Source: Candidatus Nanoarchaeia archaeon (GTDB lineage: Archaea; Nanobdellota; Nanobdellia; Pacearchaeales; GW2011-AR1). Taken from it: a stretch of DNA of 64,000 nucleotides. This document shows positions 1-64,000 of this stretch, piece by piece. The DNA lies in the NCBI GenBank assembly GCA_028718805.1, contig JAQUKY010000001.1, positions 16,384 through 80,383 on the forward strand, in the 5' to 3' direction. The notes under the pieces were generated by a model. That model saw only the letters and a list, made by a program, of their open reading frames with translations. It was not told the origin of the DNA and did no database searches. The position numbers were made by a program, and so were the translations under genes. Each line of letters starts with the position of its first letter. Position 1 is the first letter of the stretch.

Positions 1-961
1 GGGAACCAGAGATTAACCATAATAGGGGATATAAGGCAATGAATGCCATTGTTAATTTCATAACTTCGTAATTTCCGTATTTATCCGCAAATCTCCCCCA
101 TTGTTTCATAATTAACAATCCAAATAAAGTCTGTGAGAGGGTAACTATCATGAAGGTAACATAACTAAAATTAAGATTTCTTAACATGTAGACTGTAAAA
201 AATGGGCTTGCTATACAAACTGTAAAATCCATGACTGTCCTGAATAATACATATCTCCCAAAATTGTTTTTAGGAGCTTTTTTGATAAATTGCCACAAAC
301 TAAAATAATCCCCTTTCTTTAATCTTAATTTTGGTTCGTAGGTTTTTTTGAAATATTGCCTTGAAATTAACCTTGCGGCCATGGCTAGAAGGAAGAGTAT
401 GATAAACCCAAATATAACAAATTCCTGTTTTTTTAAATAATCCAAAAAAAATGCAGCTGTAATTGTAAACAGTATTGAAACAAAACCTGAAATAAAATTT
501 CTTTTTGAAAACCATTTTCCCCTATAGCCTTCATCAACTAAATCCCCTGTCCAGGAAAACCAGGCAGGGCTTGTTACATTTGAGATTATTGTGTAAACTG
601 AAAAGAAAAGCAGGAGCAGGAATGGTAAAGTGGAGGTTAGTATCCCTTTGTAAAATAAGAATGAGATTAAAATCATGGGAATCCAGGTTAATGCTTCATA
701 TAATGTTGCAGTTACTATAATCTTTTTTCTTGAATATTTCCCAATTAATCCTGAACTAAACCACTGGCTTATGGGGCCAACTAATCCAGAAATAGAACTA
801 ATCATTCCAATTAGAAAATTACTAGAATTAATTGCAATTGCAAAAGGAGTAATATAATAATCTCCTGCAGACGATCTGATTGAAGCAAAACATCCTTCTT
901 TTATAGACAATCTTCTTGCTTTATGCCTTAACTCAGTTATTCTGTTTTCTTTTTTTGCCAT
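1..961 (-). CDS. MFS-type transporter, 5' part (C-terminus lies beyond the window start)
   Basis: Not in the ORF track because it has no in-window stop. My translation of the minus strand from ATG (961-959) stays open to position 2: MAKKENRITELRHKARRLSIKEGCFASIRSSAGDYYITPFAIAINSSNFLIGMISSISGLVGP...IMKQWGRFADKYGNYEV. It shows repeated hydrophobic helices and a G-R-F-A-D-K-Y-G loop resembling MFS motif A. Confidence 0.6.
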   Translation of the reverse strand, partial: MAKKENRITELRHKARRLSIKEGCFASIRSSAGDYYITPFAIAINSSNFLIGMISSISGLVGPISQWFSSGLIGKYSRKKIIVTATLYEALTWIPMILISFLFYKGILTSTLPFLLLLFFSVYTIISNVTSPAWFSWTGDLVDEGYRGKWFSKRNFISGFVSILFTITAAFFLDYLKKQEFVIFGFIILFLLAMAARLISRQYFKKTYEPKLRLKKGDYFSLWQFIKKAPKNNFGRYVLFRTVMDFTVCIASPFFTVYMLRNLNFSYVTFMIVTLSQTLFGLLIMKQWGRFADKYGNYEVMKLTMAFIALYPLLWLISGS

Positions 962-1154
962 TTTTTGTTTATCGGTAATGTGTAAAACGATATGTTTTTG
1001 GTCTTCTGTCGATTAAGCTTTGCCTAAGACACTTATAGTTTCTTATGGCTTCAACTTCCTTTTAATTAGTTTTATTTATTACCAATGAGCTTTTCCTCTT
1101 TTTTATTAAATCGAAATCAGAATTAATAAAGGTTTTGAAGAAATTTTTTCTTAT

Positions 1155-1856
1155 CTATTTCATTATTATGAATTTGGTCCCGAATTTTTCACAGGTGTCA
1201 TGCTTCTCGCTAAGAAAGCGAACATGCTCTTGTAAGTCAGTTCTGATGCGCCTGTCAAGGCGCTCGTAGTCAGACATATTGTTGAGGTTGTTGCACGTAT
1301 AACTGTAAAACCATTCTTTATCCTGGTTGAAACCTGCACAAAAACTGATATCATAAGATCTAAGGTGATAGCGGGACCTGTGATGCCCATTTTTGATTGG
1401 TTTCCTTCCCAGGTCTACTGTATCTTCAGCCCTGGAATCGCTGTCAATAATCCTTTCGCCTGAGTATATTGGTTCAAAGACATAGTGAAAACGGTTTAAT
1501 ATCTCCTCAGGATTTTCTTGTGTTAATTCAGATGCTTTTATGTATTTGTTTACAAGATATTTATCATTAAATTTGGCAATATTCCGGGTAAAAAAGTCAG
1601 TTGGTGGTTCTCCTTTTTTTGGCAGGGATTCTGAATATGGAGCTATTTTATAACTAAGGGGGTTGTTTTGAAAACTTGCCTGTACGGGTTCAATTGTCTC
1701 TCTGAGAAAATCTGAAAATTTATTCCAATTTGCGTGCAAAATAACTATTGTAGTCATAATTGGCATGGGTAATTTGCCTTCTAACTCAGAAGCTGTAAAC
1801 ATATTTTCTTTTGTAATGTACCATCTTTCATTACTTATATCTAATTTTGCCATCAT
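1155..1856 (-). CDS. hypothetical protein (233 aa)
   Basis: Long open frame in a stop-codon-rich AT-rich background. No motif recognised. Confidence 0.5.
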   Translation of the reverse strand: MMAKLDISNERWYITKENMFTASELEGKLPMPIMTTIVILHANWNKFSDFLRETIEPVQASFQNNPLSYKIAPYSESLPKKGEPPTDFFTRNIAKFNDKYLVNKYIKASELTQENPEEILNRFHYVFEPIYSGERIIDSDSRAEDTVDLGRKPIKNGHHRSRYHLRSYDISFCAGFNQDKEWFYSYTCNNLNNMSDYERLDRRIRTDLQEHVRFLSEKHDTCEKFGTKFIIMK

Positions 1857-1901
1857 AAAAACTGATTAAGCAAATTTAAAAGCATTATTGTAATAGATGG
1901 A

Positions 1902-1972
1902 TGCAGTCTGCGAGGATTGCACTCGCGTCACAAGCTTGGGAAGCTCGTATTCTGCTACTAAACTAAGACTGC
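1902..1972 (-). tRNA. tRNA-Gly (anticodon CCC), 71 nt, no encoded CCA
   Basis: Reverse complement is GCAGTCTTAGTTTAGTAGCAGAATACGAGCTTCCCAAGCTTGTGACGCGAGTGCAATCCTCGCAGACTGCA. Perfect 7-bp acceptor stem (GCAGTCT/AGACTGC). 5-bp anticodon stem CGAGC/GCTTG with loop TTCCCAA. 5-bp T stem GCGAG/CTCGC. The D arm is weak and wobble-rich. This is the locally GC-richest patch. Confidence 0.78.
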
Positions 1973-2019
1973 ATGTTTTTAGTATGAGAATCAGGTTTAT
2001 TAATATTATTTTTGTTTGT

Positions 2020-2556
2020 TTATTCCAGGAACTTCCTTAATTTTTCCAAAGCTAATTTTCTCATAGAAATTTTATTTTTTTCCTCTGCTGACATTTCAGC
2101 AAAAGTTTTTTTGCTGTTTTCTGGGATAAATATTGGATCCCAGCCGAAATTTGTTTTTCCTCTTGGTTTTTTTGGCATTTTTCCTTTAAGCTGCCCGATA
2201 AAGATATGAAATTTTTTTCCATCATAAAGGCAGTAGCATGTTTTAACAGTTACTTTTCTATTTTTGTCTTGGAGAGCTTTGCATATCCCTTTGTTTCCAA
2301 GAGATCTTAGCATCCACTTAATCAGGGCTCCTGGAAAATTATTCCAGGCTTCAATATAAAATCCAGTATCTTCAACTAAAACCGTATTTTTTATAATCTG
2401 ATAGGCCTTTTTTGCTTTATGCTTAACAACTTCCTCAACTTCAAGTGCCTGGATTTCTTCCACATCTAAATTTATCCTTTCTAATTTTTTATTCAGTATA
2501 GCTTCAGCTTCTTTTACCTTATTTTCGTTTGAAGTTATAAAATATATGTTTTCCAT
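2020..2556 (-). CDS. rdgB: non-canonical purine NTP pyrophosphatase (RdgB/HAM1/ITPase family)
   Basis: MENIYFITSNENKVKEAEAIL...VLVEDTGFYIEAWNNFPGALIKW...FGWDPIFIP...TFAEMSAEEKNKISMR matches the HAM1 family pattern. Start moved to the internal ATG at 2556, because the track's longer ORF would overlap metG. Confidence 0.85.
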   Translation of the reverse strand: MENIYFITSNENKVKEAEAILNKKLERINLDVEEIQALEVEEVVKHKAKKAYQIIKNTVLVEDTGFYIEAWNNFPGALIKWMLRSLGNKGICKALQDKNRKVTVKTCYCLYDGKKFHIFIGQLKGKMPKKPRGKTNFGWDPIFIPENSKKTFAEMSAEEKNKISMRKLALEKLRKFLE

Positions 2557-2607
2557 AAGACTAGGATATAAATAAGGTTTAAATATATTCTTTCTCGTAG
2601 ATTTATT

Positions 2608-4029
2608 ATGATAAAGAAGAAATTTTATGTTACAACTGCAATAGATTATGTTAATGCAAAACCGCATTGCGGACATGCATTTGAGAAAACTTTAGCTGAT
2701 GCTATAGCAAGATGGAATAGACTTAATGGAAAAGATGTTTTTTTCTTAACTGGTGTTGATGAGAATGCACAGAAAAATGTTCAAGCTGCTGAGAAAGCAG
2801 GAATTAATGTGAAAGAGTTTGTCGATAAAAATACTGGTTTTTTCTTAGATTTATGCAAAAAATTGAATATAAGCTATGACGATTTTATTAGAACAAGTGC
2901 AAAAGATCATGCAGTTATTGTTCAAAAGATAGTTAAGAAGATAATAGAAAAAGGAGATATTTATTTAGGGAAATATGAAGGTTACTATTGCACTGGGTGT
3001 GAGGAGTATAAGACTGAAAAAGATTTAGTTGACGGAAAATGTCCTGAGCATAATAAAGAACCAGAATTCAGAAAAGAAGAGGCATATTTTTTTAAGTTAA
3101 GTAAATATCAGGATAAACTTCTTAAGATAATTCCAAAATATGTAATCCCAGAACAAAGAAAAAATGAAATAATAAAAAGGGTTGAGGAAGGATTAACTGA
3201 TCTTTGTGTTAGCAGAAGAAATGTAGAATGGGGGATTGATTTCCCAAATGATAAAAATTTTAAAATTTATGTTTGGGTTGACGCTTTGATAAATTATATT
3301 TCTGGCTTAAAAAATAAGGAAAAAAAATACTGGCCTGCTGATGTTCATGTTATTGGGAAGGGGATTAATTGGTTTCACTCAGTTATATGGCCCGCATTAT
3401 TATTATCTGCAGGTTATGAATTGCCAAAAACTCTTTTAGTTCACGGTTATTTAAATCTTGGTGGGAAAAAAATAAGCAAAAGTCTTGGGAATGTAATTGA
3501 CCCTTTAGGACTTTTAGGAAAATATGATTCAGATTCAGTAAGATACTCTTTATTGAAATGTTCTGTGTTTGAAGATTCTGATTATTCTGAAGAAATTTTA
3601 ATCAGCAGGAATAACAATGAACTGGCAAACAAATTAGGAAACTTAGTTTCAAGAGTTGAAGCATTGGCTGAGAAGTATGGAATTGAAAAAACTGAGAATA
3701 AGCTAATTTCAAAATTAAAATTAAAGGAAATTGAAAAATATGTTAATAATTATGAATTTGACAAGGCATTAAATGAGATTTTTGCCTTTATTGATGAATG
3801 CAATCTGTATGTTCAGGATAAAAAGCCCTGGGAGACTCATGATAAGAAAGTTTTGTATGAATTAGCTGATAGCATCAAGGCAACTGCAATCTTGCTTTAC
3901 CCATTTATGCCAAGCACAAGCGGGAAAATTGCAGAGCAATTTGGTTTTAAGATTGATTATAAAGAGATAAGCAAGCCTTTGAAAGTAAGTAAGATAAAGA
4001 AGGGTGAGATACTTTTTAAGAAGATGTAA
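2608..4029 (+). CDS. metG: methionyl-tRNA synthetase, core enzyme without C-terminal tRNA-binding domain
   Basis: Class I HIGH-type motif (AKPHCGHAFE), KMSKS motif (KISKSLGN) and a CxxC...CPxH zinc knuckle (CTGCEEY...KCPEH). 473 aa. Confidence 0.9.
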   Translation: MIKKKFYVTTAIDYVNAKPHCGHAFEKTLADAIARWNRLNGKDVFFLTGVDENAQKNVQAAEKAGINVKEFVDKNTGFFLDLCKKLNISYDDFIRTSAKDHAVIVQKIVKKIIEKGDIYLGKYEGYYCTGCEEYKTEKDLVDGKCPEHNKEPEFRKEEAYFFKLSKYQDKLLKIIPKYVIPEQRKNEIIKRVEEGLTDLCVSRRNVEWGIDFPNDKNFKIYVWVDALINYISGLKNKEKKYWPADVHVIGKGINWFHSVIWPALLLSAGYELPKTLLVHGYLNLGGKKISKSLGNVIDPLGLLGKYDSDSVRYSLLKCSVFEDSDYSEEILISRNNNELANKLGNLVSRVEALAEKYGIEKTENKLISKLKLKEIEKYVNNYEFDKALNEIFAFIDECNLYVQDKKPWETHDKKVLYELADSIKATAILLYPFMPSTSGKIAEQFGFKIDYKEISKPLKVSKIKKGEILFKKM

Positions 4030-4038
4030 ACCCAAACC

Positions 4039-4998
4039 TCACAAAGGCAAATAATTTAATTTGAGTAACTGGCTGTTTATGACTAATTCATATGAATCAA
4101 TTATATTCCCAAACTTTGATTTCATCTCAGACAAAAAAGAGTTCAGATCATTAATATCTGTGATTGCTACATTGATTTCATAGTCAAAAGAACCAATTTT
4201 TTTTGTAGTGTATATGACATTTTTTTTGTTTGCACACCAACAAATTAAATTATCTTCTTCCTTCAGGGTAGAATTTCTTATTTTTAACATTATGACATAA
4301 TGAAAATAGCCAATCTTGTTCATGTCAGCAATTACTCTGAATGAGCTCACTATTTTTTGTGTCAGATCTTTTACTCTGTGTTTTACCACATCTATTGTAT
4401 AACCTGTTTTTTCAGCCAGTTCTATTAAGGAGATATTTGCTTCCTGAGATAATACTCTAAGTATTTTTTTGTCTTTTTCATCAAGTTTAATTTCTTTATG
4501 ATCTTCTCCATATTTATCAAATTTAACTATTTCCTGTTTTTCTCCAAGAAGCAGTTTGTGCAGCTTAAATATTTTAGAAGAGACTACAATACTTACGAGG
4601 TAGTCATGCAAGATATCCCTGAATTTTGTTTTAACCTCACTTAAAAAAGAGTCTAATTCCCTGATGTTCTGAGATGCAATAACAAATGCATAATCAAATG
4701 AACCTTCTGTTTTAATGAAATTAATCACTTTTTTCTCACTTTTTATAAATTCAATAAACTCTTTTTCTCTTGCTGGAGTCATGGATTTCATCTTGCAATA
4801 AATCTTATGGTTCTTATAGCCAAGTTTTCCTAAGTTGACTGAGCAAATGTAATTAGTTATTATTTTTTCTTTTTCAAGTTTTTTTATCCTGTAGTCCAGC
4901 ACATTTCTTCCTATCCTGAGTTTTTTTGCCATTTTACTTAAAGGAGTCCTGCAGTTAATATCCAGTTCACACAGTATTTTTTTATCTATTAGGTCCAT
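4039..4998 (-). CDS. tandem (two-unit) Lrp/AsnC-fold protein, paralog 1
   Basis: Two AsnC-type HTH segments (LIDKKILCELDINCRTPLSKMAKKLRIGRNVLDYRIKKLEKEKII; LDEKDKKILRVLSQEANISLIELAEKTGYTIDVVKHRVKDL). Each is followed by an effector-type domain (EGSFDY.., IGSFDY..). Divergent from the 5092 operon. Confidence 0.8.
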   Translation of the reverse strand: MDLIDKKILCELDINCRTPLSKMAKKLRIGRNVLDYRIKKLEKEKIITNYICSVNLGKLGYKNHKIYCKMKSMTPAREKEFIEFIKSEKKVINFIKTEGSFDYAFVIASQNIRELDSFLSEVKTKFRDILHDYLVSIVVSSKIFKLHKLLLGEKQEIVKFDKYGEDHKEIKLDEKDKKILRVLSQEANISLIELAEKTGYTIDVVKHRVKDLTQKIVSSFRVIADMNKIGYFHYVIMLKIRNSTLKEEDNLICWCANKKNVIYTTKKIGSFDYEINVAITDINDLNSFLSEMKSKFGNIIDSYELVINSQLLKLNYLPL

Positions 4999-5091
4999 GT
5001 TATTAATAATAGGTATAAAGTATATAAATATTACCTTTTTTTAATAATTTTCTCTCACAGATTTTATATCTTATTGTATCCTGTAATTATT

Positions 5092-6264
5092 ATGGTAAGA
5101 GAAAAAAGCGCAGTTTATCCGTTATCAGCAGACCCAATACATAACGGGCACATATATACCCTAGCTGTAGCAGCAAACAGCGGCTTATTTGACAAAGTAA
5201 TTGTTGCTGTTGGAAATGACTGCAATAAAAATTATCTCTTTGACTTAGATGAAAGATTATTTTTAGCAAAAAAAGCAGTTTATTCTTCTGGATTTGAAAA
5301 AAACAAAGTAAGTGTAGAATCTTTTTATGGACTTTTAAGGAATTATGCAAGAGAGCAGGGAGCAAAATTTATAGTCAGAGGATGCAGAAACTCTAAAGAT
5401 TGGGAATATGAAAAAATATTGGGTGAATTTAATGGAGAATATGGATTACAGACTTTGATTTTTCCTGCTTCAAAAGAATTTGAGAATCTTAGTTCGACTT
5501 ATGTTAAATCCATAGCTGCGGAAGGGGGATTTGTTCATAATTTAGTTCATCCTTCAGTAAAACAAGCGCTTGAAGAAAGATTAAGAGAAGTTAGTCTAAT
5601 CGGAGTAACCGGCAATATGGGTGCTGGTAAAACTACTTTTTGTGAAAAATTAGTAGAATATTCTCAATTAAACGGAGGAAATTTGAGCCATATTGATTTT
5701 GATAAGCTAGTTCATTCATTATATTTTGGAGATTCGTCATTAAGTTATGAAGTTAGAAAGAATATAAGAGCGAGTTTTGGGGAAGATGTTTTCAATAGTT
5801 CTGGATTAGACAGAAGAAAGCTTGCTGAAATAGTTTTTGGAGATAGTGATAAGAGAGAAGAACTTTCAAGAATACTTATGGTTCCATCAATGATAAAATT
5901 TGAAGAAGAATTAAGACAAAGAAAAGGAATTGTCCTTGTTGATGCTGCATATTTTACTGAATATAACTTGCTTCCTTTGGTTAATTATAATGTAATTCTT
6001 GTGAGCTGCGATGAAAATGAAAGATTTAGGAGAGTTTTCAGAAGAGATGGAATAAATCGTGAAGAAATAGAAGCAAAAACAAAAGCTCAGCATAGTGAGG
6101 ACTTAAAAAGAAAAATAATAAGGGAAGCCCAGGATAAGTATAATCATGGTTTTTTCCATGAAATTGATTCTACAAATGGCATGAGATTAGATGAAATAAT
6201 GGAAAAAATTGAGTCTTATTTTCCTTTATTAAAATCAGGAGTCAGGGAAAATGCAATTGTCTGA
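5092..6264 (+). CDS. bifunctional phosphopantetheine adenylyltransferase (bacterial CoaD type) / dephospho-CoA kinase (CoaE type) fusion
   Basis: The N-terminal half has AVYPLSADPIHNGHIY (HxGH nucleotidyltransferase motif), FIVRGCRNSKDWEYE and SSTYVKSIAAEGG, as in bacterial CoaD. The C-terminal half has the CoaE-like P-loop IGVTGNMGAGKTT. The track start at 5074 is TTG, so I use ATG 5092 in the same frame. Confidence 0.8.
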   Translation: MVREKSAVYPLSADPIHNGHIYTLAVAANSGLFDKVIVAVGNDCNKNYLFDLDERLFLAKKAVYSSGFEKNKVSVESFYGLLRNYAREQGAKFIVRGCRNSKDWEYEKILGEFNGEYGLQTLIFPASKEFENLSSTYVKSIAAEGGFVHNLVHPSVKQALEERLREVSLIGVTGNMGAGKTTFCEKLVEYSQLNGGNLSHIDFDKLVHSLYFGDSSLSYEVRKNIRASFGEDVFNSSGLDRRKLAEIVFGDSDKREELSRILMVPSMIKFEEELRQRKGIVLVDAAYFTEYNLLPLVNYNVILVSCDENERFRRVFRRDGINREEIEAKTKAQHSEDLKRKIIREAQDKYNHGFFHEIDSTNGMRLDEIMEKIESYFPLLKSGVRENAIV

Positions 6265-6979
6265 TTTTATTTTTCGCCCACCAACTTTAAAGATGTGGAT
6301 AAAATATGGGAAGATATACGGAGAATTAGGTTCTAAATGGGCAGAGCTAATGAGAGAACTAAAAATTGATATGAGTTATGATGTTTATGGTACAAGCAAT
6401 CCCAAAGGCGAAACAGTGTTTTTAGAACTTTGCAGGAAATATTCTGAAAGTCACAGATATTATCATAATCCAAAACATCTTTTGGAATGTCTCAGAGAGT
6501 TTAATGAAGCTAGGGGTTTAGCAGAATTTCCTTTATCAGTTTCTTCAGCATTGTGGTTCCATGATGTTGTTTATGACACAAAAGCGGAAGATAATGAAGA
6601 AAAAAGTGAACAATATGCAAGGAAAAAACTTCAAGCATTAAAATTGCCTGATTCTTTTATTCAGAGAGTTGGCAATCTTGTTTTAATCACTAAACATTCT
6701 GATAAACCAAAAAACACTGATGAAAAACTTGTTTTAGATATAGATTTGTCTATCCTTGGAAAATCTGAAGAAGTTTTTAATGAATATGAAAAAAATATCA
6801 GGCAGGAGTATTCCTGGGTGGATGAAGAAGAGTTTAGAAAAGCAAGAAGCAGGATATTAGAGTCTTTTTTAAGCAGAGATTCAATATATCAAACTGATTT
6901 TTTCAGAGATAAGTATGAAGTCCAGGCAAGAAAAAATCTGGAAAGGTCTATAAACATATTAACTAATCCTGTTCCATAG
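6251..6979 (+). CDS. HD-superfamily metal-dependent phosphohydrolase (paralog of 55007-55603)
   Basis: YHNPKHLLECL ... LWFHDVVYDTKAEDNEEKSEQYARKKL ... VLDIDLSILG gives the H..H / HD / D pattern. Overlaps the CoaD-CoaE stop by 14 nt. An alternative ATG lies at 6293. Confidence 0.6.
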   Translation: MQLSDFIFRPPTLKMWIKYGKIYGELGSKWAELMRELKIDMSYDVYGTSNPKGETVFLELCRKYSESHRYYHNPKHLLECLREFNEARGLAEFPLSVSSALWFHDVVYDTKAEDNEEKSEQYARKKLQALKLPDSFIQRVGNLVLITKHSDKPKNTDEKLVLDIDLSILGKSEEVFNEYEKNIRQEYSWVDEEEFRKARSRILESFLSRDSIYQTDFFRDKYEVQARKNLERSINILTNPVP

Positions 6980-7062
6980 GACCCTTTATTCATATTATAT
7001 TAGGCAACCGATAAGTTTAAATTTCTATTAAAGAGGGTATATTATTATAAAAATATCATATC

Positions 7063-8562
7063 ATGGAATCTGAGAAAATGGGTTGCAATGAACTGGAAAA
7101 AATTGGTTATAATGGAATAAACCAGTCAATAGAACCTGAAGGTAACTCAAAGATTATAATTGAAAAGGATTTTGATGTTTCAAAAGTAGACTCTGCATTT
7201 AAGGATTTTTTTAAGGGAATTTCTCCTAAAGATGAGGATTCAAGATTGTTCTATTTTACAGAGCCTCATGTTGGCTCTAAGTCAAGGATGGGATTGTTTG
7301 GGGACTTTGCCCCTTCAGTTGTGTTTGCAGCTAATAGGTTTAATAAACTTCACCTTCCTGTAAGGGAAAAATATCTAAGGGAATTTGGATACGGCAAATT
7401 GTCTCATCTTTATTGTACTCTAGATAAGTCTGTAATGTTTGGTTTTCAGAATAAGTATATGGCCAGGAGCAAGATCCATAATCTTAATTCTGTTGCATCA
7501 ATTTTTCACAGACCTGGTTTGAAGATAGATGAGGAAAGACTCAAAGGCAAAGATATTTCTGATGATAAGGTTATAAAAGTATTGTTTGAAATAAAGAAAA
7601 ACGCAACTAAACTTTTTGGTGAGGTGAAATGTGAGGCTTTAGGCTATTCTACAATCAAACAATCAGAGCATAACTTCAGCTATCCTTCGCTTCTTGAAAA
7701 GATTGTTGGAGCAGATAATCTGATAAAAATCTTATTATATGGCTCAAGTGCAAAAGGACATGGGAATGACTTTGATAATCTTGGAGTTTTGCAGACAATA
7801 CCTCCTGATTTTTATGAAAAAATAAGGGGAACAAAACCTAATGAGAATGGAAAAGAAGTAGGGGTTATATTTATCCCAGAGGATATTCTTGAAAATTTTC
7901 TTTATGTAAATGTAAGCAATTCTTTACTCAGGCAAAGCAGCAAGTCTTTAAAGGGAGAGTTTGAGGTACCAATAGAATCTCCGAGATACCAGATATTCAA
8001 GGAGGCATATCACGCTGGAGTTGGCTCTGCAAAACTGCTTTCTGGGATGAATCTTGTTTATAGAAAGCCTGAATTGTTTTTTGACAAGCCAGGATTGTTT
8101 GATTATTTTATGAAACTGAACAGGTTTACACTGCAGGGGCTTTCCCAGAATGAAAAGTATGTTTCATTAAGCAAGGAAGAAACCCTGGAGAAACTTAAAA
8201 AAGGATTTGATTTTGAAATTCCAAAGTTTAAAGCAGATGTCAGCTATCTGCAGGAATGTTTTTTAAAAGCCAATAAGGCAAGCATTGAAATTGCAAGCAA
8301 ATTATATAACCCAAGACTGGCAATGGAAGGAAATGAGTTTTTAGCTGAATTGCAGCAGCAGTTTTCAAGAAAAATATTCAAGGCAGATTATCAGGGTCTT
8401 GACCTGTATGTTTTTGGCATGAGAGAGACTATGAGTTCAGGGGATATTGTTCCTGTAAGGATTCTTGATAAAAAGGAAAGAGATTATTCCTCCAAAAGAG
8501 AAGAGCTGAATTACAGGGGAATAACAAACAAAAAAAGAGTGTTAATTGGAAAAAGAGTTTAG
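7063..8562 (+). CDS. large protein with Pol-beta-type nucleotidyltransferase core
   Basis: LLYGSSAKGHGNDFDNL (G-S ... D-x-D minimal NTase signature) lies mid-protein. The flanking ~200-aa regions are unassigned. Confidence 0.5.
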   Translation: MESEKMGCNELEKIGYNGINQSIEPEGNSKIIIEKDFDVSKVDSAFKDFFKGISPKDEDSRLFYFTEPHVGSKSRMGLFGDFAPSVVFAANRFNKLHLPVREKYLREFGYGKLSHLYCTLDKSVMFGFQNKYMARSKIHNLNSVASIFHRPGLKIDEERLKGKDISDDKVIKVLFEIKKNATKLFGEVKCEALGYSTIKQSEHNFSYPSLLEKIVGADNLIKILLYGSSAKGHGNDFDNLGVLQTIPPDFYEKIRGTKPNENGKEVGVIFIPEDILENFLYVNVSNSLLRQSSKSLKGEFEVPIESPRYQIFKEAYHAGVGSAKLLSGMNLVYRKPELFFDKPGLFDYFMKLNRFTLQGLSQNEKYVSLSKEETLEKLKKGFDFEIPKFKADVSYLQECFLKANKASIEIASKLYNPRLAMEGNEFLAELQQQFSRKIFKADYQGLDLYVFGMRETMSSGDIVPVRILDKKERDYSSKREELNYRGITNKKRVLIGKRV

Positions 8563-8744
8563 GATTTTTTAAACTTATAATTGATGTCAGTAATGTGTAA
8601 GACTTTGGGATTTGCAAATGAGCAGATTAAGATTGAAATTCATAGAGTTTTTTTGTTTTAAATATTAAAGATATTATGAAAATTTTAACTAAATTTATTC
8701 TCTTATACAATAATCCTTTTAAATGATGTCTCAATTAATATCAA

Positions 8745-9818
8745 ATGGAATTTTGGCAGAGAGTTCACTGGTTTTTTACATCTAAATGCAATGAAAGATG
8801 CAAATTTTGTTTTAAACCTGATTTTGATGAGGGCTCTGCAGATAATGCAAAAACTTTAACAAATATATTAACTAAAAATGATGTTAAAGAAGTTGTTTTT
8901 ACAGGCGGGGAACCTCTTATTTCAAAAAATTTAGATAAGAGTTTAGAGATATTGCGCGATAATAATATTAATACAAGTATTCATACAAATGCAATTTTGC
9001 TGACTTCTGATAGGGTTAGAGATTTAACTTCTTTAGCAGACGAAATAGCAATACCATTAGATAGTATGAATAGAAAAACTCAGGAATATTTAAGAAATGA
9101 AGATTGCCTCAAACAAATTAAAAAAGTTTTTGGGCAATTACAAGATGCTGATGTTAGAATAGGGATACATACTGTTGCTACAGCAATAAACATGAAAGGT
9201 GTTCCTAAAATTTATGATTTTCTCTGCAAAGGAAGATTTGATTATTGGAAGATATATGAGTTTAATCCAAATTTAGTTAAGGATAGGACAAAAAGTGTAA
9301 AAAGATTTTATGAAGTAGAGAAACTTAGTGGAAGACATGCAACAGAGACTGATGGAGGGGTTAGATGTTTGTTTGCTGATTTTTTGTTAATGGAAGAACA
9401 GATGTCCAGATATAAGGACAAAAGAGTAAAATTTGTTGGTTTCAGTGATTATGACAGAGCCCCTTATTTTTTCCTGGATTCTAAAGGAAATGCTTATATG
9501 GCTACCTGGTTTTCCCAGCACAGGAAACCTATTGGAAATTTGCTGAATGAAGGATTCATAAAAGTCAGAGATAGAGCCATTAAAAAATATTCAGAAGGAC
9601 CATTATATGATGAAGATGCTTTTATTGAAACAGAACAAAGCCAGCCTCTTTGGGTCAGGGGTGCCTGGGCTGGAAATTATTTTGATGAAGAATTTGATGA
9701 TCTTGACCCAAAATACCATAATAAATTCAGGCACCTTTCAGAATTATACTTAGACAGGATAAAAAAGCAAGGAGAAGCTCCAAAAGATGCTAAACTTAAT
9801 TATACTATAATTTGTTGA
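8745..9818 (+). CDS. radical SAM enzyme, viperin-like N-terminal signature, no SPASM tail
   Basis: CNERCKFC (CxxxCxxC) and the FTGGEPLI motif. The blocks VHWFFTSKCNERCKFCF, EIAIPLDS, YWKIYEF and YFFLDSKGNAY line up by eye with viperin NYHFTRQCNYKCGFCF, ILAISCDS, RWKVFQ and SYLILDEYMRF. Confidence 0.75.
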   Translation: MEFWQRVHWFFTSKCNERCKFCFKPDFDEGSADNAKTLTNILTKNDVKEVVFTGGEPLISKNLDKSLEILRDNNINTSIHTNAILLTSDRVRDLTSLADEIAIPLDSMNRKTQEYLRNEDCLKQIKKVFGQLQDADVRIGIHTVATAINMKGVPKIYDFLCKGRFDYWKIYEFNPNLVKDRTKSVKRFYEVEKLSGRHATETDGGVRCLFADFLLMEEQMSRYKDKRVKFVGFSDYDRAPYFFLDSKGNAYMATWFSQHRKPIGNLLNEGFIKVRDRAIKKYSEGPLYDEDAFIETEQSQPLWVRGAWAGNYFDEEFDDLDPKYHNKFRHLSELYLDRIKKQGEAPKDAKLNYTIIC

Positions 9819-9829
9819 TTATAATGCCC

Positions 9830-12352
9830 TTAATTTATTTTTATTGCTTTCTTGATTATCTCAAAACCAGACATAACAATAATTCCTGCTAATATGACCA
9901 TTCCCCATTCTTTTAAATTAAGAGATTGAAACAAGAAAAGTTCCCTTAAATAAGGCACATAGATAGTCAATAACAAAAAGACTATTGCTCCTATAACAAT
10001 ATAAATCAGAGCCTTATTTTCCAGTTTGGTTTCTGAAAAAACAGATTCTTTCCATGATAGATTAGCCAGTATCAATACGAGATTAGCAATTATCAGTGTT
10101 GCAAATGCAAGTGTTCTTGCTTCAAGTTCTGTTTTGTTTAAAAATAAAGCAAATTTGAACATTAGTGCGATTATTATCAAGATAAAGATGCCCTGCAATA
10201 TGCTTAACAATACTGTTTTTTTGTTGAATATTTTTTCCTTGGGGTTTCTCGGTTTTCTTTTCATAATATTTTTCTCTTCTTTTCCTGACTCAAAAACAAT
10301 TGAACAGGCTGGGTCAATTATTAATTCTAAAAAAACAATATGAGCTGGAAAGAGAATCAGTGGCCATCCAAAAATGAGGGCTAACAAAGTTATCCCTGCA
10401 ATTGGAAAATGAACAGCAAACACATAGCTCATTGCCTTTCTTATATTATCGAAAATTCTTCTTCCAGTTTTAACGCCTTCTACAATAGAAGAGAAGTCAT
10501 CATCTAAAATAACCATTCCTGATGCTTCTCTTGCCACATCAGTCCCCCTCATTCCCATTGCAATGCCAACATGAGCAGATTTTAATGCCGGAGCATCATT
10601 TACTCCATCTCCAGTCATGACAGTAATTTCCCCATTTGCTTTTAGTGCATTGACTATCCTTAATTTTTGCTCTGGTACAACTCTTGCAAATATGCAGACA
10701 TTAGAAATTCTTTTTTTTAATTCATTATCATCTAATTTATCCAATTCCTGTCCGGTTATTAACTCGCATTCTTTTAGCCCTATCTGCGAGGCAATGTTCT
10801 TTGCTGTTACAGGATAATCTCCTGTTATCATGATTACTTTTATTCCTGCATTATAACATTCTTTTATTGCAGAAGCTACACTTGGCCTGACAGGGTCTTC
10901 AAATCCCAAGAAGCCTATAAAGTTAAAATCAAAGTCATGCACCTCTTCTTTATTATTTAATTTCTTTACTTTTGCTTTTGCAACTCCTATTACTCTTAAT
11001 CCTTCTGAAGCCATTTTCGCAACTTCTTTGAATAATTTTTGCTTTTCTCTTGAATTTAAATGACAAAGTTCTAAAATTGTTTCTGGTGCTCCTTTGGTAG
11101 CAATAACAAATTCTTTTTTTTCTGATTCCCAAACTTCAGAAGTTGCTAATATCTTTCTTGTCAAGGGAAAATCTTTTATTAATTTCCAGGAATCTATTTG
11201 CTTATCAAAACCTATTTTCTGGCTTAAATTCTTAAGTGCTTTTTCCATTGGGTCAAATGGGTCTTTTTGGCTTGCCAATATTCCAGTCTCAATTATCTCA
11301 TAAAAATTTGTGTCTAATTCTTTTTTTGAAAGATCAATAAATTTTCCTTTTGAATAGACTTTTTTTATACTCATTTTATTCATGGTTAATGTTCCGGTTT
11401 TATCAACACAAAGGACAGTTGCAGAGCCCAGCATTTGTATTGCATGCTGTCTTCTTGCCAGGACTTTTTTTCTTGACATTCTCCATGCACCTAATGCTAG
11501 GAATATAGTTAACACAACCGGGAACTCTTCAGGTAAAAGAGACATAGCCAGAGTTATCCCGGTTAGGAAACTTTGCAGCCAAACTTTTCTGGTTAATCCA
11601 TAGATTATAACAACTATTGCGCATAAAAAAAGACCCCAAATTGCAAAATACTTTACTAATGTATTCACTTCAGTTTGTAATGATGTTTTCTCTATTGTCA
11701 GGGTTTGTAGAGATTTGCCGATTTTTCCCATTTCAGTATTCATGCCAATTCCTATAACCTCTGCTATGCAGGTTCCGCTTACAACCAGTGTTCCTGAATA
11801 GAGAAATGGCAGGTCATCTCCGCCCGGTGTGCTTATCTTAGACAAATCCCTTGATTCAGCTTTTCTTACAGGAACAGATTCTCCTGTTAGTAGTGATTCA
11901 TCAACCTGCATATTACTGCAGGATAATATAATAGCATCAGCAGGAACTCTGTCTCCTTCTGAGAGAATTAATATATCTCCTCTGACAACCTCTCTTCCTG
12001 CAATTCTCTTTTTTTCTTTATCCCTTATGACAACTGCTCTTGGGCTTGACAGGTCTCTTAATGCATCCAAGGTTTTTTCAGTCTTGTTTTCCTGGTAAAT
12101 ATTTATTCCTATTATAACAAAGACGCAAAAAAGCAGCATCATAGCTTCTTTTATATCACCTAAAAAAACATAGATTAACCCGCAGGCAATCAAGAGAATA
12201 AACATTGGCTCTTTTAGTACTCCCCACACAATAGAAAAAATATTATTCTTGTTATGGCCAGCAATCTCATTATATCCTTCTGACTTTATTCTCCTGGCTG
12301 CTTCTTTTTCGGTCAGGCCTGTTATCTTGTCATGTTCAAGCTCTAAAACCAT
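9830..12352 (-). CDS. cation-transporting P-type ATPase (type II, Ca2+/cation-like)
   Basis: DKTGTLT phosphorylation motif, TGDGVNDAPAL hinge motif, N-terminal cation-ATPase segment (LTEKEAARRIKSEGYNEI) and multiple TM helices. 840 aa. Confidence 0.9.
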   Translation of the reverse strand: MVLELEHDKITGLTEKEAARRIKSEGYNEIAGHNKNNIFSIVWGVLKEPMFILLIACGLIYVFLGDIKEAMMLLFCVFVIIGINIYQENKTEKTLDALRDLSSPRAVVIRDKEKKRIAGREVVRGDILILSEGDRVPADAIILSCSNMQVDESLLTGESVPVRKAESRDLSKISTPGGDDLPFLYSGTLVVSGTCIAEVIGIGMNTEMGKIGKSLQTLTIEKTSLQTEVNTLVKYFAIWGLFLCAIVVIIYGLTRKVWLQSFLTGITLAMSLLPEEFPVVLTIFLALGAWRMSRKKVLARRQHAIQMLGSATVLCVDKTGTLTMNKMSIKKVYSKGKFIDLSKKELDTNFYEIIETGILASQKDPFDPMEKALKNLSQKIGFDKQIDSWKLIKDFPLTRKILATSEVWESEKKEFVIATKGAPETILELCHLNSREKQKLFKEVAKMASEGLRVIGVAKAKVKKLNNKEEVHDFDFNFIGFLGFEDPVRPSVASAIKECYNAGIKVIMITGDYPVTAKNIASQIGLKECELITGQELDKLDDNELKKRISNVCIFARVVPEQKLRIVNALKANGEITVMTGDGVNDAPALKSAHVGIAMGMRGTDVAREASGMVILDDDFSSIVEGVKTGRRIFDNIRKAMSYVFAVHFPIAGITLLALIFGWPLILFPAHIVFLELIIDPACSIVFESGKEEKNIMKRKPRNPKEKIFNKKTVLLSILQGIFILIIIALMFKFALFLNKTELEARTLAFATLIIANLVLILANLSWKESVFSETKLENKALIYIVIGAIVFLLLTIYVPYLRELFLFQSLNLKEWGMVILAGIIVMSGFEIIKKAIKIN

Positions 12353-12444
12353 AATCGAATTAATTAAATAGCATTTATAAAATTATACAAAAGGGAGGAT
12401 TGTTGGCTAGGTTCTTAGGTTGGAAGTTGAACTATATTTCTTGT

Positions 12445-13101
12445 TTATTTTAAACTAAATCTTTCATAAGTAGTTGTCTTAAATCCTTTGGGACTAAAAT
12501 CAAAATAAGCTACATCAATATTTTTAGGAACACTATTCCCTAATACTGGAGCTTCATTCATTAATTTAAAGAAATCTGTTAGTTCTTCAGGACTTTTTTG
12601 TTCAGCAAATCTATTAGAAGTAATATGAGCTCCCCAAGGCAATCTTAATTGAACGCCATTTCCTTCTGCTGAAGAATAAACATTTTGAGCAACTTCAAGA
12701 AATACCTGATTAGGCATTCCAGCAACAATAACAGTATTTTGGTTGTATAACCATTCTAAATAAGAGATTGTAGGTTTGTTCACAATAAGGGCCCCCCTAA
12801 CAGAATTGCATAGTCTTTCTAAAGTATCTTTTTCAGGAGCAAAATTCCCCTTTATACCTAAATCTGAAATTGTAGTGTGAACAGTAGCAGAATCATAAAC
12901 AATTGCAGGAACAGCTTGAGAAATTCTTCTTGAAAATTCTTCTATTTTTTGAGCTATTTCTAGAGGATGTCTTAAAACTATTAAGTATCCTCCTTGAGAT
13001 TTAGGAATATCTGGTTTTGTTCCTTCATTTTGTAATTTAGAGGTATCTCTAAACTTATCATAAACTTCTTCCTGTTTTCTTAAAAATTCTTGAAATTCCA
13101 C
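12445..13101 (-). CDS. 2H phosphoesterase superfamily protein (LigT / cyclic phosphodiesterase-like)
   Basis: Two H-x-T/S-x motifs (VHTTIS and AHITSN) roughly 85 aa apart. Start codon is GTG. Confidence 0.55.
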   Translation of the reverse strand: MEFQEFLRKQEEVYDKFRDTSKLQNEGTKPDIPKSQGGYLIVLRHPLEIAQKIEEFSRRISQAVPAIVYDSATVHTTISDLGIKGNFAPEKDTLERLCNSVRGALIVNKPTISYLEWLYNQNTVIVAGMPNQVFLEVAQNVYSSAEGNGVQLRLPWGAHITSNRFAEQKSPEELTDFFKLMNEAPVLGNSVPKNIDVAYFDFSPKGFKTTTYERFSLK

Positions 13102-13254
13102 TTTAATTTTTTTCAGAATTAAGTTCTGAAGTAACTATCACCTCATAGAATTAATAAATATCTTCTTTAAAAACTATCTGTTTGTAACTTTTTCTTATTT
13201 GTTGAGGAAAATGTCGTTAAGTTAATCCTTAGAATTAAGTAATCGCGGGGGCGT

Positions 13255-13590
13255 TTAACTAACCTTACTTCCTAATTCCATTGCCCCATCGGGCTGAAGA
13301 AGCTTGACCTCGTTATGGTCATCAGAAACTGCTGCAAGAACCATCCCTTTGCTTTCAATTCCTTTTATTTTTCTTGGCTCTAAATTTGTGAAAACAATTA
13401 TTCTTTTTCCTTCCAGTTCCTGTTTTGTGTAATAAGGCTTAATTCCTGCAACCAAAGTTCTTGTTTCTGTTCCCAGGTCTATTTTTAATTTATAGAGCTT
13501 ATCTGCCCTGGGAATTTCCTCAATTTCAAGTATTTCTGCGACTCTTAAATCAATTTTCTCCCAGTCTGAGAATGAAACTATACCTTCCAT
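13255..13590 (-). CDS. stand-alone tRNA-binding domain protein (Trbp111 / MetRS C-terminal domain-like, OB fold)
   Basis: IDLRVAEILEIEEIPRADKLYKLKIDLGTETRTLVAGIKPYYTKQELEGKRIIVFTNLEPRKIKGIESKGMVLAA matches the Trbp111/EMAP pattern. Confidence 0.85.
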   Translation of the reverse strand: MEGIVSFSDWEKIDLRVAEILEIEEIPRADKLYKLKIDLGTETRTLVAGIKPYYTKQELEGKRIIVFTNLEPRKIKGIESKGMVLAAVSDDHNEVKLLQPDGAMELGSKVS

Positions 13591-13631
13591 GTTATTTTTT
13601 AATCTGTTTAATTTATTTATTAATAATGTTC

Positions 13632-13686
13632 AACTTATAACGCTTGGGCTTCTGTTTTCATAGCGTTAAAGAGTTTTTCTTATTAC
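13632..13686. repeat. conserved intergenic element, family 1, copy A (diverged)
   Basis: AACTTATAACGCTTGGGCTTCTGTTTTCATAGCGTTAAAGAGTTTTTCTTATTAC is alignable with the copies at 15088, 15793 and 61466. Confidence 0.6.
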
Positions 13687-13749
13687 TGATTTTCTCAATA
13701 TGATTTTTAGAATAATTATATTTAAAAAGTCTTTGTTTGTTAGCATTTT

Positions 13750-14313
13750 ATGAAAGACAAACTTAATTTAGCTTGGGTAGAAGATGCACCAAGAATTGTA
13801 GAAGAAAATAATGATTTCTTTTATCCTATAGCAAATATAGATTCATTCAAGGATAGCGAGGGATATTTAGATTTTGTAACTGCAAGAGAACATTTAATCA
13901 AAACTCACCATTATGATGGGATAATTTTAGATGATATGTTCTTAACAAACGATATTTATCCTTCAGACGGAATGGAGGCTGGGGAGCATTTGCTTTGCGA
14001 TATTCGCTCGTATGATATTAATAAAGAAACTCCGGTTATAATCTATGCTACAAGGGGTATGGAAAATCTTATTGAAAGATTTAAAGAACTTGGCGCTAAT
14101 TTTTATTTATGTAAACATTTCCAGATTCTTTCTGATGATATGAAACAAGGAGTTTATACTCTAAATCCCACAAAAAAGTCTTTAGATCTAAAAAATAAAA
14201 TTATTGCAATTCCTAAAAGTTCAGAATATGAAATTAGAGAAACAGCGATTGAACTTATGACCGCAGAGATAATGTTAGAAGGTATGAAAGCAATGCATGC
14301 TTCTTCACCTTAA
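13750..14313 (+). CDS. stand-alone receiver (CheY-like REC) domain protein with C-terminal extension
   Basis: REC landmark residues occur in order: acidic pair (WVEDAP), candidate phospho-Asp (GIILDDMF), Thr (VIIYATRG) and Lys (FYLCKH). Confidence 0.45.
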   Translation: MKDKLNLAWVEDAPRIVEENNDFFYPIANIDSFKDSEGYLDFVTAREHLIKTHHYDGIILDDMFLTNDIYPSDGMEAGEHLLCDIRSYDINKETPVIIYATRGMENLIERFKELGANFYLCKHFQILSDDMKQGVYTLNPTKKSLDLKNKIIAIPKSSEYEIRETAIELMTAEIMLEGMKAMHASSP

Positions 14314-15069
14314 TCTAAATAGTTTTGCCCAGAAACCTCTTTTAATAATTGGTTCTTTATAATCATCTCCTAAAAGTCTTTTTGAGGTTTCAATGTAATG
14401 TCTTGCTGCCTTGCTTTTTGGGTGAGTATGAACTACTGCATTTTTTAAAACCTGGGAGATTTTTACTGCTTCATCTTCTGGGATAATGCCCAGAATAGAA
14501 GTTTCTAACATATCATGTATATTTGCAATTGGCATTTCTGTCCTTACTCCCCTGTATCTTGTTATTATAACTCCTTTTACTGGTTTGTGCATTTCTTCTG
14601 CAAGCTTGATTGTCTTTAAAGCATCTGTTACAGCAGCCATTTCAGGATTAGTTACAATGATAACTTCATCACAAGCCTGCATTACAGACCTTGCTTCTTC
14701 TCCTAATCCTGCAGCAGAGTCTATTAAGACATGATTGGTTAGTTTCTTCAGTTTCCTTATTATATCTATTATTTTTCTATAGTCAACTCTTTCAGTTTCT
14801 TTTAATGATAAAGAGGCAGGGATTATTTTTGTTCCTGATTCATGCTCATAAATAGCATCTTCTAATTTTGCCTGTCCGCTTAAAACATGATTAAGAGTTA
14901 CTGGCACTATTGGAGCACCTAAGTGGATTCCTACATTAGGTGTTGTTAGATTTCCATCTATTATAATTACATCTTCTCCCAAGGAGTTTAGAGAAGTTCC
15001 TAGGTTTATTGTAGTTGTTGTTTTTCCTACTCCCCCTTTTCCAGAAATTATTGCATATACTTTTGCCAT
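14305..15069 (-). CDS. minD: MinD/ParA-family ATPase (archaeal MinD-like)
   Basis: Deviant Walker A ISGKGGVGKTTTTINLG and family-wide similarity (IIDGNLTTPNVG, VLIDSAAG). Confidence 0.85.
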   Translation of the reverse strand: MAKVYAIISGKGGVGKTTTTINLGTSLNSLGEDVIIIDGNLTTPNVGIHLGAPIVPVTLNHVLSGQAKLEDAIYEHESGTKIIPASLSLKETERVDYRKIIDIIRKLKKLTNHVLIDSAAGLGEEARSVMQACDEVIIVTNPEMAAVTDALKTIKLAEEMHKPVKGVIITRYRGVRTEMPIANIHDMLETSILGIIPEDEAVKISQVLKNAVVHTHPKSKAARHYIETSKRLLGDDYKEPIIKRGFWAKLFRLR

Positions 15070-15087
15070 TTTCCCTTAGTTTTTATT

Positions 15088-15156
15088 ATTAGTAATATAA
15101 TATAACTCATACGCTTTAGCTTCTGTTCTCATAGCGCATCAGTGTTGTTTTATTAC
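15088..15156. repeat. conserved intergenic element, family 1, copy B (19 nt upstream of the minD start)
   Basis: ATTAGTAATATAATATAACTCATACGCTTTAGCTTCTGTTCTCATAGCGCATCAGTGTTGTTTTATTAC is near-identical to copy C. Two CTCAT half-sites lie at 15106 and 15128, 22 nt apart. Confidence 0.75.
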
Positions 15157-15216
15157 TAGTAGTGTAATTTATAGATACAGTTTAATGTTTTAAAGCTTTT
15201 TCTATATATTCTTCAC

Positions 15217-15675
15217 TCAATTTTTCTCTGAAAGAAAAAGTTTGGTCTGATTTATAAATCTTTCCAGGATTTCAGAGTATTCTTTGAGTTTTTCCAAGTC
15301 TACCTTGACCTCTTGCCCCCTATACTGAATTTTTAGGCAAACCCCTTTTCTGAACTCACTTTCCTTTGTTTTTTGCAATAAATCTATTAATTTGAACATG
15401 TCATAAATGTCTATGGCTTGTATAATCTCTGGTTTTTTCTTAAATACTTCCCTCATCTCATCAATTTTTAATTTTGGTGCAGTTGGAACTTTTTTGATTA
15501 ATTTTTTCTTTTTTGCTTTGTCCAATAAACCATCTATAGAATAATCTATCATTATCTTCCATCTCTTGATAAGATTAATCATTACATCGCAGGTTTTTGT
15601 GTACTTCAGGCTTACATACAAGAGATGGTCTGCACTTATTTTTTCTTTTATAATTTTTTCTAATACTTCTGACAT
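15217..15675 (-). CDS. hypothetical helical protein (152 aa), paralog of 15900-16370
   Basis: Shares with the neighbour an N-terminal ADHLLYV / ADHMTYV block and a C-terminal V-D-x-x-K-(L/I)-K-E-Y block. Confidence 0.5.
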   Translation of the reverse strand: MSEVLEKIIKEKISADHLLYVSLKYTKTCDVMINLIKRWKIMIDYSIDGLLDKAKKKKLIKKVPTAPKLKIDEMREVFKKKPEIIQAIDIYDMFKLIDLLQKTKESEFRKGVCLKIQYRGQEVKVDLEKLKEYSEILERFINQTKLFLSEKN

Positions 15676-15792
15676 GTTTTACCTTTTTGATATTTCCCTC
15701 TATGGGAAAAAGAGCTAAAAACGGTTTAAACTAAAGGTATGACTTCTATATAAATCCTTCTTTTGAATTATGGGGGTTTTATTCTTTTTCTT

Positions 15793-15860
15793 ATTGGTAA
15801 TATAATATAACTCATGCGTTTTGGCTTCTGTCTCATAGCGTTTTAGTGCTGTTTTATTCC
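15793..15860. repeat. conserved intergenic element, family 1, copy C
   Basis: ATTGGTAATATAATATAACTCATGCGTTTTGGCTTCTGTCTCATAGCGTTTTAGTGCTGTTTTATTCC. CTCAT half-sites lie at 15811 and 15832, 21 nt apart. Confidence 0.75.
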
Positions 15861-15899
15861 TTATTTCCCTGTTTTGTTAGTGATGTTTTTAATAATTAA

Positions 15900-16370
15900 T
15901 TAAACGATTTGAGCTTTTACTTTCTCGTTAACCCGCATTAAAAGCTCTTTTGCCAGGATTAAGTATTCTTTTATTTTGCGGACATCAATAGTCTGAGTTC
16001 CTAGACTCTCTGAAAGTATTATAATCCTGTCCTTTTTGACAAATTCCATTGCACTTTGCTCATGTTTTTTATTTAGTTCCAGGATTTCCAGTATTTTCTT
16101 GACCTGTTCATGGCTTAAGTTATAACTTTTGGCACACTTTGCAAAAGTTCTCATATTTTCCCCATTATCAACATAAAGATGAACTCTTTTGTACAGATAC
16201 TCATAATTCAGTATGGCATTAACACAGTTTCTTATTGACTTATAAATCTCATCAAATATTTTTAGTAAAAGTCTTTGCTCATTGACTAAAGGGAAGGTTA
16301 CATAGGTCATGTGGTCTGCTATCTGCAGGCTTCTGATTGCTTCTTTCAGGTTTTCCTGGTATTTTTCCAT
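15900..16370 (-). CDS. hypothetical helical protein (156 aa), paralog of 15217-15675
   Basis: See 15217-15675. Long ORF with a shared motif pattern. Confidence 0.5.
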   Translation of the reverse strand: MEKYQENLKEAIRSLQIADHMTYVTFPLVNEQRLLLKIFDEIYKSIRNCVNAILNYEYLYKRVHLYVDNGENMRTFAKCAKSYNLSHEQVKKILEILELNKKHEQSAMEFVKKDRIIILSESLGTQTIDVRKIKEYLILAKELLMRVNEKVKAQIV

Positions 16371-16442
16371 GGTTTTGGATGGTATTTTCTATGGAAAAAT
16401 AAGGGAGAAATTGTTAATAAGATTATAGGTAGTAGGAAAACG

Positions 16443-16958
16443 TTAATATGCGTCAAGTAATTTTAATTGGGATTTATATACCCAAATCATAAAACATTTG
16501 TCATTTTCAAGAATTTGCGCATAATATCCTGGATATTTTTCACCCTTTTTTGTTATATCAACAGAATTTCTGTTTACCTTTGTATGATAACCCTCTTCTT
16601 TGTAGAACAACCCAATAGTTTTGGCTATATCTTTAATTGATTTTAATGAGTAATCGGGTTTATTTATTTCTATAAGCCCTGTTTCTAAATTTTCTGTTTT
16701 TAATCTGTGCTGATGAGGTTTTGTCAGGCCTAATTCAGAACAAAGAGCTTCTTCTAATCTTGGTAATATCTGGTTGGGGAAATAATGTCTTTGAACTTCT
16801 TTTAATGAAGCGAATGTTTGCGGTTTGTTATTTTCATCATTTATCCTGACTACCTTTTTTCCTTTGCATGTGTGACAGGGCTTTGTTCCTAATAATCCAA
16901 CTTGCCCTAAAGAATTATCGCCTGTTCCATTGCATGCAAGACATGTTGTTTCATACAT
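16443..16958 (-). CDS. hypothetical protein with DnaJ-type CxxCxGxG zinc-finger N-terminus
   Basis: CLACNGTG ... CHTCKGKK at the N-terminus. The rest is unassigned. Confidence 0.5.
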   Translation of the reverse strand: MYETTCLACNGTGDNSLGQVGLLGTKPCHTCKGKKVVRINDENNKPQTFASLKEVQRHYFPNQILPRLEEALCSELGLTKPHQHRLKTENLETGLIEINKPDYSLKSIKDIAKTIGLFYKEEGYHTKVNRNSVDITKKGEKYPGYYAQILENDKCFMIWVYKSQLKLLDAY

Positions 16959-17051
16959 TTTATAATAATCTAAATATTTTTATATTGTTTATAAATTTTT
17001 ATATGATTAAAGTTTAAAAAATTATGTATGTTGCTCTGAAAGATTTGGTGT

Positions 17052-17414
17052 TTATTTATCAAATCGCATTAATCTTAACATATAAGCAGGAAGGCTTTTT
17101 TCCAGAATTGGTTTTATAGATTCTTTGAAAAATTTCTCTAATTTGGGATTATTGGAGTAATCTTTACTGCTTTTCACAGAAGCAGAATGCCGGTTAATAT
17201 TACCATAATCTAAAAATTCTGCATATAATCCAAGACGTCCATCAAAGTCAGGAATCTCTATTTTCAATCTTTTTCCAGAACCCCTTTGTGTATTTTTATT
17301 TAATTCATAGGTACCATAGGCAGTTAAAATTCCATTCTCAAGATTAAGGGGAATTTCAAACCTTTGGGTCAATTCAGTTTCTAGTTCAAGTTTTTCTTTA
17401 GTTTCGGTTATCAT
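17052..17414 (-). CDS. hypothetical protein (120 aa)
   Basis: ORF only. Confidence 0.45.
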   Translation of the reverse strand: MITETKEKLELETELTQRFEIPLNLENGILTAYGTYELNKNTQRGSGKRLKIEIPDFDGRLGLYAEFLDYGNINRHSASVKSSKDYSNNPKLEKFFKESIKPILEKSLPAYMLRLMRFDK

Positions 17415-17485
17415 TTCGAATCATAAATAGTGACAGTAGTTCTTTTTAAGATATTATATGTTCTAAAAGCTATTTTAAATCATAA

Positions 17486-17818
17486 CTAACTTAAACTCAA
17501 AATAGCTTCTGCTAAATCCCCATCAGCATCTTCTAAAGCTTTTTTTGCTTTAGGTTCTGAACAGCCTGTTTTTTCTATTATTGTTTTAATGTCTTCTTCA
17601 CTGTTATCTTCTTCTGTTGCTTCTTCCTCAGAAATATCCCCAGAAATCTGAAAACTGTCCTGCCCCTGCATATTAATTTTAACTACAGAAGGATTGTTTA
17701 TTATTATGTTTTTTTCAGGTGTTTCAATTATAACTCTTGTTGCATCAATTTCATTTTGGGATATTCCCATCTGCTTCATCATAGCCTGCATTTTTTTAGG
17801 GTCTAATTTTGGGAACAT
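17486..17818 (-). CDS. nac: nascent polypeptide-associated complex protein (archaeal NAC, NAC + UBA domains)
   Basis: MQAMMKQMGI...VIIETPEKNIIINNPSVVKINMQGQDSFQISG is the NAC beta-barrel. The C-terminal EPKAKKALEDADGDLAEAILSL is UBA-like. Confidence 0.8.
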   Translation of the reverse strand: MFPKLDPKKMQAMMKQMGISQNEIDATRVIIETPEKNIIINNPSVVKINMQGQDSFQISGDISEEEATEEDNSEEDIKTIIEKTGCSEPKAKKALEDADGDLAEAILSLS

Positions 17819-17860
17819 TTTTGGTTTATTATTTTATAAATAAATATTAATATTTAAATG

Positions 17861-18370
17861 TTAACTTAATTCAGATTCATAAAACTGATTTATATCCGGG
17901 TTTCTGTCCCAAATGCCAGTTGAATCAATGTCAAATATCGTTTTAGGAGGATGATGATAACATGCCTGCAAATCTTCAAGTTTTTCCCAGCTCATTCCTT
18001 CTTGCCTTAGCTCTATTAATGTTTTTCTACCATCCCCACATGCTAAAAAAGGCACCTCCCTGTAATCTTTGAAAATACCTCTCATATCTTTACCATCACT
18101 TAATCTGCATGTTATTTCCCATTCTCCTTGCTCATTAAATCCTACTATATCAAAAATATCTCTTTTAGAATCCATAAACAAATCAGAAATGTATTCTATT
18201 CTCTCATCTGGAAATCCCTCTCTTGAACTTCCGTCAAAACTTCCATTTGACTTTAAATTTTCAGCTAGGGGCAATACAGAAAATATGTTTTTTTCTAAAT
18301 TATTGTCTGGATTTGTTTTTAATATTTGTCTAGTTTTTCTATATAATTCAGATAATTCTGCAGTCAACAT
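17861..18370 (-). CDS. hypothetical protein (169 aa)
   Basis: ORF only. Confidence 0.45.
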   Translation of the reverse strand: MLTAELSELYRKTRQILKTNPDNNLEKNIFSVLPLAENLKSNGSFDGSSREGFPDERIEYISDLFMDSKRDIFDIVGFNEQGEWEITCRLSDGKDMRGIFKDYREVPFLACGDGRKTLIELRQEGMSWEKLEDLQACYHHPPKTIFDIDSTGIWDRNPDINQFYESELS

Positions 18371-18418
18371 TAATTTCTAAATATAATAGAGGTTTATAAT
18401 CATTATTGTAATAATCTT

Positions 18419-18586
18419 TTATGCTGCAATAGGAAAAAAGAATTTTAGAAATAAGGTAAAAGCTATGACTGCAATTATAAATATAATCACATGAGCGGGT
18501 TTAAGCTTAAGTCTGCTGTCATATTCTTCATTATATCTCATTAACCCCCCTCCAGATGAGGGCATGCTTATACCTTGATTTGCCAT
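18419..18586 (-). CDS. secG: preprotein translocase subunit Sec61beta (archaeal SecG), 55 aa
   Basis: Below the ORF-track size cutoff. My translation is MANQGISMPSSGGGLMRYNEEYDSRLKLKPAHVIIFIIAVIAFTLFLKFFFPIAA. It has the (S)xGL(M)RY motif followed by a single C-terminal TM helix. Confidence 0.7.
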   Translation of the reverse strand: MANQGISMPSSGGGLMRYNEEYDSRLKLKPAHVIIFIIAVIAFTLFLKFFFPIAA

Positions 18587-18682
18587 AAGATTTAAAACAG
18601 ATGATGATTTAAAAAGGTTATTGTTTTAAGAAAAGAGGTTTTGAAGAAAGATATTTAAAGACAAAAATATTATGTATCTATC

Positions 18683-19378
18683 ATGGGAGAAAGGAGAGAG
18701 ATTACAAGGGGGGATGTTCAAAATCACTTGAAGGGATTAAAAAGTGATGTATCAAGATTAAAATATTTAGACAGGCTTTTTTGGGAGAATAGAAAGCGAG
18801 AAAAGAAATCTGATTTGCTTACACGAGATGCGAGGACTTTTGTGCGTGAAGAGGAAGATAGATTGTACTCTAAGATTGGAAAATTAGGGGAGATGGGTGA
18901 AATTGGAGTTACAAAAGAATATCTAAAGACTGTTGGAAATGTTTACAAGGAAAAAGGACTATTTGCTGCAGCAGGTTATGAAATCAACTCTACGTTATAT
19001 TCTTTGGCTAATAGGATCCATCATTTCTTTTCAACGTTGGCAGTTGGAGCTGATGAGATGATGCATACCGGTGCCCCCGAGCCAATGAGAGTTTTTGAGC
19101 CTCAGGCATATTATGCAAGAGAGGAAGTTAGAGGCAGACCAAATTATATTAAATCAAGGAGAAAATCATTTATTTTAAGGGGGAAAAAAGATAATAATTT
19201 AGAAACTGCTGCTGTAGCTACCTCCATACTGGCTTTTGTTGGAGGCATATTTTTTTTATCTCCTAATTTAACTGGAAATGCAATAGGAAATATGACAAAT
19301 TCTACTACAAATATTATTGGGGTAGTTTTGTTTACTATAGGAATTGTTGGGGCTTTTTTCTATTTTAGAAGAAGATAA
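18683..19378 (+). CDS. hypothetical protein with C-terminal TM anchor
   Basis: Ends in ...NIIGVVLFTIGIVGAFFYFRRR (hydrophobic helix plus basic tail). Confidence 0.5.
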   Translation: MGERREITRGDVQNHLKGLKSDVSRLKYLDRLFWENRKREKKSDLLTRDARTFVREEEDRLYSKIGKLGEMGEIGVTKEYLKTVGNVYKEKGLFAAAGYEINSTLYSLANRIHHFFSTLAVGADEMMHTGAPEPMRVFEPQAYYAREEVRGRPNYIKSRRKSFILRGKKDNNLETAAVATSILAFVGGIFFLSPNLTGNAIGNMTNSTTNIIGVVLFTIGIVGAFFYFRRR

Positions 19379-19566
19379 TTTTAAAGATTATTTGCAATTC
19401 ATTGTTTATTTAGTAATATCACAAACGATTTAAGCTTTGCAGATGAGTTGATTTGCTTGATTGCTCATGCTTAACTCAGTTTTATTTTTTGTGGATACAA
19501 TAAAGCTATTTTTGAATATATTTTGCAAATCAAAATATTTAAAACATAACACTTCTTGAAGTTATC

Positions 19567-21891
19567 ATGGACAATTATGATTCAAAGAAGGTAGAGGAAA
19601 AAATAAGGCGTTTTTGGGATAAAGAGAAAATCTTTAAGTTTGATTTAAAGAAAAAAGGGAGAGTTTATTCTATTGATACTCCTCCGCCAACTGTTTCCGG
19701 AAAAATGCATATTGGCCATGCTTATATGTATTCTCAAATGGATTTTGTTGCCAGGTTTAGAAGGATGTTTGGATTAAATGTTTTTTATCCTTTTGGGACA
19801 GATGATAATGGTTTGCCAACAGAAAGGTTAATTGAGAAGCTGAAAAATGTTAAAAGCAAAAGCATGAAAAGAGAAGAATTCATAAAGCTTTGCCTTAAAA
19901 CTTTAAAAGAAATAACCCCCGGTTTTATTCAGGACTGGAGAATATTAGGTATTTCAGCAGATTATTCTCTTTGTTATTCTACTATTGATGATAATTCCAG
20001 GAGATTGTCACAAAAGTCTTTTATTGAGCTGTATAAAAAAGGATTGATTTATAAAAAGGGATTTCCAACTCTTTGGTGCCCTGAATGCCAGACATCTGTT
20101 GCACAGGCAGAATTAGAGGACAAAGAAATTCCAAGTTTATTTTCAACATTAAAATTTAATTGTAATGGGAAAGATCTATTGATTGCCACAACACGCCCAG
20201 AACTTTTAGGTGCATGTGTTGCTGTTTTTGTTAATCCTAAAGATAAAAGATATGCTGATTTAATTGGAAAAAAAGCAAAAGTTCCATTATTTGATTTTGA
20301 GGTTCCTGTTATTTCTGATGAATCTGCTGATATGGAAAAAGGAACAGGTGTTTTGATGATATGTTCTTATGGGGATAAGTATGATGCAGAGGCAATTAAT
20401 AGGCATAAATTAGAACCAAGAATTGTCTTGAACTTAGATGGAACACTAAAAATAAAACCCTATGAAGGATTGAAAATTAAAGAGGCAAGGAAGAAGATTT
20501 TAGAAGAGTTAAAGGAAAAAAATCTGATTACAGAACAAAAACAAATTTCTCATGCTGTTAATACCCATGATAAATGCGGGACTGAGATTGAATTTTTGCC
20601 AACTGAACAGTGGTTTATCAAAATCCTTGATAAAAAGAAAAAGTTTATTGAGCAGGGCAATAAGATAAAATGGCATCCTGAGTTTATGCATAAAAGATAT
20701 GACAACTGGGTTAATGGATTAGAATGGGACTGGAATATTTCAAGAGACAGGCATTTTGGGGTCCCTATTCCTGTCTGGCAGTGCGAGAAATGCAAAGGAA
20801 TTATTATTGCTGAAGAAAAAGACCTGCCTGTTGATCCTACTACAACAAAAAAGAAATGCCTTAAATGCAAACAAGAAGCAAAAGGAGAGGAAAAAGTTCT
20901 TGATACCTGGATGACTTCTTCAATTTCACCGCAAATTGCTTCAAGCTTGATTAAGGAGAAAGTTAAGATTCCATTTTCATTAAGGCCCCAAGCTCATGAC
21001 ATAATAAGGACTTGGTTGTTTTATACACTGACAAAATCTCTGCTCCATGAAAATAAAATTCCCTGGGAAAATGTGATGGTTTCCGGATTTGTTACATTAG
21101 GGGGGGAGAAAATGTCAAAGTCAAAGGGAAATGTTATTTCTCCCCAGGAAGTTATGGAAAAATATAGCGCAGATACATTGAGATTCTGGGCAGCTGGTTC
21201 AAAACTTGGTGAAGATTTAGATTATCAGGAAAAAGACATTGTTGCAGGAAAGAAATTTGAAACCAAGCTGTGGAATGCAAGCAGGTTTGTTTTTATGAAT
21301 CTAAAAGACTTTAATGGTAAGAAGCCTAAAAGCTTGATAAAAATTGATGAGTTATTTTTAAGAAAATTAAATTCTCTGGTTAAGTCTATTACAGGTGGGT
21401 TTGAAAATTATGAATATTCAAAAGCTAAAATTGAAACAGAGAAGTTCTTTTGGCAGATGTTTTGTGATAATTATCTGGAGATTGTTAAAAAGAGAATATA
21501 TAATAATAAAAAGGGAAAAGAAAGTGCTCAATATGCTTTATATACTGGACTTTTAACAATACTAAAACTAATTGCTCCTATAATGCCATTTATAACAGAA
21601 GAAATATATTTGGAAAATTTCAAGAAGACTGAAAAAGATAAAAGCATTCACATAAGTAAGTGGCCTGAATATGGAAAAGAAGGAAAAGCAGATGAATTTG
21701 ATTTATTTATTTCTATTTTAGGAAAAATCAGGCAGGAAAAAACAAATAACAAGAAGGCAATGAATGCAGAAATAATCTTGACTATTGAAGATAAAGATTA
21801 TAGACAAATAAAAGAAATGATTGAAGATTTAAAAGATGTTGCAAATGCAAGGGAGATAAAAACAGGGGGGTTCGGGGTGGAGTTTGTGTAA
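19567..21891 (+). CDS. valS: valyl-tRNA synthetase
   Basis: PPPTVSGKMHIGHAY (HIGH), KMSKSKGN (KMSKS) and an editing-domain-sized insertion. 774 aa. Confidence 0.9.
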   Translation: MDNYDSKKVEEKIRRFWDKEKIFKFDLKKKGRVYSIDTPPPTVSGKMHIGHAYMYSQMDFVARFRRMFGLNVFYPFGTDDNGLPTERLIEKLKNVKSKSMKREEFIKLCLKTLKEITPGFIQDWRILGISADYSLCYSTIDDNSRRLSQKSFIELYKKGLIYKKGFPTLWCPECQTSVAQAELEDKEIPSLFSTLKFNCNGKDLLIATTRPELLGACVAVFVNPKDKRYADLIGKKAKVPLFDFEVPVISDESADMEKGTGVLMICSYGDKYDAEAINRHKLEPRIVLNLDGTLKIKPYEGLKIKEARKKILEELKEKNLITEQKQISHAVNTHDKCGTEIEFLPTEQWFIKILDKKKKFIEQGNKIKWHPEFMHKRYDNWVNGLEWDWNISRDRHFGVPIPVWQCEKCKGIIIAEEKDLPVDPTTTKKKCLKCKQEAKGEEKVLDTWMTSSISPQIASSLIKEKVKIPFSLRPQAHDIIRTWLFYTLTKSLLHENKIPWENVMVSGFVTLGGEKMSKSKGNVISPQEVMEKYSADTLRFWAAGSKLGEDLDYQEKDIVAGKKFETKLWNASRFVFMNLKDFNGKKPKSLIKIDELFLRKLNSLVKSITGGFENYEYSKAKIETEKFFWQMFCDNYLEIVKKRIYNNKKGKESAQYALYTGLLTILKLIAPIMPFITEEIYLENFKKTEKDKSIHISKWPEYGKEGKADEFDLFISILGKIRQEKTNNKKAMNAEIILTIEDKDYRQIKEMIEDLKDVANAREIKTGGFGVEFV

Positions 21892-21892
21892 A

Positions 21893-22141
21893 TCATTTAT
21901 TTTTTCTTAAGTGATACTCTCCCTTATTGTTTTGATAAAGAACTATTATCTCATTATTTTTTCTATGCAAAATCAAGTCATCTAATTCATCTTTATTGAC
22001 ATCTTTTTTAATAGCAACAGGAACTCTTTCAAGGTCTATTTGTTTTTGGTATTGTCGATAATGAATAGGAGACAATATTAAAACCCCTAACAAAAAACCA
22101 GTTATTTTATCATCCTTTCGGTTTTTATTTTCCATTTTCAT
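21893..22141 (-). CDS. hypothetical small membrane protein (82 aa)
   Basis: One hydrophobic helix (ITGFLLGVLILSPI). 4-nt overlap with the upstream gene. Confidence 0.4.
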   Translation of the reverse strand: MKMENKNRKDDKITGFLLGVLILSPIHYRQYQKQIDLERVPVAIKKDVNKDELDDLILHRKNNEIIVLYQNNKGEYHLRKNK

Positions 22142-22452
22142 TCTATTCCACTAGATGCCTTCTTAATTTTATATTCTTCGATACTCCTTTTAGCTAAAGG
22201 AATGTGATTCTCTAAATAATTTTTTAAAGAGACATATTTTTCACTTGAGTACTTAACCAGAATAATATTTTTTCCTAATGGCCGATTTAAAACTATTATT
22301 GAGGGTCTATTTTCATTTTCTTTGTAAATACTTGCTTCATAATAAGGCTGTATAAAGAAAGTTGAGACCAATCCTCCTAAAAATCCAGTAACTCCCGCAA
22401 ATGCAATTTTTTCTAGAGTAGTAATCTTTGGTTTGATATTTTTGTTTTCCAT
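22138..22452 (-). CDS. hypothetical small membrane protein (104 aa)
   Basis: One hydrophobic helix (IAFAGVTGFLGGLVSTFFI). Operonic spacing with both neighbours. Confidence 0.4.
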   Translation of the reverse strand: MENKNIKPKITTLEKIAFAGVTGFLGGLVSTFFIQPYYEASIYKENENRPSIIVLNRPLGKNIILVKYSSEKYVSLKNYLENHIPLAKRSIEEYKIKKASSGIE

Positions 22453-22454
22453 TT

Positions 22455-23015
22455 TTATTTTTCTCTTGAGATTATGTTCTCCATACCTTTCAAACAGCTT
22501 TTCTCCAACTTGCTAAAATTTCCTTTTAATATGCTAATTTCATCATCAATCTTGTTTTGCTTCACTACATAGTCCTCTATAACTTCAATTATTCTGGGAT
22601 CACAAGCGAGAGTATGATAAGTATTAAATACATTTAACATACGATTAGCATCCTCGGCCTCACTGCAATAAACTCTAAAATGATTAGCCATCCCAGAAGT
22701 CTCAACTCCTGTTTTTTTAGAAACAAAATTTTTCAAAATTCCTATTCCTCCGGATATATTCCCCCATAACACAGGTTTACGAAAAGGTTTTTGGCTATAG
22801 TACGGATTATCTAATTTGACAGATAAATTAAATAAATCGGGATCTATCTCAAGATTATAAGAGATAATTAAATTACTATCTTCTTTATGCAGATAGGGTA
22901 CAGCTTTTTTTACTTCCCCCATCTTTGATAGCTTAAAATCTAATAAACTTTCGATATCTAAGTATAATTGAGACTCTGGGTCTTTTCCATCAAAATATTT
23001 TTCTATTTTTTTCAT
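22455..23015 (-). CDS. hypothetical protein (186 aa)
   Basis: ORF only. First gene of a three-gene minus-strand unit. Confidence 0.45.
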   Translation of the reverse strand: MKKIEKYFDGKDPESQLYLDIESLLDFKLSKMGEVKKAVPYLHKEDSNLIISYNLEIDPDLFNLSVKLDNPYYSQKPFRKPVLWGNISGGIGILKNFVSKKTGVETSGMANHFRVYCSEAEDANRMLNVFNTYHTLACDPRIIEVIEDYVVKQNKIDDEISILKGNFSKLEKSCLKGMENIISREK

Positions 23016-23250
23016 CTTAGTTGTTTTTCATTTGTTTGTTTTATACCTGCATTATGTATCTGCAGGTTGTTTTGTTTAACTTAATAGTAGTAATGAAATA
23101 CACATATTTAATACTTTTTTCACTATTTTATTACTTTTGAGTAAAATTTATAAACTATACACACATAATAAAGAATAATAGCAACCTATAAAGATAAACC
23201 CCGAAGCTAATACTAAAACAAGAAAATCCAAAACTAAAAATTTATAAAGG

Positions 23251-23274
23251 ATATTAACTATATATAGTTAATAT
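23251..23274. promoter_or_regulatory. perfect 24-nt palindrome, candidate operator upstream of the MNT-HEPN-Lrp operon
   Basis: ATATTAACTATA|TATAGTTAATAT ends 60 nt upstream of the 23334 ATG. Another ATTAAC half-site follows immediately. Confidence 0.4.
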
Positions 23275-23333
23275 TAACCAAAAATGAATAATCTAAATAA
23301 TTGTAAAATAAACAAGAATCTAACTATCTAAAA

Positions 23334-23909
23334 ATGAATAACCTATTAAAACTGATTTACACTTTAGGGAAAAATCTGAAAGAAGAAATAACTTTAAGAG
23401 AACTTTCTGTTCAGGCAAAAGTGGCTTACACAACTGCTTATAGAGAAGTTATGTTTAATAAAGATATTTTTATAATAAACAAAAAAGCAAATATTAATTT
23501 ATGTTCTCTTAATTTAAAAGATAGTATAACAAAAAACTACCTTATTATTGCAGAAAGAGAAATTGCAAAAGAATTTCTAAAAAATAACAAGATTTTTTCT
23601 TTAATAAAAAAAGAACTTGTTGAAGGGGATTATTCATTAGTATTATTTGGTTCAAGAGCAGAAGGAAAAGAAAGGGAAAAAAGTGATATTGATTTATGCA
23701 TAATAAACAAAGAGGGAAAGAAAGTCATTAAATTGGACAAATTTGAATCTTTATTTGATTTAGAGATTAATCCAATTTATTTAAGCAGGCAGGAATTTCA
23801 GGCAATGATAAAGGAATCTGAAGAAAATCTTGCAAAACAAATAATAAAAAAGCATATTGTCTTGTATGGAGAAGAATATTTTTGGAGGCTGATCTTAAAT
23901 GATATTTAA
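23334..23909 (+). CDS. minimal nucleotidyltransferase (MNT-type) with N-terminal winged-helix-like segment
   Basis: LVLFGSRAEGKEREKSDIDLCII (G-S-x9-D-x-D). Confidence 0.7.
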   Translation: MNNLLKLIYTLGKNLKEEITLRELSVQAKVAYTTAYREVMFNKDIFIINKKANINLCSLNLKDSITKNYLIIAEREIAKEFLKNNKIFSLIKKELVEGDYSLVLFGSRAEGKEREKSDIDLCIINKEGKKVIKLDKFESLFDLEINPIYLSRQEFQAMIKESEENLAKQIIKKHIVLYGEEYFWRLILNDI

Positions 23910-24423
23910 CACTAAGTTTTATAAAAGAGAGTTTGAAAGACTTCTTAAAACAAAAAAAAGGAAGAAGTTTTATATTAAAAATAGCACCTCTCTTTTCAAG
24001 ATTAAAAAGTTTATAAAAAAAGGAGTAGATAGTTTTGAGCTTGCAGGATTTATAAAAAAATCTTCTCAAAATGCAAAAGACTACTGGACAATTGTAATTT
24101 GTTATTATTCTATGCTTTATCTGGCAAAAGCATTAATTTTAACTAAAGATTATGAAACAGATGACCATTATTCTACTCAAATTGCTCTCGGGCATCTCTT
24201 TCTTGAAGATAAGCTAAATCAGCAGGATATTGAAGTATTAAATAAAGCATATCAAACATTTGAGCAGGAATACATAGATTATTTTCATGATGCAAGAAAA
24301 GAAAGTAAGATAAGCAGATATTCCACTACAACAATATATTCTCAAAGAAGAGTTGAAGAAATTTATCATAATTCAAAAAAATTCATAGCTAAATTATTGG
24401 TTTTATTAGAAAAATGGCAGTAG
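23899..24423 (+). CDS. HEPN domain protein (partner of the MNT)
   Basis: Overlaps the MNT gene by 11 nt. All-helical, with an R-x5-H candidate motif (RRVEEIYH) near the C-terminus. Confidence 0.55.
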   Translation: MIFNTKFYKREFERLLKTKKRKKFYIKNSTSLFKIKKFIKKGVDSFELAGFIKKSSQNAKDYWTIVICYYSMLYLAKALILTKDYETDDHYSTQIALGHLFLEDKLNQQDIEVLNKAYQTFEQEYIDYFHDARKESKISRYSTTTIYSQRRVEEIYHNSKKFIAKLLVLLEKWQ

Positions 24424-25385
24424 GAAAGATTAAATTAGACCTAAAAGATAAGAAACTTTTAACTTTACTTGATGAAAATTCAAGATACAGCAATAGCCAG
24501 ATTGCTAAAAAAGTTGGATTAAGCAAACCTGCTGTTGAGTACAGAATTAAAAGATTTGAAAAAAATAATGTAATCTTTAATTTTTATGCTGTTGTTGATT
24601 TCACAAAATTAGGATATTCCCAGTATAAGTTATACATTAAATTTCAGAATACAAATTTGGAAGATGAACAGAAAATAATAGATTATTGGATTAGGACAAA
24701 AAATGTTATGTGGGTTGCTGAAATTAGAGGAAGATGGGATTTAACAGTTTCTATGCTTGCTAAATCAAATTTTGAGTTTGGAAAGATTTTATACGGTTTT
24801 ATGAACAAATTTTCAAAATTTGTCCTTGAAAAAGATGTTCTTTTAACAGAATACTCTCCTATTTATTCAAGAGAGTATTTAACAGAGACAAAGCCAAAGG
24901 AATTTGTTTATGGAATTCCTGAAAAAATTTATGAACTTGATGAAGCAGACATAAAGATATTGCAGGAACTTTCAACAAATGCTAGGATTAATTTTGTTGA
25001 CTTGGCTGAAAAAACAAAATTAACAAGAGATATTATAAATTATAGGATAAAAAAATTAACAGAAAAGGGGATTGTTATTCAATATCGCTGTTATCTTAAT
25101 CTGCAAAATCTGGGGATTAATCATTATAAAGTAATTTTCAGGACAAAAAATCTTGATGAAACAGCTGAAAACAAGATTAAACAATATACGAAGAAGCATA
25201 AAAAAGCAACACAATTCTTAAAATTAATTGGAAGCTGGGATTTGGAGATAGAGTTTGAAACTGAAAATGAAGATGAATTGTACAGAATCTTAACTGAAAT
25301 AAGAAAAGAATTTTCAGATATAATAAGAGATTTTGATATTTTAAGAATAACAAAAAATTATAAATTTAGTTTTTTTCCGTTTTAA
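24414..25385 (+). CDS. tandem (two-unit) Lrp/AsnC-fold protein, paralog 2
   Basis: LDLKDKKLLTLLDENSRYSNSQIAKKVGLSKPAVEYRIKRFEKNNVI and LDEADIKILQELSTNARINFVDLAEKTKLTRDIINYRIKKLTEKGIV, each followed by a G-x-W-D-L type effector domain. Overlaps the HEPN gene by 10 nt. Confidence 0.8.
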   Translation: MAVGKIKLDLKDKKLLTLLDENSRYSNSQIAKKVGLSKPAVEYRIKRFEKNNVIFNFYAVVDFTKLGYSQYKLYIKFQNTNLEDEQKIIDYWIRTKNVMWVAEIRGRWDLTVSMLAKSNFEFGKILYGFMNKFSKFVLEKDVLLTEYSPIYSREYLTETKPKEFVYGIPEKIYELDEADIKILQELSTNARINFVDLAEKTKLTRDIINYRIKKLTEKGIVIQYRCYLNLQNLGINHYKVIFRTKNLDETAENKIKQYTKKHKKATQFLKLIGSWDLEIEFETENEDELYRILTEIRKEFSDIIRDFDILRITKNYKFSFFPF

Positions 25386-25394
25386 TAATAGGGT

Positions 25395-25835
25395 CTATTT
25401 AATCATCCCGTAATCCCGCATATCTTTAACAAAATCAGCCCTATTTTTTGCAAAAAATATGTTCTCATCTTTCGCATCTTTACTAATGTAACATCTCCAG
25501 AAAGGTGGATGAGAAGTCCTGTGATCTACTGAACCATCTGCGTATTCATCAATATAACCTTCACATTTTTCAGTTAGGACATTTTTCTCAAAATATGACT
25601 CACAAAGCATACTTCCTGCACTTACAAAATTTTCTGTGTGCCTATCATTAGCAAGATATCTTCTAAAGATTCTTTTAGTAAAAAGGCCCTTTGTTTTTAC
25701 TGATTGAAAGAAATGTGATTCTTTATCATAATAAATGTTATTATTAGACAAATAAAAATTCAGAAAACTTCCTGCTGCTATTACGCCAATTGCAACTGGC
25801 AAAACTGATATTTTTAATATTTTTTTAAGGTTCAT
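25395..25835 (-). CDS. hypothetical membrane-anchored protein (146 aa)
   Basis: N-terminal signal/anchor helix (ISVLPVAIGVIAAGSFL). Confidence 0.45.
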   Translation of the reverse strand: MNLKKILKISVLPVAIGVIAAGSFLNFYLSNNNIYYDKESHFFQSVKTKGLFTKRIFRRYLANDRHTENFVSAGSMLCESYFEKNVLTEKCEGYIDEYADGSVDHRTSHPPFWRCYISKDAKDENIFFAKNRADFVKDMRDYGMIK

Positions 25836-25995
25836 ATTATTATTTGATTATTCCTGCTTAGTTTATAAGAATTGTTATTTTTAAGAATAACTGATAGATA
25901 ATAGCAAGTTTGGGGTGGAGTTTGTATAAGATAAATTTATAAATACCTTCATATTCGTATTTTCACCTCAGGGAAAAAGAGTTCTGATATGAAAA

Positions 25996-26835
25996 ATGTT
26001 TGAGAGATTTACAGATAGGGCGAGAAAAGTAATGGCTCTTGCAAACCAAGAGGCTCAAAGGTATAATCATGATTTTGTTGGTAGTGAGCATATTCTTTTA
26101 GGATTAATAGAAGAAGGTTCTGGGGTAGGCGCTACTGTATTAAAAGGTTTTGATTTAAATCTTGAAGATTTAAGAAAAGAGGTACAAAATTTAGTGCCTC
26201 AAGGTCCTGATACGGTTACTATGGGTAGTTTGCCTATAACCCCCCTAGCAAAAAAAATAGTTGAAAATGCAATCGACTATTCTCGTGAGATTGGGCATAA
26301 CTATGTTGGAACAGAACATTTGCTTTATGGATTAGTTTCATTAGAAGAAGGGCCTGGAGCAGAAATATTGAAAAAACATGGTTTGGATAAGGATAAAGTG
26401 GTGAATGAGTTGGAAAATCTGCTTGGGATAAACTCGGATGATTTGGCTACACCCGCAGGAGTTATCGATTATTGGAAAATTCCTAAAGGAAATATAAATC
26501 TTGAAAAATTTTTAGAAACCGCTGGGTATGAGGTATTAAAAGAGGAAGAAGATCCTTTGAGAATCTTTAAAAGAGAAAGTCCTGACTCTGCATTGGAGGT
26601 TGGGAGACTTGATTTAACTCTTGGAGATCCTGTGAGATATGATTCTCCAATCATTGTTTATTTTCCAAGTAATAAAGAGCAAATAAAAGAAGCTCTTGAT
26701 TTAAGGGACCTTTTTGATGTTAATAATGTCAAATATTCAGAAGAGCCTCCTGCATCAGAAGTTGTAAAAGAGTTAAGGCAACCTTTTGAAGAAGAGATAG
26801 ATCCTATTATAAAAAGATTAGAAAAAATGGTTTAA
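25996..26835 (+). CDS. Clp N-terminal (double Clp_N repeat) domain protein without an AAA+ module
   Basis: MFERFTDRARKVMALANQEAQRYNHDFVGSEHILLGLIEEG and TPLAKKIVENAIDYSREIGHNYVGTEHLLYGLV are the two Clp_N repeats. The C-terminal ~130 aa are unassigned and there is no Walker motif. Confidence 0.75.
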   Translation: MFERFTDRARKVMALANQEAQRYNHDFVGSEHILLGLIEEGSGVGATVLKGFDLNLEDLRKEVQNLVPQGPDTVTMGSLPITPLAKKIVENAIDYSREIGHNYVGTEHLLYGLVSLEEGPGAEILKKHGLDKDKVVNELENLLGINSDDLATPAGVIDYWKIPKGNINLEKFLETAGYEVLKEEEDPLRIFKRESPDSALEVGRLDLTLGDPVRYDSPIIVYFPSNKEQIKEALDLRDLFDVNNVKYSEEPPASEVVKELRQPFEEEIDPIIKRLEKMV

Positions 26836-26980
26836 GATTGAGTTTGATTAACCTGATTAACTTATAATTTTATAAAATTTTATTATACTATTAATTGCAA
26901 AGCGTTTATAAATTATTGATTACTGATAAAAGCGTCTTTTTTCAAAAAAAGATGCAGGCAAAAAATTTAAGGACTAAAAA

Positions 26981-29365
26981 ATGGCACTATCAGAAGCTGA
27001 AAAATTAAGACTTGAAGAATTTGTTGAAGAAATGAAATCACATAGAGCAAGGCATACAGAACTTATTACTGTTTATGTTCCAAAAGGATATGACATTAAT
27101 TTTATCACCAAGCAACTGGAATCTGAAAAATCAACTGCTGCTAACATAAAAAGCACTGGCACAAGAAAGAATGTCCAGGATGCCTTGGAAAGCCTGATTA
27201 GAATTGCAAAAGGAATGAAATCAACACCTAAAAATGGAGTTGCTTTATTTGCGGGAAATGTATCCAAGGTTGAAGGGCAAGATAATTTTATAACAGAGAT
27301 TTTTGAGCCTCCTGAAGAACTCAATGTCCGGTTATACAGATGCGACCAGACTTTTGTTTTAGAACCTCTTGAAGAGATGTTGGAGATAAAGGAATTATAT
27401 GGGTTGGTTGTAATTGAGAGGCAGGAAGCTACAATTGGAATGTTAGTTGGAAAGAAAATCAAAGTTCTTCAAAAATTTGATTCAATGGTTCCTGGAAAGA
27501 CAAATAAGGGTGGGCAGTGTTTATCCCCTGATACTTTTATTATGAAAGATGATGGGGAGATAATTGAGATTAAAAACTGCCATAATCCTTTAATTCTTGT
27601 TTCTGAAAATTTTAACAATGAAAAAAGCGAATTAACACCCGTGATAGAAAAATGGGAAAATGAAAAACCCATCTTTAGAATCAAAACTAAAAACCCTGTT
27701 TTTGAAATTAGTGCTTCTCAAGACCACTTATTTTTTGTAAGAACTGAAAATGGAATTGAAGAGAAGCCATTGTCTGTGATTAGAGAAGGGGATTATTTAA
27801 TAATTCCTTCTAAAATAAATATAGAAGGAAAGTTACAAGAAATTAATTTTAAGCCGCAAAAAATCAAGAAAACGAAAGAAATAATATTTCCTAAATTTTT
27901 GAATGAAGATTTAGTTAAGATTTTTGGTTATTATTTAGGTGATGGTAATTGGGAAGAGTATAGAATAAATTTTTCAGAACAAAGAAAAGAAGTTGCGAAT
28001 TATTATAAAAATCTATTAGAAAGCGTTTTTAAAATACCTTGTAGTTTGAGATTTAGAGAAAATAAAGGCTATTATCAATTAAGGATCCATAATCTTTATT
28101 TATCTCAGTTTTTTAGAGAATACTTCCCATTAAAAAATAAAACTCTTGAAGAAGAGATACCTAAAAGCATACTCATATCTCCAGATAATGTGCTTGCATC
28201 TTTTATCTCTGGATTTTTTGATGCAGAAGGATATGTTTCTGATTCACGAATTGGTCTTGGAATAAATAATAAGAAAATAGCTAAACAGCTTCAGTTAATT
28301 CTCTTAAGGTTGGGGATTGTTTCATCTATTTTAGAATACGATAACAGAAGAAATCTTTATTCTAATAAAACAAGGTATACTATCGAAATAAATGGGATAG
28401 ATTCTATGAAAAGTTTTTTTGAAAAAGTTGGTCTTTCTTCTACAGAAAAAAACATTAAACTTAAAAAAATTATAGAGAAAAGAGGAAATCAGGACCACAT
28501 TGATCAATTAGTTGTTAATGGCAGAGAAGTTGCTAAAATAATAAGAAATTCTGGGGAATTGCTGCAAAAATTTAATTGCCCTATGTTTTTTTCAAATAAA
28601 AGGCAGATGAGCAGACAGGTTTTTAAAAGGAGAATTTTAGACAAAATAGATAATTCTGAATTGAAGAGAAGATTGGAATTTTTTTATGGTTCAAACCTTA
28701 CTATTGCTAAGATAAACAAAATTTTTCCTATAGGGAAGAGTTTAACTGTTGATATTGAAACTAAAAATCATAATTTTTTGGCTAATGGTATATTGGTTCA
28801 TAATTCAGCAGCACGTTATAGCAGGATAAGAGATAATATGGCCAGGGATTTTTTCAGGAAAATTGCAAGTGTAATGAAAGATGAATTTTTTGATTTAAAA
28901 GGATTAAAAGGGATATTAGTTGGAGGGCCTGGGCCAACTAAAGAGGATTTTGTAAAAGAAGGGGAATTAGTAACTGCCCTAAAAGAAAAGATACTTGCTA
29001 TAAAAGATATTGGTTATGCAGATGAACATGGCTTGGAATTGCTGGTTGGTGTTAGTGGTGATGTTTTAGCAGGGCAGGAAATTTATCGTGAGAAGAAGCT
29101 TTTAGAGAATTTTTTTAATATGCTTGGAAAAGAAAAAGATAAAACAGCATATAAAGAAAAAGATATTGAAAAAGCTCTTAGTTATGGCGCAGTTGATACG
29201 CTTTTGCTTTCAAAAAAGCTGAAAAAAGAGATTATAAGCAAATATGAGAAAAAAGCAGCTGAAACAAGTGTAAAAGTTGAATTAGTTTCAGTTGACACTC
29301 CTGAGGGCCAGCAGTTCTGGAATTTGGGGGGGGTTGGGGCTGTTCTGAGGTTTAGGGTGCAATAA
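26981..29365 (+). CDS. prf1: peptide chain release factor aRF1, interrupted by an intein
   Basis: NIKS motif (TAANIKS), YxCxxxF motif (LYRCDQTF) and GGQ (TNKGGQ). The exteins total 179 + 186 aa. Confidence 0.9.
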   Translation: MALSEAEKLRLEEFVEEMKSHRARHTELITVYVPKGYDINFITKQLESEKSTAANIKSTGTRKNVQDALESLIRIAKGMKSTPKNGVALFAGNVSKVEGQDNFITEIFEPPEELNVRLYRCDQTFVLEPLEEMLEIKELYGLVVIERQEATIGMLVGKKIKVLQKFDSMVPGKTNKGGQCLSPDTFIMKDDGEIIEIKNCHNPLILVSENFNNEKSELTPVIEKWENEKPIFRIKTKNPVFEISASQDHLFFVRTENGIEEKPLSVIREGDYLIIPSKINIEGKLQEINFKPQKIKKTKEIIFPKFLNEDLVKIFGYYLGDGNWEEYRINFSEQRKEVANYYKNLLESVFKIPCSLRFRENKGYYQLRIHNLYLSQFFREYFPLKNKTLEEEIPKSILISPDNVLASFISGFFDAEGYVSDSRIGLGINNKKIAKQLQLILLRLGIVSSILEYDNRRNLYSNKTRYTIEINGIDSMKSFFEKVGLSSTEKNIKLKKIIEKRGNQDHIDQLVVNGREVAKIIRNSGELLQKFNCPMFFSNKRQMSRQVFKRRILDKIDNSELKRRLEFFYGSNLTIAKINKIFPIGKSLTVDIETKNHNFLANGILVHNSAARYSRIRDNMARDFFRKIASVMKDEFFDLKGLKGILVGGPGPTKEDFVKEGELVTALKEKILAIKDIGYADEHGLELLVGVSGDVLAGQEIYREKKLLENFFNMLGKEKDKTAYKEKDIEKALSYGAVDTLLLSKKLKKEIISKYEKKAAETSVKVELVSVDTPEGQQFWNLGGVGAVLRFRVQ
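27518..28804 (+). mobile_element. intein (429 aa) with LAGLIDADG homing-endonuclease domain, inserted after GGQ of aRF1
   Basis: Junctions are GGQ|CLSPDTFI and NGILVHN|SAARYSRIRD. Block B-like SQDHLFF. Two LAGLIDADG motifs (IFGYYLGDGNW, FISGFFDAEGYV). Coordinates were derived by codon counting and checked against tgt (27518-27520) and aat (28802-28804). Confidence 0.85.
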
Positions 29366-29409
29366 AAGATAGCAGTATTTATAAATAAATAATGTTTTGT
29401 AGGGTTTAT

Positions 29410-30324
29410 ATGATTAGCGCAAATAAGAAGGAACGAATAGCCTATGAAGTTATAAAGACACTTAAATCTAGATTTGAGTCTTTTCCAGAAGATTCGAAAA
29501 ATAATAGAAATGCTCCGTTTCATGAAGCATTTCTTAATGCATTTTCTAATAAATTAGAAGGCAACATTAAAGATGCGCCTTATTTAATAAGTCTTAGTAG
29601 TTGGTTGCATGGGCTCAATACTACGCTAGGCCAATCCTTTTTTGAGAATATCGCACATATCTTATCTGGTGGAATAAAAAAGGAATTCACAAAGAAGAAA
29701 AGAAGTTCTTTGTGTATTACGACCATACAACAAAGTGAAATTGCATCAATAATTACTAGTCTTAAAAGCCAGTCAAGAAAACCAAACCTAGTTGGAGAGA
29801 ATAAATTAATCTTTCAATTAGATAAATCAACTATAGTTGAAGCCATGGATTTTACAGCAGATAATTATATTGAAACGGATACAATTATTGAAGCTATTGA
29901 ACTAAAATCTGTTAAGCCTAATTCGGGGGAGATGAGAGGAGAAAAACAAAAAATATTAATCGCCAAGGCCGCACTTAAGAAGAAGTATCCTTCAAAAGAT
30001 ATTAAATTTTATATAGGATTTCCTTTTGATCCAACTTCCTCTACACTTGCGGGTACCGACAAAAATAGGTTTATGAGTTCTATAATTGAATTTAATAAAT
30101 TTTTTAGTTCTGATGAAGTATTGATAGGAGATGAATTGTGGGATCAGCTTTCTGGGGATGAAAAGACTATGCAGCAAATATTGGATATAATAAATAAAAT
30201 TGCTACTAAAGATTTTATTGATAATTTTAATTTTCTTAAAAATCCTGAAAATCAAAAAAGTAATCCAAAGAAATATGATAAACTCATAAAAGAATGGAAT
30301 CTGAGCAGTAAATTGCTAACTTAA
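29410..30324 (+). CDS. putative type II restriction endonuclease
   Basis: Tail-to-tail with the methyltransferase, 61-nt gap. Candidate PD-(D/E)xK core (MDFTADNYIE...IEAIELKSVK). Start set at ATG 29410 (MISANKK). Confidence 0.5.
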   Translation: MISANKKERIAYEVIKTLKSRFESFPEDSKNNRNAPFHEAFLNAFSNKLEGNIKDAPYLISLSSWLHGLNTTLGQSFFENIAHILSGGIKKEFTKKKRSSLCITTIQQSEIASIITSLKSQSRKPNLVGENKLIFQLDKSTIVEAMDFTADNYIETDTIIEAIELKSVKPNSGEMRGEKQKILIAKAALKKKYPSKDIKFYIGFPFDPTSSTLAGTDKNRFMSSIIEFNKFFSSDEVLIGDELWDQLSGDEKTMQQILDIINKIATKDFIDNFNFLKNPENQKSNPKKYDKLIKEWNLSSKLLT

Positions 30325-30385
30325 TCTTATCAAAATATCATTCATTTGTTTCTCTTTGAAAACTAGTTTTATAATAAAATGCTTA

Positions 30386-31987
30386 TTAATGCTGCATCTT
30401 CCTCATATGAAATATAATTTCAGCATAGGGCTGCCTATCTCTTTCTGTTCTATTCAAGACTGGTCTTTTGAATTGTTCGATAATCTTCAAACCGCTTTTT
30501 TCAGCAATTAACGGATATAAATTATATTTATCGTTAGCAACTATAAAAAGATCTCCATCGTCTTTGATAAACTTGCTTATATTAATAAAAACCTTACTTA
30601 TTCCTTCAACATATTCATCTTTTGCTTTTTGTCCTTGACCCTTGGATAAAGGCCCTATTTCTTTATTATCTTCTCTTGGTATACTAAAAAGTTCATAAGC
30701 ATAAGCATGTTGTTCATGATAATTAATTTGACCAACATAAGGAGGAGAAGTAAAAACACCATCTATTTTTTTAGCAGTTAATAAATTATAGAACTCTGGA
30801 TTTTTATTTTTTATCTCTTCGAATATGTTCACTTCTCTTGAGTCTCCATGAATAATCTCGCTAGATACATTCTTTTTTAATTTTGAAAATTCATCTATTC
30901 TTTTTACTGTGTCATAAGTATACCTTATCAAGTGTTTGATAATAGAATTTATTGGGGTACATAGCTTCTTATGTTTTCTGCAGTAATAAGGACATGTTTG
31001 TGGCTCTGTTAATGTTGCCAAATCAGAATGAGTAGTGGCTCTGCATGAACGAGCAGTTCTACTCAAAATAATTCTTAGGACATTCATTAAATTTTCATCT
31101 TCAACTTTTCTTAAAAGTTTGATATAATAAAATAATTCTTGCTTTACTCTTTTTGAAAACCATTTATTCAAAAAATTACTCATCTCTTTTTCGTTCAATA
31201 AATTAGATTTATCCTTTGTTCCATTTTTTTCAAAAAATTCTTCATTTTCTTTTAGAAATTGTTTAAGTTTTTCTTCCCCATATTGTTCTTCATTACTCAC
31301 TATGCCTTTCCAAATATTTTTCTTAAATTCAGGATTAGGAAAATATTTTTTGTTGAACTCATTTAATCTTTCTTTTAATTGCTCATCAAACGAATCATCA
31401 AACACTTCTTGACTAAACTCTACTGTCTTGAAACAGATATCTCTAGCTTTCTTGTCTAGCATGGATAAATCATACTCTCCAACTTTGACTTCAGAAATTA
31501 AACAATTAAAATCAGAAACATCTATTCCAATAGAGTGCAAACCTAGTTCTGAGCATTGAACAAGTGTTGTTCCGCTTCCCATAAAAGGATCCAGTATGAT
31601 ATTCCCAGATTTAAAAAAAACTTCTTTTTTGAAAGTATTAAGATGAGGATCTAAAAAATATTCTACTAATTGGGGGATAAACTTCCCCTTGTAAGGATGC
31701 AATCTATGAACATGCTTTGTGGTATCGGATTCTTTTAAATGTCCGAAAGACAAACCCCAGTTTAAATCTTTACCTAATCTCTTTTTCCACTCTTCTTCTT
31801 TTTTGATATCTCTTTCATAATAATTTTTTAATTCATCTACGTTTATAGTAGTATTATTTTTATAAAAGGTTTTAGCTACTTTTGCATATTGAATAAGATA
31901 CTGAATATTTGAAATAGTTACTGGTCTACCTAAGAACTTTGTTGCCCATTCTGAGGCCTCTTTTATTGACAAAAGTTCTTGACTCAT
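30386..31987 (-). CDS. DNA amino-methyltransferase (N4-cytosine or N6-adenine)
   Basis: AdoMet motif I DPFMGSGTT and catalytic motif IV TSPPYVG, separated by about 280 aa (a presumptive target-recognition insert). Confidence 0.8.
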   Translation of the reverse strand: MSQELLSIKEASEWATKFLGRPVTISNIQYLIQYAKVAKTFYKNNTTINVDELKNYYERDIKKEEEWKKRLGKDLNWGLSFGHLKESDTTKHVHRLHPYKGKFIPQLVEYFLDPHLNTFKKEVFFKSGNIILDPFMGSGTTLVQCSELGLHSIGIDVSDFNCLISEVKVGEYDLSMLDKKARDICFKTVEFSQEVFDDSFDEQLKERLNEFNKKYFPNPEFKKNIWKGIVSNEEQYGEEKLKQFLKENEEFFEKNGTKDKSNLLNEKEMSNFLNKWFSKRVKQELFYYIKLLRKVEDENLMNVLRIILSRTARSCRATTHSDLATLTEPQTCPYYCRKHKKLCTPINSIIKHLIRYTYDTVKRIDEFSKLKKNVSSEIIHGDSREVNIFEEIKNKNPEFYNLLTAKKIDGVFTSPPYVGQINYHEQHAYAYELFSIPREDNKEIGPLSKGQGQKAKDEYVEGISKVFINISKFIKDDGDLFIVANDKYNLYPLIAEKSGLKIIEQFKRPVLNRTERDRQPYAEIIFHMRKMQH

Positions 31988-32124
31988 TTTTCCTCCTTTT
32001 TTATTTTTTCTTCCATAAAAACATCTATACTCCTTGATAGAGCGACAGCATTTTTTTTACAAAACTCTTTATATTTCTCATAAGTATCTTCATCAAGACT
32101 CAATGTTACATTCTTCTGAACCAT
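31984..32124 (-). CDS. ribbon-helix-helix (CopG-like) mini-protein, 46 aa, candidate R-M controller
   Basis: Below the ORF-track cutoff. My translation is MVQKNVTLSLDEDTYEKYKEFCKKNAVALSRSIDVFMEEKIKKEEK (beta strand plus two helices). Its TGA overlaps the methyltransferase ATG (ATGA). Confidence 0.55.
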   Translation of the reverse strand: MVQKNVTLSLDEDTYEKYKEFCKKNAVALSRSIDVFMEEKIKKEEK

Positions 32125-32272
32125 GTTATTACCTCATTTGAATATAAATGTAAATAAATGAATAATCTATATAAATCTTTTGGCCCATTTTTTAAGTAGT
32201 GACTGAATTCTTTGTATAGTTTAGTAGATGTGCAATAACAATCTTTATAATATATTTCTTTTTAGTTAATTC

Positions 32273-33028
32273 ATGGAAAATGAGGAAAAAGTGAGTGAAG
32301 AAACTGAAACAGAAATTGATGATAATCTTGAAATAGATGAATCTGAAAATGAAGAAAAGAAAGAAGAAATAAAAGAAGAAAAGGATTTAGTTCAGCATGC
32401 TGTTGAAGCTGTTGAACATGTAAGCTCACAGACTGCCAAAGAGCTGGACGAATCAAGCGAGATTGAAAACACAAAAAAAGTTGAAGCTGCATTATTTATT
32501 GCAGGAAGATTTCTTACTCTCCAGGAGCTTGTTATGCTTACTGATATTAATCCTTTGATGTTAAAGGAAATTCTGGAAAAATTAATTGAAAAATATAATG
32601 ATAACTCTGGAGTTGAGATTATTGAAAAAGGTGGTGGATGGAAAATGGATGTAAGACAAGAGCATGTCCATATGATTAATAAGCTAGCAACAGGAAATTC
32701 TGAGTTTACAAAGGCAGAGCAAGAGACTCTGGCTGTGGTTGCGTATAAACAGCCTGTAAAACAATCAGTTATAATTAAAATAAGGGGAAACAAGGCATAC
32801 GACCATGTTAAGAAATTTATTGAAAATGAACTGGTTGTCGGAAAAAGGGTAGGACACACAAAAGAGTTAAGATTATCTGATGATTTTTATGAGTATTTTC
32901 ATATAACTGACAAAAAAGTTGAAAAAATAAGTAAGAATAACGAAGAATCAGTAAGTGATGATATTTCAAGTGAGAAAAGAGAAGAGAATTCTGGGAAAGA
33001 AGAGGTGATTAAAGAAGAAAATAAATAA
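32273..33028 (+). CDS. scpB: segregation and condensation protein B (ScpB) with acidic N- and C-terminal tails
   Basis: VEAALFIAGRFLTLQELV and TKAEQETLAVVAYKQPVKQSVIIKIRG are winged-helix ScpB blocks. Confidence 0.8.
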   Translation: MENEEKVSEETETEIDDNLEIDESENEEKKEEIKEEKDLVQHAVEAVEHVSSQTAKELDESSEIENTKKVEAALFIAGRFLTLQELVMLTDINPLMLKEILEKLIEKYNDNSGVEIIEKGGGWKMDVRQEHVHMINKLATGNSEFTKAEQETLAVVAYKQPVKQSVIIKIRGNKAYDHVKKFIENELVVGKRVGHTKELRLSDDFYEYFHITDKKVEKISKNNEESVSDDISSEKREENSGKEEVIKEENK

Positions 33029-33081
33029 AGTAAAAACAATATTACTAATGTAAAAAACGAAATAAGATATGATAGAGAATC

Positions 33082-33105
33082 TTAAGCTGCTCAAATCAAG
33101 CTTAA
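33082..33105. promoter_or_regulatory. inverted repeat TTAAGCT-N10-AGCTTAA
   Basis: Perfect 7-nt arms with a 10-nt spacer, about 70 nt upstream of the GT2 gene. The same architecture occurs at 60227-60250. Confidence 0.4.
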
Positions 33106-33175
33106 TCTATTCAATCCCAAATTAAAATCGTCTATTGATATTACAAGTAAATAAAAACAACAAAAATAAAATAGA

Positions 33176-34411
33176 ATGGCAATTTTACCTTATGTCTACC
33201 TTGGGTATATGTTCATATCCCTGTATATGTTAAGCATGTTCTTAATTATTTATTTAAAAAATAAGAAAGAAATTTTTGATTATCCTAAAGCAAAAAAAAA
33301 GTATGCTGTAAGCTTTGTTGTTCCAGCTTATAATGAAGAAAAGACAATTGAAGATACAATAAAAAACATTTTTAACGTGGACTATGATATGTTGGAGGTA
33401 ATTGTTGTAAATGATGGTTCTACAGACAATACTAAAAAGATTATAGAGAAACTTATGAAAGAATATCCTAAACTTAAGCTTATAAATAACATAAAAAATC
33501 TTGGTAATGCTGCAAGGTCTCAAAATGTTGGTTTAAAACATGCTAAAGGAGAGATTATAGCAGTAGTTGATGCAGACAGTTATCCCTCTAAAGATTCTGT
33601 TAGTAAGATGCTTGGGTTTTTTAATGATGAAAAAGTCGGGGCGGTTACCTGCCCTGTTATTGCCAGAAACACAAATAGGTTTATAGAAAAATTGCAGGCA
33701 ATTGAGTACAAAATGATTTCATTAACAAGAAAATTGTTGGATTATGTTGATGCTATTTATGTTACTCCTGGCCCTTTAGCTTTGTACAGAAAGAAAGTTC
33801 TTGTTGAGATAGGGGGATTTGACGAGAATAATATGACACAGGATATAGAGGCTACATGGCATTTAACTTACAATGGGTGGATGAGAAGAATGTGTCTTTC
33901 GGCAAGTGTTTCAAGCACTGTCCCAAACAAACTTAAAGCCTGGTTCAGGCAGAGGAGAAGGTGGAATGTCGGGGGATTACAATGCATTCAGAAATATAGA
34001 AAGTCTTTGTTTGATCCAAAAAAAGGAATGCTTGGATTTTTCATAATCCCTTTTTTTATTTTAAGCACTTTTTTGGGTTTGCTTGGTTTAAGCATATTCT
34101 CTTATCTGATAATTAAAAGAACTATTTCTAATTTCCTTTATACAAAATATTCTATAGTAGCAGGTACTCCTTTATTAACACTTGAAAACTTTTATATTAC
34201 TCCGAGTGTCTTAAATTATCTTGGGGTTGCATTGTTTATTTTAGGATTAATCTTCCTTTTTATTGTGTTTGCAGTGTTAAAGGAAAGGGTTTTGAGAAAA
34301 GAGAATATTTTAAATATCCCCTTTTATATGATGGTTTATATTGCATTTTATCCTTTTATAATGCTTTCTGCAATGTGGCATATGGCAAAAGGCAAGAGAA
34401 TATGGCGTTAG
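33176..34411 (+). CDS. family 2 glycosyltransferase, processive beta-glycan synthase type (NodC/PgaC/chitin-synthase-like)
   Basis: VPAYNEE, VNDGSTDNT, VVDADS and the Q-x-x-R-W motif (FRQRRRWNVG). TM helices at both ends. Confidence 0.8.
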   Translation: MAILPYVYLGYMFISLYMLSMFLIIYLKNKKEIFDYPKAKKKYAVSFVVPAYNEEKTIEDTIKNIFNVDYDMLEVIVVNDGSTDNTKKIIEKLMKEYPKLKLINNIKNLGNAARSQNVGLKHAKGEIIAVVDADSYPSKDSVSKMLGFFNDEKVGAVTCPVIARNTNRFIEKLQAIEYKMISLTRKLLDYVDAIYVTPGPLALYRKKVLVEIGGFDENNMTQDIEATWHLTYNGWMRRMCLSASVSSTVPNKLKAWFRQRRRWNVGGLQCIQKYRKSLFDPKKGMLGFFIIPFFILSTFLGLLGLSIFSYLIIKRTISNFLYTKYSIVAGTPLLTLENFYITPSVLNYLGVALFILGLIFLFIVFAVLKERVLRKENILNIPFYMMVYIAFYPFIMLSAMWHMAKGKRIWR

Positions 34412-34447
34412 GATATATTAAAAAAAATAAAATATCAAAAAAATAAA

Positions 34448-35116
34448 ATGTTCAATTCACAAAAACATGCTTTTTGGGAAGCGCTTCTAATAACCATTTT
34501 AATATTTGGAATAGGAGTTTTTTTTGGGGTTATCTTAGAGAATTGGAGATCCTCTAAAATAAGTGATTTGTATGATAAATCAGAAATAGAATTATTGGAT
34601 ATGAGAATTCAAGATGAAATATATTCAAAGGGGAAGTTTAATTGTGATATTGCCGCTGAGGAAAATCTTAATCTTGCAGATAAAATATACGGGGAAGCAA
34701 AGTTATTAGAAAGGTATGAGGGTGCGAGAAGGATTACAGATAGTTTAATTATACAGCACAAAAAATATGATCTTCTGAGAGAGATGTTATTTTTGAATTC
34801 TATGCATATAAAGGAACAATGCAAACTTCCTTATTATGCTGTTGTTTATTTTTATATTCCTGCTTATGAAGAATTATCTTTAGATGAGACATCAAAACAA
34901 CAGGTTTTTTCAAAACTTCTTGAAGAGTTGAAACAGAAAAGGGGTAAGGATGTACTTCTAATTCCTATTGCTGTAAATCAAGACATTTCTTCAATACAGG
35001 TAATCACAAATCTGTATAATATATCTAGGGAAGATTTACCAGTTATTCTTATAAATGAAAAAACAAAGATAACTGAAGTTCGAAATATTGAACAAATAGA
35101 GCAATATTTGAAATAA
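34448..35116 (+). CDS. hypothetical membrane-anchored protein (222 aa)
   Basis: N-terminal TM helix (ALLITILIFGIGVFFGVIL). Directly downstream of the GT2 gene. Confidence 0.45.
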   Translation: MFNSQKHAFWEALLITILIFGIGVFFGVILENWRSSKISDLYDKSEIELLDMRIQDEIYSKGKFNCDIAAEENLNLADKIYGEAKLLERYEGARRITDSLIIQHKKYDLLREMLFLNSMHIKEQCKLPYYAVVYFYIPAYEELSLDETSKQQVFSKLLEELKQKRGKDVLLIPIAVNQDISSIQVITNLYNISREDLPVILINEKTKITEVRNIEQIEQYLK

Positions 35117-35122
35117 AAATCC

Positions 35123-35140
35123 AGGAAACCAAGGTTTCCT
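35123..35140 (+). terminator. short perfect hairpin after the 34448-35116 gene
   Basis: AGGAAACC-AA-GGTTTCCT: 8-bp stem with a 2-nt loop, 7 nt after the stop codon. A function as terminator is inferred only. Confidence 0.3.
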
Positions 35141-35234
35141 AGATGAACCTTCCTTCAGTTAACTATAACGATTTTTTTTGATATATATTTTTGATTATAA
35201 ATAAGTATTAAAACTGAATTTTTGTGCTTTATTT

Positions 35235-36215
35235 ATGGTAGAAAGATGTGCTAGATGTAGAGTTAGTGGTGAAGAAATAAGGCTCTTTGATTCTGTTTAT
35301 TCAGGAAAAATAGATAAGATTTGTGAGAGATGTTCTATTATTGAAAATATACCTGTAATAAAACGACCAGATGCATCCCAACTAAAGGAATCAGAAAGAG
35401 GGAAGGTTTATGATAGAATGAAAAGACTTTCTGGAATCAAAGAGCAGAAAAAAGAAGATACTTTCTTTATTGAAGACAGACTAAAGAAATTAGATGCTAT
35501 GCCAGAATTACAATTACCTGAAAAAAACAAATTGAATCTTATTGAACATTTTGAATGGGAAATTATGAGAAATAGAAGAAGAAAGGGGCTTACCCATGAA
35601 AGATTGGCAGAGAATCTTGGGGAGAGTGCTATTGCTATCGCTATGCTTGAAAAAGGAAAAGTACCTGAAGGTGCTGAAGGGCTAATAAGAAAACTTGAAC
35701 AATTTTTTCAGGTAAGATTAAGAAAGGTAAATTATGCAGATGCAATGCAGGAAAGAGTAAGGAGAGGGCCTGTGCTTTTGGATCGAGAGGGAAGGGAATT
35801 AGAGAGGATTCCTGAGCCAGAACCAGAAGTAATTGAAGAAAGTATTGAGGTGGATGAAGATAAAATTAACGAGGTTCTTGATTTAAGAGGTATTGATAAG
35901 GAAAAAGCAGAAGTTGATATAGGAAAAGTTAATTTAAGCCAGGTCAGGATAGGGGATTTAAAAGAGCTTCACAGGAAAAAAATAGAAGCAACAAAACAGG
36001 AAAAAGAAGAGGAAAAAAGAAGAATAGCAGAAAAACAGAAATTAGTTGAAGCAAGAAAAGAGGAAATGAGGTTAATGAGGGAGAAAGAATCTAAAGAATT
36101 AGATACTCGTTTAGGCGGAGCAGAGTTATTAAGCAAAGACAAAAAAGAAGAATTTGAGTCTGAAGAAGTAGATGATTTTGATAAAGAAATTGATTTAGAT
36201 GAAGAGGAGGATTAA
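35235..36215 (+). CDS. zinc-ribbon + XRE-type HTH protein (MBF1-like) with long charged coiled-coil tail
   Basis: CARCRVSG...CERCS zinc ribbon, then KGLTHERLAENLGESAIAIAMLEKGKVP (HTH_3-like), then a K/E-rich tail. Confidence 0.55.
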   Translation: MVERCARCRVSGEEIRLFDSVYSGKIDKICERCSIIENIPVIKRPDASQLKESERGKVYDRMKRLSGIKEQKKEDTFFIEDRLKKLDAMPELQLPEKNKLNLIEHFEWEIMRNRRRKGLTHERLAENLGESAIAIAMLEKGKVPEGAEGLIRKLEQFFQVRLRKVNYADAMQERVRRGPVLLDREGRELERIPEPEPEVIEESIEVDEDKINEVLDLRGIDKEKAEVDIGKVNLSQVRIGDLKELHRKKIEATKQEKEEEKRRIAEKQKLVEARKEEMRLMREKESKELDTRLGGAELLSKDKKEEFESEEVDDFDKEIDLDEEED

Positions 36216-36227
36216 GGTATTAAAGAG

Positions 36228-36539
36228 ATGAGAGAAGGCAGAGCAGCAGGGTTGGGAAAATACATTGCTAAGTCAATAAGGCAGTATGCAGCTCTTATTA
36301 ATGATCCTTCTTATGCGAAAACAATTAAAAGAATTTTGAGCGAGGAAGAGTTTAAGCCAAGAAAAAAGGGAAGCCCAAATCCAAAGAAAAATAAAAGTGC
36401 ATTAGCAGGTATTCCATACGATGAATTTGATGTCTCTATTCCTGAACATCATGCTGCCTTGCTTATAGAAAGAGGTCATTTTAATTATAATGCAGATACT
36501 GCTAACAGAATAAGAAAATCCCTTTTAGAACACCTATAA
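36228..36539 (+). CDS. hypothetical protein (103 aa)
   Basis: ORF only, 12 nt downstream of the previous gene. Confidence 0.4.
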   Translation: MREGRAAGLGKYIAKSIRQYAALINDPSYAKTIKRILSEEEFKPRKKGSPNPKKNKSALAGIPYDEFDVSIPEHHAALLIERGHFNYNADTANRIRKSLLEHL

Positions 36540-36641
36540 GAAACCTTTTTAAACCTATTTTTCTCACATTTCTATATAACCTACTATATTTGTAACAGAT
36601 AAAACGAGATTTGTTATGGATGAGAAGAGTAATAGAAGCTG

Positions 36642-36662
36642 CTCATCTGCAAAGCGAATAAG
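36642..36662 (-). repeat. 21-nt motif CTCATCTGCAAAGCGAATAAG (exact reverse-complement copy at 40310-40330)
   Basis: Exact match read off the sequence. Its end lies 34 nt upstream of the rpoL ATG. Confidence 0.8.
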
Positions 36663-36696
36663 AGTTATAAATTACTAAAACAATCAAAATAAAAAA

Positions 36697-36960
36697 ATGG
36701 ATATAAAAATTCTTAAGGACGAGAAAAATGAATTAGATGTTCAGATAGATAATCAAACAGTAGCTGAACTTATAAGGGTCTATTTAAATGAAGATGATAG
36801 TGTTAAGCTCGGTGCATGGAAGAAAGAGCATTATTCCAAACCAGTTATTTTAAGAGTGGAAACAGATGGGAAAACTGCCAAGAAAGCACTGCAGGATGCT
36901 ATTTCTAAAGCGCAAAAGGATTTAAGCAAGTATGCTGATGAGTTTAAGAAAGCAGGTTAA
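36697..36960 (+). CDS. rpoL: DNA-directed RNA polymerase subunit L (Rpo11)
   Basis: 87 aa. ELDVQIDNQTVAELIRVYLNEDDSVKLGAWKKEHYSKPVILRVETDGKTAKKALQDA fits the RpoL/Rpb11 fold pattern. Confidence 0.6.
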   Translation: MDIKILKDEKNELDVQIDNQTVAELIRVYLNEDDSVKLGAWKKEHYSKPVILRVETDGKTAKKALQDAISKAQKDLSKYADEFKKAG

Positions 36961-36962
36961 AA

Positions 36963-38141
36963 TTATTTTTTGAGGTTGTAATAAACTTCTTCAAGTTTTG
37001 AAATACACTTGTCTATGTTGTATCCTTTAGCGTCTTTGTAACTTTTTTCACCCATTTTTTTCATTAGTTTTTTATTTTTTAAAATCTTAAGGCATTTTTC
37101 TGCTAATTGTTTTGGAGAGTTTGGATCAAAGAGAAAACCATTGTCATTAACAAAATATCGTGATGCACTATTCTCCGCGTTCGATATTAGTATTGGTTTA
37201 CCACATGCCATTGCTTCTAACACAACCATACCTTCAAGTTCTACGAAAGAAGGAAGCACAAAAATGTCACAGAAATTATAGGCCCGGATAAGTTCTTCAT
37301 CGGAAACGAAGCCAAGAAATTTAATTTTATGTCCCCCCTTTATTTTTTTTGCAGTCTTTTCAAGCTGTTCTTTTAGTCTTCCTTTTCCGATTATGCAAAT
37401 TTCAAAATTTCCATAGCTTTTGCATATATGAGGAATTGAATTTAAAATTAAGTTAACATTTTTTTCTGGATCCAATCTTCCAACGAACATAATTTTTTTT
37501 GTATCTCTTGAAAACCCGTATTTTTCAGCATGTTTGTGGGGATTTCTGATTTTTTTGAATTTAGAGAGATTTACGCCGTTGCTTATAACTTTTGTTTCTG
37601 GTTGTACACCTCTTAATTTAATCAATTGTTCTGCAAATTTTGATGGACAGATGATAATATCTGCCTTATTGTAAGTATTTATAAGATATTTATAGAAGAT
37701 TTTTGATGCTGTCTTTCTAAACAGGGGTACGTATGGTTCCAAATTTTCAGGCTGGGTGTGGGAATGAGCCACAACTTTCAAATTTAATGCCCTCGCAGCT
37801 TTAACTGTAGCGAGTGAAAGCGGTGTTGGAATCATGAAGTGGACTATATCTATTTTTTCTTTCTTTAGAATTTTTTTTATTTTGCCCGATCTTGCAAAAG
37901 AAAAATACATCTTTTTTTCAGAACCAGGAATCAAGACTCCCGGAGAAAATCTGTAAATTTTCACTTTATTGTGGTATGCGATATTCCTCTCTTTTGGATG
38001 TTTAGAAGAGATTAATATAACTTTATGTCCTCTTTTTGATAAAAGTTCTGCAACACGCAGAGTTGAGACAAATGATCCACATAAAACTTTGCTTACGGCA
38101 TCACATACTATAGCTATATTGAGCTTTTTTTTCTGCATCAT
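36963..38141 (-). CDS. GT-B fold glycosyltransferase (GT4/GT1 family)
   Basis: C-terminal E-x7-E motif (FVELEGMVVLEAMACGKPIL) and N-terminal IAIVCD..GG-type start. Confidence 0.75.
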   Translation of the reverse strand: MMQKKKLNIAIVCDAVSKVLCGSFVSTLRVAELLSKRGHKVILISSKHPKERNIAYHNKVKIYRFSPGVLIPGSEKKMYFSFARSGKIKKILKKEKIDIVHFMIPTPLSLATVKAARALNLKVVAHSHTQPENLEPYVPLFRKTASKIFYKYLINTYNKADIIICPSKFAEQLIKLRGVQPETKVISNGVNLSKFKKIRNPHKHAEKYGFSRDTKKIMFVGRLDPEKNVNLILNSIPHICKSYGNFEICIIGKGRLKEQLEKTAKKIKGGHKIKFLGFVSDEELIRAYNFCDIFVLPSFVELEGMVVLEAMACGKPILISNAENSASRYFVNDNGFLFDPNSPKQLAEKCLKILKNKKLMKKMGEKSYKDAKGYNIDKCISKLEEVYYNLKK

Positions 38142-38222
38142 CTTTCTTGATTATATTTATCCCCTTTTCTTTTTAAATTTATCTTTAGAAAAGTTTTTAA
38201 TTAGCATAAGTTAATAACTTAT

Positions 38223-38822
38223 ATGATTGCCCAATCATTTGACAATGCTTTTATTCTTGCGCAAACAAGTAGTTATTTCTTAATATTTATTTTAATGGTT
38301 TTTGAAGGACCAGTAATTACTACTGCCGCAGCATTTGCTTCTTCTCTTGGTTTTTTAAATATTTGGATTATCTTTTTTCTTTCTTTACTAGGAGATTTAG
38401 TAGGGGATTTTATGTATTTTCTGCTTGGTAAAGGTGGGAGAATGGCAGTAATAGAAAAATTTGAAGGTAAGATTGGGTTTAAAAGAATAAGTAAACTAGA
38501 GAGGAATATAAAAAATCATTTTGGAAAAACATTATTGGCAATTAAATTTACTCCCTTGATAGGGGGTCCAGGTTTAATGCTTACAGGAGCTTTAAAAATT
38601 CCTATAAAAAGATTTTTATTTTATTCATTTATAATTACTCTTCCCAGGACAATATTTTTTACAGCGCTTGGATTCTATTTTGGGTTGACAGTTAATTCTG
38701 TGTTAAAATACCTTAAACTAGGAGAATATGCTCTACTTTTTATATTAATAGCTGCGATTATAGTATATATAGTTTATAAGAAATTATTTGAAGAAGTTTC
38801 AAAGGAATTGTTAAAAGTTTAA
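38223..38822 (+). CDS. DedA/SNARE-associated family membrane protein
   Basis: VFEGPVITTAAAFASSLG near the N-terminus and 4-5 TM helices, about 200 aa. Confidence 0.5.
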   Translation: MIAQSFDNAFILAQTSSYFLIFILMVFEGPVITTAAAFASSLGFLNIWIIFFLSLLGDLVGDFMYFLLGKGGRMAVIEKFEGKIGFKRISKLERNIKNHFGKTLLAIKFTPLIGGPGLMLTGALKIPIKRFLFYSFIITLPRTIFFTALGFYFGLTVNSVLKYLKLGEYALLFILIAAIIVYIVYKKLFEEVSKELLKV

Positions 38823-39442
38823 TAACTGTTTATCCTCTTAAACATATATTCCCCTATTTTAAAGCTCCCATAAGTTATAAAAACGGCAGCAAAAACATCT
38901 ATGCTGTAATGAACATGCATAAGCAGAACAGTCAAGGCCATTACAAATGTAGCAATCAGGAAAAAGATACCTATTTTTTCTTTTCTGAACAGCAAAAAAC
39001 CTAAAAATGCAATTGCTACATGGCCTGAAAAGAACTGGTCATTATGAAAAACAAGCACATTGTAAATATGCGGCATTTTTATTATTATTGCATTTACAGG
39101 AGCAGATAGATGTGTTAATGAAATAAAAAAACTTCTTATCAAGACAAGCAGGCTAAACTGGCTTATTGCTTTATGCAAATCTTTAACATTAAAAAATAAA
39201 ACATAGAATAGTCCAATTGCTATGACCAGAGTATAGCCCCAGATAAAAATAAAAGATAAATTAATTACGGGCAGATGGTCTAATATTAAATCTGAAACTG
39301 CGGACACTTTGGCCTTTTCATCAACATATTCTCCAGCAAAGTTATTTAAAATTAAAGCTATTGCAAGAAAGATTAATGAAAATATTATAGCTTTCTTATT
39401 ATTCCTTATTTCAAATTTCCATTCCCGCATTCTTTCACCCAT
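38819..39442 (-). CDS. PAP2-superfamily membrane protein (PAP2_C / sphingomyelin-synthase-like)
   Basis: FFSGHVAIAF and HVHYSIDVFAA motifs (SGH ... H-x-x-x-D) in a polytopic membrane protein. Confidence 0.55.
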   Translation of the reverse strand: MGERMREWKFEIRNNKKAIIFSLIFLAIALILNNFAGEYVDEKAKVSAVSDLILDHLPVINLSFIFIWGYTLVIAIGLFYVLFFNVKDLHKAISQFSLLVLIRSFFISLTHLSAPVNAIIIKMPHIYNVLVFHNDQFFSGHVAIAFLGFLLFRKEKIGIFFLIATFVMALTVLLMHVHYSIDVFAAVFITYGSFKIGEYMFKRINSY

Positions 39443-39490
39443 TTTATAGATAAATTATTTAAACTTTAAAAACTTTTACAAAAATAAAAC

Positions 39491-39928
39491 TTATCTCCAT
39501 AAGAAATACCAGGATAAAACAGCAATTATAATCCCGGTTACATAACCTAAGGGTATTATCTTTTTTCCGTTAATTTTTATCCAGGGATAATAATCTGAAA
39601 AGCTAGTAAAAAATTCTTTAAATTTAACAACCGGATTTACAACATACCACATAAAATCTTCTATTACCATCCCTGAAAAATAAGCACTGACTAAAATTCC
39701 AAATAATTTTGTATCCCATCCGTAAATTACTAGGGGCAGGCTTAATAAAAGAGGGAACATAACCCAAGAGATATAAACATGGTATGCAGAAATAACATAT
39801 TTCCCGATTCTTATCTTCCAGCCAAGTTTCCCTTTATCCCATGCATTTCTGCCTTCAACATAAGATTCCCAGAAAGACATTGCAATCATTGCTGCATAAA
39901 TCAAAATAAAAATTAGTAAGATATTCAT
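39491..39928 (-). CDS. hypothetical polytopic membrane protein (145 aa)
   Basis: Four hydrophobic helices. No motif recognised. Confidence 0.45.
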   Translation of the reverse strand: MNILLIFILIYAAMIAMSFWESYVEGRNAWDKGKLGWKIRIGKYVISAYHVYISWVMFPLLLSLPLVIYGWDTKLFGILVSAYFSGMVIEDFMWYVVNPVVKFKEFFTSFSDYYPWIKINGKKIIPLGYVTGIIIAVLSWYFLWR

Positions 39929-39959
39929 CTCTATTTTTTTGTTTATTTTCTAAACCTGT

Positions 39960-40238
39960 TTATTTCTCAAACTTGCTTATTCTTTCCATTGATGTAAAAG
40001 GGAAAGGGCGTTTGTTTGAAACAAAGGTCATGTATCTGATAAGCTTGTAAATTTCAGTGTTCCAGTATTCACAAAAGCCTGCAAGTTCCTTGTTTCTTTT
40101 TCCTGAAAAAACAACTATAAACCAGTTGACTATTCCCAAAATAACTATTAAGATTTTCCAGACGCCTAAAATAATCCCAGAAACTATGCCTACTATAATT
40201 CTCATCCATCCCTCTTTTCTTTCACTTAATTTTCCCAT
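39960..40238 (-). CDS. small membrane protein (DUF4389-like)
   Basis: Two TM helices, then FCEYWNTEIYKLIRYMTFVSNKRPFPF. The family assignment is from memory and tentative. Confidence 0.4.
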   Translation of the reverse strand: MGKLSERKEGWMRIIVGIVSGIILGVWKILIVILGIVNWFIVVFSGKRNKELAGFCEYWNTEIYKLIRYMTFVSNKRPFPFTSMERISKFEK

Positions 40239-40309
40239 AATATTAGATGTTTTTTGTGTTTATAAATCTAATCTTATATTTTATTTTTTTGTCTCAATAA
40301 TTCTATAGA

Positions 40310-40330
40310 CTTATTCGCTTTGCAGATGAG
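40310..40330 (+). repeat. 21-nt motif CTTATTCGCTTTGCAGATGAG (reverse complement of 36642-36662)
   Basis: Exact match. 72 nt upstream of the minus-strand start at 40238, in the same orientation relative to that gene as the other copy has to rpoL. Confidence 0.8.
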
Positions 40331-40439
40331 GAGGTTAAAATTTTTTGCTTTTCTTGTGTGTATTATTTAGGTTTATACATTACTGATAAGGTTCTAATAA
40401 AACAATAATACTTATAACTGAATTTTATCTTATTTATTA

Positions 40440-40943
40440 ATGGAAAATCTCGATATTGAATTTAAAGCTACTCTAATAAAATTTCCTCTGTTAAATGCAG
40501 ATAATTTTCTTTATAAAATAAGTGAGAGTGGAATTATTAAATTTCCTGGACTTTGTGTTGATTATACTCTTCCTGGAAATAGAGTAGTTCTCTGCTATAA
40601 CTGGGCTGAAGAAGAATTAATACAAAGAGAAGATGTTTTAAGAAAAGGAGTTATGGGTTATACTGGAAAAATGCCAAGAGATCAATTAACAATAACTATT
40701 TTTAAAGATTTTGATTATGGTTCTATCTTATCTGCTGAAATTGCCAAACCTATAATCTTACCCTGGAAAGATTTTAATGTTGATAATGGAACAGAGCGCC
40801 AGAGACTTGAATTTAAAATTCTTGAAAAAGTTAAAAGGCATAAATTAAATCAAACTAAGGGTTATGAAAATGACAGAATAATAAAAGACTTAATGAAGGA
40901 GTATATTGATAAATTTGGAAATCAAAATTCTTGGGTAGTATAA
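40440..40943 (+). CDS. hypothetical protein (167 aa), co-transcribed with radB
   Basis: The stop is 1 nt before the radB ATG. Confidence 0.45.
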   Translation: MENLDIEFKATLIKFPLLNADNFLYKISESGIIKFPGLCVDYTLPGNRVVLCYNWAEEELIQREDVLRKGVMGYTGKMPRDQLTITIFKDFDYGSILSAEIAKPIILPWKDFNVDNGTERQRLEFKILEKVKRHKLNQTKGYENDRIIKDLMKEYIDKFGNQNSWVV

Positions 40944-40944
40944 A

Positions 40945-41709
40945 ATGGAAAAAATTGAGATTGAAGCAAGGGATGAGAGAAAAATATCAAGTAAACTTAT
41001 GACAGGCAGTTATGATTTGAACAATTGGCTTGAAGGGGGTTATGAAAACGACATAATAACTCTGTTTTATGGGCCTTATGCATCTGGAAAGAGCAATTTT
41101 GTTGTTTTAGCTGCATGCCATAATGCAAAAAAAGGAAAGAAAATTATTTTTATTGACACAGAAGGAAGCCTTTCTTTAGACAGGATTAAGCAGATGACAG
41201 GAAATCTTCCAGAGATAGTTTTAAAAAATATGGTGATTCTCAAGCCAACTAATTTTAAAGAACAAAAAGAAGCTTTTTTAAAGCTGCATAAAGAGATTAA
41301 AAGTGAGAATATAGGATTGATTATTGTTGATTCTATGACAATGCTTTACAGATTAGAGTTGGCAGAAGCAAGAAAATCTGGGAGAGATGGAGTTATGGAT
41401 GTAAATAATGATCTGGCAAAACAGATGAATGCATTGTATGAAATTGCAAGAAAGCAACAGATACCTATTTTAATAACAAGCCAGGTTTATTCAGAGTTTT
41501 TGAGCGAGGAAGATTGGCAGGCGGGGAAAGAAGCTGGGGTCAATGTTGTTGGCGGAGATTTATTGAAATATTACTGCAAGTGCATAATTGAATTGCAGAA
41601 TAGAAACGGGAAAAAGAAAGCTATTATAAGGAAGCACAGAAGCATGCCTGAAACAGAACTAAATTTTGAAATCTGCAATGAAGGGATAAGAAAGAGGGGG
41701 TGGCTGTGA
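40945..41709 (+). CDS. radB: RadB-like recombinase paralog (RecA/RadA superfamily)
   Basis: Walker A variant YGPYASGKSNF, FIDTEGS, Walker B LIIVDSMTMLYR and ILITSQVY. Confidence 0.7.
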   Translation: MEKIEIEARDERKISSKLMTGSYDLNNWLEGGYENDIITLFYGPYASGKSNFVVLAACHNAKKGKKIIFIDTEGSLSLDRIKQMTGNLPEIVLKNMVILKPTNFKEQKEAFLKLHKEIKSENIGLIIVDSMTMLYRLELAEARKSGRDGVMDVNNDLAKQMNALYEIARKQQIPILITSQVYSEFLSEEDWQAGKEAGVNVVGGDLLKYYCKCIIELQNRNGKKKAIIRKHRSMPETELNFEICNEGIRKRGWL

Positions 41710-41716
41710 TATATTT

Positions 41717-41956
41717 CTAGGGGCAGTAACCGAGCAACTTTTCTTTAGGGGCTATGATAGTCCCCCCGCGAAAACAATATACCCTATAATCACTTCTTTG
41801 TTCAATTTCTGCAGCTCTTGTTCTTAGTTCACTATTTAATTTCGATTTTTCTTCTGGACTACATTTCTCTGTATAAATTCCGTTTGGTAATGTTCTTGTC
41901 ATAAAATATGTTAATAAATAGGGATATAAAAAGATTGTTATGTTATAATCTATCAC
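41717..41956 (-). CDS. hypothetical small protein
   Basis: ORF only. The real start may be the internal Met (MTRTLPNG) at 41902. Confidence 0.3.
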   Translation of the reverse strand: MIDYNITIFLYPYLLTYFMTRTLPNGIYTEKCSPEEKSKLNSELRTRAAEIEQRSDYRVYCFRGGTIIAPKEKLLGYCP

Positions 41957-41992
41957 AGATTTATTTTTAAATCGTATTCTCTTTAATTTTAT

Positions 41993-42625
41993 ATGGCTTG
42001 TTTAGGCAGCTTGATATTAAGCAAAGGAAAGAAATTTGAAGAATCTTATAAGACTCCTAAAGCACCATCTAAACTTTCTAATAAACAAATAAAAGATTAT
42101 CTTGCAACTTATGGATGGGTAAATAAAGACCAGAATTTCGATTTTAATATTCCACATTTAATTGCAAGCCCGATTGATAAACCTAAAAAAGGATTAGAAT
42201 TCAAATCAGGATATACAGGAGATGTGAAATATTCTGGAATAACTGATAATATGTATAGGCATTTTAGCAGAAAAGAGGCAGAGGAATATGTTTCAGGTGA
42301 TAGGGCGAGTTTTGAAAACAGACAAATAAAAATAGACACTTATTTTAATGAAGTCCTATATGAATCCTGGAAAAGAGGGATTATAACTTTAGAGAGAAAA
42401 GTTGGTACGATTTATATGGGTAAGAAAAAAATTAAATTTGATAAACCCATCGAAACTATTTTTCTTAATGATTTAATTAGCTTGAGAATGGGTGCTTCTC
42501 TTAAAAGAGATTCTGTTCAGAATAGGAGATTTATACGACAAATGAAAGATTTAGAGATTTTTGAAGAGGCATCAAAACGGGCTATAGAAAGAGATGATAG
42601 GCCTATTTGTGCAGCTGTCGGTTAA
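41993..42625 (+). CDS. hypothetical protein (210 aa)
   Basis: ORF only. Confidence 0.45.
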   Translation: MACLGSLILSKGKKFEESYKTPKAPSKLSNKQIKDYLATYGWVNKDQNFDFNIPHLIASPIDKPKKGLEFKSGYTGDVKYSGITDNMYRHFSRKEAEEYVSGDRASFENRQIKIDTYFNEVLYESWKRGIITLERKVGTIYMGKKKIKFDKPIETIFLNDLISLRMGASLKRDSVQNRRFIRQMKDLEIFEEASKRAIERDDRPICAAVG

Positions 42626-42637
42626 TCTTTCTTATTT

Positions 42638-43375
42638 TTACTTCTTAGCATATTTCCACATTAACCTGAATTGATTTTTGTAAGACTCTGCATTATCTTT
42701 ATTTTTTATTACAACTGCAATTGGAGGCTTTGCTGTCCAGATAAATAAAACAACTGTATCTTTGTAAATTATTGTGTCTGTTATGCTGGAATATTCTTTT
42801 GGATGAAATCTTGTTTCACCATAATAGTCTTTTATTAGTTCAGGATTTTTCTTTTTTAATTCAGCATTAAAAATAACATAAGATTTTATTTTGTATTTTT
42901 TCTTTTGTTTTTGCCATAAATCCCAATATTCCTTCATGACCTCTTTAAACAAGCCGGAAACTCCAAAATCATAATACTCTCCTTTTGGATTTAGTTCTTC
43001 TAACATTTTATCCATGACTGAACGAATGCCTTTAACTCCTGAATAAACCGTAATCTCCTGCAGCTCTTTTCCTATTCTTGATTTTTCTTTTAAATTAGGG
43101 AGAATTTCCTGCAGTTTTCTCTGTTTTTCTTTTAATATATCCAAAAATCTCTCTGGTTCTGCTGCTGAAAAATATTGTTTTTTGCCTTTTATCACAGAAG
43201 AAGCAAGTCCTTTTTCTTTTAATCTCTGGAGTATCTGGTAAGTTGTTCCTCTGTGCAATCCCGTTTTCTTTATTATCGGGCCTGCTAAAGTCGAGCCTGT
43301 TTCAATCAGAGCAAGATAAACTTTTGCTTCAGCTTCTGACAAGCCTAAGCCTTCCAAGACTTCTATTTCTGGCAT
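42638..43375 (-). CDS. TrmB-family transcriptional regulator
   Basis: LGLSEAEAKVYLALIETGSTLAGPIIKKTGLHRGTTYQILQRLKEKGLAS is the TrmB N-terminal winged helix. Confidence 0.75.
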   Translation of the reverse strand: MPEIEVLEGLGLSEAEAKVYLALIETGSTLAGPIIKKTGLHRGTTYQILQRLKEKGLASSVIKGKKQYFSAAEPERFLDILKEKQRKLQEILPNLKEKSRIGKELQEITVYSGVKGIRSVMDKMLEELNPKGEYYDFGVSGLFKEVMKEYWDLWQKQKKKYKIKSYVIFNAELKKKNPELIKDYYGETRFHPKEYSSITDTIIYKDTVVLFIWTAKPPIAVVIKNKDNAESYKNQFRLMWKYAKK

Positions 43376-43527
43376 CTTACAAATAGCATTTCTGACTATT
43401 TAAATTCTTTTATTCTGTCATCTTAATTAAGACTACAATTGTTTAAATAATTGGGTGTTGTTACTATATCATAATAAATAATTAAATAAAACGATACAAA
43501 ATAAATTCAAACAGGAGGTAAAACAAA

Positions 43528-43956
43528 ATGGAAACAAATAATGAAAAAGCAAGGGAATTGCTTGCACAATTCAAGAACAGAAACTTTGCAAAAATTGAAG
43601 ATGTCAATCCTTTAAATCTGGAATTATTGGCAGTTAGAGATTACGGATCTTGTGACGGACTTTTTGGATTGTTTGGGGATTGTACTTACACTAACAGTTT
43701 TACTGTAGTTAAAAATCCATCAGTAACAGAAACACCTGGCAGAAGATATGTTATAGAAGGAAAATGGACTGACACATTAGTACACCGTAAAACAGAATAT
43801 TCTTTATTAAAAAGAATGTTTGGGAAACCAAAGATAAGGCATGATTACTGGTTAGGTTCTGATATTAATCCAGACCATACTGAATTTGATTATTGTGAGA
43901 TGGCTGATAAAGATAGAGAAGTCATTCCGCTTACTGCTATTTCCCCTTCTCTTTAG
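43528..43956 (+). CDS. hypothetical protein (142 aa)
   Basis: ORF preceded by a GGAGGT Shine-Dalgarno-like sequence. Its 3' end overlaps the topA 3' end by 20 nt (convergent). Confidence 0.45.
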   Translation: METNNEKARELLAQFKNRNFAKIEDVNPLNLELLAVRDYGSCDGLFGLFGDCTYTNSFTVVKNPSVTETPGRRYVIEGKWTDTLVHRKTEYSLLKRMFGKPKIRHDYWLGSDINPDHTEFDYCEMADKDREVIPLTAISPSL

Positions 43957-46237
43957 TATTCCCATTAATATCCAAATCTTTCTTGGATTCACATTTGGGG
44001 TTGGGGCAGAAGACCCATGGGCGCTTGCCCTGCTTTATTCTTAACAGCAATGGCCATTTGCAGTATTCGCAAATTTTGTCTGTCTTTTTGATGAGGGATT
44101 GAGATGGAAGAGGAAAGGTCTGCTTGCAGTTTGGATATTCTGTGCAGGCCAGGAAATAGGATTTAAATCTTGGAGTGTATTTTATTGTTACTTCTCCTTT
44201 TCCACATTTGGGGCATTTAATCCCAAGCTTATTATCTTCTTTTTCCTGCTCAAAAATAGCCTGATTTGCATCATTTAGTTCTTTTCCTATTTCTTTTTCC
44301 TGCTTTTTAAAATCAGTTGAAATTTTTGTCAATGAATCTTCAGCTTTTTTGATTATTGTTTTTTGTTTTTTATCCAGGTCTTTTTTGCTTACCCTTATAG
44401 AATCCATGTCTTTTTCAAAATCTCTTGTTAATTTTTCATCAATTATTATTGGGGAGTGTTTTTCTAAGCTTTCTATTAGCCTCATTCCAAGTTCTGTTGC
44501 TTGTATGGATTTTCCTTTTACATAATTTCTTTGATATAAAGTCTCAATAATATTTGCTCTTGTTGCTTTTGTTCCTAAATTTCTCTTTTCTAATTCTGTT
44601 ATTATTGAAGCTGGAGAATATCTTTTTGGAGGTTGTGTTTCTTTTTCTTCTATTTTTACACTGTCTATTTTTACTTCCCCATTAAAATCTTTTATTTCTC
44701 TTTCTTCCATTTTTGCAGGATAAACATTCATCCAGCCAGCTTCCAATATTTCCATACCTCTTGTATTAAATTTTAAATTGTTAATTTCTGCTTCAACTTT
44801 CTTATTTGCAAGTTTTGCATCTGCACAAAAACAAGAAATAAATCTTTTCATAATCAGGTTATAAACTTTTTCCTCATAGTCTGTCAATTTACTATAAGTT
44901 CCTGTGGGGATTATTGCGGGGTGGGCAGGGTCAGATTTATTTCCTTCAATTGGCTTGCTTCTTGTGACATGTTTTGTTAAATTTGAATAGGATTTGGATA
45001 ATTGTTTTAAAATTTTTTGAGGATTCATTGCTTCGGGTATTTTTTGAGAAGAAGTTCTTGGATAGGATATTAGCCCTCCGAGATATAGTTTTTGAGCAAC
45101 CTGCAATGTATTTGCAGGGGTTATTGAATGAAATTTATATGCTTCTATTTGCAAAGTAGTTAAATCGAAAGGAGCAGGAGGAGTTATTATTTGTTGAGTT
45201 TTTGTTGTATTTGCAATTGCTTTTTTACCTTTTAACTCTTTGAATTTATCTAACTCTTGTTTTTTTATTATATCTTTTATGTGCTTTAATTCTAATTTAT
45301 TCTTCCCATCGTTTATTTCTATAAAAATCTGCCAGTAAGGTGTTGGCTTAAATGCGTTTATTTGTTTTTCTTTATCCACAATTAAATGCAATGCAGGTCC
45401 TTGAACTCTTCCTATTGACATTATCTTGAATTTTCCTGTTGATGAGATTGCATGCATTAGTGCTCTTGAAAGGTTTATGCCATATAACCAGTCTAAGAAG
45501 TGACGTGTCTCTCCTGCAATTGCCTGCCCCCATTCTATTGTAGGATGAACGTTATCATAAGAATTTTGCAGTTCATCTGCAGTTAATGAACTAAATTTCA
45601 TTCTTTTTGCATCATTTCTGTTTGCAATAAACCTTACAATATTATAACCAATAACCTCTCCTTCAATATCAAAATCTGTCGCAACTATGATTTCAGAGGC
45701 GTTTTTAGAAAGTTTTTGGATTGCAGTATAATAACTCTTGGTAAAATCTCTTTTCCTGACTTCAAAATTTGGCTTCCATCCTATGTCAAAGACAGGATAT
45801 CCTTTTTGTTTCTGGGTCTGGCTTACTGAAAATAAATGGCCTACTGCACATGCAACAATTATTTTTTTATTGTTTCTTTCCAGTTCATAATAATAAACTC
45901 CCTTTCCGCTAGAAACTCTTTTGTCTTTTCCTTCTGATAGTGCTGCTGCAATTTTTGATGCTGCCTGGGGTTTTTCTGTTATTATTAAGATGTAATTGCC
46001 CTTGCCTGGTTTTGTTTTTAATTTTGTTTCTGATGATTCTGACTTTAATTTTTTCTCTTTTGTTTTCTTAACTCTTTCTTTCTTTAGCTTTTTTCCAGGT
46101 TTTTCAATTTTTTCCAGCTCTTCTATTGAAGGTCTTGGTTTTACAGCTACCTCTACTGTTTGCTTTATTGTTTCAGGATTAAAAACCCTGAATTCTTTTT
46201 GTTCTATTATACTATGGTTTATTTTCCTTTTTGGCAT
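43937..46237 (-). CDS. topA: DNA topoisomerase, type IA
   Basis: TOPRIM (YILIITEKPQAA; ATDFDIEGE), active-site Tyr motif (LISYPRTSS) and C-terminal CxxC zinc ribbons (CPKCGKG, CEYCKWP). Confidence 0.85.
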   Translation of the reverse strand: MPKRKINHSIIEQKEFRVFNPETIKQTVEVAVKPRPSIEELEKIEKPGKKLKKERVKKTKEKKLKSESSETKLKTKPGKGNYILIITEKPQAASKIAAALSEGKDKRVSSGKGVYYYELERNNKKIIVACAVGHLFSVSQTQKQKGYPVFDIGWKPNFEVRKRDFTKSYYTAIQKLSKNASEIIVATDFDIEGEVIGYNIVRFIANRNDAKRMKFSSLTADELQNSYDNVHPTIEWGQAIAGETRHFLDWLYGINLSRALMHAISSTGKFKIMSIGRVQGPALHLIVDKEKQINAFKPTPYWQIFIEINDGKNKLELKHIKDIIKKQELDKFKELKGKKAIANTTKTQQIITPPAPFDLTTLQIEAYKFHSITPANTLQVAQKLYLGGLISYPRTSSQKIPEAMNPQKILKQLSKSYSNLTKHVTRSKPIEGNKSDPAHPAIIPTGTYSKLTDYEEKVYNLIMKRFISCFCADAKLANKKVEAEINNLKFNTRGMEILEAGWMNVYPAKMEEREIKDFNGEVKIDSVKIEEKETQPPKRYSPASIITELEKRNLGTKATRANIIETLYQRNYVKGKSIQATELGMRLIESLEKHSPIIIDEKLTRDFEKDMDSIRVSKKDLDKKQKTIIKKAEDSLTKISTDFKKQEKEIGKELNDANQAIFEQEKEDNKLGIKCPKCGKGEVTIKYTPRFKSYFLACTEYPNCKQTFPLPSQSLIKKTDKICEYCKWPLLLRIKQGKRPWVFCPNPKCESKKDLDINGNTKEKGK

Positions 46238-46258
46238 GTTTTATAATTAATCTAAAGG

Positions 46259-47095
46259 CTATTTAAGTTTATTCATTTCTTCAAGTCTTTTTTTGGCATC
46301 AATTGAAGATGAATACATTTTCCAAAATATTCTTGAAAGCCATTCCACCCAATCTTTGTCCTTGAATGTGTAAAATATAAAAATCTTTTTTCTTAATTCA
46401 TGCTCCCTTCCTGTGGGCTCTTTTATCTCTTTTATCCTCATTATTTTATTATCCGAGATTATTGCCCTTAATGGCTGTTCTCTGTGCCTTATCTCTATAA
46501 TCTCTTTTCCATACTTAAAGTTTAAAGATAATAATTTTTTTACATTTTCAATTCCTGCTACATCTACCCTGCAGATAACTTTCATAGTAACCCCCTTTTT
46601 AATCAGCTGTTCGATTATCTTTAATATTTCTATTTTTTTATCCTTAAAATTTATAAAAGAGAGGTTTCCGGAGAATACAATCAGTTGTTTTTTTGTGTTT
46701 AATAAGAACTCTGATAATTCCTCTAAGTTTGTTGATTCTTCACTTGTAACTTCTTCTAATTTTGCTTTCTTATTCTTGTCAGCTATGTGCTGGAACATAT
46801 CAAATGCTGAAAATTCATATTTTGTTTTTCCTCTCATAATCTGTTCTTCTAATTGTTGTTGGAAAACAGAGCTGCTTATTTTTTCTACAGAAGACCAGTA
46901 AACTATTTTTAATGCTCCCCTTGTCCCTTCCCTGAACACCCTTGTTGTTATTGTTCCGAAATTCTTTTCTATTTCCTGAATATACCTGTCTGCTGTCCTC
47001 CAGTTTTTGTTTATATGAACAGCTATTTCCTGAATGCTTCTTGGTTTTGAGTAAACAAAATCCTCTATTTTTTTAATAATCTCTGGATTAAGCAT
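46259..47095 (-). CDS. putative winged-helix regulator (TrmB-like architecture)
   Basis: N-terminal IEDFVYSKPRSIQEIAVHINKNWRTADRYIQEIE is wHTH-like. Start set at the internal ATG 47095; the track ORF extends to 47176. Confidence 0.4.
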   Translation of the reverse strand: MLNPEIIKKIEDFVYSKPRSIQEIAVHINKNWRTADRYIQEIEKNFGTITTRVFREGTRGALKIVYWSSVEKISSSVFQQQLEEQIMRGKTKYEFSAFDMFQHIADKNKKAKLEEVTSEESTNLEELSEFLLNTKKQLIVFSGNLSFINFKDKKIEILKIIEQLIKKGVTMKVICRVDVAGIENVKKLLSLNFKYGKEIIEIRHREQPLRAIISDNKIMRIKEIKEPTGREHELRKKIFIFYTFKDKDWVEWLSRIFWKMYSSSIDAKKRLEEMNKLK

Positions 47096-47300
47096 TTTTA
47101 TTCCTTTTTGATAATTTATGAAACGATTTACTTTGGGGCAATCATGCATAACTTCTGCTCCTGATATCCTCCTCAAAATCGTCTTTGGCTATTACTGAAA
47201 TATTAAGATTTTGATGTTTTTAAGCATTTTGCTTGCATACAACACCATGAACAAAATTTTGTCAGAAATAGGTATATAGTTTACAAGTCCATATTATAGT

Positions 47301-47819
47301 ATGCCTTATTATAATGTAAGCGATGATAAAGAAGGGGAATGTGAGGTTTGCAAAACAACTTACATAAAAGAGGTTTGGGATTCGTTTGGGAGCAACCCTA
47401 ATGATTGGGGCTACCAATTTGAAAATTGTCCGACTTGTTTATATAACCCCCAATTAAAGAGGGATATTTCTGAACTTATTGGGATTGGGGTTCGTGCCGA
47501 TATTGTTGATGGAAAAATCAAATATAATTGCAGAGAATTATCTGAGATGGTTAAAGATGAGGTGATCAGGCATATTCAGAATCTTGAAAATAAAAATGAA
47601 AGAAGATGGCATGAGTTACTATACCATTCTTCTTTACAACTTCCTGAGATGTTGAATAAAAATACGAGGGGAACTTTTAGTTCTTTCGGAAATCTTGAAT
47701 TTAATACGCAAGAGCTTTCTGATTTAGTTAATCAGAAAATTATAGAACTTTGGGGTAGATATGGAGCAAGTGAAGAAAAATGGTTGAAACAGGAGGTCAA
47801 AAGTGGATATATAAAATGA
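47301..47819 (+). CDS. hypothetical zinc-ribbon protein (172 aa)
   Basis: CEVCKTT ... CPTCLYN at the N-terminus. Its stop overlaps the next ATG (ATGA). Confidence 0.45.
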   Translation: MPYYNVSDDKEGECEVCKTTYIKEVWDSFGSNPNDWGYQFENCPTCLYNPQLKRDISELIGIGVRADIVDGKIKYNCRELSEMVKDEVIRHIQNLENKNERRWHELLYHSSLQLPEMLNKNTRGTFSSFGNLEFNTQELSDLVNQKIIELWGRYGASEEKWLKQEVKSGYIK

Positions 47820-48325
47820 AGGTTGTAATAACAGGAGGCCCATGTTCGGGAAAAACAACCCTTATTAATGAGTTAAAGAAAAGAGGATATTATTGTTTAG
47901 ATGAGGTTGCAAGAGAGATTTTAACTGAGAATAAGAATATAAGTTTTCTGGAATTGCAGGAAGAAGTTTTTAAAAAACAAATTCAAAAAGAGAATAATAT
48001 TAATGGAGAACTTGTTTTTTTAGACAGAGGATTGGTTGATAATTATGTTTATTATTCTCAGAGCAATAACTTCCCCGATTATATAAAAAATTTTGAATAT
48101 AAGGGGAGATATGACAAGATTCTCTTCCTTGAGAGATTCCAATTTGAAAATGATGGATTAAGAATAGAAAAAGATGAAAAGGAAGCCGGAGAGATTCATG
48201 ATAAGATAAGGCACACTTATTCTAATTTTGGTTATAATCTCTTGGAAGTTCCAAGAATGGATGTTGGTAAGAGGGCGGATTTTATCTTGTTTCATATTAA
48301 AGACTTGAAAGGGGGTGGGAATTAG
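47816..48325 (+). CDS. P-loop ATPase/kinase (AAA_28 / NadR-kinase-like, predicted ATPase family)
   Basis: MKVVITGGPCSGKTTLINEL, FLDRGLVDNYVY and a C-terminal GY-x-LLEVP pattern. Start set at ATG 47816. Confidence 0.6.
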   Translation: MKVVITGGPCSGKTTLINELKKRGYYCLDEVAREILTENKNISFLELQEEVFKKQIQKENNINGELVFLDRGLVDNYVYYSQSNNFPDYIKNFEYKGRYDKILFLERFQFENDGLRIEKDEKEAGEIHDKIRHTYSNFGYNLLEVPRMDVGKRADFILFHIKDLKGGGN

Positions 48326-48326
48326 A

Positions 48327-49343
48327 ATGGGTGGATGTTACGGAGGAAGTTACGGATACAGTAGTTGTTCAAAACCTAAAAAGGTAAGAAAAGCTCCAAA
48401 CCCTAAGTGGAAGGTTAAATTGAAAGAGTTTGCAAAAGACAATGATCTTGAAGACTTAGTTTCAGCTTACAAGTCTTTTTTCAGGACAAGGACAAAAGGA
48501 GGTTTTTTTGGTAAATTAGCAGAAGCTTGCAAAATAGAAACTGTTAATGATATCCCAAAAGAATTTTCTGAAACTGAATATGAAGTAAAGTTCGATATTG
48601 AACCATATGGGAAGGGTACAGAGCCTTCTGTGGTTCAGTATCTTAATGCATTTGATTTTCCAGTGAGTTCCGGGACAAGATTCCTGAAAGATCCTGTTAA
48701 TCATTTTGCAGAGGGTATCAATCATTTTATAGGAGACGAACTTGATGAAAGACTGGTTGTCATTGAAAAATGCGGGAAAACTTATCTTAAGGAAAAAGGA
48801 TTAGTTGAGCCTGTTAATACTGGAGTTCCTTTTGAGCATGTTGTGATAAAGAGAAGTGAGTCTAGGTATTCTGCAGGAATGGAAGAGATTATCTCTAAAA
48901 CAAAACAGGTTACAGATGAGCCCGGTGTTGAATACAAGGGCAAGATAAGGAAAGAGAAAGGGGATGCTTTTATCTTAGATACAAATGACGGAAGGATTTA
49001 TTCTATGACAATCACAAGAGCTCATTTGACAAAAGCAGGAGAAAAAAAGGAATCTGATATACAGAGACAGCTTGAACTTGAATATGCAGGATATGTTCCT
49101 GGATTTAAGGGTTTTGAAAAAGATTCTGAAAGGCAAATAGTCCAAGGGATGGTTGACCTTGCTAAATACACTGCTATTATGTATAATAATGCACCAATTA
49201 CAGATGGTTGGAGAATGAATCTTCAGATAACAGGCGAGAGAAAATATGATTTTGTTATTGGAAAACAAGATCATATTCTTGGAGCTGGCATGACTAAAGT
49301 GCCTATTCCTTCAATGGCTTTAACTGCTGAAAATGCAAAATAA
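48327..49343 (+). CDS. hypothetical protein, possible CYTH/triphosphate-tunnel-like beta-barrel
   Basis: ATG lies 1 nt after the upstream stop and is preceded by GGGGGTGGG. E-x-E-x-K (TEYEVKFDI) and later alternating charged strands (VIKRSESRY, KGKIRKEKG, RQLELEY). The fold assignment is a guess. Confidence 0.5.
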   Translation: MGGCYGGSYGYSSCSKPKKVRKAPNPKWKVKLKEFAKDNDLEDLVSAYKSFFRTRTKGGFFGKLAEACKIETVNDIPKEFSETEYEVKFDIEPYGKGTEPSVVQYLNAFDFPVSSGTRFLKDPVNHFAEGINHFIGDELDERLVVIEKCGKTYLKEKGLVEPVNTGVPFEHVVIKRSESRYSAGMEEIISKTKQVTDEPGVEYKGKIRKEKGDAFILDTNDGRIYSMTITRAHLTKAGEKKESDIQRQLELEYAGYVPGFKGFEKDSERQIVQGMVDLAKYTAIMYNNAPITDGWRMNLQITGERKYDFVIGKQDHILGAGMTKVPIPSMALTAENAK

Positions 49344-49947
49344 TTTATTTTTTTTGTGCGGACCGCACGGCTCTGGAAAAACAACACTTGCAAGTTTGCT
49401 TGCAGAAAAAGAGAATGTGTTGGTTCCAGAGCTTTTTTCTCGAACAATCAAGCTTAATACTGACCCTAAGGACAGGCTTGTACTCAAAATCTGCCAGAGA
49501 AGCCTTGAAAATTTTGAATATCTTGAAACAGCAAGGAGAAATCCGGATAAGATTGTTCTTGGAAACAGGTGCATTTATGACCAGCTGACCTATAATCTTG
49601 TTTATGCATATAGGGGATGGCTGGACAAGAATAAAGTAGAAAAATATAATCTTCTTTCAGAGAATCTTTATATCAATAGTCTGAAAGAGCCTTTTGCAAT
49701 AGTGTTAAACCCGGGATTTGATGTTGTTAAAAAACATCTTGAGAAGAGATGGCAGGAAAAAGGAAAAAAATGGAGAGAAGATGACTGGGAATATGACAGA
49801 TTAGCATGTGATGTTTACGAACAGTTTAAAGATAATGAAAAAATCTTTTATATTAATCATGAAATTGATTTAAATTCCGGAGATGAAATAAGCCGGGTAT
49901 ACGAGTGGATGAAGGAAATCAAGGAAGGAGTTCCTGTTTTTGCTTAG
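49333..49947 (+). CDS. P-loop NTPase / nucleoside(-tide) kinase-like protein
   Basis: FFLCGPHGSGKTTLASLLA Walker A and a kinase-sized 204 aa. Overlaps the upstream gene by 11 nt. Confidence 0.5.
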   Translation: MQNNLFFLCGPHGSGKTTLASLLAEKENVLVPELFSRTIKLNTDPKDRLVLKICQRSLENFEYLETARRNPDKIVLGNRCIYDQLTYNLVYAYRGWLDKNKVEKYNLLSENLYINSLKEPFAIVLNPGFDVVKKHLEKRWQEKGKKWREDDWEYDRLACDVYEQFKDNEKIFYINHEIDLNSGDEISRVYEWMKEIKEGVPVFA

Positions 49948-50001
49948 ATTTCTGTTCAGAATATAAGTCTTTATATATCTTTGTTGATTAGATGGATTAT
50001 G

Positions 50002-50213
50002 GACTGCTTAATAGGTATTATTAAAAGACCAGAGGGTGATGAATCAAGAAAAAAAGGATTATTAATGAACTGCAGACTGGAAAAGCGCATAAAATGATAA
50101 CTATGGATTCATGTCTTGAACAGCTCTACAATTCTGGGAAGGGGAAAATAGAAAAAGAGCAGGCTATACGCTATGCTTCTAACCAGGAAGTTATGAGAAC
50201 TAAGCTAAAATAG
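50002..50213 (+). pseudogene. frameshifted C-terminal remnant of a PilT-type (twitching-motility/secretion) ATPase
   Basis: Frame B (50043-50213) reads IKKKRIINELQTGKAHKMITMDSCLEQLYNSGKGKIEKEQAIRYASNQEVMRTKLK, which matches the PilT C-terminal pattern IQTG...GMQTMD..L..LY..G.I..E.A. Frame A (50002-50097) reads DCLIGIIKRPEGDESRKKG. No ATPase core is present. Confidence 0.45.
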
Positions 50214-50289
50214 AAAATCAATTCTATATATCAAGATGTATTCTTTCTGTTAAAATTATATTTATAAACTGATATTAAGAGTATATGAA

Positions 50290-50697
50290 ATGGGAAGAAT
50301 AAAAAGAACAGATATTGTTGGACAAAGAATTGTTGAATATCTTCCTTCTCACGATTATGCAACAATTGTTTTAGATAATGGACGTGAACTTGAAATTGGT
50401 GTAGATGAAGATTCTCCTGTTTCTGGTCCAAGACATCCTCCAGTATTAAGAAATATTTATAGTCTGGAGAGAAAATTATCCCGCGTAATAGGGGATAAAA
50501 ATGAGAAGCTGCAAGGAAAATATGAATCTCAGATATCTGAATTAAAAAAATCTCTTGTTGGGAAAAGATTTAATTTTTGTGGGGAATCCTGTTTAGTTAC
50601 AAAAGTTATTTTAGATAAAGAAACAGATACTGATTGTCTGATTATACAACAAGGAGACAGAAAACGAAAAATTGATCTTTATAGCTTAGAGCAATAA
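50290..50697 (+). CDS. hypothetical protein (135 aa)
   Basis: ORF only. Confidence 0.45.
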   Translation: MGRIKRTDIVGQRIVEYLPSHDYATIVLDNGRELEIGVDEDSPVSGPRHPPVLRNIYSLERKLSRVIGDKNEKLQGKYESQISELKKSLVGKRFNFCGESCLVTKVILDKETDTDCLIIQQGDRKRKIDLYSLEQ

Positions 50698-50709
50698 TCA
50701 TTTTTAGAA

Positions 50710-51330
50710 TTAAATCTCAATTATCTTTCCTTTCTTGCCAACAGAAATTACTCTTGTTTTCCCTATTTTTTCGTTTAATCCCTCTGCTTCATGAATATGG
50801 CCTGAAATAAACAAATCGGGCTGAAATTTTTCAATTGCTTTTCTTATGGCCTTGCTTCCTGGAAATCCTGAAAATTCTGCTTTTGTTCTTGCAGCATGCA
50901 TATGGCTGACCATTATCTTCTTTTCCAAATCCTTGATTTTTTCAAAGTCTTTTTCCAGTTTTTTAAATGCATTACCCTCGTTTAATTTCAGCTGCCAGTC
51001 TTCATTGCCCACCCCAAAAATTCCAACATTGTCATACTTGACATAGTGTTTTCCAATATTTTTTATGCCATATAACCTTGAGATAGTTTCTGTGGCTTCT
51101 GTTGTATCCCAGTTTCCAGGAACAAAAACAACCCTCTTGTTTTTCTGGAGAAACGGCTTTATTAAATTTTCAGTTTCAATCAATCCCGTTATATCTCCTG
51201 TCAGGACAACCAGATCAACATTTTCTTTTTCAGCTTTTTCAGCTAATCTTTTTGATGCAGACGAATCTCCATGAAAATCCCCTGCTGCGAGAATCTTGAA
51301 TTTCTTTTGTTTGTTTATCTGGTTTTTCAT
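50710..51330 (-). CDS. calcineurin-like metallophosphoesterase (YfcE/MJ0936-like)
   Basis: ILAAGDFHGD, VVLTGDITG, VPGNWD and SGHIHE motifs in canonical order. Confidence 0.75.
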   Translation of the reverse strand: MKNQINKQKKFKILAAGDFHGDSSASKRLAEKAEKENVDLVVLTGDITGLIETENLIKPFLQKNKRVVFVPGNWDTTEATETISRLYGIKNIGKHYVKYDNVGIFGVGNEDWQLKLNEGNAFKKLEKDFEKIKDLEKKIMVSHMHAARTKAEFSGFPGSKAIRKAIEKFQPDLFISGHIHEAEGLNEKIGKTRVISVGKKGKIIEI

Positions 51331-51412
51331 GATTTTCTTAAGATAGTTATATTTTTAAACCCTATTTTATTCTATTTTTGACCATAGGGGAAGAGAGTTC
51401 TGATAATTTGAA

Positions 51413-51880
51413 ATGGCAGAAGATAAATTAAGTATGATACTCGGGTTAGAACTCTCTTCTAAGGCCCTGGAACATTATTTTTCTCTTAAAAAGAGAGGTA
51501 TTAGCAGTATTGATGTAGCTAAAGAGTTTGTAATCGAACTTGATAAAAAATCTATTGATTTAAAGCAGATGATTGAAGATTTTACTTATGCGTTCTTAGG
51601 GGATAAAGATGCTCAAAAATGGTCTCAAAAAAAACCTGTTTTGGGAAAAATGCAGGATGATAGAAAATATGCTTTAAGACTAATAGGACAGCATGTTAAA
51701 AATGACGGAAAGACTTCAGAAGAGGAGAGGGGTTTTGACTATATTATCAGTCATTTAAGATATCTGAATAAAACTAAAGATAAGGACCAAAAAATAAAAA
51801 GTGATGCTTATGCAAGATTACATGGGTTTTTTGACTACATTGCCCAAGAAGCTGAGAAGGAAGTTAGCAAACTCTTCTAA
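51413..51880 (+). CDS. hypothetical protein (155 aa)
   Basis: ORF only. Its leader (GGGGAAGAGAGTTCTGATAATTTGAAATG) resembles the leader of the 25996 gene (GGGAAAAAGAGTTCTGATATGAAAAATG). Confidence 0.45.
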   Translation: MAEDKLSMILGLELSSKALEHYFSLKKRGISSIDVAKEFVIELDKKSIDLKQMIEDFTYAFLGDKDAQKWSQKKPVLGKMQDDRKYALRLIGQHVKNDGKTSEEERGFDYIISHLRYLNKTKDKDQKIKSDAYARLHGFFDYIAQEAEKEVSKLF

Positions 51881-51913
51881 ATTTTTTGCAACTATTTTAT
51901 ACCTAAAAGAGGT

Positions 51914-52366
51914 TTATCCTGCGAGGATTTTAACAGCAGCACATATTTTTTCTTTATCAGACATGTTGTACTTATATTCATACACCTCTTTAAGAATTTC
52001 TTTGGATTCTTCTGGTTTTATGCCGTGTGTTGCTGATTCAAATCGTTTTTTTAGCTGTTCTACTTCCAAACCATGAAAAAGATAAGAAGTTTTCTCTTCA
52101 CCTTCTTTTAATAAATCTTCAATATCATTTCCAAGAGGCCTAATATATGCATAAACTTTTTTTGAATCAGTAAAAGGCAAGGATTTTTTTTGAGAATCTC
52201 TTTTTACACTTAAATCTATAACTGAGCAGTCTTCTATATCCAAAGCAATTACTTCTAAGTTCCCTATTCCATCTAATTCTGGCTCTGTTTTTAAAATTGG
52301 TGTCTCTTGTTTATCTTCTGTTTTAGCATATTTTTGTTCTATCATCTTTAAAATTTTACATATCAA
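51914..52366 (-). CDS. hypothetical protein (150 aa), last gene of the HD / radical SAM / kinase operon
   Basis: Overlaps the kinase gene by 11 nt. No motif recognised. Confidence 0.5.
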   Translation of the reverse strand: MICKILKMIEQKYAKTEDKQETPILKTEPELDGIGNLEVIALDIEDCSVIDLSVKRDSQKKSLPFTDSKKVYAYIRPLGNDIEDLLKEGEEKTSYLFHGLEVEQLKKRFESATHGIKPEESKEILKEVYEYKYNMSDKEKICAAVKILAG

Positions 52367-52952
52367 GAGTTTTTAAGTTTTTATAGACAAAAATTTCTAG
52401 CGCTTTAGATGATTGTTCTGCTGTTTTATTTGTAGTATCTATCTTTGTTTTATAGCCATTGAATTTTGTGTATAAATCTAAATATTTATTTTCTCTTGAA
52501 ATTATCAGATGAGGATTTTTTGAGAGGATTTTGTGATATTTATTATCTGAACTTTTACTAAGTCTTTTGATTATTTCTTCTAAAGATGCATGAAAGTATA
52601 CCAGTGCATCTGGTTTGATTATAAATGGTTTGAAAATTTTTGCTATTAATTTATTATACTCTCTTTCTGCAGTCGGGTAGGATAAAATGGAAAGGTCATA
52701 TCTGTCCTGCAATATTATCTTATTTTGCTTTAAATTTGGTTTTATTATCCTGTATTGAATATACATCAACTCCAGCAAAAATAACAAAGTTGATGGAAAT
52801 TTTCTTGCTAATTTGCCTATAAAAGTATCTGAACCAATTCCTTTGCTGTATATATAGTCATTATTCTCTTTGTTATTGCTTAATAGCTGTTTAATTGTTG
52901 TTGTTTTACCTGTTCCATCTAATCCTTCGCATATAATTAAAAGTCCTTTCAT
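52356..52952 (-). CDS. thymidylate kinase-family P-loop protein
   Basis: LIICEGLDGTGKTTT (the EG-DG-GK-T motif of dTMP kinases) and QDRYDLSILSY (DRY..S..Y). Its ATG overlaps the upstream TGA (ATGA). Confidence 0.65.
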   Translation of the reverse strand: MKGLLIICEGLDGTGKTTTIKQLLSNNKENNDYIYSKGIGSDTFIGKLARKFPSTLLFLLELMYIQYRIIKPNLKQNKIILQDRYDLSILSYPTAEREYNKLIAKIFKPFIIKPDALVYFHASLEEIIKRLSKSSDNKYHKILSKNPHLIISRENKYLDLYTKFNGYKTKIDTTNKTAEQSSKALEIFVYKNLKTLDM

Positions 52953-53968
52953 TTTACATCCCCTAATTCAAATTTTCTTAGAGGGCATACAAAACCATAT
53001 TTTTTACAATCATAATTTTTTATATCAAATGCATTTTTAAAATTAACACAGTATCCTCCAAATCCTTTAAATAGTTGAGATAAATCTTTCCAGTATTTGT
53101 TCCATAATTCTGTATTATTCCAAATATCTTTGACAGAGCATTTGTGCAGGTTTGCAAGAGGTTTGTTATAAGAAGCTAAGATTGCGCATGGATATACATT
53201 TCCATCAGGCAAAATCTGAAGGTGACTTTTTTCTTTATTTGCAATGCATCCTAAATTAGGATTCCATTTTTCTTTTTCTATTAAAGGGAATTCAATAGAG
53301 ATTCTCATTCCTTTATTCTGATATTTTTTTAATTTTTCTCTGATAAATTTTAGCCATTTTAGTGGTTCAACAGCTAATTCTTTGCTTTTGTTACCTCTTC
53401 CTATTGGAGTAAAGTAATAGATTCCTTGTTCATCTGCTTTTAAATTCAAGGCTAACTCAGTTATGTTTGAAATATCTTCTAAATTACAAGAAAAAACAGT
53501 AGTGTTTATTTTAGTATAAAATCCTGTTTTTTTTGATTCTTTTATATTTTCTATTACTCTTTCAAAAGTTTCTTTATCTTTTCTTCTTATTTTATTATAA
53601 ATTTCTGCATTTGACCCATCTAAGCTAATTGCTATTGCATCTAAACCCAGCTCTTTAAATTTTCTTAATTTTTCTTTTGTAAGCAGTGAGCCATTGGTGA
53701 CCAGTTCAATCTTGTAATCTAATCTTTTCCCTAATTTGATGATTTCTTCAACATCATCTCTTACTAATGGTTCGCCGCCGGTTATATCAAATCTTTTTCC
53801 TCCAAGTTCTTTTGTGTCTGTTAAAATTTTTTCTAATTCCTTTAGATTAAGTTCTGGCATTTTTGTTATCCCAGAATCAAAAGCGCAATGAGTGCACCTA
53901 AAATTACATCTGTTAGTTATGTTTAAGTCTAGTTTTGGTAGTGTTCTATTTTCCATTTTTTTCTCCAT
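52949..53968 (-). CDS. radical SAM enzyme (second of a pair), C-terminal Cys-containing auxiliary region
   Basis: LNITNRCNFRCTHC (CxxxCxxC), ITGGEPLV and C-terminal cysteines (LGCIANKE, VYPCAIL, GGYCVNF, YDCKKYGFVCP). Start set at the internal ATG 53968; the track ORF extends to 54010. Confidence 0.7.
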   Translation of the reverse strand: MEKKMENRTLPKLDLNITNRCNFRCTHCAFDSGITKMPELNLKELEKILTDTKELGGKRFDITGGEPLVRDDVEEIIKLGKRLDYKIELVTNGSLLTKEKLRKFKELGLDAIAISLDGSNAEIYNKIRRKDKETFERVIENIKESKKTGFYTKINTTVFSCNLEDISNITELALNLKADEQGIYYFTPIGRGNKSKELAVEPLKWLKFIREKLKKYQNKGMRISIEFPLIEKEKWNPNLGCIANKEKSHLQILPDGNVYPCAILASYNKPLANLHKCSVKDIWNNTELWNKYWKDLSQLFKGFGGYCVNFKNAFDIKNYDCKKYGFVCPLRKFELGDVK

Positions 53969-55013
53969 TAACGGGTATGTATAATGTGCAAAGATACAGC
54001 TCATGCACATTCCAGTTCTTTTCGAGGTCTTTTTTTACTTCGGGTTTTTTTGTTTTTGGATTAAGCCAGCATAAAGGGTCTGGGCCATTAAAATGTCCAT
54101 AAGCCAGATAAGAAGCTCCTGCATCTCCTCCCTTGCAATGATAGTATGCATTGCAGGATTTACATTTTTCATTTGGGTGTCTGTCTCTTATTCTTTTAAA
54201 AATATCAGAATTCATTATTTTTTCTACAGACTGATATTTTATGTTTCCTCCGGATTCTGATAGAAAAACTGAAGGACTTACTTCTCCATTAGGCTGTATT
54301 CTAAATGCAGTGAAACCTGAAGGATCCCCTGGAGAATAATAAGTTCCTCCAAAAGCTGCTCTGAAAACAGGCTCTGGTGTCAAAATTCCTTTTCTTTTAA
54401 ACTGGTTTAAATAAGTATATGATTTTTTGAGGTCTTTTTTTGAAAGAGCTAAGATTTTCTCATTTTCTATTCCTCTGCCATTTGCCCTGAATCTATTGAG
54501 TCTCCATGAGTCAACATTTAATTTATCAGCTAAATTATACAATTTTTGTAATTCTTGTTCAGAACAATTAAGTTTTGTCAAGCAAGTTACCATTTCATTG
54601 TCAATTCCTTTTTTCACTAAAACTTCCAGAGCATGAATTGCTTTGTTGAAAGTTCCGTTTCTTCCTCTAAACTGGTCATGTTTTTCTGCATCTGCAAAAT
54701 CAATGCTAACTCCAATATCATGAAAAAGGTTTAGATGGTCTTTTATTCTGTCAAAAGTAGTTCCATTTGTAGTATAAGATATTGCTATTCCTTTATTTTT
54801 AATATATCTGCATAAGTCAATGAAGTCTGGCCTTAGAGCACATTCTCCTCCTCCAAAATTAATTGCAATTACTCCTGATTTTTTTAGTTTATCCACCACC
54901 TTAAAACATTCTTTAAGGTTTAATTCATCAGGGCTTCTTTTTCCAGAAGCATTGTAACAATGAGCACAATTGAGATTGCATGCATTTGTTAAAGACCAGC
55001 CTGCGACTAACAT
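53946..55013 (-). CDS. radical SAM enzyme with SPASM-like C-terminal domain (NirJ/AhbC/AhbD/PqqE-like class)
   Basis: WSLTNACNLNCAHC (CxxxCxxC), NFGGGECAL and C-terminal CKSCNAYYHCKGGDAGASYL...GPDPLCW. Its ATG overlaps the HD gene stop by 7 nt. Confidence 0.75.
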   Translation of the reverse strand: MLVAGWSLTNACNLNCAHCYNASGKRSPDELNLKECFKVVDKLKKSGVIAINFGGGECALRPDFIDLCRYIKNKGIAISYTTNGTTFDRIKDHLNLFHDIGVSIDFADAEKHDQFRGRNGTFNKAIHALEVLVKKGIDNEMVTCLTKLNCSEQELQKLYNLADKLNVDSWRLNRFRANGRGIENEKILALSKKDLKKSYTYLNQFKRKGILTPEPVFRAAFGGTYYSPGDPSGFTAFRIQPNGEVSPSVFLSESGGNIKYQSVEKIMNSDIFKRIRDRHPNEKCKSCNAYYHCKGGDAGASYLAYGHFNGPDPLCWLNPKTKKPEVKKDLEKNWNVHELYLCTLYIPVNGEKNGK

Positions 55014-55603
55014 CTTTGAACCTCCTCAATTTTTCTGATTAATTTCTGAATATTTTCTTTTTCCTTTTTTTCTCTTAATCTTTTTGCAGGTTCTGTGTAA
55101 TATTTGTGATTAGAAATAAACTGGAATGTTTTTTCATACCAGCTTGCATTATCAGGCAAGCCTAGTTCATTTCTGAAGTTATTGCCTTTTTCAAAGAAAT
55201 CTTCTCTTCCAAAATTGTCCAAATCTGCATCACAGATAATTTTTTCAAGCAGGTTCAATGGTCTTTGAGGAAGTTTTGTAGCCAGAATCATCCCTTTAAT
55301 CTTGTTTATCTGTTCTTTAGAGTAATCTAATCCAGAGAGATATGTTCTTGCAAATTCCATACTTTTTTCTTCATTATCCTGAGCAAAAGGAACATAGATA
55401 ATATCATGAAGAAGCACTGCACTTTCCAGTAAAAACTGGTCTTCTTCATTTAAGTTATTTAAAGGTCCATATTTTTTTGCAACAGAATAAACATCCATGA
55501 CATGTTCAAAATTATGATATGGAAGATTAGGCATTGTCCTTTTGGCAACTTCCTTAACTTGAATCAGCTTAGCCTGATTATCTGTGTATGTTTTCTTTTC
55601 CAT
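55007..55603 (-). CDS. HD-superfamily metal-dependent phosphohydrolase (paralog of 6251-6979)
   Basis: PYHNFEHVMDV ... AVLLHDIIYVPFAQDNEEKSMEFARTYL ... ICDADLDNFG aligns block for block with the 6251 protein. Confidence 0.65.
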   Translation of the reverse strand: MEKKTYTDNQAKLIQVKEVAKRTMPNLPYHNFEHVMDVYSVAKKYGPLNNLNEEDQFLLESAVLLHDIIYVPFAQDNEEKSMEFARTYLSGLDYSKEQINKIKGMILATKLPQRPLNLLEKIICDADLDNFGREDFFEKGNNFRNELGLPDNASWYEKTFQFISNHKYYTEPAKRLREKKEKENIQKLIRKIEEVQRC

Positions 55604-55695
55604 ACTTATTATAAGATATGGTTATATAAGAAATATTTTACCTAAAAATACGCATTTTCCGTAATATTTATAAATAATGTTAGTTTTATCCTAAT

Positions 55696-56694
55696 ATGAG
55701 ATGCCTTCAGCAAAAACAAGATACTAAAGAAATAAAACTTGACGTGAAAGATATAAAAATACTTGCTTTACTGAGCAATAATGCCCGAATTCCTTTGACT
55801 CAGCTTTCTAAGAAAGTGGCTTTATCAAGAGATGCAGTTGATTACAGAATTAAAAATTATGAAAAAAGTGGATTAATACAAGGATACAGAACAATAATTA
55901 ATGTGGCAGAATTTGGGTATAATAATTATCATTTATTTATCAAATTAAATAATCCTTCAGAAGAAATTGAAAAAAGGATTTTAAGCAGATTAATAAAACA
56001 TGATTTTATAAGAGCAATACTAAAATTCAGTGGAGGATTTGATTTTGAAATTGCGATAATTGCAAAAGATTTAGAAGAGCTGGATAAAAGAATAGAAAAT
56101 ATAACAAGAGATTGTTCTGGTTTTGTTCAGGATTATGAAATTCTTACATTTAGCAAGTTTTATGCTTCAAGAACTCTGCCAAAAAGTTTTTCAAATATTA
56201 TAGAAGACTTGGAGATTAAAAAAAAGCAGTATAAAATAGATAAAAAAGACATTGAAATTCTAAAGTTAATAAGTGAAAATGCCTTGCTTCCATTATATGA
56301 GATAGGAAATAAGATTAAGCTTAGTGCAGATGCAATATCTTACAGGATAAAGAAGATGAGGGAATCTAAAATTATTAACAAATTTATTCCCGTAGTAGAT
56401 TATAGCTTATTAGGATATAATGTTTTTGTTGTTTTATTTGATATTAATTCATTAAATGAAGAAAGAGGAAAAAAGCTTGGTGAGTTTTTTATTCATGATA
56501 ATAATACCATTTGGGCAGTTAAAACAATTGGCAAGTTTAATGTTCTTGTTTATTTTCTTGTTAAAAACATTGATGATTTGCAGAAAAGCATATCAAAACT
56601 AAGAAGCATGTTCCCTGGTGAAGTAAGGAATCATAATGTGCTGATAGCTTATGAAGAATACAAATTTACTTATTTTCCTCCAGGTTTATTCTGA
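55696..56694 (+). CDS. tandem (two-unit) Lrp/AsnC-fold protein, paralog 3
   Basis: LDVKDIKILALLSNNARIPLTQLSKKVALSRDAVDYRIKNYEKSGLI and IDKKDIEILKLISENALLPLYEIGNKIKLSADAISYRIKKMRESKII, each followed by an effector-type domain (SGGFDFEIAI, IGKFNVLVYF). Divergent from the HD / radical SAM operon. Confidence 0.8.
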   Translation: MRCLQQKQDTKEIKLDVKDIKILALLSNNARIPLTQLSKKVALSRDAVDYRIKNYEKSGLIQGYRTIINVAEFGYNNYHLFIKLNNPSEEIEKRILSRLIKHDFIRAILKFSGGFDFEIAIIAKDLEELDKRIENITRDCSGFVQDYEILTFSKFYASRTLPKSFSNIIEDLEIKKKQYKIDKKDIEILKLISENALLPLYEIGNKIKLSADAISYRIKKMRESKIINKFIPVVDYSLLGYNVFVVLFDINSLNEERGKKLGEFFIHDNNTIWAVKTIGKFNVLVYFLVKNIDDLQKSISKLRSMFPGEVRNHNVLIAYEEYKFTYFPPGLF

Positions 56695-56753
56695 TTTGAT
56701 ACTAATCCTTACACTACCCTTAATTTTATAAACTTCATTGTCTTTTATATGAT

Positions 56754-57680
56754 ATGCAATTCAGGAATTTAATATACCCTGTAATTTTTATGGCAGGCAT
56801 GGCATTTGGAGCTGGAAATGAGCCAAATGACAGAGAACTTTTTTTATTGAATTACAAGGCTGGGCAGTATACTAATAAAAAATGTGAGGATGCTAATTCA
56901 ATAAAAAAAAGAGTGTCTGAACTTGAGGAATATTATTCTTATTTAAACGACCCTGACTTATCTGAAAAAATTCTTAAGGTTGAAAAATTTAATACAGGTA
57001 GAAGGATAATCCAGGATAAATCTTCTCTTCGTGCATTGACTGATTGCAATGATGCTGACTTAGAGAAAATAGTGTCTTTTGCTTCTGAATTGAAAAAGCT
57101 GTGTCCTGAACTTGCGCGTGAAGGAACCCAGGTTTATTGTTGGACTGAGCCCAATGTAATTAATGAATTTAAAAAAACATGTTTTTTTAGTGATGAAAAA
57201 GAAGTATTGCCTGTATTCAGCAATTTTTACGGACATAGCAGAATATCAGAATACTTTGGAAAAGAGCCTCCTCCTATTGAGTTTAAAAGTTCTCTTAATT
57301 TTGGTTTTAATAAGGAAAGATTTACAGGAAAATTAGATTTTAGGGAATATAAGGGCAGTGTTGTTTTGGTTAATTTTTTTACAGAATGGTGCGGCCCATG
57401 CAAAGAAGAAATGCCTTATCTGCAGAAAATTTCTGAGAAATATCAGGGAAAAGTTAAAGTAATAGGAGTTTGCTGTAATCCTGACAGAAATTTTTGGGGT
57501 TATCCAAACCTGGAAAAAGTGATAGAGGAGAACAAGATAACTTATCCTGTACTTGTTTTCTCTAAAAATTATGGAGAAGATAATTATAAAGTGACTGGCT
57601 GGCCGCAGTCTTTTTTAATTGGAAAAGACGGGAAAGTTATTAGTGGAAGAAGTTCTATACAGGAAGAGCTTTCAAAATAA
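56754..57680 (+). CDS. secreted/membrane-anchored TlpA-like thioredoxin-fold protein
   Basis: N-terminal hydrophobic segment and a C-terminal redoxin domain with VNFFTEWCGPCKEEMPYL (CxxC). Confidence 0.7.
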   Translation: MQFRNLIYPVIFMAGMAFGAGNEPNDRELFLLNYKAGQYTNKKCEDANSIKKRVSELEEYYSYLNDPDLSEKILKVEKFNTGRRIIQDKSSLRALTDCNDADLEKIVSFASELKKLCPELAREGTQVYCWTEPNVINEFKKTCFFSDEKEVLPVFSNFYGHSRISEYFGKEPPPIEFKSSLNFGFNKERFTGKLDFREYKGSVVLVNFFTEWCGPCKEEMPYLQKISEKYQGKVKVIGVCCNPDRNFWGYPNLEKVIEENKITYPVLVFSKNYGEDNYKVTGWPQSFLIGKDGKVISGRSSIQEELSK

Positions 57681-57703
57681 GATTCTCTTTCTTAGTTTTT
57701 ATT

Positions 57704-58303
57704 TCAAATTAAAAACTTTGTAATCAAAAACATTGCTGTTCCTGCTGCTAAAGGAATTATTAAGTTATCATCTAAGGGGATTTTCTGAACTTCTATAACA
57801 ATGGATTCAAAGAGCATTGCTATTATCGCCCCTGAAATTGCTAAAATCGGGGAAACAAAAAACATCGCCATTAAACTGCTTATTATTGCTCCTGCGATAT
57901 GGCCTTCTATATTTTTTGTTTTATTTAATGGCGATTTTGTTTTTCCAAAAGCTTTTCCTACTAGATGTGATATTGGGTCTGCAAAAACAAGAATTATTAT
58001 TGAGGCCAGTGCAATATTTAAATCAAATAATTGTAATGCAAGAAGAGAGCCTGTAACTGCAAATATTATCCCTCTTCCAGGAAGAGTGTTCTTATCCTTT
58101 TTTCTCTCAAAATTATCCAAAAACCAGGAAATTAATGGAATTCTTATTTTCAGGCTTAATAAGCTTACAAATATTCCTATTGTTAATGTTATGAAAATTA
58201 TTAGAGGGGTTATTATCTTATAAATCAATAAAAAAAGTGTGATTATCCCTAGAAGTATATGCATTATTTTTCTTTTAAGTTCGAGCTGATTAATTTTTTC
58301 CAT
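57704..58303 (-). CDS. CTP-dependent polyprenol/dolichol kinase or cytidylyltransferase family membrane protein (CdsA superfamily)
   Basis: VFADPISHLVGKAFGKTKSPLNKTKNIEGHIAGAIIS matches the CTP_transf_1 signature region. Polytopic. Confidence 0.55.
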   Translation of the reverse strand: MEKINQLELKRKIMHILLGIITLFLLIYKIITPLIIFITLTIGIFVSLLSLKIRIPLISWFLDNFERKKDKNTLPGRGIIFAVTGSLLALQLFDLNIALASIIILVFADPISHLVGKAFGKTKSPLNKTKNIEGHIAGAIISSLMAMFFVSPILAISGAIIAMLFESIVIEVQKIPLDDNLIIPLAAGTAMFLITKFLI

Positions 58304-58331
58304 TTTAATCGCCCCCTCCCAGAAGAATTGA

Positions 58332-58511
58332 TTATATTTTATCTATCCAGGAATAATAAATTTGTTTAATAAATCCTTTTAGGGGGTTTTTTCTTTGGTA
58401 ATCTCTTAACTCAACTAAATTCTTTAGTTGTTCTATTGTTTTCTCTAAAGGTTCTGTTCTTGTTATTTCTTCTAATTTTTTATTTGCTTCTTCTGCTGAT
58501 TTATCTGGCAT
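58332..58511 (-). CDS. possible small protein (59 aa)
   Basis: Below the track cutoff. My translation is MPDKSAEEANKKLEEITRTEPLEKTIEQLKNLVELRDYQRKNPLKGFIKQIYYSWIDKI. It fills an otherwise empty 266-nt gap, but there is no other support. Confidence 0.3.
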   Translation of the reverse strand: MPDKSAEEANKKLEEITRTEPLEKTIEQLKNLVELRDYQRKNPLKGFIKQIYYSWIDKI

Positions 58512-58569
58512 GAATTTTATATTATTTAAGAGTTTAAAAGTATTATTGTTTTATTTTTAATTTAAATTC

Positions 58570-58773
58570 TCAGTTAAAAATAGTTAAATCAGAATAATTT
58601 TTTATTTTTTCTGTAGAGTGTATTTCTCTCGATTTTAGAAAGTCCTGAAATGCCTGCCGCGCTGTTTTTTCAAGATTTTGGCTCCATTCTTCAAGGTTTT
58701 GGAGCTCATAAGGCCTTTCAAAGGACTTTGATCCTATGCCTTCGTATCCTACTTCTTTATTTAATGTAAGCAT
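58570..58773 (-). CDS. hypothetical small protein (67 aa)
   Basis: ORF only. Confidence 0.35.
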   Translation of the reverse strand: MLTLNKEVGYEGIGSKSFERPYELQNLEEWSQNLEKTARQAFQDFLKSREIHSTEKIKNYSDLTIFN

Positions 58774-58814
58774 CTTTTTGTTAGATTTTTAATATTTAAG
58801 AATATTATTGTTGT

Positions 58815-60113
58815 TTACTTTTTTATTGCTTTTTTCTTAATGGGTTTTTCTTTTTTTGCCTTAATTTCTTTAAAACCAGTATATTTCCATAATGCTTTTG
58901 GAATCTTAATGCTTCCATCTTTTTGCTGATTATTTTCAACCAGGCATGCAATCATTCTTTCTGTTGCAATTGCAGTATTGTTTAAGGTGTGAACAAATTT
59001 TAATTCTGATTTATCCTGATATCTTATACTGCTTCTCCTTGCCTGATAATCAAGGCAGTTTGAACAGCTTCCTAATTCTCTATAGCAATTTCCAGATGGA
59101 AACCAGCACTCGAAATCTACTGTTTTTGTTGGGACTCTTCCTGTATCTCCTGAAGAAAGAATTACAAATCTGAATGGAATTTCTAATGCTTTTAATAATT
59201 CTTCTGAGTTTTTTAAAATTAAATCAAATTCTTTCCAGGAATCTTCTGGTTTGCAGAAAACAAATTGTTCAATTTTTTCAAATTGGTGTATTCTGAAGAT
59301 TCCTTTAGTATCTTTTCCATGTGCTCCTGCTTCTTTTCTGAAACAAGGAGAAACACCTGCATATCTTATAGGTTTGTTTACATTTATTGTTTCATTTGAA
59401 TGATAAGCATTTAAAGCATGTTCTGCTGTTCCTATTAAATATAAATCTTCTCCATCTATCTTGTAAATCATTTCTTCAAAAGCAGCTAATGGGATTGCTC
59501 CGCCTAGAATTTCTCTTCTAAGCATGTATGGGGGCTGCATTAGTGTAAAACCCTTCTTTTTTAGAAAATCTAAAGCGAAACACATTATAGCATAATTTAA
59601 TCTTACTAAATCTCCTTTAAGATAATAAAATCTTGAACCAGCAACTTCTGAAGCTTTTTTTGTGTCAAGCAAATCAAGTGGTTCTAATAAATCTGAGTGG
59701 TCTTTTATTTTAAAGTTAAATTTTTTAGGTTTTCCAAAAACTTTTATTACTTTATTTTTGGAAACATCTCCAATAGGAACGGATTTATCAATTATGTTAG
59801 GAATTTCTCTCCATAAAGAATCTCTTTTTTCTGCTAATTCGTTTAATTCTTTTTCTAATTTTCCTATTTTATCTGGTATTTCTTTTGCTTCTTTAATCAA
59901 TGAATCTACATTCTTTTTTTGTTTTTTAGCCTGATTAATTTCTTCAGAAATTTTATTTCTTCTTGCTCTTAGTTTGTCAACCTCATTTTTTGCATCTCTC
60001 CAGTTTTTGTCCAGACTAATAAGATTGTCTACATCTTTTTCATTCATCCCTCTTTTTTTCTGGCTTTCTTTGACAAGCTTTGGATTTTCTCTAATAAACT
60101 TAATATCTATCAT
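58815..60113 (-). CDS. serS: seryl-tRNA synthetase
   Basis: N-terminal coiled-coil arm, class II motif 2 (SPCFRKEAGAHGKDTKGIFRIHQFEKIE) and the motif 3 region (HTLNNTAIATERMI). Confidence 0.9.
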   Translation of the reverse strand: MIDIKFIRENPKLVKESQKKRGMNEKDVDNLISLDKNWRDAKNEVDKLRARRNKISEEINQAKKQKKNVDSLIKEAKEIPDKIGKLEKELNELAEKRDSLWREIPNIIDKSVPIGDVSKNKVIKVFGKPKKFNFKIKDHSDLLEPLDLLDTKKASEVAGSRFYYLKGDLVRLNYAIMCFALDFLKKKGFTLMQPPYMLRREILGGAIPLAAFEEMIYKIDGEDLYLIGTAEHALNAYHSNETINVNKPIRYAGVSPCFRKEAGAHGKDTKGIFRIHQFEKIEQFVFCKPEDSWKEFDLILKNSEELLKALEIPFRFVILSSGDTGRVPTKTVDFECWFPSGNCYRELGSCSNCLDYQARRSSIRYQDKSELKFVHTLNNTAIATERMIACLVENNQQKDGSIKIPKALWKYTGFKEIKAKKEKPIKKKAIKK

Positions 60114-60226
60114 AATGATTAAAGAGAGAAATGTTATTTAAATCTTGCTAATTCTGAAGCTTGTCTAAAAAATATTTTTTCTTTATTGGTAATGTATAAA
60201 ACTAAGAATAGCATGAGCAATCAGGC

Positions 60227-60250
60227 TTAAGCTGTTCAATTATAGCTTAA
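60227..60250. promoter_or_regulatory. inverted repeat TTAAGCT-N10-AGCTTAA
   Basis: Perfect 7-nt arms with a 10-nt spacer, between the accA 3' end and the serS 5' end. The same architecture occurs at 33082-33105. Confidence 0.4.
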
Positions 60251-60272
60251 AATCGTTTGGTAATTACTAAAA

Positions 60273-61334
60273 TTAGGTGTTGGACACGCTCTTAATTTTG
60301 CCGATATTCCTTAATTTTTCATATCTTGTTTTTAATAATTCTTCTATTTTGATTCTTTTAAGCTCGTTTAGATTTTTGACAGCATATTCTTTAACATTAT
60401 AGAAAGCATCGCGATGATTTCTATGTGCTCCTCCTAATGGCTCCCGGATGATGTTATCAATTAATTTAAGCTCCAATAAATCTTTGCTTGTTAATTTAAG
60501 AGCTTCTGCAGCTTCTTCAGCTTTTTTTCCATCTCTTAATAAAATAGCAGCACATCCTTCTGGGGATATGACTGAATAATAGCTGTGTTCTAACATTGCA
60601 ACCCTGTCAGCTACACCTATTCCCAAGGCTCCTCCGCTTCCACCTTCTCCAATTACAATTGAGATTATAGGAACTTTTAATCGTGACATTTCTGTTAAAT
60701 TTCTTGCAATTGCACTTGCTTGTCCTCTTTCTTCTGCACAAATTCCAGGATAAGCTCCTGGAGTGTCAATAAAAGTTACAACCGGGATGTTATATTTTTC
60801 AGCAAATTTCATCTTGAGAAGAGCTTTTCTGTAGCCTTCTGGATTAGTGCATCCTGCCTTGCATCTGAGTTGTTCATTGATTAATTCTTCTCTTTTTCTT
60901 TCTAAGTCAGGATTTTCTTTAGATTTTTTATTAGTTTTTAATAGTAGGTTTATCTCTTCTATTTTTTTGTCTGCTCTTTTTGTCTTTCCACGTTTATTTT
61001 GTCCTATAATCATAACTTTATATTCCCCAATTCTTCCAAGTCCGGTTACAATAGATTCGTCATCACCAAAACACCTGTCACCATACAGTTCTTTAAAATC
61101 TGTGATAATATTTTCAAGGTAGTCTTGGAATACAGGTCTTTTTGGATGTCTTGCTATCTGGACAACCTGCCAGGCTGTTAGATTGGAATATATATTTTTT
61201 AATTCTGTTACTTTTTCTTCTTCCAGACTTAATATTTCAGAAGAATAATCTATTCCCTTTAAAGATTGATATTTTTTTAATTCATGTATCTGCTCATCGA
61301 TTTTATATATTTTTTTTTCAAAATCTGGCTCCAT
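60273..61334 (-). CDS. accA: acetyl-CoA carboxylase carboxyltransferase alpha subunit (bacterial AccA type) with an internal insertion
   Basis: IARHPKRPVFQDY, PEGYRKALLKMKFAEKYNIPVVTFIDTPGAYPGICAEERGQASAIARNL, VIGEGGSGGALGIGV, SVISPEGCAAIL and EPLGGAHRN. Extra lysine-rich segment RGKTKRADKKIEEINLLLKTNKKSKENPDLERKREELINEQLRCKA. Confidence 0.85.
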   Translation of the reverse strand: MEPDFEKKIYKIDEQIHELKKYQSLKGIDYSSEILSLEEEKVTELKNIYSNLTAWQVVQIARHPKRPVFQDYLENIITDFKELYGDRCFGDDESIVTGLGRIGEYKVMIIGQNKRGKTKRADKKIEEINLLLKTNKKSKENPDLERKREELINEQLRCKAGCTNPEGYRKALLKMKFAEKYNIPVVTFIDTPGAYPGICAEERGQASAIARNLTEMSRLKVPIISIVIGEGGSGGALGIGVADRVAMLEHSYYSVISPEGCAAILLRDGKKAEEAAEALKLTSKDLLELKLIDNIIREPLGGAHRNHRDAFYNVKEYAVKNLNELKRIKIEELLKTRYEKLRNIGKIKSVSNT

Positions 61335-61465
61335 TTAATCTTTACATAATAATCGTTTTTAAGAATTGTTGTGTTATCTCGTATGCTTATTTTTCTTCTG
61401 TATTTTCTTTTATAGTTTATAAAACTATTTTAAGGTTTTGTTGAGTTTTCATTAAGCTTTGATTT

Positions 61466-61514
61466 AAACGCTTAAGCTTCTTTCATATAGCTCATTTAGT
61501 TTTTGTTTATTACC
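61466..61514. repeat. conserved intergenic element, family 1, copy D (diverged)
   Basis: AAACGCTTAAGCTTCTTTCATATAGCTCATTTAGTTTTTGTTTATTACC aligns with copy A. It is preceded by a second TTAAGCTT starting at 61452. Confidence 0.55.
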
Positions 61515-61582
61515 AACTTTGTTTTTTAAATTCGAAACATTTATTAATTATCTTCTTTTTCTGGCATCTAATGATGTAAAAA

Positions 61583-62188
61583 ATGGTGAATCAACAAGTG
61601 CTTGTAAGAGATAAATATGGGACTACTAAGAAAGTTATTAAGGTTTTGCTGGTTATTTTTGTGGTTTTGCTTGTTCTTTTGATAGCTTTTGCTACTGGAT
61701 TTTTAATTAGCAAGCCAAAAGTAGAAATTCATTTGGACAATCCAATTGCCGGAGTTGTATTAAAGAATACAAATGAGTTAGGATATACAAACAAGGCAGC
61801 GGTTGTTGAAGAGGGGGTTATTGAGTTTAATGAAGAGTATATTAATTATATTTTGATTGCTTTAGGGACAGGCTATCTGCATAAATCCCCTTTTTTTGAA
61901 AATCCATTAATAGAATTTAATTTAGGAGGAGAGGTATGGAGTTCTGAAATAAAAGAAGGAAATCCAAATTCTAAAAAAGTTGCAATAGAAAATGAGGATT
62001 TAAGTGTGAGCATCAGCAAAGAAGAGGCTGTTGAAGCATTGCTTTCTGAAAATATTGAACAGTTTATGAAAGATTCAGTTGCTAATGGCAACACTAAAAT
62101 AGAAATGGTTGCTGGAAAAACCGAGTTGTTTACAAAAGGTTATTTAGAAATGTATAAATATTTGACTGAAGAGAAGGTTTATGTGTGA
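61583..62188 (+). CDS. hypothetical membrane-anchored protein (201 aa)
   Basis: N-terminal TM helix (VLLVIFVVLLVLLIAFATGFLI). Confidence 0.45.
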   Translation: MVNQQVLVRDKYGTTKKVIKVLLVIFVVLLVLLIAFATGFLISKPKVEIHLDNPIAGVVLKNTNELGYTNKAAVVEEGVIEFNEEYINYILIALGTGYLHKSPFFENPLIEFNLGGEVWSSEIKEGNPNSKKVAIENEDLSVSISKEEAVEALLSENIEQFMKDSVANGNTKIEMVAGKTELFTKGYLEMYKYLTEEKVYV

Positions 62189-62217
62189 TTCATAAATTAA
62201 ACTACTTTGAAGAAATT

Positions 62218-62466
62218 TTATTTTCCCTTTAATCTTAATGCGATCCCTGCCAGGAAAAAGAAAGCAATAAGTATTATCATCCCGGCATTAAATTCTGAAA
62301 ATCCTTCTCCGGATATTTCTATCCCCCCTATCTTTATACCTATTGATGATGGGAATGCCATCGTGTAATTATATGTAATAAATATCAACAAAATAACCGA
62401 GCCAATGATAAAGAAAATAGTGCTTAATTTTACTTTATTATCCTCCACCCCTTCTTTTTTTGCCAT
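62218..62466 (-). CDS. hypothetical small membrane protein (82 aa)
   Basis: Two hydrophobic helices. Confidence 0.4.
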   Translation of the reverse strand: MAKKEGVEDNKVKLSTIFFIIGSVILLIFITYNYTMAFPSSIGIKIGGIEISGEGFSEFNAGMIILIAFFFLAGIALRLKGK

Positions 62467-62751
62467 GATATTTGTATGCGTCCGTAATATAAAAACTTAT
62501 CCTTTAAATGTTAATTTCATAAAATGCATGAGGGGGTATGTTAATCCTAGGAAAAATGTTTCCGTGCAAGAATGACAACACGCTGTTACTATTCATGCAA
62601 CACCATTCAAATTCGCTACTGATTGGTTAATTTTCCTTATCGAAAGCTTTATAAGCAGGGTATATAACTAAATATATAGTTTGTAATGGGTATAAGATAA
62701 CATAACTTATAAAATACTTAATAACCAATACAGGCTTTAATAAATAAAAAA

Positions 62752-63018
62752 ATGAAAGACAATTTTGATATCTTTTTTAGAAGGAAACCCGCTTTAATGT
62801 TGGTTGCTTTAAGAAAATTGTCTAAGGCAAGGTACGGAAGTGTTCTAGCGAAAGAAGTTGACTGCACATATAGTCATGCAGTTAAAATTTTGCAGACCTT
62901 AGAACAGTTAGGACTTGTTAGTTTTGAGAAAAAAGGAAGAATTAAGCTAATAAAACTAACAAAAAAAGGACAAGAAGTAGCTGAAAATATAGATTCTATA
63001 AGAAGACAATTAATGTAA
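62752..63018 (+). CDS. small winged-helix DNA-binding protein (MarR/ArsR-like)
   Basis: RYGSVLAKEVDCTYSHAVKILQTLEQLGLVSFEKKGRIKLIKLTKKGQEVA. Confidence 0.5.
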   Translation: MKDNFDIFFRRKPALMLVALRKLSKARYGSVLAKEVDCTYSHAVKILQTLEQLGLVSFEKKGRIKLIKLTKKGQEVAENIDSIRRQLM

Positions 63019-63075
63019 ATTAACGCCTTAGCTTTTCGGGGTGATTGTGTTTTAGTTAGATGTATCCAAAATAAA

Positions 63076-63327
63076 ATGATAATTGATTTAATAACCAATA
63101 GTCAAGAGATTGTTAATTATGTTAAAAAGAGCGAAGGATGCGGAGATATTGAGGATAAACAGCCTAAGGCTTATGTAATGCTTAATGTACAGATAGGCTT
63201 TTTTGATGATCTTTATAAAAGACTAGAGAAACTTATAGAGGAAGAAAAGATAAACAAGAACAAATATGGTTATAGGGTGCTAGACCCAAGAGGAGTCGTA
63301 AGAATTGAGGAAGGAAATTTATCTTGA
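63076..63327 (+). CDS. hypothetical protein (83 aa)
   Basis: ORF only. Confidence 0.35.
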   Translation: MIIDLITNSQEIVNYVKKSEGCGDIEDKQPKAYVMLNVQIGFFDDLYKRLEKLIEEEKINKNKYGYRVLDPRGVVRIEEGNLS

Positions 63328-63339
63328 TTTCTTGGCACA

Positions 63340-64000
63340 TTAAAACAAACGGCCTTCAAGGTGGGGATTCAGCAATACTCTTGCTTCAGAATAAGATTTT
63401 TCTCCATTTATAATCTTTTTAAAGTATTTTTCCACTTCTTTTCCGATAATAATTTCAGAAGTTAATTTTGGGCAATATCTGCTAAACCCTCCTGAGTAAA
63501 AAGAAAGCCAGTTTTTAACAGGCTCGCCAAAAAGGTGTCGCAGTTCATCATATTTATTTTTAATCTCTCCTTCAATTTTCTCCCAGCCAGTTTTTTCTGG
63601 AAAAAAGTCAATATCATCAGAACAACATTCAATTTTTGCTTTTGCATGGCTTTTTGTTGGGATTATGATCTCTCCTGTCTGGACATCAAGCTCAAGCTGG
63701 TTTGATATTGCTCCTAACTGTAATTCAATCTTAGAGCTATAAAATACTGGTTCTTCCATGCATCCTATTCCATCTAGCATATGCCTCATTTCGCTCTCAC
63801 TTGTTTCTTTTTTTATAACTAGAACCTCTCCGCCGATATTTTCATTTATCTGTTTTTCTAGTTCTCTGTAGGGGCTTGTTGTTTTGCTATCCCACATTCC
63901 GAAATAAGCAGTAACAAAATCTATTATTTTGTCTTTGCTTGAGGCATTTCCGCTCCTGATTGCTTCCTTTAGATTTCCTAATTTTTGTGAATAAGAATCA
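63340..64000 (-). CDS. hypothetical protein, probably 5'-truncated by the window end
   Basis: The track ORF starts at 63897, but the same frame stays open to the window edge in my translation (DSYSQKLGNLKEAIRSGNASSKDKIIDFVTAYFG-MWDS...). Confidence 0.45.
   Translation of the reverse strand, partial: DSYSQKLGNLKEAIRSGNASSKDKIIDFVTAYFGMWDSKTTSPYRELEKQINENIGGEVLVIKKETSESEMRHMLDGIGCMEEPVFYSSKIELQLGAISNQLELDVQTGEIIIPTKSHAKAKIECCSDDIDFFPEKTGWEKIEGEIKNKYDELRHLFGEPVKNWLSFYSGGFSRYCPKLTSEIIIGKEVEKYFKKIINGEKSYSEARVLLNPHLEGRLF

Follow-up and report, generated by a model that had tools for sequence, protein, structure and literature searches.

The first of the two loci considered here (locus 1) carries a conserved unit of three genes, which encode a tandem Lrp/AsnC protein (Lrp1), a CoaD–CoaE fusion (CoaDE), and an HD-superfamily phosphohydrolase (HD1). 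The best explanation for this triad, to which we give moderate credence, is a coenzyme A (CoA) salvage cassette under the control of the Lrp protein, in which the HD hydrolase is coupled to PPAT; within this explanation, the nucleotidyltransferase-like (NTase-like) gene and the radical SAM gene (rSAM1) that follow are unrelated to the cassette, and a second locus (locus 2) in the window is separate. The window is the whole stretch of DNA that was analysed (64,000 nucleotides). The explanation draws on the observed gene families, the conservation of the cassette, the fusions and overlaps between CoaD and HD proteins, and the conservation of the intergenic region. The five genes that an earlier note had placed at locus 1 are all present at their positions (Table 1).

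Table 1. Features of the two loci, with positions in the window.
Feature	Position	Strand	Remarks
Lrp1, tandem (two-unit) Lrp/AsnC protein, putative local regulator of the triad	4039..4998	-	Two HTH_AsnC-type stretches, one AsnC_trans_reg match
Divergent promoter/operator region, Lrp1/CoaDE	4999..5091	.	Exactly 93 nt in 4/4 genomes
Bifunctional bacterial-type CoaD (PPAT)–CoaE (DPCK) fusion	5092..6264	+	TIGR01510, TIGR00152, PF01467, PF01121
HD1, predicted metal-dependent HD phosphohydrolase of an uncharacterised family	6251..6979	+	14-nt overlap with CoaDE
NTase-like protein (499 aa), rare family (28 homologs)	7063..8562	+	Outside the module; other contexts elsewhere
rSAM1, radical SAM protein without SPASM, small distinct family	8745..9818	+	Outside the module; PF04055 only, CNERCKFC motif
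Tmk-like P-loop kinase	52356..52952	-	PF02223; conserved as last operon gene in L013, L016, L100
rSAM2, radical SAM/SPASM enzyme	52949..54010	-	PF04055 and PF13186; orthologs 37–76% identical
rSAM3, radical SAM/SPASM enzyme	53946..55013	-	PF04055 and PF13186; orthologs 48–80% identical
HD2, paralog of HD1, separate subfamily	55007..55603	-	PF01966; 362 homologs; first gene of the conserved operon
Divergent promoter region, HD2/Lrp2	55604..55695	.	Pattern conserved in six genomes
Lrp2, tandem Lrp/AsnC protein	55696..56694	+	Two HTH_AsnC-type stretches; orthologs 40–61% identical

The Triad and Its Divergent Promoter Region

The triad recurs among unrelated flanking genes in three other DPANN genomes (L007/8, L009/10, and L017), and it stays intact while all the flanks change from one genome to another. 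The ortholog of Lrp1 lies beside HD1 in L007–L010 and L017 and is divergent from CoaDE–HD1 in every case; ortholog identity amounts to 74–85% for Lrp1, 52–74% for CoaDE, and 48–56% for HD1. The run flagged by the earlier note is predicted to form three independent transcription units rather than one. CoaDE and the translationally overlapping HD1 would, judging from their arrangement, be co-transcribed as a two-gene operon. The gaps around the NTase-like gene and rSAM1 hold promoter-like and terminator-like sequences, among them an A/T-rich TATA-like box about 25–30 nt upstream of the ATG of the NTase-like gene and a T-run after this gene.

Like the Lrp/AsnC (feast/famine) regulators, Lrp1 combines HTH_AsnC-type and RAM domains, and a conserved A/T-rich intergenic region separates its gene from the divergent operon that is its likely target; unlike the usual members of this group, Lrp1 contains two complete Lrp units in one chain. 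Its RAM match (AsnC_trans_reg) scores 33.6 bits (cutoff 25), and the second RAM domain is visible only through alignment of the internal repeat. At least three tandem Lrp paralogs are encoded in the 64 kb, and their partners differ: CoaDE–HD1, an operon of HD2 and radical SAM genes, and an MNT/HEPN pair. Within the region between Lrp1 and CoaDE there is a conserved core, along with two TATA-like boxes. The mean pairwise identity of this region is 71%, compared with 54% for shuffles (maximum 64.6%), and in the four genomes it equals or exceeds that of the coding DNA of CoaDE and HD1. Lrp1 would bind the region and, depending on a small ligand, set how strongly the two transcripts are expressed.

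The CoaD–CoaE Fusion and Proposed Coenzyme A Salvage

CoaDE joins the last two enzymes of CoA synthesis in a single protein; the eukaryotic bifunctional CoA synthase is also a PPAT–DPCK fusion. Both domains score above their equivalog cutoffs: TIGR01510 (CoaD) with 114.6 bits against 103.3, over residues 13–169, and TIGR00152 (CoaE) with 72.0 bits against 65.55. As read from the translation, the (T/H)xGH nucleotidyltransferase motif of CoaD takes the form PIHNGH near the N-terminus, and the P-loop of CoaE is GNMGAGKT. The open reading frame has possible starts at 5074 and 5092, and the ATG at 5092 is shared with the orthologs and with the NCBI gene call (390 aa).

Archaeal DPCK is missing from Nanoarchaeota and from some other DPANN (PMC6650551). 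With the fusion enzyme, the host-dependent DPANN archaeon studied here, a member of a group from which archaeal DPCK is reported absent, would turn scavenged 4'-phosphopantetheine into CoA. AccA is encoded within the window, which indicates that CoA thioesters are used. A comparable salvage is known from the genome-reduced, parasitic mycoplasmas, most of which retain just PPAT and DPCK, that is, only the last two CoA steps, with uptake of 4'-phosphopantetheine from the host being proposed; some of them possess a fusion of a HAD phosphatase with DPCK (PMC8721197). Unlike in Mycoplasma, the organism here is an archaeon with bacterial-type enzymes, PPAT and DPCK are fused, the coupled hydrolase is of the HD and not of the HAD type, and a dedicated regulator is paired with them.

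Family, Fold, and Possible Role of HD1

The family of HD1 is labelled "predicted HD superfamily phosphohydrolase," is often mislabelled as an NMDAR2C subunit, and comprises 1187 homologs; a search of the literature found no biochemical data on it. HD1 itself has no Pfam or NCBIfam match (the Pfam HD model picks up HD2, not HD1). The family signature is YHNxxH / NEE.S / D.DL, and the residues of the H..HD..D site (H72/H76, H104–D105, and D163/D165 of HD1) are invariant across 75 sequences of both subfamilies. The structural model of HD1 (pLDDT 94) adopts the HD fold and is nearest to 2PQ7, to cyclic-nucleotide phosphodiesterases, and to YpgQ, which was crystallised with ADP. The best profile and fold matches of HD1 and HD2 are 3DJB, 3DTO, 2PQ7, E. 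coli YedJ (3GW7), and YpgQ (5DQV/5DQW). These small HD hydrolases share the H..HD..D site with the HD1/HD2 family, but their similarity to it is remote, with profile E of 1e-7 to 5e-5 and Foldseek E of about 0.02. One Nanoarchaeota homolog of HD1 (L018) stands alone and is apparently disrupted.

Fusions of HD1-type proteins to bona fide CoaD are found in both orders (P0020, P0045, P0056, P0266, and L048), and HD1-type genes overlap coaD in Kapaibacterium (L023), in Myxococcales (L059), and in another bacterium (L042), so that fusion or overlap extends over several bacterial lineages and a Micrarchaeote. All the CoaD partners except P0266 (94.7 bits) lie above the TIGR01510 cutoff. These arrangements resemble the NadD–YqeK proofreading pair, in which a PF01467 adenylyltransferase is likewise joined to a small HD phosphohydrolase, by fusion (mycoplasmas) or by translational coupling, the genes being clustered in Firmicutes, and in which the HD domain of YqeK proofreads the products of NadD (PMC9426524). 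Like YqeK, HD1-type proteins are thus fused to or clustered with an adenylyltransferase of PF01467, overlapping it in L023, L042, L059, and the DPANN triads; unlike in NadD–YqeK, the partner is CoaD, and in DPANN CoaE is also fused and a tandem Lrp attached. Membership of HD1 in YqeK itself (COG1713, an Ap4A/proofreading hydrolase) was rejected: the YqeK-type structure 2O08 matches with only E 0.022 and 17 bits, and no NCBIfam or Pfam match places HD1 there either. By analogy with this pair, HD1 would act as partner of the PPAT step and hydrolyse a nucleotide–pantetheine compound at a phosphoanhydride or phosphodiester bond. Its most likely task would be to proofread or clear incorrect products of PPAT or an excess of dephospho-CoA/CoA-type molecules, in the way that YqeK serves NadD. 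Nucleotide phosphoester chemistry is consistent with the occurrence of distant HD2-type domains in fusions with nucleotide cyclases.

Two other roles have to be weighed against this one. HD1 could be a phosphodiesterase or pyrophosphatase that frees 4'-phosphopantetheine from scavenged CoA, dephospho-CoA, or holo-carrier proteins and so feeds PPAT. The HD-family enzyme AcpH releases 4'-phosphopantetheine from holo-carrier proteins. Such a supply of substrate would suit a scavenging lifestyle and agrees with the HD fold and its phosphodiesterase-like structural neighbours, and the CoaD–HD fusions and overlaps fit it equally; we nevertheless consider it unlikely, given that HD1 lacks detectable similarity to any Pfam family, the AcpH family included, at E ≤ 0.01, that most archaea are not known to have ACP, and that the sequence data fit the proofreading variant alike. 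The second alternative denies any CoA-specific role and takes HD1 for a general nucleotide-pool or cyclic-nucleotide hydrolase beside housekeeping coaD/coaE, with Lrp1 as a global regulator that is there by chance. Among the bacterial HD1 loci sampled, CoaD is adjacent or fused in only about 6%, most of the homologs are solitary and no one partner predominates, fusions to nucleotide cyclases occur among relatives of HD2, and the conservation of Lrp1 given above is unusually high for a local regulator. This alternative appears distinctly unlikely in view of the CoaD fusions in both orders and the translational overlaps in phylogenetically distant lineages, the integrity of the triad among changing flanks, and the conserved intergenic region of fixed length.

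The NTase-Like Gene and rSAM1

The two genes that follow the triad are neighbours with no relation to it. None of the other triad loci carries either gene, and both are likewise missing from the 176 loci first tabulated and from all HD loci. The NTase-like gene is found in five other, independent contexts, which lack CoaDE, HD, and radical SAM genes; in the closest relative it lies directly downstream of MetRS. Nor was rSAM1 ever the best match of any open reading frame near HD or NTase-like homologs in the loci tabulated. This is the outcome that the earlier note had itself named as refuting its reading: CoaDE and HD keep their neighbourhood, and the NTase-like gene and rSAM1, which the note had joined to them, are unlinked elsewhere.

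The 499-aa protein matches no Pfam or NCBIfam model, NTP_transf_2 included. Its family has an invariant G227-S228..D236-x-D238 with a spacer of seven residues, compared with the Pol-beta motif hG[GS]x9-13Dh[DE]h. The structural model (pLDDT 90.8) gives only partial fold matches, to NTases and to a beta-barrel, and the top Foldseek matches are partial NTase matches with E ≥ 0.045. At E ≤ 1e-30, the family of rSAM1 has about 55 cluster representatives, and the resemblance of rSAM1 to the radical SAM proteins of locus 2 (24% identity) is limited to the generic core.

The presence of a viperin-like radical SAM protein, nucleotide kinases, an NTase, and HD proteins raises the question of a defence island with antiviral nucleotide-modifying systems. 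All three radical SAM proteins match PADLOC pVip models, the Tmk-like kinase matches VakA, and viperins are the nearest solved relatives of rSAM1. However, pVip is the sole radical SAM family among the PADLOC matches, so any radical SAM protein is likely to match; the HD proteins have no PADLOC match, the locus-2 enzymes bear SPASM domains and are conserved up to 80%, and relatives of rSAM1 were not found in viral contigs. Against the NCBIfam viperin model NF038283, rSAM1 scores 75.8 bits (cutoff 180) over the core only (residues 7–175), and the PDB viperins align to residues 7–170 only. With a match that is below the cutoff and not full-length, the C-terminal nucleotide-binding part lying outside it, rSAM1 was rejected as a viperin/pVip, and the defence reading as a whole is most improbable.

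Locus 2 and Its Relation to the Triad

Locus 2 carries a conserved cassette of its own, in which Lrp2 is divergent from HD2, two radical SAM/SPASM enzymes, and a Tmk-like kinase. Orthologs of Lrp2 are divergent from HD2 in every case (L013–L016 and L097–L101), and the promoter region between HD2 and Lrp2 shows the pattern TTTATAAAT..TT(A/C/T)CGGAAAA..CG.ATTTTT..TTCTTATA in six genomes. The probable role of this locus is to make or process a metabolite derived from nucleotides. It has also to be asked whether locus 2, and the logic it shares with locus 1, belongs to an alternative heme (Ahb/NirJ-like) pathway, with the Lrp-like protein as a fused AhbA/B-type decarboxylase and the radical SAM/SPASM enzymes as counterparts of AhbC/AhbD. 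Lrp1 and Lrp2 do match AhbA/AhbB models weakly, and rSAM2 and rSAM3 match NirJ2/AhbD models, but all scores are far under the cutoffs (AhbA 32 vs 140, AhbD about 130 vs 500, and NirJ2 about 150 vs 500 bits). Models of genuine regulators give Lrp2 a far higher score (LysM, 91 bits), a regulator would fit the divergent orientation and the conserved promoter region, and the pathway leaves the HD and Tmk-like genes without a role. The assignment was rejected on the cutoffs of the curated models, and the heme reading is improbable in the extreme.

The earlier note had read tandem Lrp, HD, P-loop kinase, and radical SAM genes, with the NTase gene at locus 1, as one modular unit that occurs at both loci because of duplication or the reuse of modules. 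Several of its elements hold. The same superfamilies are represented at both loci; HD1 and HD2 are indeed paralogous (33% identity over 130 aa, E 3e-16), as are Lrp1 and Lrp2 (26% identity, E 2e-34); and each HD paralog is paired with its own divergent tandem Lrp, a pairing that is kept in the conserved modules of relatives. A P-loop kinase is a conserved member of each module, but CoaE and the Tmk-like protein belong to different families. The window holds three tandem Lrps, three radical SAM proteins, and at least four genes of the P-loop kinase fold. Since the kinases differ in family, rSAM1 has no SPASM domain and aligns over the core only, and the families concerned are abundant in the window, the set is repeated literally at the superfamily level alone, not as families. 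Nor is a duplication supported: HD1 is nearer to bacterial homologs (42–50% identity) than to the HD2 group (20–28%), and no two of the three tandem Lrps are further apart than Lrp1 and Lrp2 (115 bits vs 129 and 145). Together with the absence of rSAM1 and the NTase-like gene from the other loci, these findings leave the single repeated unit largely refuted and very improbable, and the interpretation of the note as a whole partly supported. What loci 1 and 2 have in common is limited to a tandem Lrp paired with an HD protein of one broad family, and this pairing diverged anciently.

Implications

Membership of the cassette gives a widespread family of HD hydrolases a testable link to CoA metabolism. 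A broader proposal can be put forward tentatively, as possible though doubtful: that the HD1 family is an unrecognised component of CoA metabolism, acting as a PPAT-coupled proofreading or recycling hydrolase, that the cassette was acquired from bacteria by some DPANN, and that HD2 is its equivalent in a second pathway. If this is true, a family of more than 1,000 protein clusters would proofread or recycle pantetheine–nucleotide compounds, and HD2 would have an equivalent role in a DPANN-specific pathway making a nucleotide-derived metabolite. CoaD/CoaE and the HD protein would then have come from bacteria as a self-contained, Lrp-controlled CoA-salvage cassette in some DPANN.

Gene content of the two loci

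The window has a G+C content of 31% and comes from a DPANN metagenome-assembled genome (Candidatus Nanoarchaeia). An ORF check recovered every reading frame that an earlier note had named, each in its place. Most of the first locus was assigned with Pfam and NCBIfam models. The two halves of the CoaD-CoaE fusion exceed the NCBIfam cutoffs (TIGR01510, 114.6 against 103.3; TIGR00152, 72.0 against 65.55, respectively), and no curated Pfam or NCBIfam model matches HD1 or the 499-aa protein. HD1 belongs to a family of 1187 matches, named "predicted metal-dependent HD superfamily phosphohydrolase" by JGI and frequently mislabelled "NMDAR2C subunit", in whose alignment the metal-binding residues are invariant.

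Features of the two loci
Feature	Position	Strand	Basis or arrangement
Tandem Lrp/AsnC protein (Lrp1)	4039-4998	-	Pfam and NCBIfam
CoaD-CoaE fusion, bacterial-type (CoaDE)	5092-6264	+	Pfam and NCBIfam
HD1	6251-6979	+	Family matches; metal-binding residues
499-aa protein, NTase-like	7063-8562	+	ORF; family of 28 homologs
rSAM1, radical SAM without SPASM	8745-9818	+	Pfam and NCBIfam
Locus 2: Tmk-like kinase, two radical SAM/SPASM (rSAM2, rSAM3), HD2; span includes Lrp2	52356-56694	-	Tandem Lrp2 divergent, on the plus strand

A conserved triad and its putative control region

Lrp1, CoaDE and HD1 form a triad that is present in three other DPANN genomes (L007/8, L009/10, and L017). In all of these, the Lrp1 ortholog is divergent from the CoaD-CoaE fusion, whose end is overlapped by the HD gene; the flanks of the triad are wholly different from genome to genome. 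Lrp1 is the best-conserved member (74-85% identity), followed by CoaDE (52-74%) and HD1 (48-56%). The region between Lrp1 and CoaDE, exactly 93 nt long in all four genomes, has a mean pairwise identity of 71%, compared with 54% for shuffled sequences (65% at most), and is more conserved than the coding DNA of either CoaDE (67%) or HD1 (63%). It contains two outward-facing TATA-like boxes and a conserved core.

For a purely local regulator, it is unusual that Lrp1 should be more conserved across these genomes than its presumed target enzymes (48-74%). In a Nanoarchaeota genome the HD1 homolog is apparently disrupted (L018, 2154-2720), a 115-aa C-terminal ORF being left with neither Lrp nor CoaDE as partner. 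Other genomes carry Bro-N genes, which are typical of viruses and mobile elements, no more than 2 kb away from an HD1 triad (L007, 7835-8707) and from an HD2 operon (L013, 8897-9754).

HD1 and its association with CoaD

The bacterial homologs of HD1 are mostly stand-alone, with no dominant neighbour; a Pfam scan of the ORFs that flank HD1 homologs on the same strand (137 in all) likewise gave no dominant partner, CoaD being among the few recurrent ones. Kapaibacterium, Myxococcales and one more bacterium have an HD gene overlapping a bona fide coaD at the 3′ end of the latter, and fusions of HD with CoaD, in both orders, occur in a Micrarchaeote and in several proteins from metagenomes. In these fusions and overlaps CoaD scores 116-177 bits against a cutoff of 103.3, with the exception of one protein (P0266, 94.7). 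A literature search found no paper on COG4339, on HD proteins labelled "NMDAR2C subunit", or on a fusion of phosphopantetheine adenylyltransferase (PPAT, the CoaD step) with an HD domain.

A PDB search with the single HD1 sequence gave nothing significant. An HD fold is seen in the HD1 model (pLDDT 94), which among known structures comes closest to 2PQ7, to cyclic-nucleotide phosphodiesterases and to the YpgQ crystal structure with ADP. Among distant HD2-type domains there are fusions to class III nucleotide cyclases and to the transmembrane domain of a Pycsar effector. Taken together, the fold neighbours and these fusions point to nucleotide phosphoester chemistry. In the bacterial cyclase fusions (L107, L112, L116, L120, L124, and L168) the HD2-type domain is C-terminal to an adenylate/guanylate cyclase domain, and some also carry PAS, GAF or Y_Y_Y sensor domains; single fusions to PycTM (L171) and to a YitT membrane domain (L142) were also found. 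Such architectures suggest that the bacterial HD2-type domains act in the turnover or sensing of cyclic nucleotides.

A proposed role in CoA salvage

The closest precedent for the pairing is YqeK, an HD hydrolase that acts on the erroneous products of NadD, the adenylyltransferase with which it is fused or clustered (PMC9426524); NadD is homologous to CoaD. Reduced-genome parasites commonly retain just PPAT and dephospho-CoA kinase (DPCK, the CoaE step) for the salvage of 4′-phosphopantetheine, and in some of them a phosphatase is fused to DPCK (PMC8721197). Nanoarchaeota and some other DPANN are reported to lack the archaeal DPCK (PMC6650551). Also present in the window is AccA (60273-61334, E 1e-129), the carboxyltransferase alpha subunit of a bacterial-type acetyl-CoA carboxylase, here in a DPANN archaeon, which implies that acetyl- or malonyl-CoA is used.

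The gene families, their conservation and the fusions are observed directly. From the fusions, the YqeK precedent, parasite salvage, the reported absence of the archaeal DPCK and the presence of AccA, we infer that the triad would be a CoA-salvage cassette, in which HD1 would hydrolyse a pantetheine-nucleotide compound tied to the PPAT step and Lrp1 would control the cassette. The sequence data do not separate proofreading by HD1 from a supply variant, in which HD1 releases 4′-phosphopantetheine, and we regard the latter as rather unlikely. The finding is best filed as a variant on terminal CoA salvage and on adenylyltransferase-HD pairing, both of them already known.

The 499-aa protein and rSAM1

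The earlier note had placed the two genes that follow HD1 in the same run. The family of the 499-aa gene is rare (28 homologs, mostly in DPANN), and none of its five independent contexts includes CoaDE, HD or radical SAM genes. In the closest relative, its homolog (68% identity) sits directly after MetRS; in the window, the triad lies exactly between MetRS (2608-4029) and the 499-aa gene. rSAM1 makes up a separate small family (about 55 cluster representatives at E<=1e-30); no ORF in the 176 loci first tabulated had it as best match, and a viral-contig scan gave no relatives. In the loci compared, CoaDE and HD are conserved neighbours and these two genes are unlinked from them, the outcome that the note itself had named as refuting its reading; their membership is therefore not supported. 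In the window, both ATGs are preceded, at about 25-30 nt, by an A/T-rich TATA-like box, and the 499-aa gene is followed by a T7/T4 run.

PDB searches with the 499-aa protein, either as a single sequence (nothing significant) or as a family profile (nothing), were negative, and Foldseek gave no significant whole-chain match for its model, only partial NTase and beta-barrel matches. The model is confident (pLDDT 90.8) and predicts a helical N-domain of no known type, an NTase-like core with an invariant GS..DxD, a helical domain, and a C-terminal beta-barrel. This architecture is new. The barrel resembles those of RumA, Rpb7, RPA, and eIF1A, and may bind RNA.

The second cassette

In the close relatives of HD2 (43-56% identity), the Lrp2 ortholog is divergent from HD2, rSAM3 and rSAM2, and the Tmk-like kinase is usually next. 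This operon is seen in L013/14/97, L098-L101 and L016, while L015 retains the Lrp2 and HD2 pair alone. The radical SAMs of locus 2 are SPASM-type and similar to rSAM1 over the generic core only. Sequence comparison thus identifies locus 2 as a genuine conserved cassette, distinct from locus 1. The PDB neighbours of its radical SAMs (MoaA, GDGT-MAS, BlsE, PqqE, and SkfB) are too generic for function assignment.

Scores far under curated cutoffs speak against reading locus 2 as an Ahb/NirJ pathway, which was rejected, and a viperin/defence reading also fails such cutoffs. In PADLOC, pVip was the sole radical-SAM family returned, so that the matches of all three radical SAMs to it are uninformative; neither HD nor the 499-aa protein was matched. 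A gene of the putative vitamin uptake transporter family Vut_1 follows HD2 in L015 (6604-7954), the one genome without the radical SAM genes, and a further one lies near the NTase-like gene in L178 (8305-8985).

Comparison of the two loci

The earlier note took the recurrence of tandem Lrp, HD, kinase and radical SAM as suggesting a duplicated or modular unit. The two HD proteins are indeed paralogs (33% identity, E 3e-16), as are the tandem Lrps of the window (26-30%). Each HD paralog keeps a conserved pairing with a tandem Lrp; the rest of the set is not shared. HD1 is 42-50% identical to bacterial homologs versus only 20-28% to the HD2 group, and among the three tandem Lrps it is Lrp1 and Lrp2 that stand furthest apart (115 bits versus 129 and 145). 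With three tandem Lrps, three radical SAMs and at least four P-loop kinase-fold genes in the window, recurrence at the superfamily level is expected. A tandem Lrp also adjoins acetyltransferases in L002. The observation was correct and its interpretation partly supported: as judged from these comparisons, the pattern is mostly coincidental and the true conserved units are two separate cassettes.

The third tandem Lrp of the window (24414-25385) overlaps the end of a same-strand MNT-type nucleotidyltransferase/HEPN pair (23334-23909, 23899-24423), an arrangement resembling a toxin-antitoxin-type pair that has a tandem Lrp to itself. Elsewhere in the window, the archaeal release factor aRF1 (26981-29365) is interrupted by an intein containing a LAGLIDADG homing endonuclease; a type II restriction-modification system (29392-31987) comprises a TdeIII-type endonuclease adjoining a convergent N6/N4 DNA methylase; and an overlapping three-gene run (47780-49947) has two AAA_28-type P-loop kinase/ATPase genes on either side of an unannotated 342-aa gene.

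Implications

The single-chain tandem Lrp regulators form a family whose members these reduced genomes appear to use repeatedly for local switching. Also flagged here is the other conserved operon in DPANN, with HD2, two radical SAM/SPASM genes and a Tmk-like kinase. The triad offers a candidate CoA route for Nanoarchaeia and Pacearchaeota, groups reported to be without the archaeal dephospho-CoA kinase. It also provides a testable functional hypothesis for a large orphan HD family, which independent gene fusions support: the HD protein would partner phosphopantetheine adenylyltransferase, by analogy with metabolite proofreading in NadD-YqeK.

Follow-up and report, generated by a model that had tools for sequence, protein, structure and literature searches.

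The window, a stretch of 64,000 nucleotides from a Candidatus Nanoarchaeia archaeon, carries at 8745–9818 (plus strand, as are the sequence features located below) an open reading frame that begins with ATG, ends with a stop codon at 9816–9818, and encodes 357 amino acids, a reading borne out by both the open reading frame list and the translation. The product is a genuine radical SAM protein, with a single [4Fe-4S] site and intact SAM-binding motifs. Pfam PF04055 matches residues 11–159 with 69.9 bits (gathering threshold 29.5). The sequence CNERCKFC (8787–8810), recognized in the translation and by its conservation in the family, is the CxxxCxxC motif that binds the [4Fe-4S] cluster; C15 is kept in 75 of 77 family members, and C19 and C22 are kept in all 77. 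GGEP (residues 54–57, 8904–8915), the “GGE” SAM-binding motif after β2, aligns with G125-G126-E127 of viperin and is at least 95% conserved in the same 77 sequences. No cysteine beyond C15, C19, and C22 is conserved among these 77, and the SPASM family PF13186 does not match the protein, so that the absence of a SPASM cysteine cluster, asserted in a preliminary description made by eye, stands. Two SPASM genes in the same window (52949–55013) both match PF13186.

Upstream, the 182-bp intergenic region contains TTTTAAA (8717–8723), a possible archaeal TATA box 28 nucleotides before the ATG, and a run of seven T residues downstream of the preceding gene (8648–8654). Together these suggest an independent, near-leaderless transcript, although such strings are common at 32% GC, and the promoter evidence is weak for that reason. 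GC content is flat.

The protein is not alone. A database entry (P0001) is 100% identical to it and is accompanied by ~38 full-length relatives; at 50% identity the family comprises about 65 clusters, conserved over their full length. Its hosts are Nanoarchaeota, Pacearchaeota, Woesearchaeota, and Aenigmatarchaeota, and it is restricted to DPANN archaea. A pattern-based scan, which gives a lower bound, found it in at least 13 GTDB species representatives, and a scan of IMG/VR viral contigs found no relative. The patchy occurrence resembles that of viperins and would fit a defence role just as well; we found no literature linking viperin with DPANN archaea. Two segments set the family apart, and both belong to what is conserved. 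The first is an insert of 32 amino acids (residues 177–208, 9273–9368), delimited by a gap in hhalign and by a mixed MAFFT alignment, predicted with a pLDDT of 88–93 in the AF2 model, and absent from viperins and from viperin-like relatives of ~260–300 amino acids. The second is a C-terminal tail of 80 amino acids (residues 278–357, 9576–9815), conserved family-wide with the motif PLW.R..W.GNY..EE, which has a pI of 4.9 (the family median for whole proteins is 6.15), contains 12 F/W/Y residues, and is predicted to be helical, with pLDDT values mostly of 74–94. This tail finds no match in viperin, pVip, or intermediate profiles, and the extra acidic and aromatic C terminus noted beforehand is indeed missing in viperins.

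The genes around the locus had been read as a setting for nucleotide chemistry. Databases and other loci do not confirm that reading. The supposed kinase domain (5074–6264) is a CoaD–CoaE fusion that scores above the NCBIfam cutoffs and belongs to CoA biosynthesis, and neither the supposed HD hydrolase (6251–6979) nor the supposed nucleotidyltransferase (7063–8562) has a sequence match in Pfam, NCBIfam, or the PDB. More generally, we collected 34 non-redundant loci from homologue look-ups and from GTDB and JGI scans and clustered all neighbors. Such nucleotide-chemistry neighbors are conserved in none of these loci; no neighbor family occurs in more than four of them, and none of those families is a kinase. 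The sole recurrent set, consisting of NAC, two helical proteins of ~150 amino acids, and MinD, reflects chromosomal synteny, not function, and the window shares regional synteny with locus L010. Neighbors at some loci include RNA polymerase subunit N with L21e; aRF1, aIF5A, and deoxyhypusine synthase; or NAC with MinD, and a few loci have toxin–antitoxin-like or CARF/Csm6-like genes close by. With nothing common to more than four loci, guilt by association was rejected as a route to function, and the neighborhood gives no clue to what this uncharacterised radical SAM family does.

The central claim of the preliminary description was that the protein resembles viperin. Sequence searches of NCBIfam, PADLOC, and the PDB do give viperin as the best-scoring named family, but below threshold. 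NF038283 reaches 75.8 bits against a curated cutoff of 180 (~40%) over positions 4–190 of 281, the C-terminal third of the profile finding no match in the protein, and TIGR04278 is absent from the best 25 of 79 NCBIfam families. All maturase families in NCBIfam score below viperin, and the MoaA profile (TIGR02666) gives 57.9 bits against a cutoff of 284. The PADLOC pVip profiles give 86–91 bits over positions ~2–185. On the calibrated scale of these profiles, real viperins (mouse and T. virens, thus animal and fungal proteins that match the prokaryotic profiles over their full length) score 212–230 bits, viperin-like relatives 130–178, and the DPANN family 72–100. On the viperin profile, the two SPASM proteins of the window, used as controls, score 99.4 and 69.6 bits, on a par with the protein itself. 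In phmmer searches of the PDB, viperins lead (9dfn, 6b4c, and 7n7i; 36 bits, E 3–5e-8), and BLASTP against human-type viperin aligns the core only, with 22% identity over 157 amino acids (E 1e-7). By these sequence scores, the likeness to viperins exceeds chance. A search with human viperin returned solely vertebrate orthologues among the 120 matches listed and hence no pVip diversity. The long multi-domain matches of the profile search were set aside as generic multi-radical SAM/SPASM proteins, not related architectures.

The five viperin-like blocks quoted beforehand are all present (residues 7–23, 50–59, 100–112, 166–173, and 240–252), but they differ in what they convey. Of the blocks compared with the SPASM controls, the first alone favors the protein, which shares 9 of 17 positions with human viperin there, compared with 5 of 17 in the controls. 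The second (5 of 10, controls 4–7) and third (4 of 13, controls 4–5) are generic motifs of the radical SAM core; the two unrelated SPASM genes match human viperin there equally well. The fifth is undetectable against viperin directly and finds support only through intermediate sequences. When the C-terminal part of the family is aligned with that of viperin, profile against profile, the result is not significant (E 0.085) and falls in a different register, and for this reason a pairing of FDEEAF with FDEKMF of viperin, made by eye, was dropped.

The AF2 model of the protein (pLDDT 90, pTM 0.88) contains six β/α units, and every Foldseek match to it is a radical SAM enzyme. The fold, predicted with high confidence, is a partial TIM barrel that a C-terminal extension closes, as in viperin. 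Matches to viperins have E-values of 2e-12 to 4e-11 and TM-scores, normalized to viperin, of 0.70–0.77 (0.67–0.77 over alignments of 281–328 columns on chains of 253–294 residues), so that nearly whole viperin chains are superimposed. The SPASM/twitch maturases SuiB (5V1T), SkfB (6EFN), CteB (5WHY), and anSME (4K36) match with E-values of 5e-13 to 1e-8, SuiB at 5e-13 being among the top E-values, and so do DesII (1e-10), BlsE (7e-10), and MoaA (9e-9). The structural comparison proposed beforehand thus comes out in favor of a viperin-like closed barrel but not of one exclusive to viperin, because SuiB and SkfB fit the model no less well. For mouse viperin, a single-sequence AF2 model had a pLDDT of 47.6, too poor for the order of secondary structure elements to be compared.

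We tabulated viperin pocket residues across the 77 family members, using columns from profile alignments (hhalign and MAFFT) and mouse viperin numbering, with residue roles as in the mouse viperin–CTP structure (PDB 6Q2P). Of these assignments, the ones borne out by the literature consulted are the location of S124, K220, N222, and K247 in the viperin pocket and the roles of Lys319 and Cys314 (or Asn/Arg variants) in nucleobase selection by the β8 loop. In the β1 strand V7–K14 (VHWFFTSK, 8763–8786), placed by phmmer and hhalign, the N-x-H of viperin reads H8-W9-F10; N77 is replaced by H in 68 of the 77 members and H79 by F or Y in 71. Among the basic and polar residues around the triphosphate and ribose of viperin's substrate, the K120 column is variable (K in 27, E in 20, R in 8, Q in 7), and that of N122 holds I, T, or V. 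K220 is replaced by G in 62 and N222 by H in 76. In β6 (FDYWKIYEFN, residues 165–174, 9237–9266), which hhalign aligns so that W168 and K169 correspond to W246 and K247 and Y167 replaces R245, the tryptophan is present in all 77, R or K stands at position 247 in 72, and Y has taken the place of R245 in 57. R194 is probably kept, as R117.

Beyond residue ~175 the correspondence between family and viperin runs through intermediates, the direct comparison not being significant. A cysteine-less hairpin of the twitch/viperin type, PYFFLDSKGNAYMATWFSQHRKPIGNLL (residues 240–267, 9462–9545), was located by transitive profile alignment, MAFFT, and AF2, the model placing strands at 241–244, 249–253, and 261–265. 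Its Y241 is invariant (77 of 77) and would pair with Y302 in β7 of viperin; the link goes from the family to the viperin-like relatives with an E-value of 1e-58 and from these to viperin, via SYLILD, with an E-value of 3e-32. Because alignment here rests on intermediates, Y241 is a putative Y302, and the same applies to R260 (R in 66 of 77), which MAFFT puts at K319, with A, Y, or C at C314, in a region where the alignment is unreliable. In that unreliable region, the family columns aligned with the KRGGK tail of viperin, the P-loop for the γ-phosphate, hold W, E, or Y, and the family alignment offers no credible counterpart of this loop. The residue check proposed beforehand divides, with N77, H79, K220, N222, and R245 replaced and K120 variable, but with K247, part of the β6 WK motif, and Y302 kept, two pocket features peculiar to enzymes of the viperin type. 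Conserved R117, K/R169, and R260 could, to judge from the alignments, still bind phosphates. Loss of the substrate-binding residues of viperin, named in advance as a finding that would count against a viperin assignment, is for the most part what the table contains.

The family's best profile–profile match (hhalign probability 100%, E 1e-58, residues 1–277) is a heterogeneous, unannotated set of viperin-like radical SAM proteins of ~260–300 amino acids from bacteria and archaea (e.g. P0114, P0124, and P0161). Both groups have [C/H]-W in β1, WK[IV][FY][QE]F in β6, and a hairpin of the form Y-x-x-[IL]-x-x-x-G ... [IV]GN. Unlike the family, the viperin-like proteins keep K120 and K220, match the pVip profiles over their full length (NF038283 gives 81–166 bits), and are without the insert and tail; their genomic contexts also differ, one example being NUDIX–radical SAM–methyltransferase–nitroreductase. 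Like the DPANN family, these proteins are uncharacterised.

Taken together, these data lead us to favor, with somewhat better than even confidence, the view that the gene encodes a functional, stand-alone enzyme of an uncharacterised, DPANN-restricted family, built on a viperin-like scaffold and predicted to act on a substrate other than a nucleoside triphosphate. The family would branch within the MoaA/twitch/SPASM/viperin group, as a distant offshoot of its viperin-like branch. Its [4Fe-4S] cluster would cleave SAM to give a 5′-deoxyadenosyl radical, which would take hydrogen from a small substrate inside the barrel; Lys/Arg169 of β6 and Tyr241 of β7 may fill the roles that K247 and Y302 have in the catalytic pocket of viperin, and the enzyme would need no partner gene of its own. 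Since the basic residues around the triphosphate of viperin's substrate are replaced, and the family has gained its own insert and acidic tail, a nucleoside triphosphate is most likely not the substrate; a compound with fewer phosphates or without charge may be, possibly one that still contains ribose or a nucleoside.

Several other explanations could, in principle, account for parts of the evidence. A substitute for a canonical RNA modification or cofactor synthesis enzyme missing in reduced genomes would fit the position of the gene among translation and replication genes at many loci, the synteny with L010, and the unremarkable GC content. Yet in small DPANN genomes nearly all genes adjoin housekeeping genes, a family detected in 13 or more species representatives by a pattern-based scan occurs too seldom to serve a core function, its median pI and acidic tail are unlike those of RNA-binding enzymes, and likeness to known RNA-modifying radical SAM families does not rise above the generic level. 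We consider this explanation unlikely. A shade less probable again is a twitch/SPASM-type maturase that cross-links, epimerizes, or modifies side chains of a peptide or protein encoded elsewhere. SuiB, SkfB, and CteB are among the best structural matches, and a core followed by a C-terminal β-hairpin and helices is common to these maturases, anSME, and the family; the “G..(x)n..GN” hairpin is a generic twitch/SPASM element, found also in the two SPASM genes of the window, and a basic protein could dock onto the acidic tail that the family conserves. Unlike the maturases, however, the protein has neither auxiliary-cluster cysteines nor a SPASM Pfam match, and it begins at β1, without an N-terminal peptide recognition domain; neither a small precursor frame nor a transporter is conserved nearby, and every NCBIfam maturase family scores under viperin.

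Least probable, in our estimate, is the possibility raised at the outset, a divergent true viperin (pVip) that converts a nucleoside triphosphate to a 3′-deoxy-3′,4′-didehydro chain terminator and so protects the DPANN cell from viruses. Viperin and pVip lead the three sequence searches, and the family has in common with viperin (RSAD2; NF038283, TIGR04278) a single-cluster radical SAM core without auxiliary-cluster cysteines, a predicted partial barrel that a C-terminal extension closes and that overlaps nearly the whole viperin chain, and equivalents of GGE, N158, D182–S183, N229, W246–K247, and Y302, with R194 probably and K319 possibly (as R260) to be added. The distribution is patchy, as in viperins, and toxin–antitoxin-like or CARF/Csm6-like genes lie near a few loci. 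Against this stand the score of under half the curated cutoff with the profile's C-terminal third unmatched, the gap to animal and fungal viperins on the pVip profiles, and the 99 bits of a SPASM protein from the same window. In the pocket, N-x-H reads H-W-F, K220, N222, and R245 have become G, H, and Y, K120 is unconserved, and the alignment, unreliable there, offers no counterpart of the basic P-loop; to this are added the insert and tail, foreign to viperin. Linkage to kinase or defence genes is not conserved in the 34 loci, and regional synteny with the housekeeping genes for MetRS, NAC, and MinD speaks in favor of a gene stably resident in the chromosome. With most residues that bind the nucleoside triphosphate gone and no conserved partner genes, the protein is probably not a classical viperin. 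Production of ddhNTPs, which the preliminary description expected of a viperin-family enzyme, is unsupported, given the low score, the replaced pocket residues, and neighbors neither verified nor conserved.

Returning to the favored reading of a viperin-like offshoot, a more specific and more speculative version, to which we give only a small chance, is that a viperin scaffold in DPANN archaea has lost its triphosphate clamp and gained an acidic and aromatic lid, and would now produce a modified nucleoside, or a nucleotide with few phosphates, of a kind not known before, or else use a cationic metabolite as substrate. If true, this would be a new class of small-molecule product, possibly serving virus defence or the symbiont–host interactions of these ultra-small archaea. 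MoaA, BlsE, and DesII, which share clade and fold with the family, act on nucleotide or nucleoside-sugar substrates. The family differs from MoaA in its profile score and in missing the cysteines of the C-terminal cluster, which binds GTP in MoaA, and from all three in that sugar-nucleotide or Moco genes are not conserved nearby. Viperins are among the few immune enzymes common to organisms from bacteria through humans, and the nucleotide analogues that they make are natural antivirals; study of a relative that has kept the scaffold and rewired the pocket could bring to light unfamiliar radical chemistry or a bioactive nucleoside not seen before. For annotation, the result has a practical side. 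The PADLOC pVip match to the protein has an E-value of 3e-26, and pipelines that rely on E-values alone could label the family viperin, a label that the calibration and residue test described here indicate is unsafe.

The ORF at 8745–9818 (plus strand; 357 aa, translated from an ATG start) encodes a genuine radical SAM enzyme, as the preliminary description had proposed. PF04055 matches residues 11–159 at 69.9 bits (Pfam; gathering score 29.5), the radical SAM site is intact, with CxxxCxxC at C15/C19/C22 and GGEP at residues 54–57, and an AlphaFold2 model built from a 28-sequence family alignment is confident (mean pLDDT 90.0, pTM 0.88). All five segments earlier likened to human viperin are found in the protein (residues 7–23, 50–59, 100–112, 166–173 and 240–252; blocks 1–5 below). 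A SPASM cysteine cluster is indeed missing: cysteine conservation is confined to C15, C19 and C22, and the protein therefore has no auxiliary cluster. The SPASM genes of the window itself encode a hairpin (such as LQILPDGNVYPC...LANL) of which this protein's segment PYFFLD..G......IGN is a Cys-less form.

The protein belongs to an orphan DPANN radical SAM family, a new variant on a viperin-like scaffold. A 5.8-billion-protein database holds an identical protein and ~38 relatives of the same length (35–72% identity), after which the E-value rises from 1.6e-55 to 3.2e-7; when 1.84 billion cluster representatives were searched with the family profile, ~65 clusters, fragments included, matched nearly all of it (E up to 2e-46). 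The hosts, judged from source names and from scanning the species representatives of GTDB, are MAGs of Nanoarchaeota, Pacearchaeota, Woesearchaeota and Aenigmatarchaeota, with one bin each labelled "Euryarchaeota SM23-78" and "Saccharibacteria". The pattern-based scan found the family in at least 13 species representatives and, because it gave only these 13, we regard the family as rare and patchy. GC content is ~32% along the whole window with no anomaly at the gene, and a scan of IMG/VR viral contigs found no relatives.

Viperin is the top named match in every sequence library searched. NF038283 scores 75.8 bits in NCBIfam (followed by NirJ2, 62.2; the tungsten-cofactor maturase, 59.1; and MoaA, 57.9), the pVip HMMs of PADLOC give 90.6 and 85.7 bits, and Trichoderma, Nematostella and mouse viperins lead among PDB sequences (36 bits, E 3–5e-8). 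Three calibrations nevertheless show that the sequence similarity is shallow. The profile check suggested in the preliminary description went against a viperin: 75.8 bits compares with a curated cutoff of 180, and the match spans only profile positions 4–190 of 281 (residues 7–175). Mouse and T. virens viperin, though eukaryotic, match the prokaryotic pVip HMMs from end to end at 212–230 bits, whereas three family members cover about two-thirds at 72–100 bits. Two unrelated SPASM-type genes of the window, both on the minus strand, reach 99.4 (52949–54010) and 69.6 bits (53946–55013) on the same viperin HMM, and the former scores 36–37 bits against the same PDB viperins. Because these controls score alike, the absolute similarity to viperin is generic for the radical SAM clade; the one special trait is that, for this protein, all other families score still lower. 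The block resemblance stood in part: block 1 exceeds the controls in matches to human viperin (9/17 versus 5/17), but blocks 2 (5/10 versus 4–7/10) and 3 (4/13 versus 4–5/13) are at control level. Of the 39 unannotated ~255–320-aa proteins used as alignment intermediates below, ten score 81–166 bits on NF038283, and the four scanned on the pVip HMMs match them from end to end at 130–178 bits.

The modelled fold has six beta/alpha units followed by four more strands and several helices, and is predicted to be a closed barrel of the viperin/twitch type. Foldseek against the PDB returned a mixed top list: SuiB (E 5e-13), viperins (2e-12 to 4e-11), SkfB (1e-11), DesII (1e-10), BlsE (7e-10) and MoaA (9e-9). 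The TM-score normalized to viperin is 0.67–0.77 over 281–328 aligned columns, and thus nearly all of the viperin fold, C-terminal extension included, has a counterpart in the model; normalized to our protein it is about 0.6, because the latter is larger.

Viperin's substrate residues, on which the preliminary description had let its proposal depend, are largely absent from the 77-member family alignment. We take their roles to be those in the mouse viperin–CTP structure (PDB 6Q2P). The human viperin sequence was verified by a PDB search, in which mouse viperin scored 631 bits; that output also supplied the viperin sequences of mouse, Nematostella and T. virens, and residue numbering was checked. 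Profile–profile alignment of the family (77 sequences) with viperins is significant over residues 5–172 only (E 1.7e-17). Through 39 unannotated ~255–320-aa proteins from the profile search it extends further, as these align with the family over residues 1–277 (probability 100%, E 1e-58) and with viperin through the SYLILD strand (E 3e-32); a joint MAFFT alignment agrees in register. In column counts over the 77 members, mouse N77 is replaced by His (68), H79 by Phe or Tyr (71), N122 by Ile, Thr or Val, K220 by Gly (62), N222 by His (76) and R245 by Tyr (57), and K120 varies (27 Lys, 20 Glu, 8 Arg, 7 Gln). W246 and Y302 are invariant (77/77 each), K247 is Arg or Lys in 72, and K319 may correspond to R260 (Arg in 66). 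Published work bears out two points on these roles: Lys319 and Cys314 of viperin touch the base, and S124, K220, N222 and K247 line the pocket. Two viperin-type pocket residues, a Lys on beta6 and a Tyr on beta7, survive in the family, whose alignment holds no credible counterpart of the KRGGK tail. N158, D182-S183, N229 and GGE are also kept, yet these are part of the SAM-binding core.

Relative to viperins and to unannotated viperin-like proteins of ~280 aa, the family has an additional 32-aa insert (residues 177–208) and 80-aa tail (residues 278–357), both kept family-wide and confidently modelled. The tail, with a pI of 4.9 and the conserved motif PLW.R..W.GNY..EE, is acidic and aromatic as first described. 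Three nearly invariant, family-specific histidines, H8, H80 and H142, sit at or just past the C-terminal ends of beta1, beta3 and beta5, and may line the pocket.

The genomic surroundings do not bear out the NTase, HD hydrolase and kinase domain first described as neighbors. The "kinase domain" is a CoaD–CoaE fusion upstream (TIGR01510, 114.6 versus 103.3; TIGR00152, 72 versus 65.55), and the other two, also upstream and of 499 aa (7063–8562, plus) and 242 aa (6251–6979, plus), match nothing in Pfam, NCBIfam or PADLOC and no PDB sequence. By eye, the former has an NTase-like string, "YGSSAKGHGNDFDNL" (GS...DxD); the latter has an HD-like string, YHNPKH...WFHDVVYD. None of the three genes recurs beside a radical SAM homologue, and no neighbor family recurs in more than four of 34 non-redundant loci (radical SAM proteins at most 90% identical to each other). 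Four loci have in common a cluster of NAC, two ~150-aa helical proteins and MinD (window 14305–17818, minus; and retrieved loci L010 503–2698, L015 157–3521 and L024 4168–7517). The radical SAM gene adjoins it in L015 and L024, between the helical proteins and NAC, and lies 4.5–8 kb from it in the window and L010, which also have MetRS nearby in common. This recurrence reflects shared chromosomal order rather than a functional module. The cluster itself, with a MinD/ParA-like ATPase, NAC and two paralogous-looking helical proteins outside Pfam, is conserved in DPANN. With no conserved neighbor module, the enzyme thus appears to act alone. Directly 5′ of its gene is a 182-bp AT-rich spacer, in which a T7 run follows the upstream gene and TTTTAAA precedes the ATG by 28 nt; on the other side, 11 bp separate the gene from that of a P-type ATPase in convergent orientation. 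In another locus (L005, 4800–9978), a distant homologue is flanked by deoxyhypusine synthase with aRF1 and, at its opposite end, by aIF5A. Gaps in the archaeal hypusine pathway lend this arrangement some interest, but, seen in just one of the non-redundant loci shown, it is probably coincidence.

What, then, might the enzyme do? It could be a divergent true viperin, and viperin is its nearest named relative, but this reading is improbable and a ddhNTP synthase, as first suggested, is not supported: the family has substitutions at four to five triphosphate-binding positions and the tail is acidic, not a basic P-loop, and we therefore consider an NTP substrate unlikely. We favor a substrate that carries fewer phosphates or no charge and may contain a nucleoside. 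Viperin, BlsE and DesII, the cluster-less relatives in this clade, and also MoaA act on nucleoside-bearing molecules, which serves as a prior only. A twitch-like maturase of peptide or protein seems improbable. A housekeeping role in RNA or cofactor metabolism is also unlikely, given the rarity of the family and its median pI of 6.15.

On balance, we lean toward a stand-alone enzyme on a viperin-like scaffold with a substrate other than an NTP. Such an enzyme would cleave SAM to a 5′-deoxyadenosyl radical, which would abstract hydrogen from a small substrate inside the barrel, and Tyr241 and Lys/Arg169 may play the same part as their viperin equivalents. Context offers no lead, but the family is of interest for its rewired pocket, built on the scaffold of an antiviral enzyme.

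A true combination of radical SAM, HD and nucleotide kinase genes does occur in the window, ~43 kb from the gene at 8745–9818. Overlapping minus-strand genes at 50710–55603, a probable operon, encode an HD-domain protein (55007–55603), the two SPASM proteins (53946–55013 and 52949–54010), a thymidylate-kinase-like protein (52356–52952) and a 150-aa protein without family match (51914–52366), with a metallophosphoesterase nearby (50710–51330); they suggest a nucleotide-modifying pathway. Another uncharacterized nucleotide-related system is suggested by loci of P0124. This radical SAM protein of ~271 aa is viperin-like, reaching 178 bits with a pVip HMM, and widespread, with entries in 119 blocks of the searched collection. 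In L026 (3–2375) the order is NUDIX, radical SAM, methyltransferase, nitroreductase, and L028 (1–2283) has the same order, its first gene cut by the contig end and without a Pfam call. Each radical SAM locus of the window has nearby one gene for a tandem Lrp/AsnC protein (~320–330 aa, two AsnC-type HTH domains; 4039–4998, minus, and 55696–56694, plus). Finally, near a tRNA-Gly(CCC) (1898–1973, minus), the Ham1/ITPase ORF as listed (2020–2676, minus) overlaps MetRS (2608–4029, plus) by 69 nt on opposite strands; because the Ham1 domain begins at residue 44, the true start is probably an internal Met near residue 41.

What the first reader, a model, noticed from the sequence alone, without database searches (positions are those of the whole stretch)
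27518..28804. LAGLIDADG intein inserted directly after the catalytic GGQ of the sole visible class I release factor
Seen: the aRF1 ORF carries NIKS, YxCxxxF and GGQ motifs, but GGQ is followed by CLSPDTFI. 429 aa later, NGILVHN is followed by SAARYSRIRD, which resumes the normal aRF1 sequence. Splice-junction residues are canonical (Cys1, terminal His-Asn, +1 Ser), and two LAGLIDADG motifs are present. The insertion interrupts the peptidyl-tRNA hydrolysis loop, so translation termination depends on protein splicing. Inteins are known to prefer conserved catalytic sites. I do not recall aRF1 after GGQ as a catalogued insertion site, but I cannot verify that here.
Basis: partly seen in the sequence, partly recalled or inferred. 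Interest (0 to 1): 0.7.

Follow-up and report, generated by a model that had tools for sequence, protein, structure and literature searches.

The report
Mobile intein splitting archaeal release factor
The only release factor gene seen in this small archaeal genome fragment is interrupted, right after its catalytic GGQ motif, by an ordinary self-splicing intein with a homing endonuclease; the same intein sits at this site in many related DPANN archaea, but I found no paper that describes it.

Summary
ORF 26981-29365 (+) encodes a 794-aa aRF1 with NIKS, YxCxxxF and GGQ. A 429-aa insert at nt 27518-28804 begins with Cys directly after GGQ and ends His-Asn before Ser.

Removing the insert gives a 365-aa aRF1 that aligns without a gap to solved aRF1 and to an intein-free allele that is 95% identical. 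The insert matches intein splicing and LAGLIDADG models. Its predicted fold matches the TliVMA, PI-PfuI and PI-SceI inteins.

The element is not rare. At least 120 protein clusters and 51 species-representative genomes (Pacearchaeota, Woesearchaeota, Nanoarchaeota) carry it at the identical GGQ|C...HN|S junction. The same site also occurs empty, with mini-inteins, and with HTH-expanded inteins. Intein and host-gene similarities disagree in both directions, and the endonuclease domain changes no faster than the exteins. Together this points to a splicing-competent, still-mobile class 1 intein.

Mechanistically it is ordinary. I found no paper describing a release-factor intein, so I rate it a new member of a known kind.

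One by-product deserves its own study. A large clade of DPANN aRF1s has GGM, GGW, GGF or GGY instead of the supposedly universal GGQ.

The parts
26981..27517 (+). N-extein of aRF1 (aa 1-179): domain N and the first part of domain M, ending in the catalytic GGQ
   Evidence: TIGR03676 aligns to aa 8-180. Pfam eRF1_1 covers aa 20-134. This stretch is 90% nt identical to L001 2253-2792.
27143..27154 (+). NIKS stop-codon recognition motif
27335..27355 (+). YxCxxxF motif (YRCDQTF)
27509..27517 (+). GGQ peptidyl-tRNA hydrolysis motif; the Gln is the -1 residue of the intein
   Evidence: GGQ is invariant in 120/120 intein-bearing homologues.
27518..28804 (+). 429-aa class 1 intein with a nested LAGLIDADG homing endonuclease (calculated 50.2 kDa, pI 9.3)
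   Evidence: Pfam and NCBIfam matches. The AF2 model has pLDDT 90.4. Foldseek top hit is TliVMA intein 7qss at E 1.9e-28, TM 0.76. It is a clean 1287-nt indel against the intein-free allele L001.
27518..27556 (+). Intein block A (CLSPDTFIMKDDG) with the Cys1 nucleophile
   Evidence: C1 is invariant; L2, S3, D5 and T6 are nearly invariant.
27701..27739 (+). Intein block B (FEISASQDHLFFV) with the S67-x-x-H70 motif
   Evidence: S67 and H70 are invariant in alignment A2.
27911..27952 (+). First LAGLIDADG motif (LVKIFGYYLGDGNW); candidate catalytic Asp142
   Evidence: G137, Y138, Y139, G141, D142 and G143 are invariant. Pfam LAGLIDADG_3 matches.
28193..28237 (+). Second LAGLIDADG motif (LASFISGFFDAEGYV); candidate catalytic Glu237
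   Evidence: F229, G232, D235, A236, E237 and G238 are invariant.
28742..28804 (+). Intein blocks F and G (LTVDIETKNHNFLANG ILVHN) with the penultimate His and the terminal Asn
   Evidence: D412, I413, E414, T415, H418, N419, F420, A422, N423, H428 and N429 are invariant. TIGR01443 scores 26.2 bits.
28805..29365 (+). C-extein of aRF1 (aa 609-794 plus the stop codon), starting with the Ser+1 nucleophile: the rest of domain M and domain C
   Evidence: Pfam eRF1_2 covers aa 608-689 and eRF1_3 covers aa 702-793. This stretch is 88% nt identical to L001 2796-3342. S+1 is invariant.

Best explanation
The gene encodes the archaeal class I release factor aRF1 as a 91-kDa precursor. A canonical class 1 intein sits between Gln179 of GGQ and Ser of the conserved GGQ-S-A-x-R loop at the tip of domain M.

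Inferred mechanism, from the established intein pathway:
- After translation the intein folds.
- Cys1 performs an N-S acyl shift.
- Ser+1 attacks the resulting thioester.
- Asn429 cyclises, assisted by His428, and releases the intein.
- An O-N shift then leaves a native Gln-Ser peptide bond, giving a 41-kDa aRF1 with an intact GGQ loop and a free 50-kDa intein.

Only the spliced protein can reach the peptidyl-transferase centre. Termination by this gene product therefore requires splicing.

The free intein is a two-motif LAGLIDADG homing endonuclease. It most likely cuts intein-less aRF1 alleles around ...GGTGGGCAG|TCAGCAGCA... and is copied in by repair. This keeps it circulating among Pacearchaeota/Woesearchaeota-type DPANN archaea.

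Shown here: the sequence anatomy, the fold, exact-site conservation, the existence of empty, mini and full alleles, and intein histories that disagree with host-gene histories. Inferred: splicing activity, endonuclease activity and the target sequence.
For: Exact junctions and motifs are.

GGQ|C...HN|S is invariant in 120/120 homologues. Blocks A, B, F and G and both LAGLIDADG acidic residues are invariant in 39 diverse sequences.

The spliced sequence aligns without a gap to aRF1 4af1 at 1.6e-63. The AF2 model (pLDDT 90.4) matches whole-intein crystal structures TliVMA 7qss (TM 0.76), PI-PfuI 1dq3, PI-TkoII 2cw7 and PI-SceI, and its endonuclease core matches I-DmoI.

Intein-free alleles reach 95% aa and 88% nt identity, with a clean 1287-nt difference. 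Mini-inteins of 133-141 aa and HTH-expanded inteins of about 500 aa occupy the same site. An extein NJ tree needs at least 28 presence/absence changes, against a shuffled mean of 79.

Over 7140 pairs the intein is 65% identical against 59% for the extein, with r = 0.44. Discordance runs both ways, for example extein 52%/intein 76% and extein 92%/intein 68%. Median omega is about 0.23 for the endonuclease domain, 0.18 for the splicing domain and 0.30 for the exteins.

51 GTDB species-representative genomes carry GGQ|C. No other eRF1-like gene lies in the window.
Against: No experiment was done: splicing, endonuclease activity and target site are all inferred.

The N-terminal intein model TIGR01445 falls 0.1 bit below its cut-off.

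dS is close to saturation (0.8-1.5), so the omega values are only relative. The trees are simple NJ trees, and the samples are biased by how the searches rank hits. Full-intein proteins, including the query itself, were missing from the extein search list, so allele frequencies cannot be read off.

A large clade of about 40 species representatives all carry the intein. That could reflect vertical inheritance rather than ongoing homing.

No related intein was found in viral contigs that could act as a vector. A second aRF1 elsewhere in the genome cannot be excluded.
Confidence: 0.85

Rival explanations
1. The intein splices but is no longer mobile. On this view it is inherited vertically, the endonuclease is inactive or decaying, and the patchy distribution reflects repeated precise loss only.
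For: A clade of about 40 species-representative genomes all carry the full-length intein. Mini-inteins at the same site show that the endonuclease can be lost. No viral carrier was found.
Against: Both LAGLIDADG motifs and their acidic residues are invariant. The endonuclease domain's dN is no higher than that of the essential exteins. Many pairs have inteins much more similar than their exteins, for example 76% against 52%, which vertical descent does not predict. Empty alleles occur at 95% extein identity to the window.
Confidence: 0.12
2. The intein has been co-opted as a post-translational switch. Splicing would be conditional, for example on redox state, temperature or host contact. The unspliced precursor could still bind stop codons through domain N but could not hydrolyse, so it would throttle termination.
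For: The intein, endonuclease included, is on average more conserved than the host protein. It sits in the one loop whose integrity decides activity. Conditional splicing is established for other archaeal inteins; the RadA case is cited in PMC4760082.
Against: Close relatives do well with an empty site or a mini-intein, so the intein is dispensable. No conserved extra Cys or sensor feature was seen; Cys21 of the window's intein is Ser in the consensus of the relatives. Conservation is equally well explained by selection for fast splicing and continued homing.
Confidence: 0.08
3. The insert is not a functional intein. It would be a non-splicing insertion, a pseudogene or an assembly chimera.
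For: None specific. The intein has lower G+C than the exteins (27.5% against 36%).
Against: The reading frame is open across 794 codons. An identical protein is in NCBI and on 2 contigs. More than 120 independent clusters share the same architecture with all catalytic residues invariant. The exteins are conserved like an essential gene.
Confidence: 0.01

Closest known systems
Thermococcus litoralis / Pyrococcus horikoshii VMA inteins (PDB 7qss, 7qsu, 7qst)
   Same: These are the best sequence matches (6.8e-13) and the best fold matches (E 1.9e-28, TM 0.76). Both have a class 1 HINT splicing domain with a nested two-motif LAGLIDADG endonuclease, inserted in a catalytic loop of an essential archaeal protein.
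   Different: The host protein is the V-ATPase A subunit P-loop, not a translation factor. Identity is only about 17-19%. The hosts are thermophilic Euryarchaeota rather than DPANN.
PI-PfuI (Pyrococcus furiosus RNR intein, 1dq3), PI-TkoII (2cw7) and PI-SceI (yeast VMA1, 1vde)
   Same: The overall architecture is shared. These are experimentally proven splicing-plus-homing enzymes and serve as the mechanistic template used here.
   Different: Different hosts and extra DNA-binding domains. The window's intein has only a short linker where PI-PfuI has its stirrup domain. Some relatives carry an XRE-type HTH there instead.
Inteins in other archaeal translation factors (aIF2/IF-2)
   Same: An intein inside a core translation factor. 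NCBIfam's intein-containing IF-2 model PRK14845 matches the insert at 2.4e-20. aIF2 is listed among archaeal intein hosts in PMC4760082.
   Different: Those inteins sit in GTPase P-loop regions. This one splits the GGQ hydrolysis loop of the release factor. PMC4760082 states that core translation components contain few inteins, and its main text does not mention a release factor.
Nearest non-aRF1 relatives in the 50%-identity library: inteins of MCM, RadA, ribonucleotide reductase, acetyl-CoA synthetase and an AAA ATPase
   Same: 26-32% identity over the whole intein, and the same domain order. One MCM intein also carries an HTH_3 domain.
   Different: They are separated from the aRF1 group by a large score gap. 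aRF1-hosted representatives make up 62 of the best 150, so the aRF1 inteins appear to form their own lineage.

Membership tests
Intein (class 1 protein-splicing element) | Nucleophilic Cys/Ser as the first residue, directly after the N-extein | tested here: met
   Cys180 at nt 27518; Cys in 120/120 homologues
Intein (class 1 protein-splicing element) | Block B Thr/Ser-x-x-His | tested here: met
   S67-Q-D-H70 in FEISASQDHLFFV; S67 and H70 are invariant
Intein (class 1 protein-splicing element) | C-terminal His-Asn followed by a Cys/Ser/Thr +1 residue | tested here: met
   H428-N429|S; invariant in 120/120; TIGR01443 scores 26.2 bits against a cut-off of 15.6
Intein (class 1 protein-splicing element) | In-frame insertion whose removal restores the contiguous conserved host sequence | tested here: met
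   Gapless alignment of the spliced sequence with aRF1 4af1 and with intein-free P0121; clean 1287-nt indel against L001
Intein (class 1 protein-splicing element) | HINT fold of the splicing domain | tested here: met
   AF2 model with pLDDT 90.4; whole-chain Foldseek matches to crystal structures of inteins, TM 0.62-0.76; Pfam Intein_splicing 53.6 bits against a cut-off of 35.8. TIGR01445 (N-terminal) is borderline at 24.4 against 24.5.
Intein (class 1 protein-splicing element) | Autocatalytic excision and extein ligation | not testable with these tools
   Needs expression and SDS-PAGE/MS. Expected sizes: 91.2 kDa precursor, then 41.0 + 50.2 kDa products.
LAGLIDADG homing endonuclease (two-motif, intein-encoded) | Two LAGLIDADG motifs, each ending in an acidic residue | tested here: met
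   GYYLGDG (D142) and GFFDAEG (E237), invariant; Pfam LAGLIDADG_3 at 8e-20 with 2 stretches
LAGLIDADG homing endonuclease (two-motif, intein-encoded) | Pseudo-dimeric alpha-beta-beta-alpha-beta-beta-alpha core fold | tested here: met
   Predicted secondary structure for residues 130-305; Foldseek matches to I-DmoI and I-Tsp061I with target TM 0.7-0.75
LAGLIDADG homing endonuclease (two-motif, intein-encoded) | Sporadic distribution with empty target sites in close relatives, and element history differing from host history | tested here: met
   Empty alleles at up to 95% identity; at least 28 state changes on the extein tree; intein/extein discordance
LAGLIDADG homing endonuclease (two-motif, intein-encoded) | Site-specific cleavage of the intein-less allele | not testable with these tools
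   Indirect test: +1 Ser is AGY in 34/81 empty alleles against 1/50 occupied alleles. This is confounded by phylogeny, and the codon-class switch rate is not unusual, so the test is inconclusive.
aRF1 (archaeal class I release factor, TIGR03676) | Equivalog HMM score above the curated cut-off, with three eRF1 domains | tested here: met
   361 bits with the intein and 391 bits spliced, against a cut-off of 234.7; Pfam eRF1_1, eRF1_2 and eRF1_3
aRF1 (archaeal class I release factor, TIGR03676) | NIKS, YxCxxxF and GGQ motifs | tested here: met
   aa 55-58, 119-125 and 177-179
aRF1 (archaeal class I release factor, TIGR03676) | Only class I release factor of the genome | tested here: inconclusive
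   No other eRF1-like sequence in the 64-kb window. The rest of the genome was not available.

The most novel reading that the evidence does not exclude
The intein is more than a parasite. In these tiny-genome DPANN archaea it would be retained as a gate on translation termination. The precursor can still read stop codons but cannot hydrolyse, so the rate or conditions of splicing would set how much active release factor the cell has.

The evidence does not exclude this reading. The intein, including its endonuclease, is on average better conserved than the essential host protein. It is also present in every sampled member of a large clade.
Probability: 0.08. Interest if true: 0.75.

Novelty: new member of a known kind. 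Interest (0 to 1): 0.4.

Why it matters
This adds the catalytic GGQ loop of the release factor to the list of intein insertion sites. A published survey says core translation components contain few inteins (PMC4760082), so the addition is of some note.

The site shows all stages expected of a homing cycle: empty, full, mini and HTH-expanded alleles. It occurs in uncultured DPANN archaea, which makes it a useful natural system for studying intein dynamics and gene flow in these lineages.

There is also a practical point. NCBI names the window's protein, and several of its homologues, only as 'LAGLIDADG family homing endonuclease'. Their aRF1 can therefore be missed in gene inventories of these genomes.

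An intein that switches a release factor on by splicing could also be of use for engineering conditional termination.

Tried and rejected
1. Endonuclease-immune empty alleles. The +1 Ser codon is AGY in 34/81 empty alleles but 1/50 occupied alleles (Fisher 9e-8). However, most occupied alleles belong to one clade. The number of TCN/AGY switches at this Ser (21) is also not an outlier against other invariant Ser codons (13, 15, 4) or against Arg and Leu classes. I therefore do not claim this as evidence of immunity.

2. Viral vector. Scanning IMG/VR with the intein profile gave only three distant LAGLIDADG matches at 23-27% identity.

3. Prior description. Seven full-text searches pairing intein(s) with aRF1, eRF1, 'release factor', 'peptide chain release factor', Pacearchaeota or DPANN found no paper describing a natural release-factor intein. 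The supplement of the main survey (PMC4760082) is not held, and InBase could not be consulted.

4. Second release factor or second intein in the window. None was found.

5. G+C difference. The intein is 27.5% G+C, the exteins 36% and the window 31%. I considered this as a sign of foreign origin but judged it uninformative.

6. Allele frequencies from the search lists. I rejected this because full-intein proteins, including the query itself, were absent from the extein search output.

7. Absolute dN/dS values. dS is near saturation, so only relative comparisons are used.
Full report
**Observation**

The window holds one long ORF at 26981..29365 on the + strand, 794 aa. Its translation contains NIKS (aa 55-58), YRCDQTF (aa 119-125) and GGQ (aa 177-179). 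Cys180, encoded from nt 27518, follows GGQ directly. The insert runs 429 residues to ...GILVHN, ending at nt 28804, and SAARYSRIRD follows.

The whole ORF scores 361 bits against the NCBIfam aRF1 equivalog TIGR03676 (cut-off 234.7). The conceptually spliced 365-aa protein scores 391 bits. Pfam finds eRF1 domains 1-3, with eRF1_2 matched in two stretches, its best one (aa 608-689) starting right at the C-terminal junction. Within the insert Pfam finds Intein_splicing (2.8e-14) and two stretches of LAGLIDADG_3 (8.2e-20). No other frame carries an ORF of 80 aa or more inside the insert. No second eRF1-like or intein sequence lies in the 64 kb.

**What the insert is**

All defining sequence features of a class 1 intein are present:
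- Cys1.
- Block B, S67-x-x-H70.
- Block F, VDIETKNHNF.
- The terminal H428-N429.
- Ser+1.

The two LAGLIDADG motifs end in Asp142 and Glu237. In an alignment of 39 diverse homologues all of these residues are invariant. In 120 homologues the junction GGQ|C...HN|S is invariant.

An AlphaFold2 model of the insert is confident (pLDDT 90.4, pTM 0.90). Its best PDB matches are whole inteins with nested endonucleases: TliVMA 7qss (E 1.9e-28, TM 0.76), PI-PfuI, PI-TkoII and PI-SceI. The free-standing LAGLIDADG enzymes I-DmoI and I-Tsp061I follow, matching the core. Sequence search of the PDB agrees.

The spliced extein aligns without a gap across 'VPGKxxKGGQSAxRxxRxR' with Halobacterium aRF1 4af1 at 1.6e-63. 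The boundaries therefore coincide with GGQ|S.

**How common it is**

The identical protein is in NCBI as MDD5192211.1, 'MAG: LAGLIDADG family homing endonuclease [Candidatus Nanoarchaeia archaeon]'. The best 120 clusters in the 5.8-billion-protein collection are all aRF1s of about 790 aa with the intein at the same place. Sources call them Pacearchaeota or Nanoarchaeota, and JGI labels several 'eRF1/intein/homing endonuclease'.

In the library of 50%-identity representatives, 62 of the 150 best matches to the intein alone are aRF1-hosted. These include aRF1s with the long zinc-ribbon C-domain, which lie well outside the window's clade. The nearest non-aRF1 relatives, at 26-32% identity, are inteins of MCM, RadA, RNR, acetyl-CoA synthetase and an AAA ATPase.

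Among one-genome-per-species GTDB representatives, 51 loci carry GGQ|C with 47-72% intein identity. One of them is the single-cell genome SCGC AAA011-D5.

**Signs of a homing cycle**

Searching with the spliced extein returns intein-free aRF1s at up to 95% aa identity (P0121). It also returns seven proteins with mini-inteins of 133-141 aa at the same junction. A further variant of 499-501 aa carries an XRE-type HTH between the N-terminal splicing lobe and the endonuclease.

At DNA level the closest empty allele (L001) is 88% identical over the exteins and differs by a clean 1287-nt indel.

On an NJ tree of 238 exteins, intein presence/absence needs at least 28 changes, against a shuffled mean of 79. 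Over 7140 pairs of intein-bearing proteins the intein is more similar (65%) than the extein (59%), and the correlation is weak (r = 0.44). Discordance runs both ways: P0012-P0090 has extein 52% and intein 76%, while P0008-P0010 has extein 92% and intein 68%.

Nonsynonymous divergence of the endonuclease domain is not higher than that of the exteins. Median omega is 0.23 for the endonuclease, 0.18 for the splicing domain and 0.30 for the exteins, with dS near saturation.

These results fit a splicing-competent intein whose endonuclease is still under selection and which moves between lineages. There are caveats:
- The search lists are biased samples.
- The trees are simple NJ trees.
- One clade of about 40 species representatives carries the intein throughout, which vertical descent could also explain.

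**Mechanism and consequence**

This section is inference from established intein chemistry and release-factor structure. GGQ lies at the tip of domain M and must enter the peptidyl-transferase centre; it is described as universally conserved in a/eRF1 (PMC2613156). A 50-kDa domain inserted after the Gln should block that step.

The precursor (91.2 kDa) should therefore be inactive in hydrolysis until splicing yields the 41.0-kDa factor. In Haloferax the GGQ Gln of aRF1 is methylated and this requires Mtq2 (PMC6144793). I infer that any such modification here would follow splicing. None of this was tested.

**Comparison and novelty**

This is a typical archaeal LAGLIDADG intein in an atypical host. 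The published survey I could read lists aIF2 among archaeal hosts, says core translation components contain few inteins, and does not mention a release factor in its main text (PMC4760082); its supplement was not available. Seven literature searches found no description of a natural release-factor intein.

The site is thus undescribed in the papers I could search, but plainly visible in public data. I rate it a new member of a known kind, of moderate interest.

**By-products**

1. aRF1 with GGQ replaced.
   - Several aRF1-hosted inteins follow GGF, GGW or GGM instead of GGQ.
   - A profile of these exteins retrieves 120/120 intein-free aRF1s with GGM (82), GGW (34), GGF (2) or GGY (2).
   - None of them has GGQ anywhere. 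NIKS or NVKS is present in 117 of 120, YxCxxxF is present in 118 of 120, and Gln usually sits at +2.
   - NCBI names several of them aRF-1 of Aenigmatarchaeota.
   - One GGM gene lies directly downstream of a class I aminoacyl-tRNA synthetase gene with the same Pfam domain make-up as the one upstream of aRF1 in the window and in L002, and its codon is ATG. In L001 a cut-off upstream gene, 82.5% nt identical to the window's synthetase gene, lies about 150 nt upstream of aRF1.
   - On an NJ tree Q/non-Q needs three changes.
   - This contradicts the 'universally conserved GGQ' statement. A GGQ paralogue elsewhere in those genomes was not excluded. It deserves separate study.

2. Two inteins in one aRF1. 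Two aRF1s (P0302, P0339) carry two inteins, the second inside YxCxxxF.

3. Variable flanks of aRF1 in the window.
   - About 5 kb between the synthetase gene and aRF1 is absent in L001. It holds nucleotidyltransferase/HEPN, HTH and Clp_N genes.
   - A TdeIII-type restriction-modification pair lies between aRF1 and ScpB.

Noticed in passing
Related proteins P0391-P0510 and P0248, P0265, P0276, P0279-P0281, P0285, P0286, P0288, P0289; locus L164 10001-11212: A large clade of DPANN aRF1s, several named Aenigmatarchaeota aRF-1 by NCBI, has GGM, GGW, GGF or GGY in place of the 'universally conserved' GGQ. Of 120 retrieved, none has GGQ anywhere. NIKS or NVKS is present in 117 of 120 and YxCxxxF in 118 of 120, and Gln usually sits two residues downstream (GGxSQ). 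One GGM gene lies directly downstream of a class I aaRS gene with the same Pfam domain make-up as the one upstream of aRF1 in the window and in L002, and its codon is ATG. Most members are intein-free, but some carry the same-site intein. A GGQ paralogue elsewhere in those genomes was not excluded. No paper linking GGQ or aRF1 with DPANN terms turned up.
   Followed up: partly
Related proteins P0302 (1187 aa) and P0339 (1452 aa): These two aRF1s carry two inteins. One lies inside the stop-codon recognition motif YxCxxxF (...TYLYM|CLSPGT...FLVHN|CDDHYH...). The other is at GGQ|C...HN|S. aRF1 therefore has at least two intein insertion sites, both in functional motifs.
   Followed up: partly
Related proteins P0017, P0021, P0022, P0024, P0027, P0040 and many 850-915-aa representatives: A variant of the same intein, about 500 aa long, has a roughly 70-aa XRE-type helix-turn-helix (PF01381/PF12844) between the N-terminal splicing lobe and the endonuclease. 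This is presumably an added DNA-binding module. An MCM intein relative (P0287) also carries HTH_3.
   Followed up: partly
Loci L002 and L003, 5001-6497 (P0128); also P0129, P0130, P0188, P0207, P0232, P0236: Mini-inteins of 133-141 aa without an endonuclease occupy the identical GGQ|C...HN|S site. By eye their splicing blocks are recognisably related to the full-length intein but clearly divergent, so they are probably not recent deletion derivatives.
   Followed up: partly
window 21892-26980 and 29392-31987: aRF1 is flanked by variable accessory DNA. About 5 kb between the class I aaRS gene (19567-21891) and aRF1 is absent from L001. It holds a nucleotidyltransferase/HEPN pair (23334-24423), a double-HTH regulator (24414-25385) and a Clp_N protein (25996-26835). 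Downstream, a TdeIII-type restriction endonuclease (29392-30324) and an N6/N4 DNA methylase (30386-31987, minus strand) lie between aRF1 and ScpB. L002 has a PIN/RHH pair at that position instead.
   Followed up: partly
window 26981-29365; NCBI MDD5192211.1 and MDD5740395.1: NCBI names the window's protein, and several of its homologues, only as 'LAGLIDADG family homing endonuclease' or 'hypothetical protein'. Their release factor is therefore hidden in annotation-based gene inventories of these MAGs.
   Followed up: no
Junction codons in loci L001-L160 and window 27509-27517 / 28805-28810: The invariant +1 Ser is encoded by AGY in 42% of empty alleles but in 1 of 50 intein-bearing alleles. 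The closest empty allele (L001) differs from the window by synonymous changes on both sides of the insertion point (GGC GGT CAG|AGC against GGT GGG CAG|TCA). This suggests target-site immunity but is confounded by phylogeny.
   Followed up: yes
Loci L012, L047, L079: Genome bins labelled 'Candidatus Paceibacterota bacterium' and 'uncultured Methanosarcinales archaeon' carry this DPANN-type aRF1 intein. These are probably mislabelled or contaminated bins.
   Followed up: no
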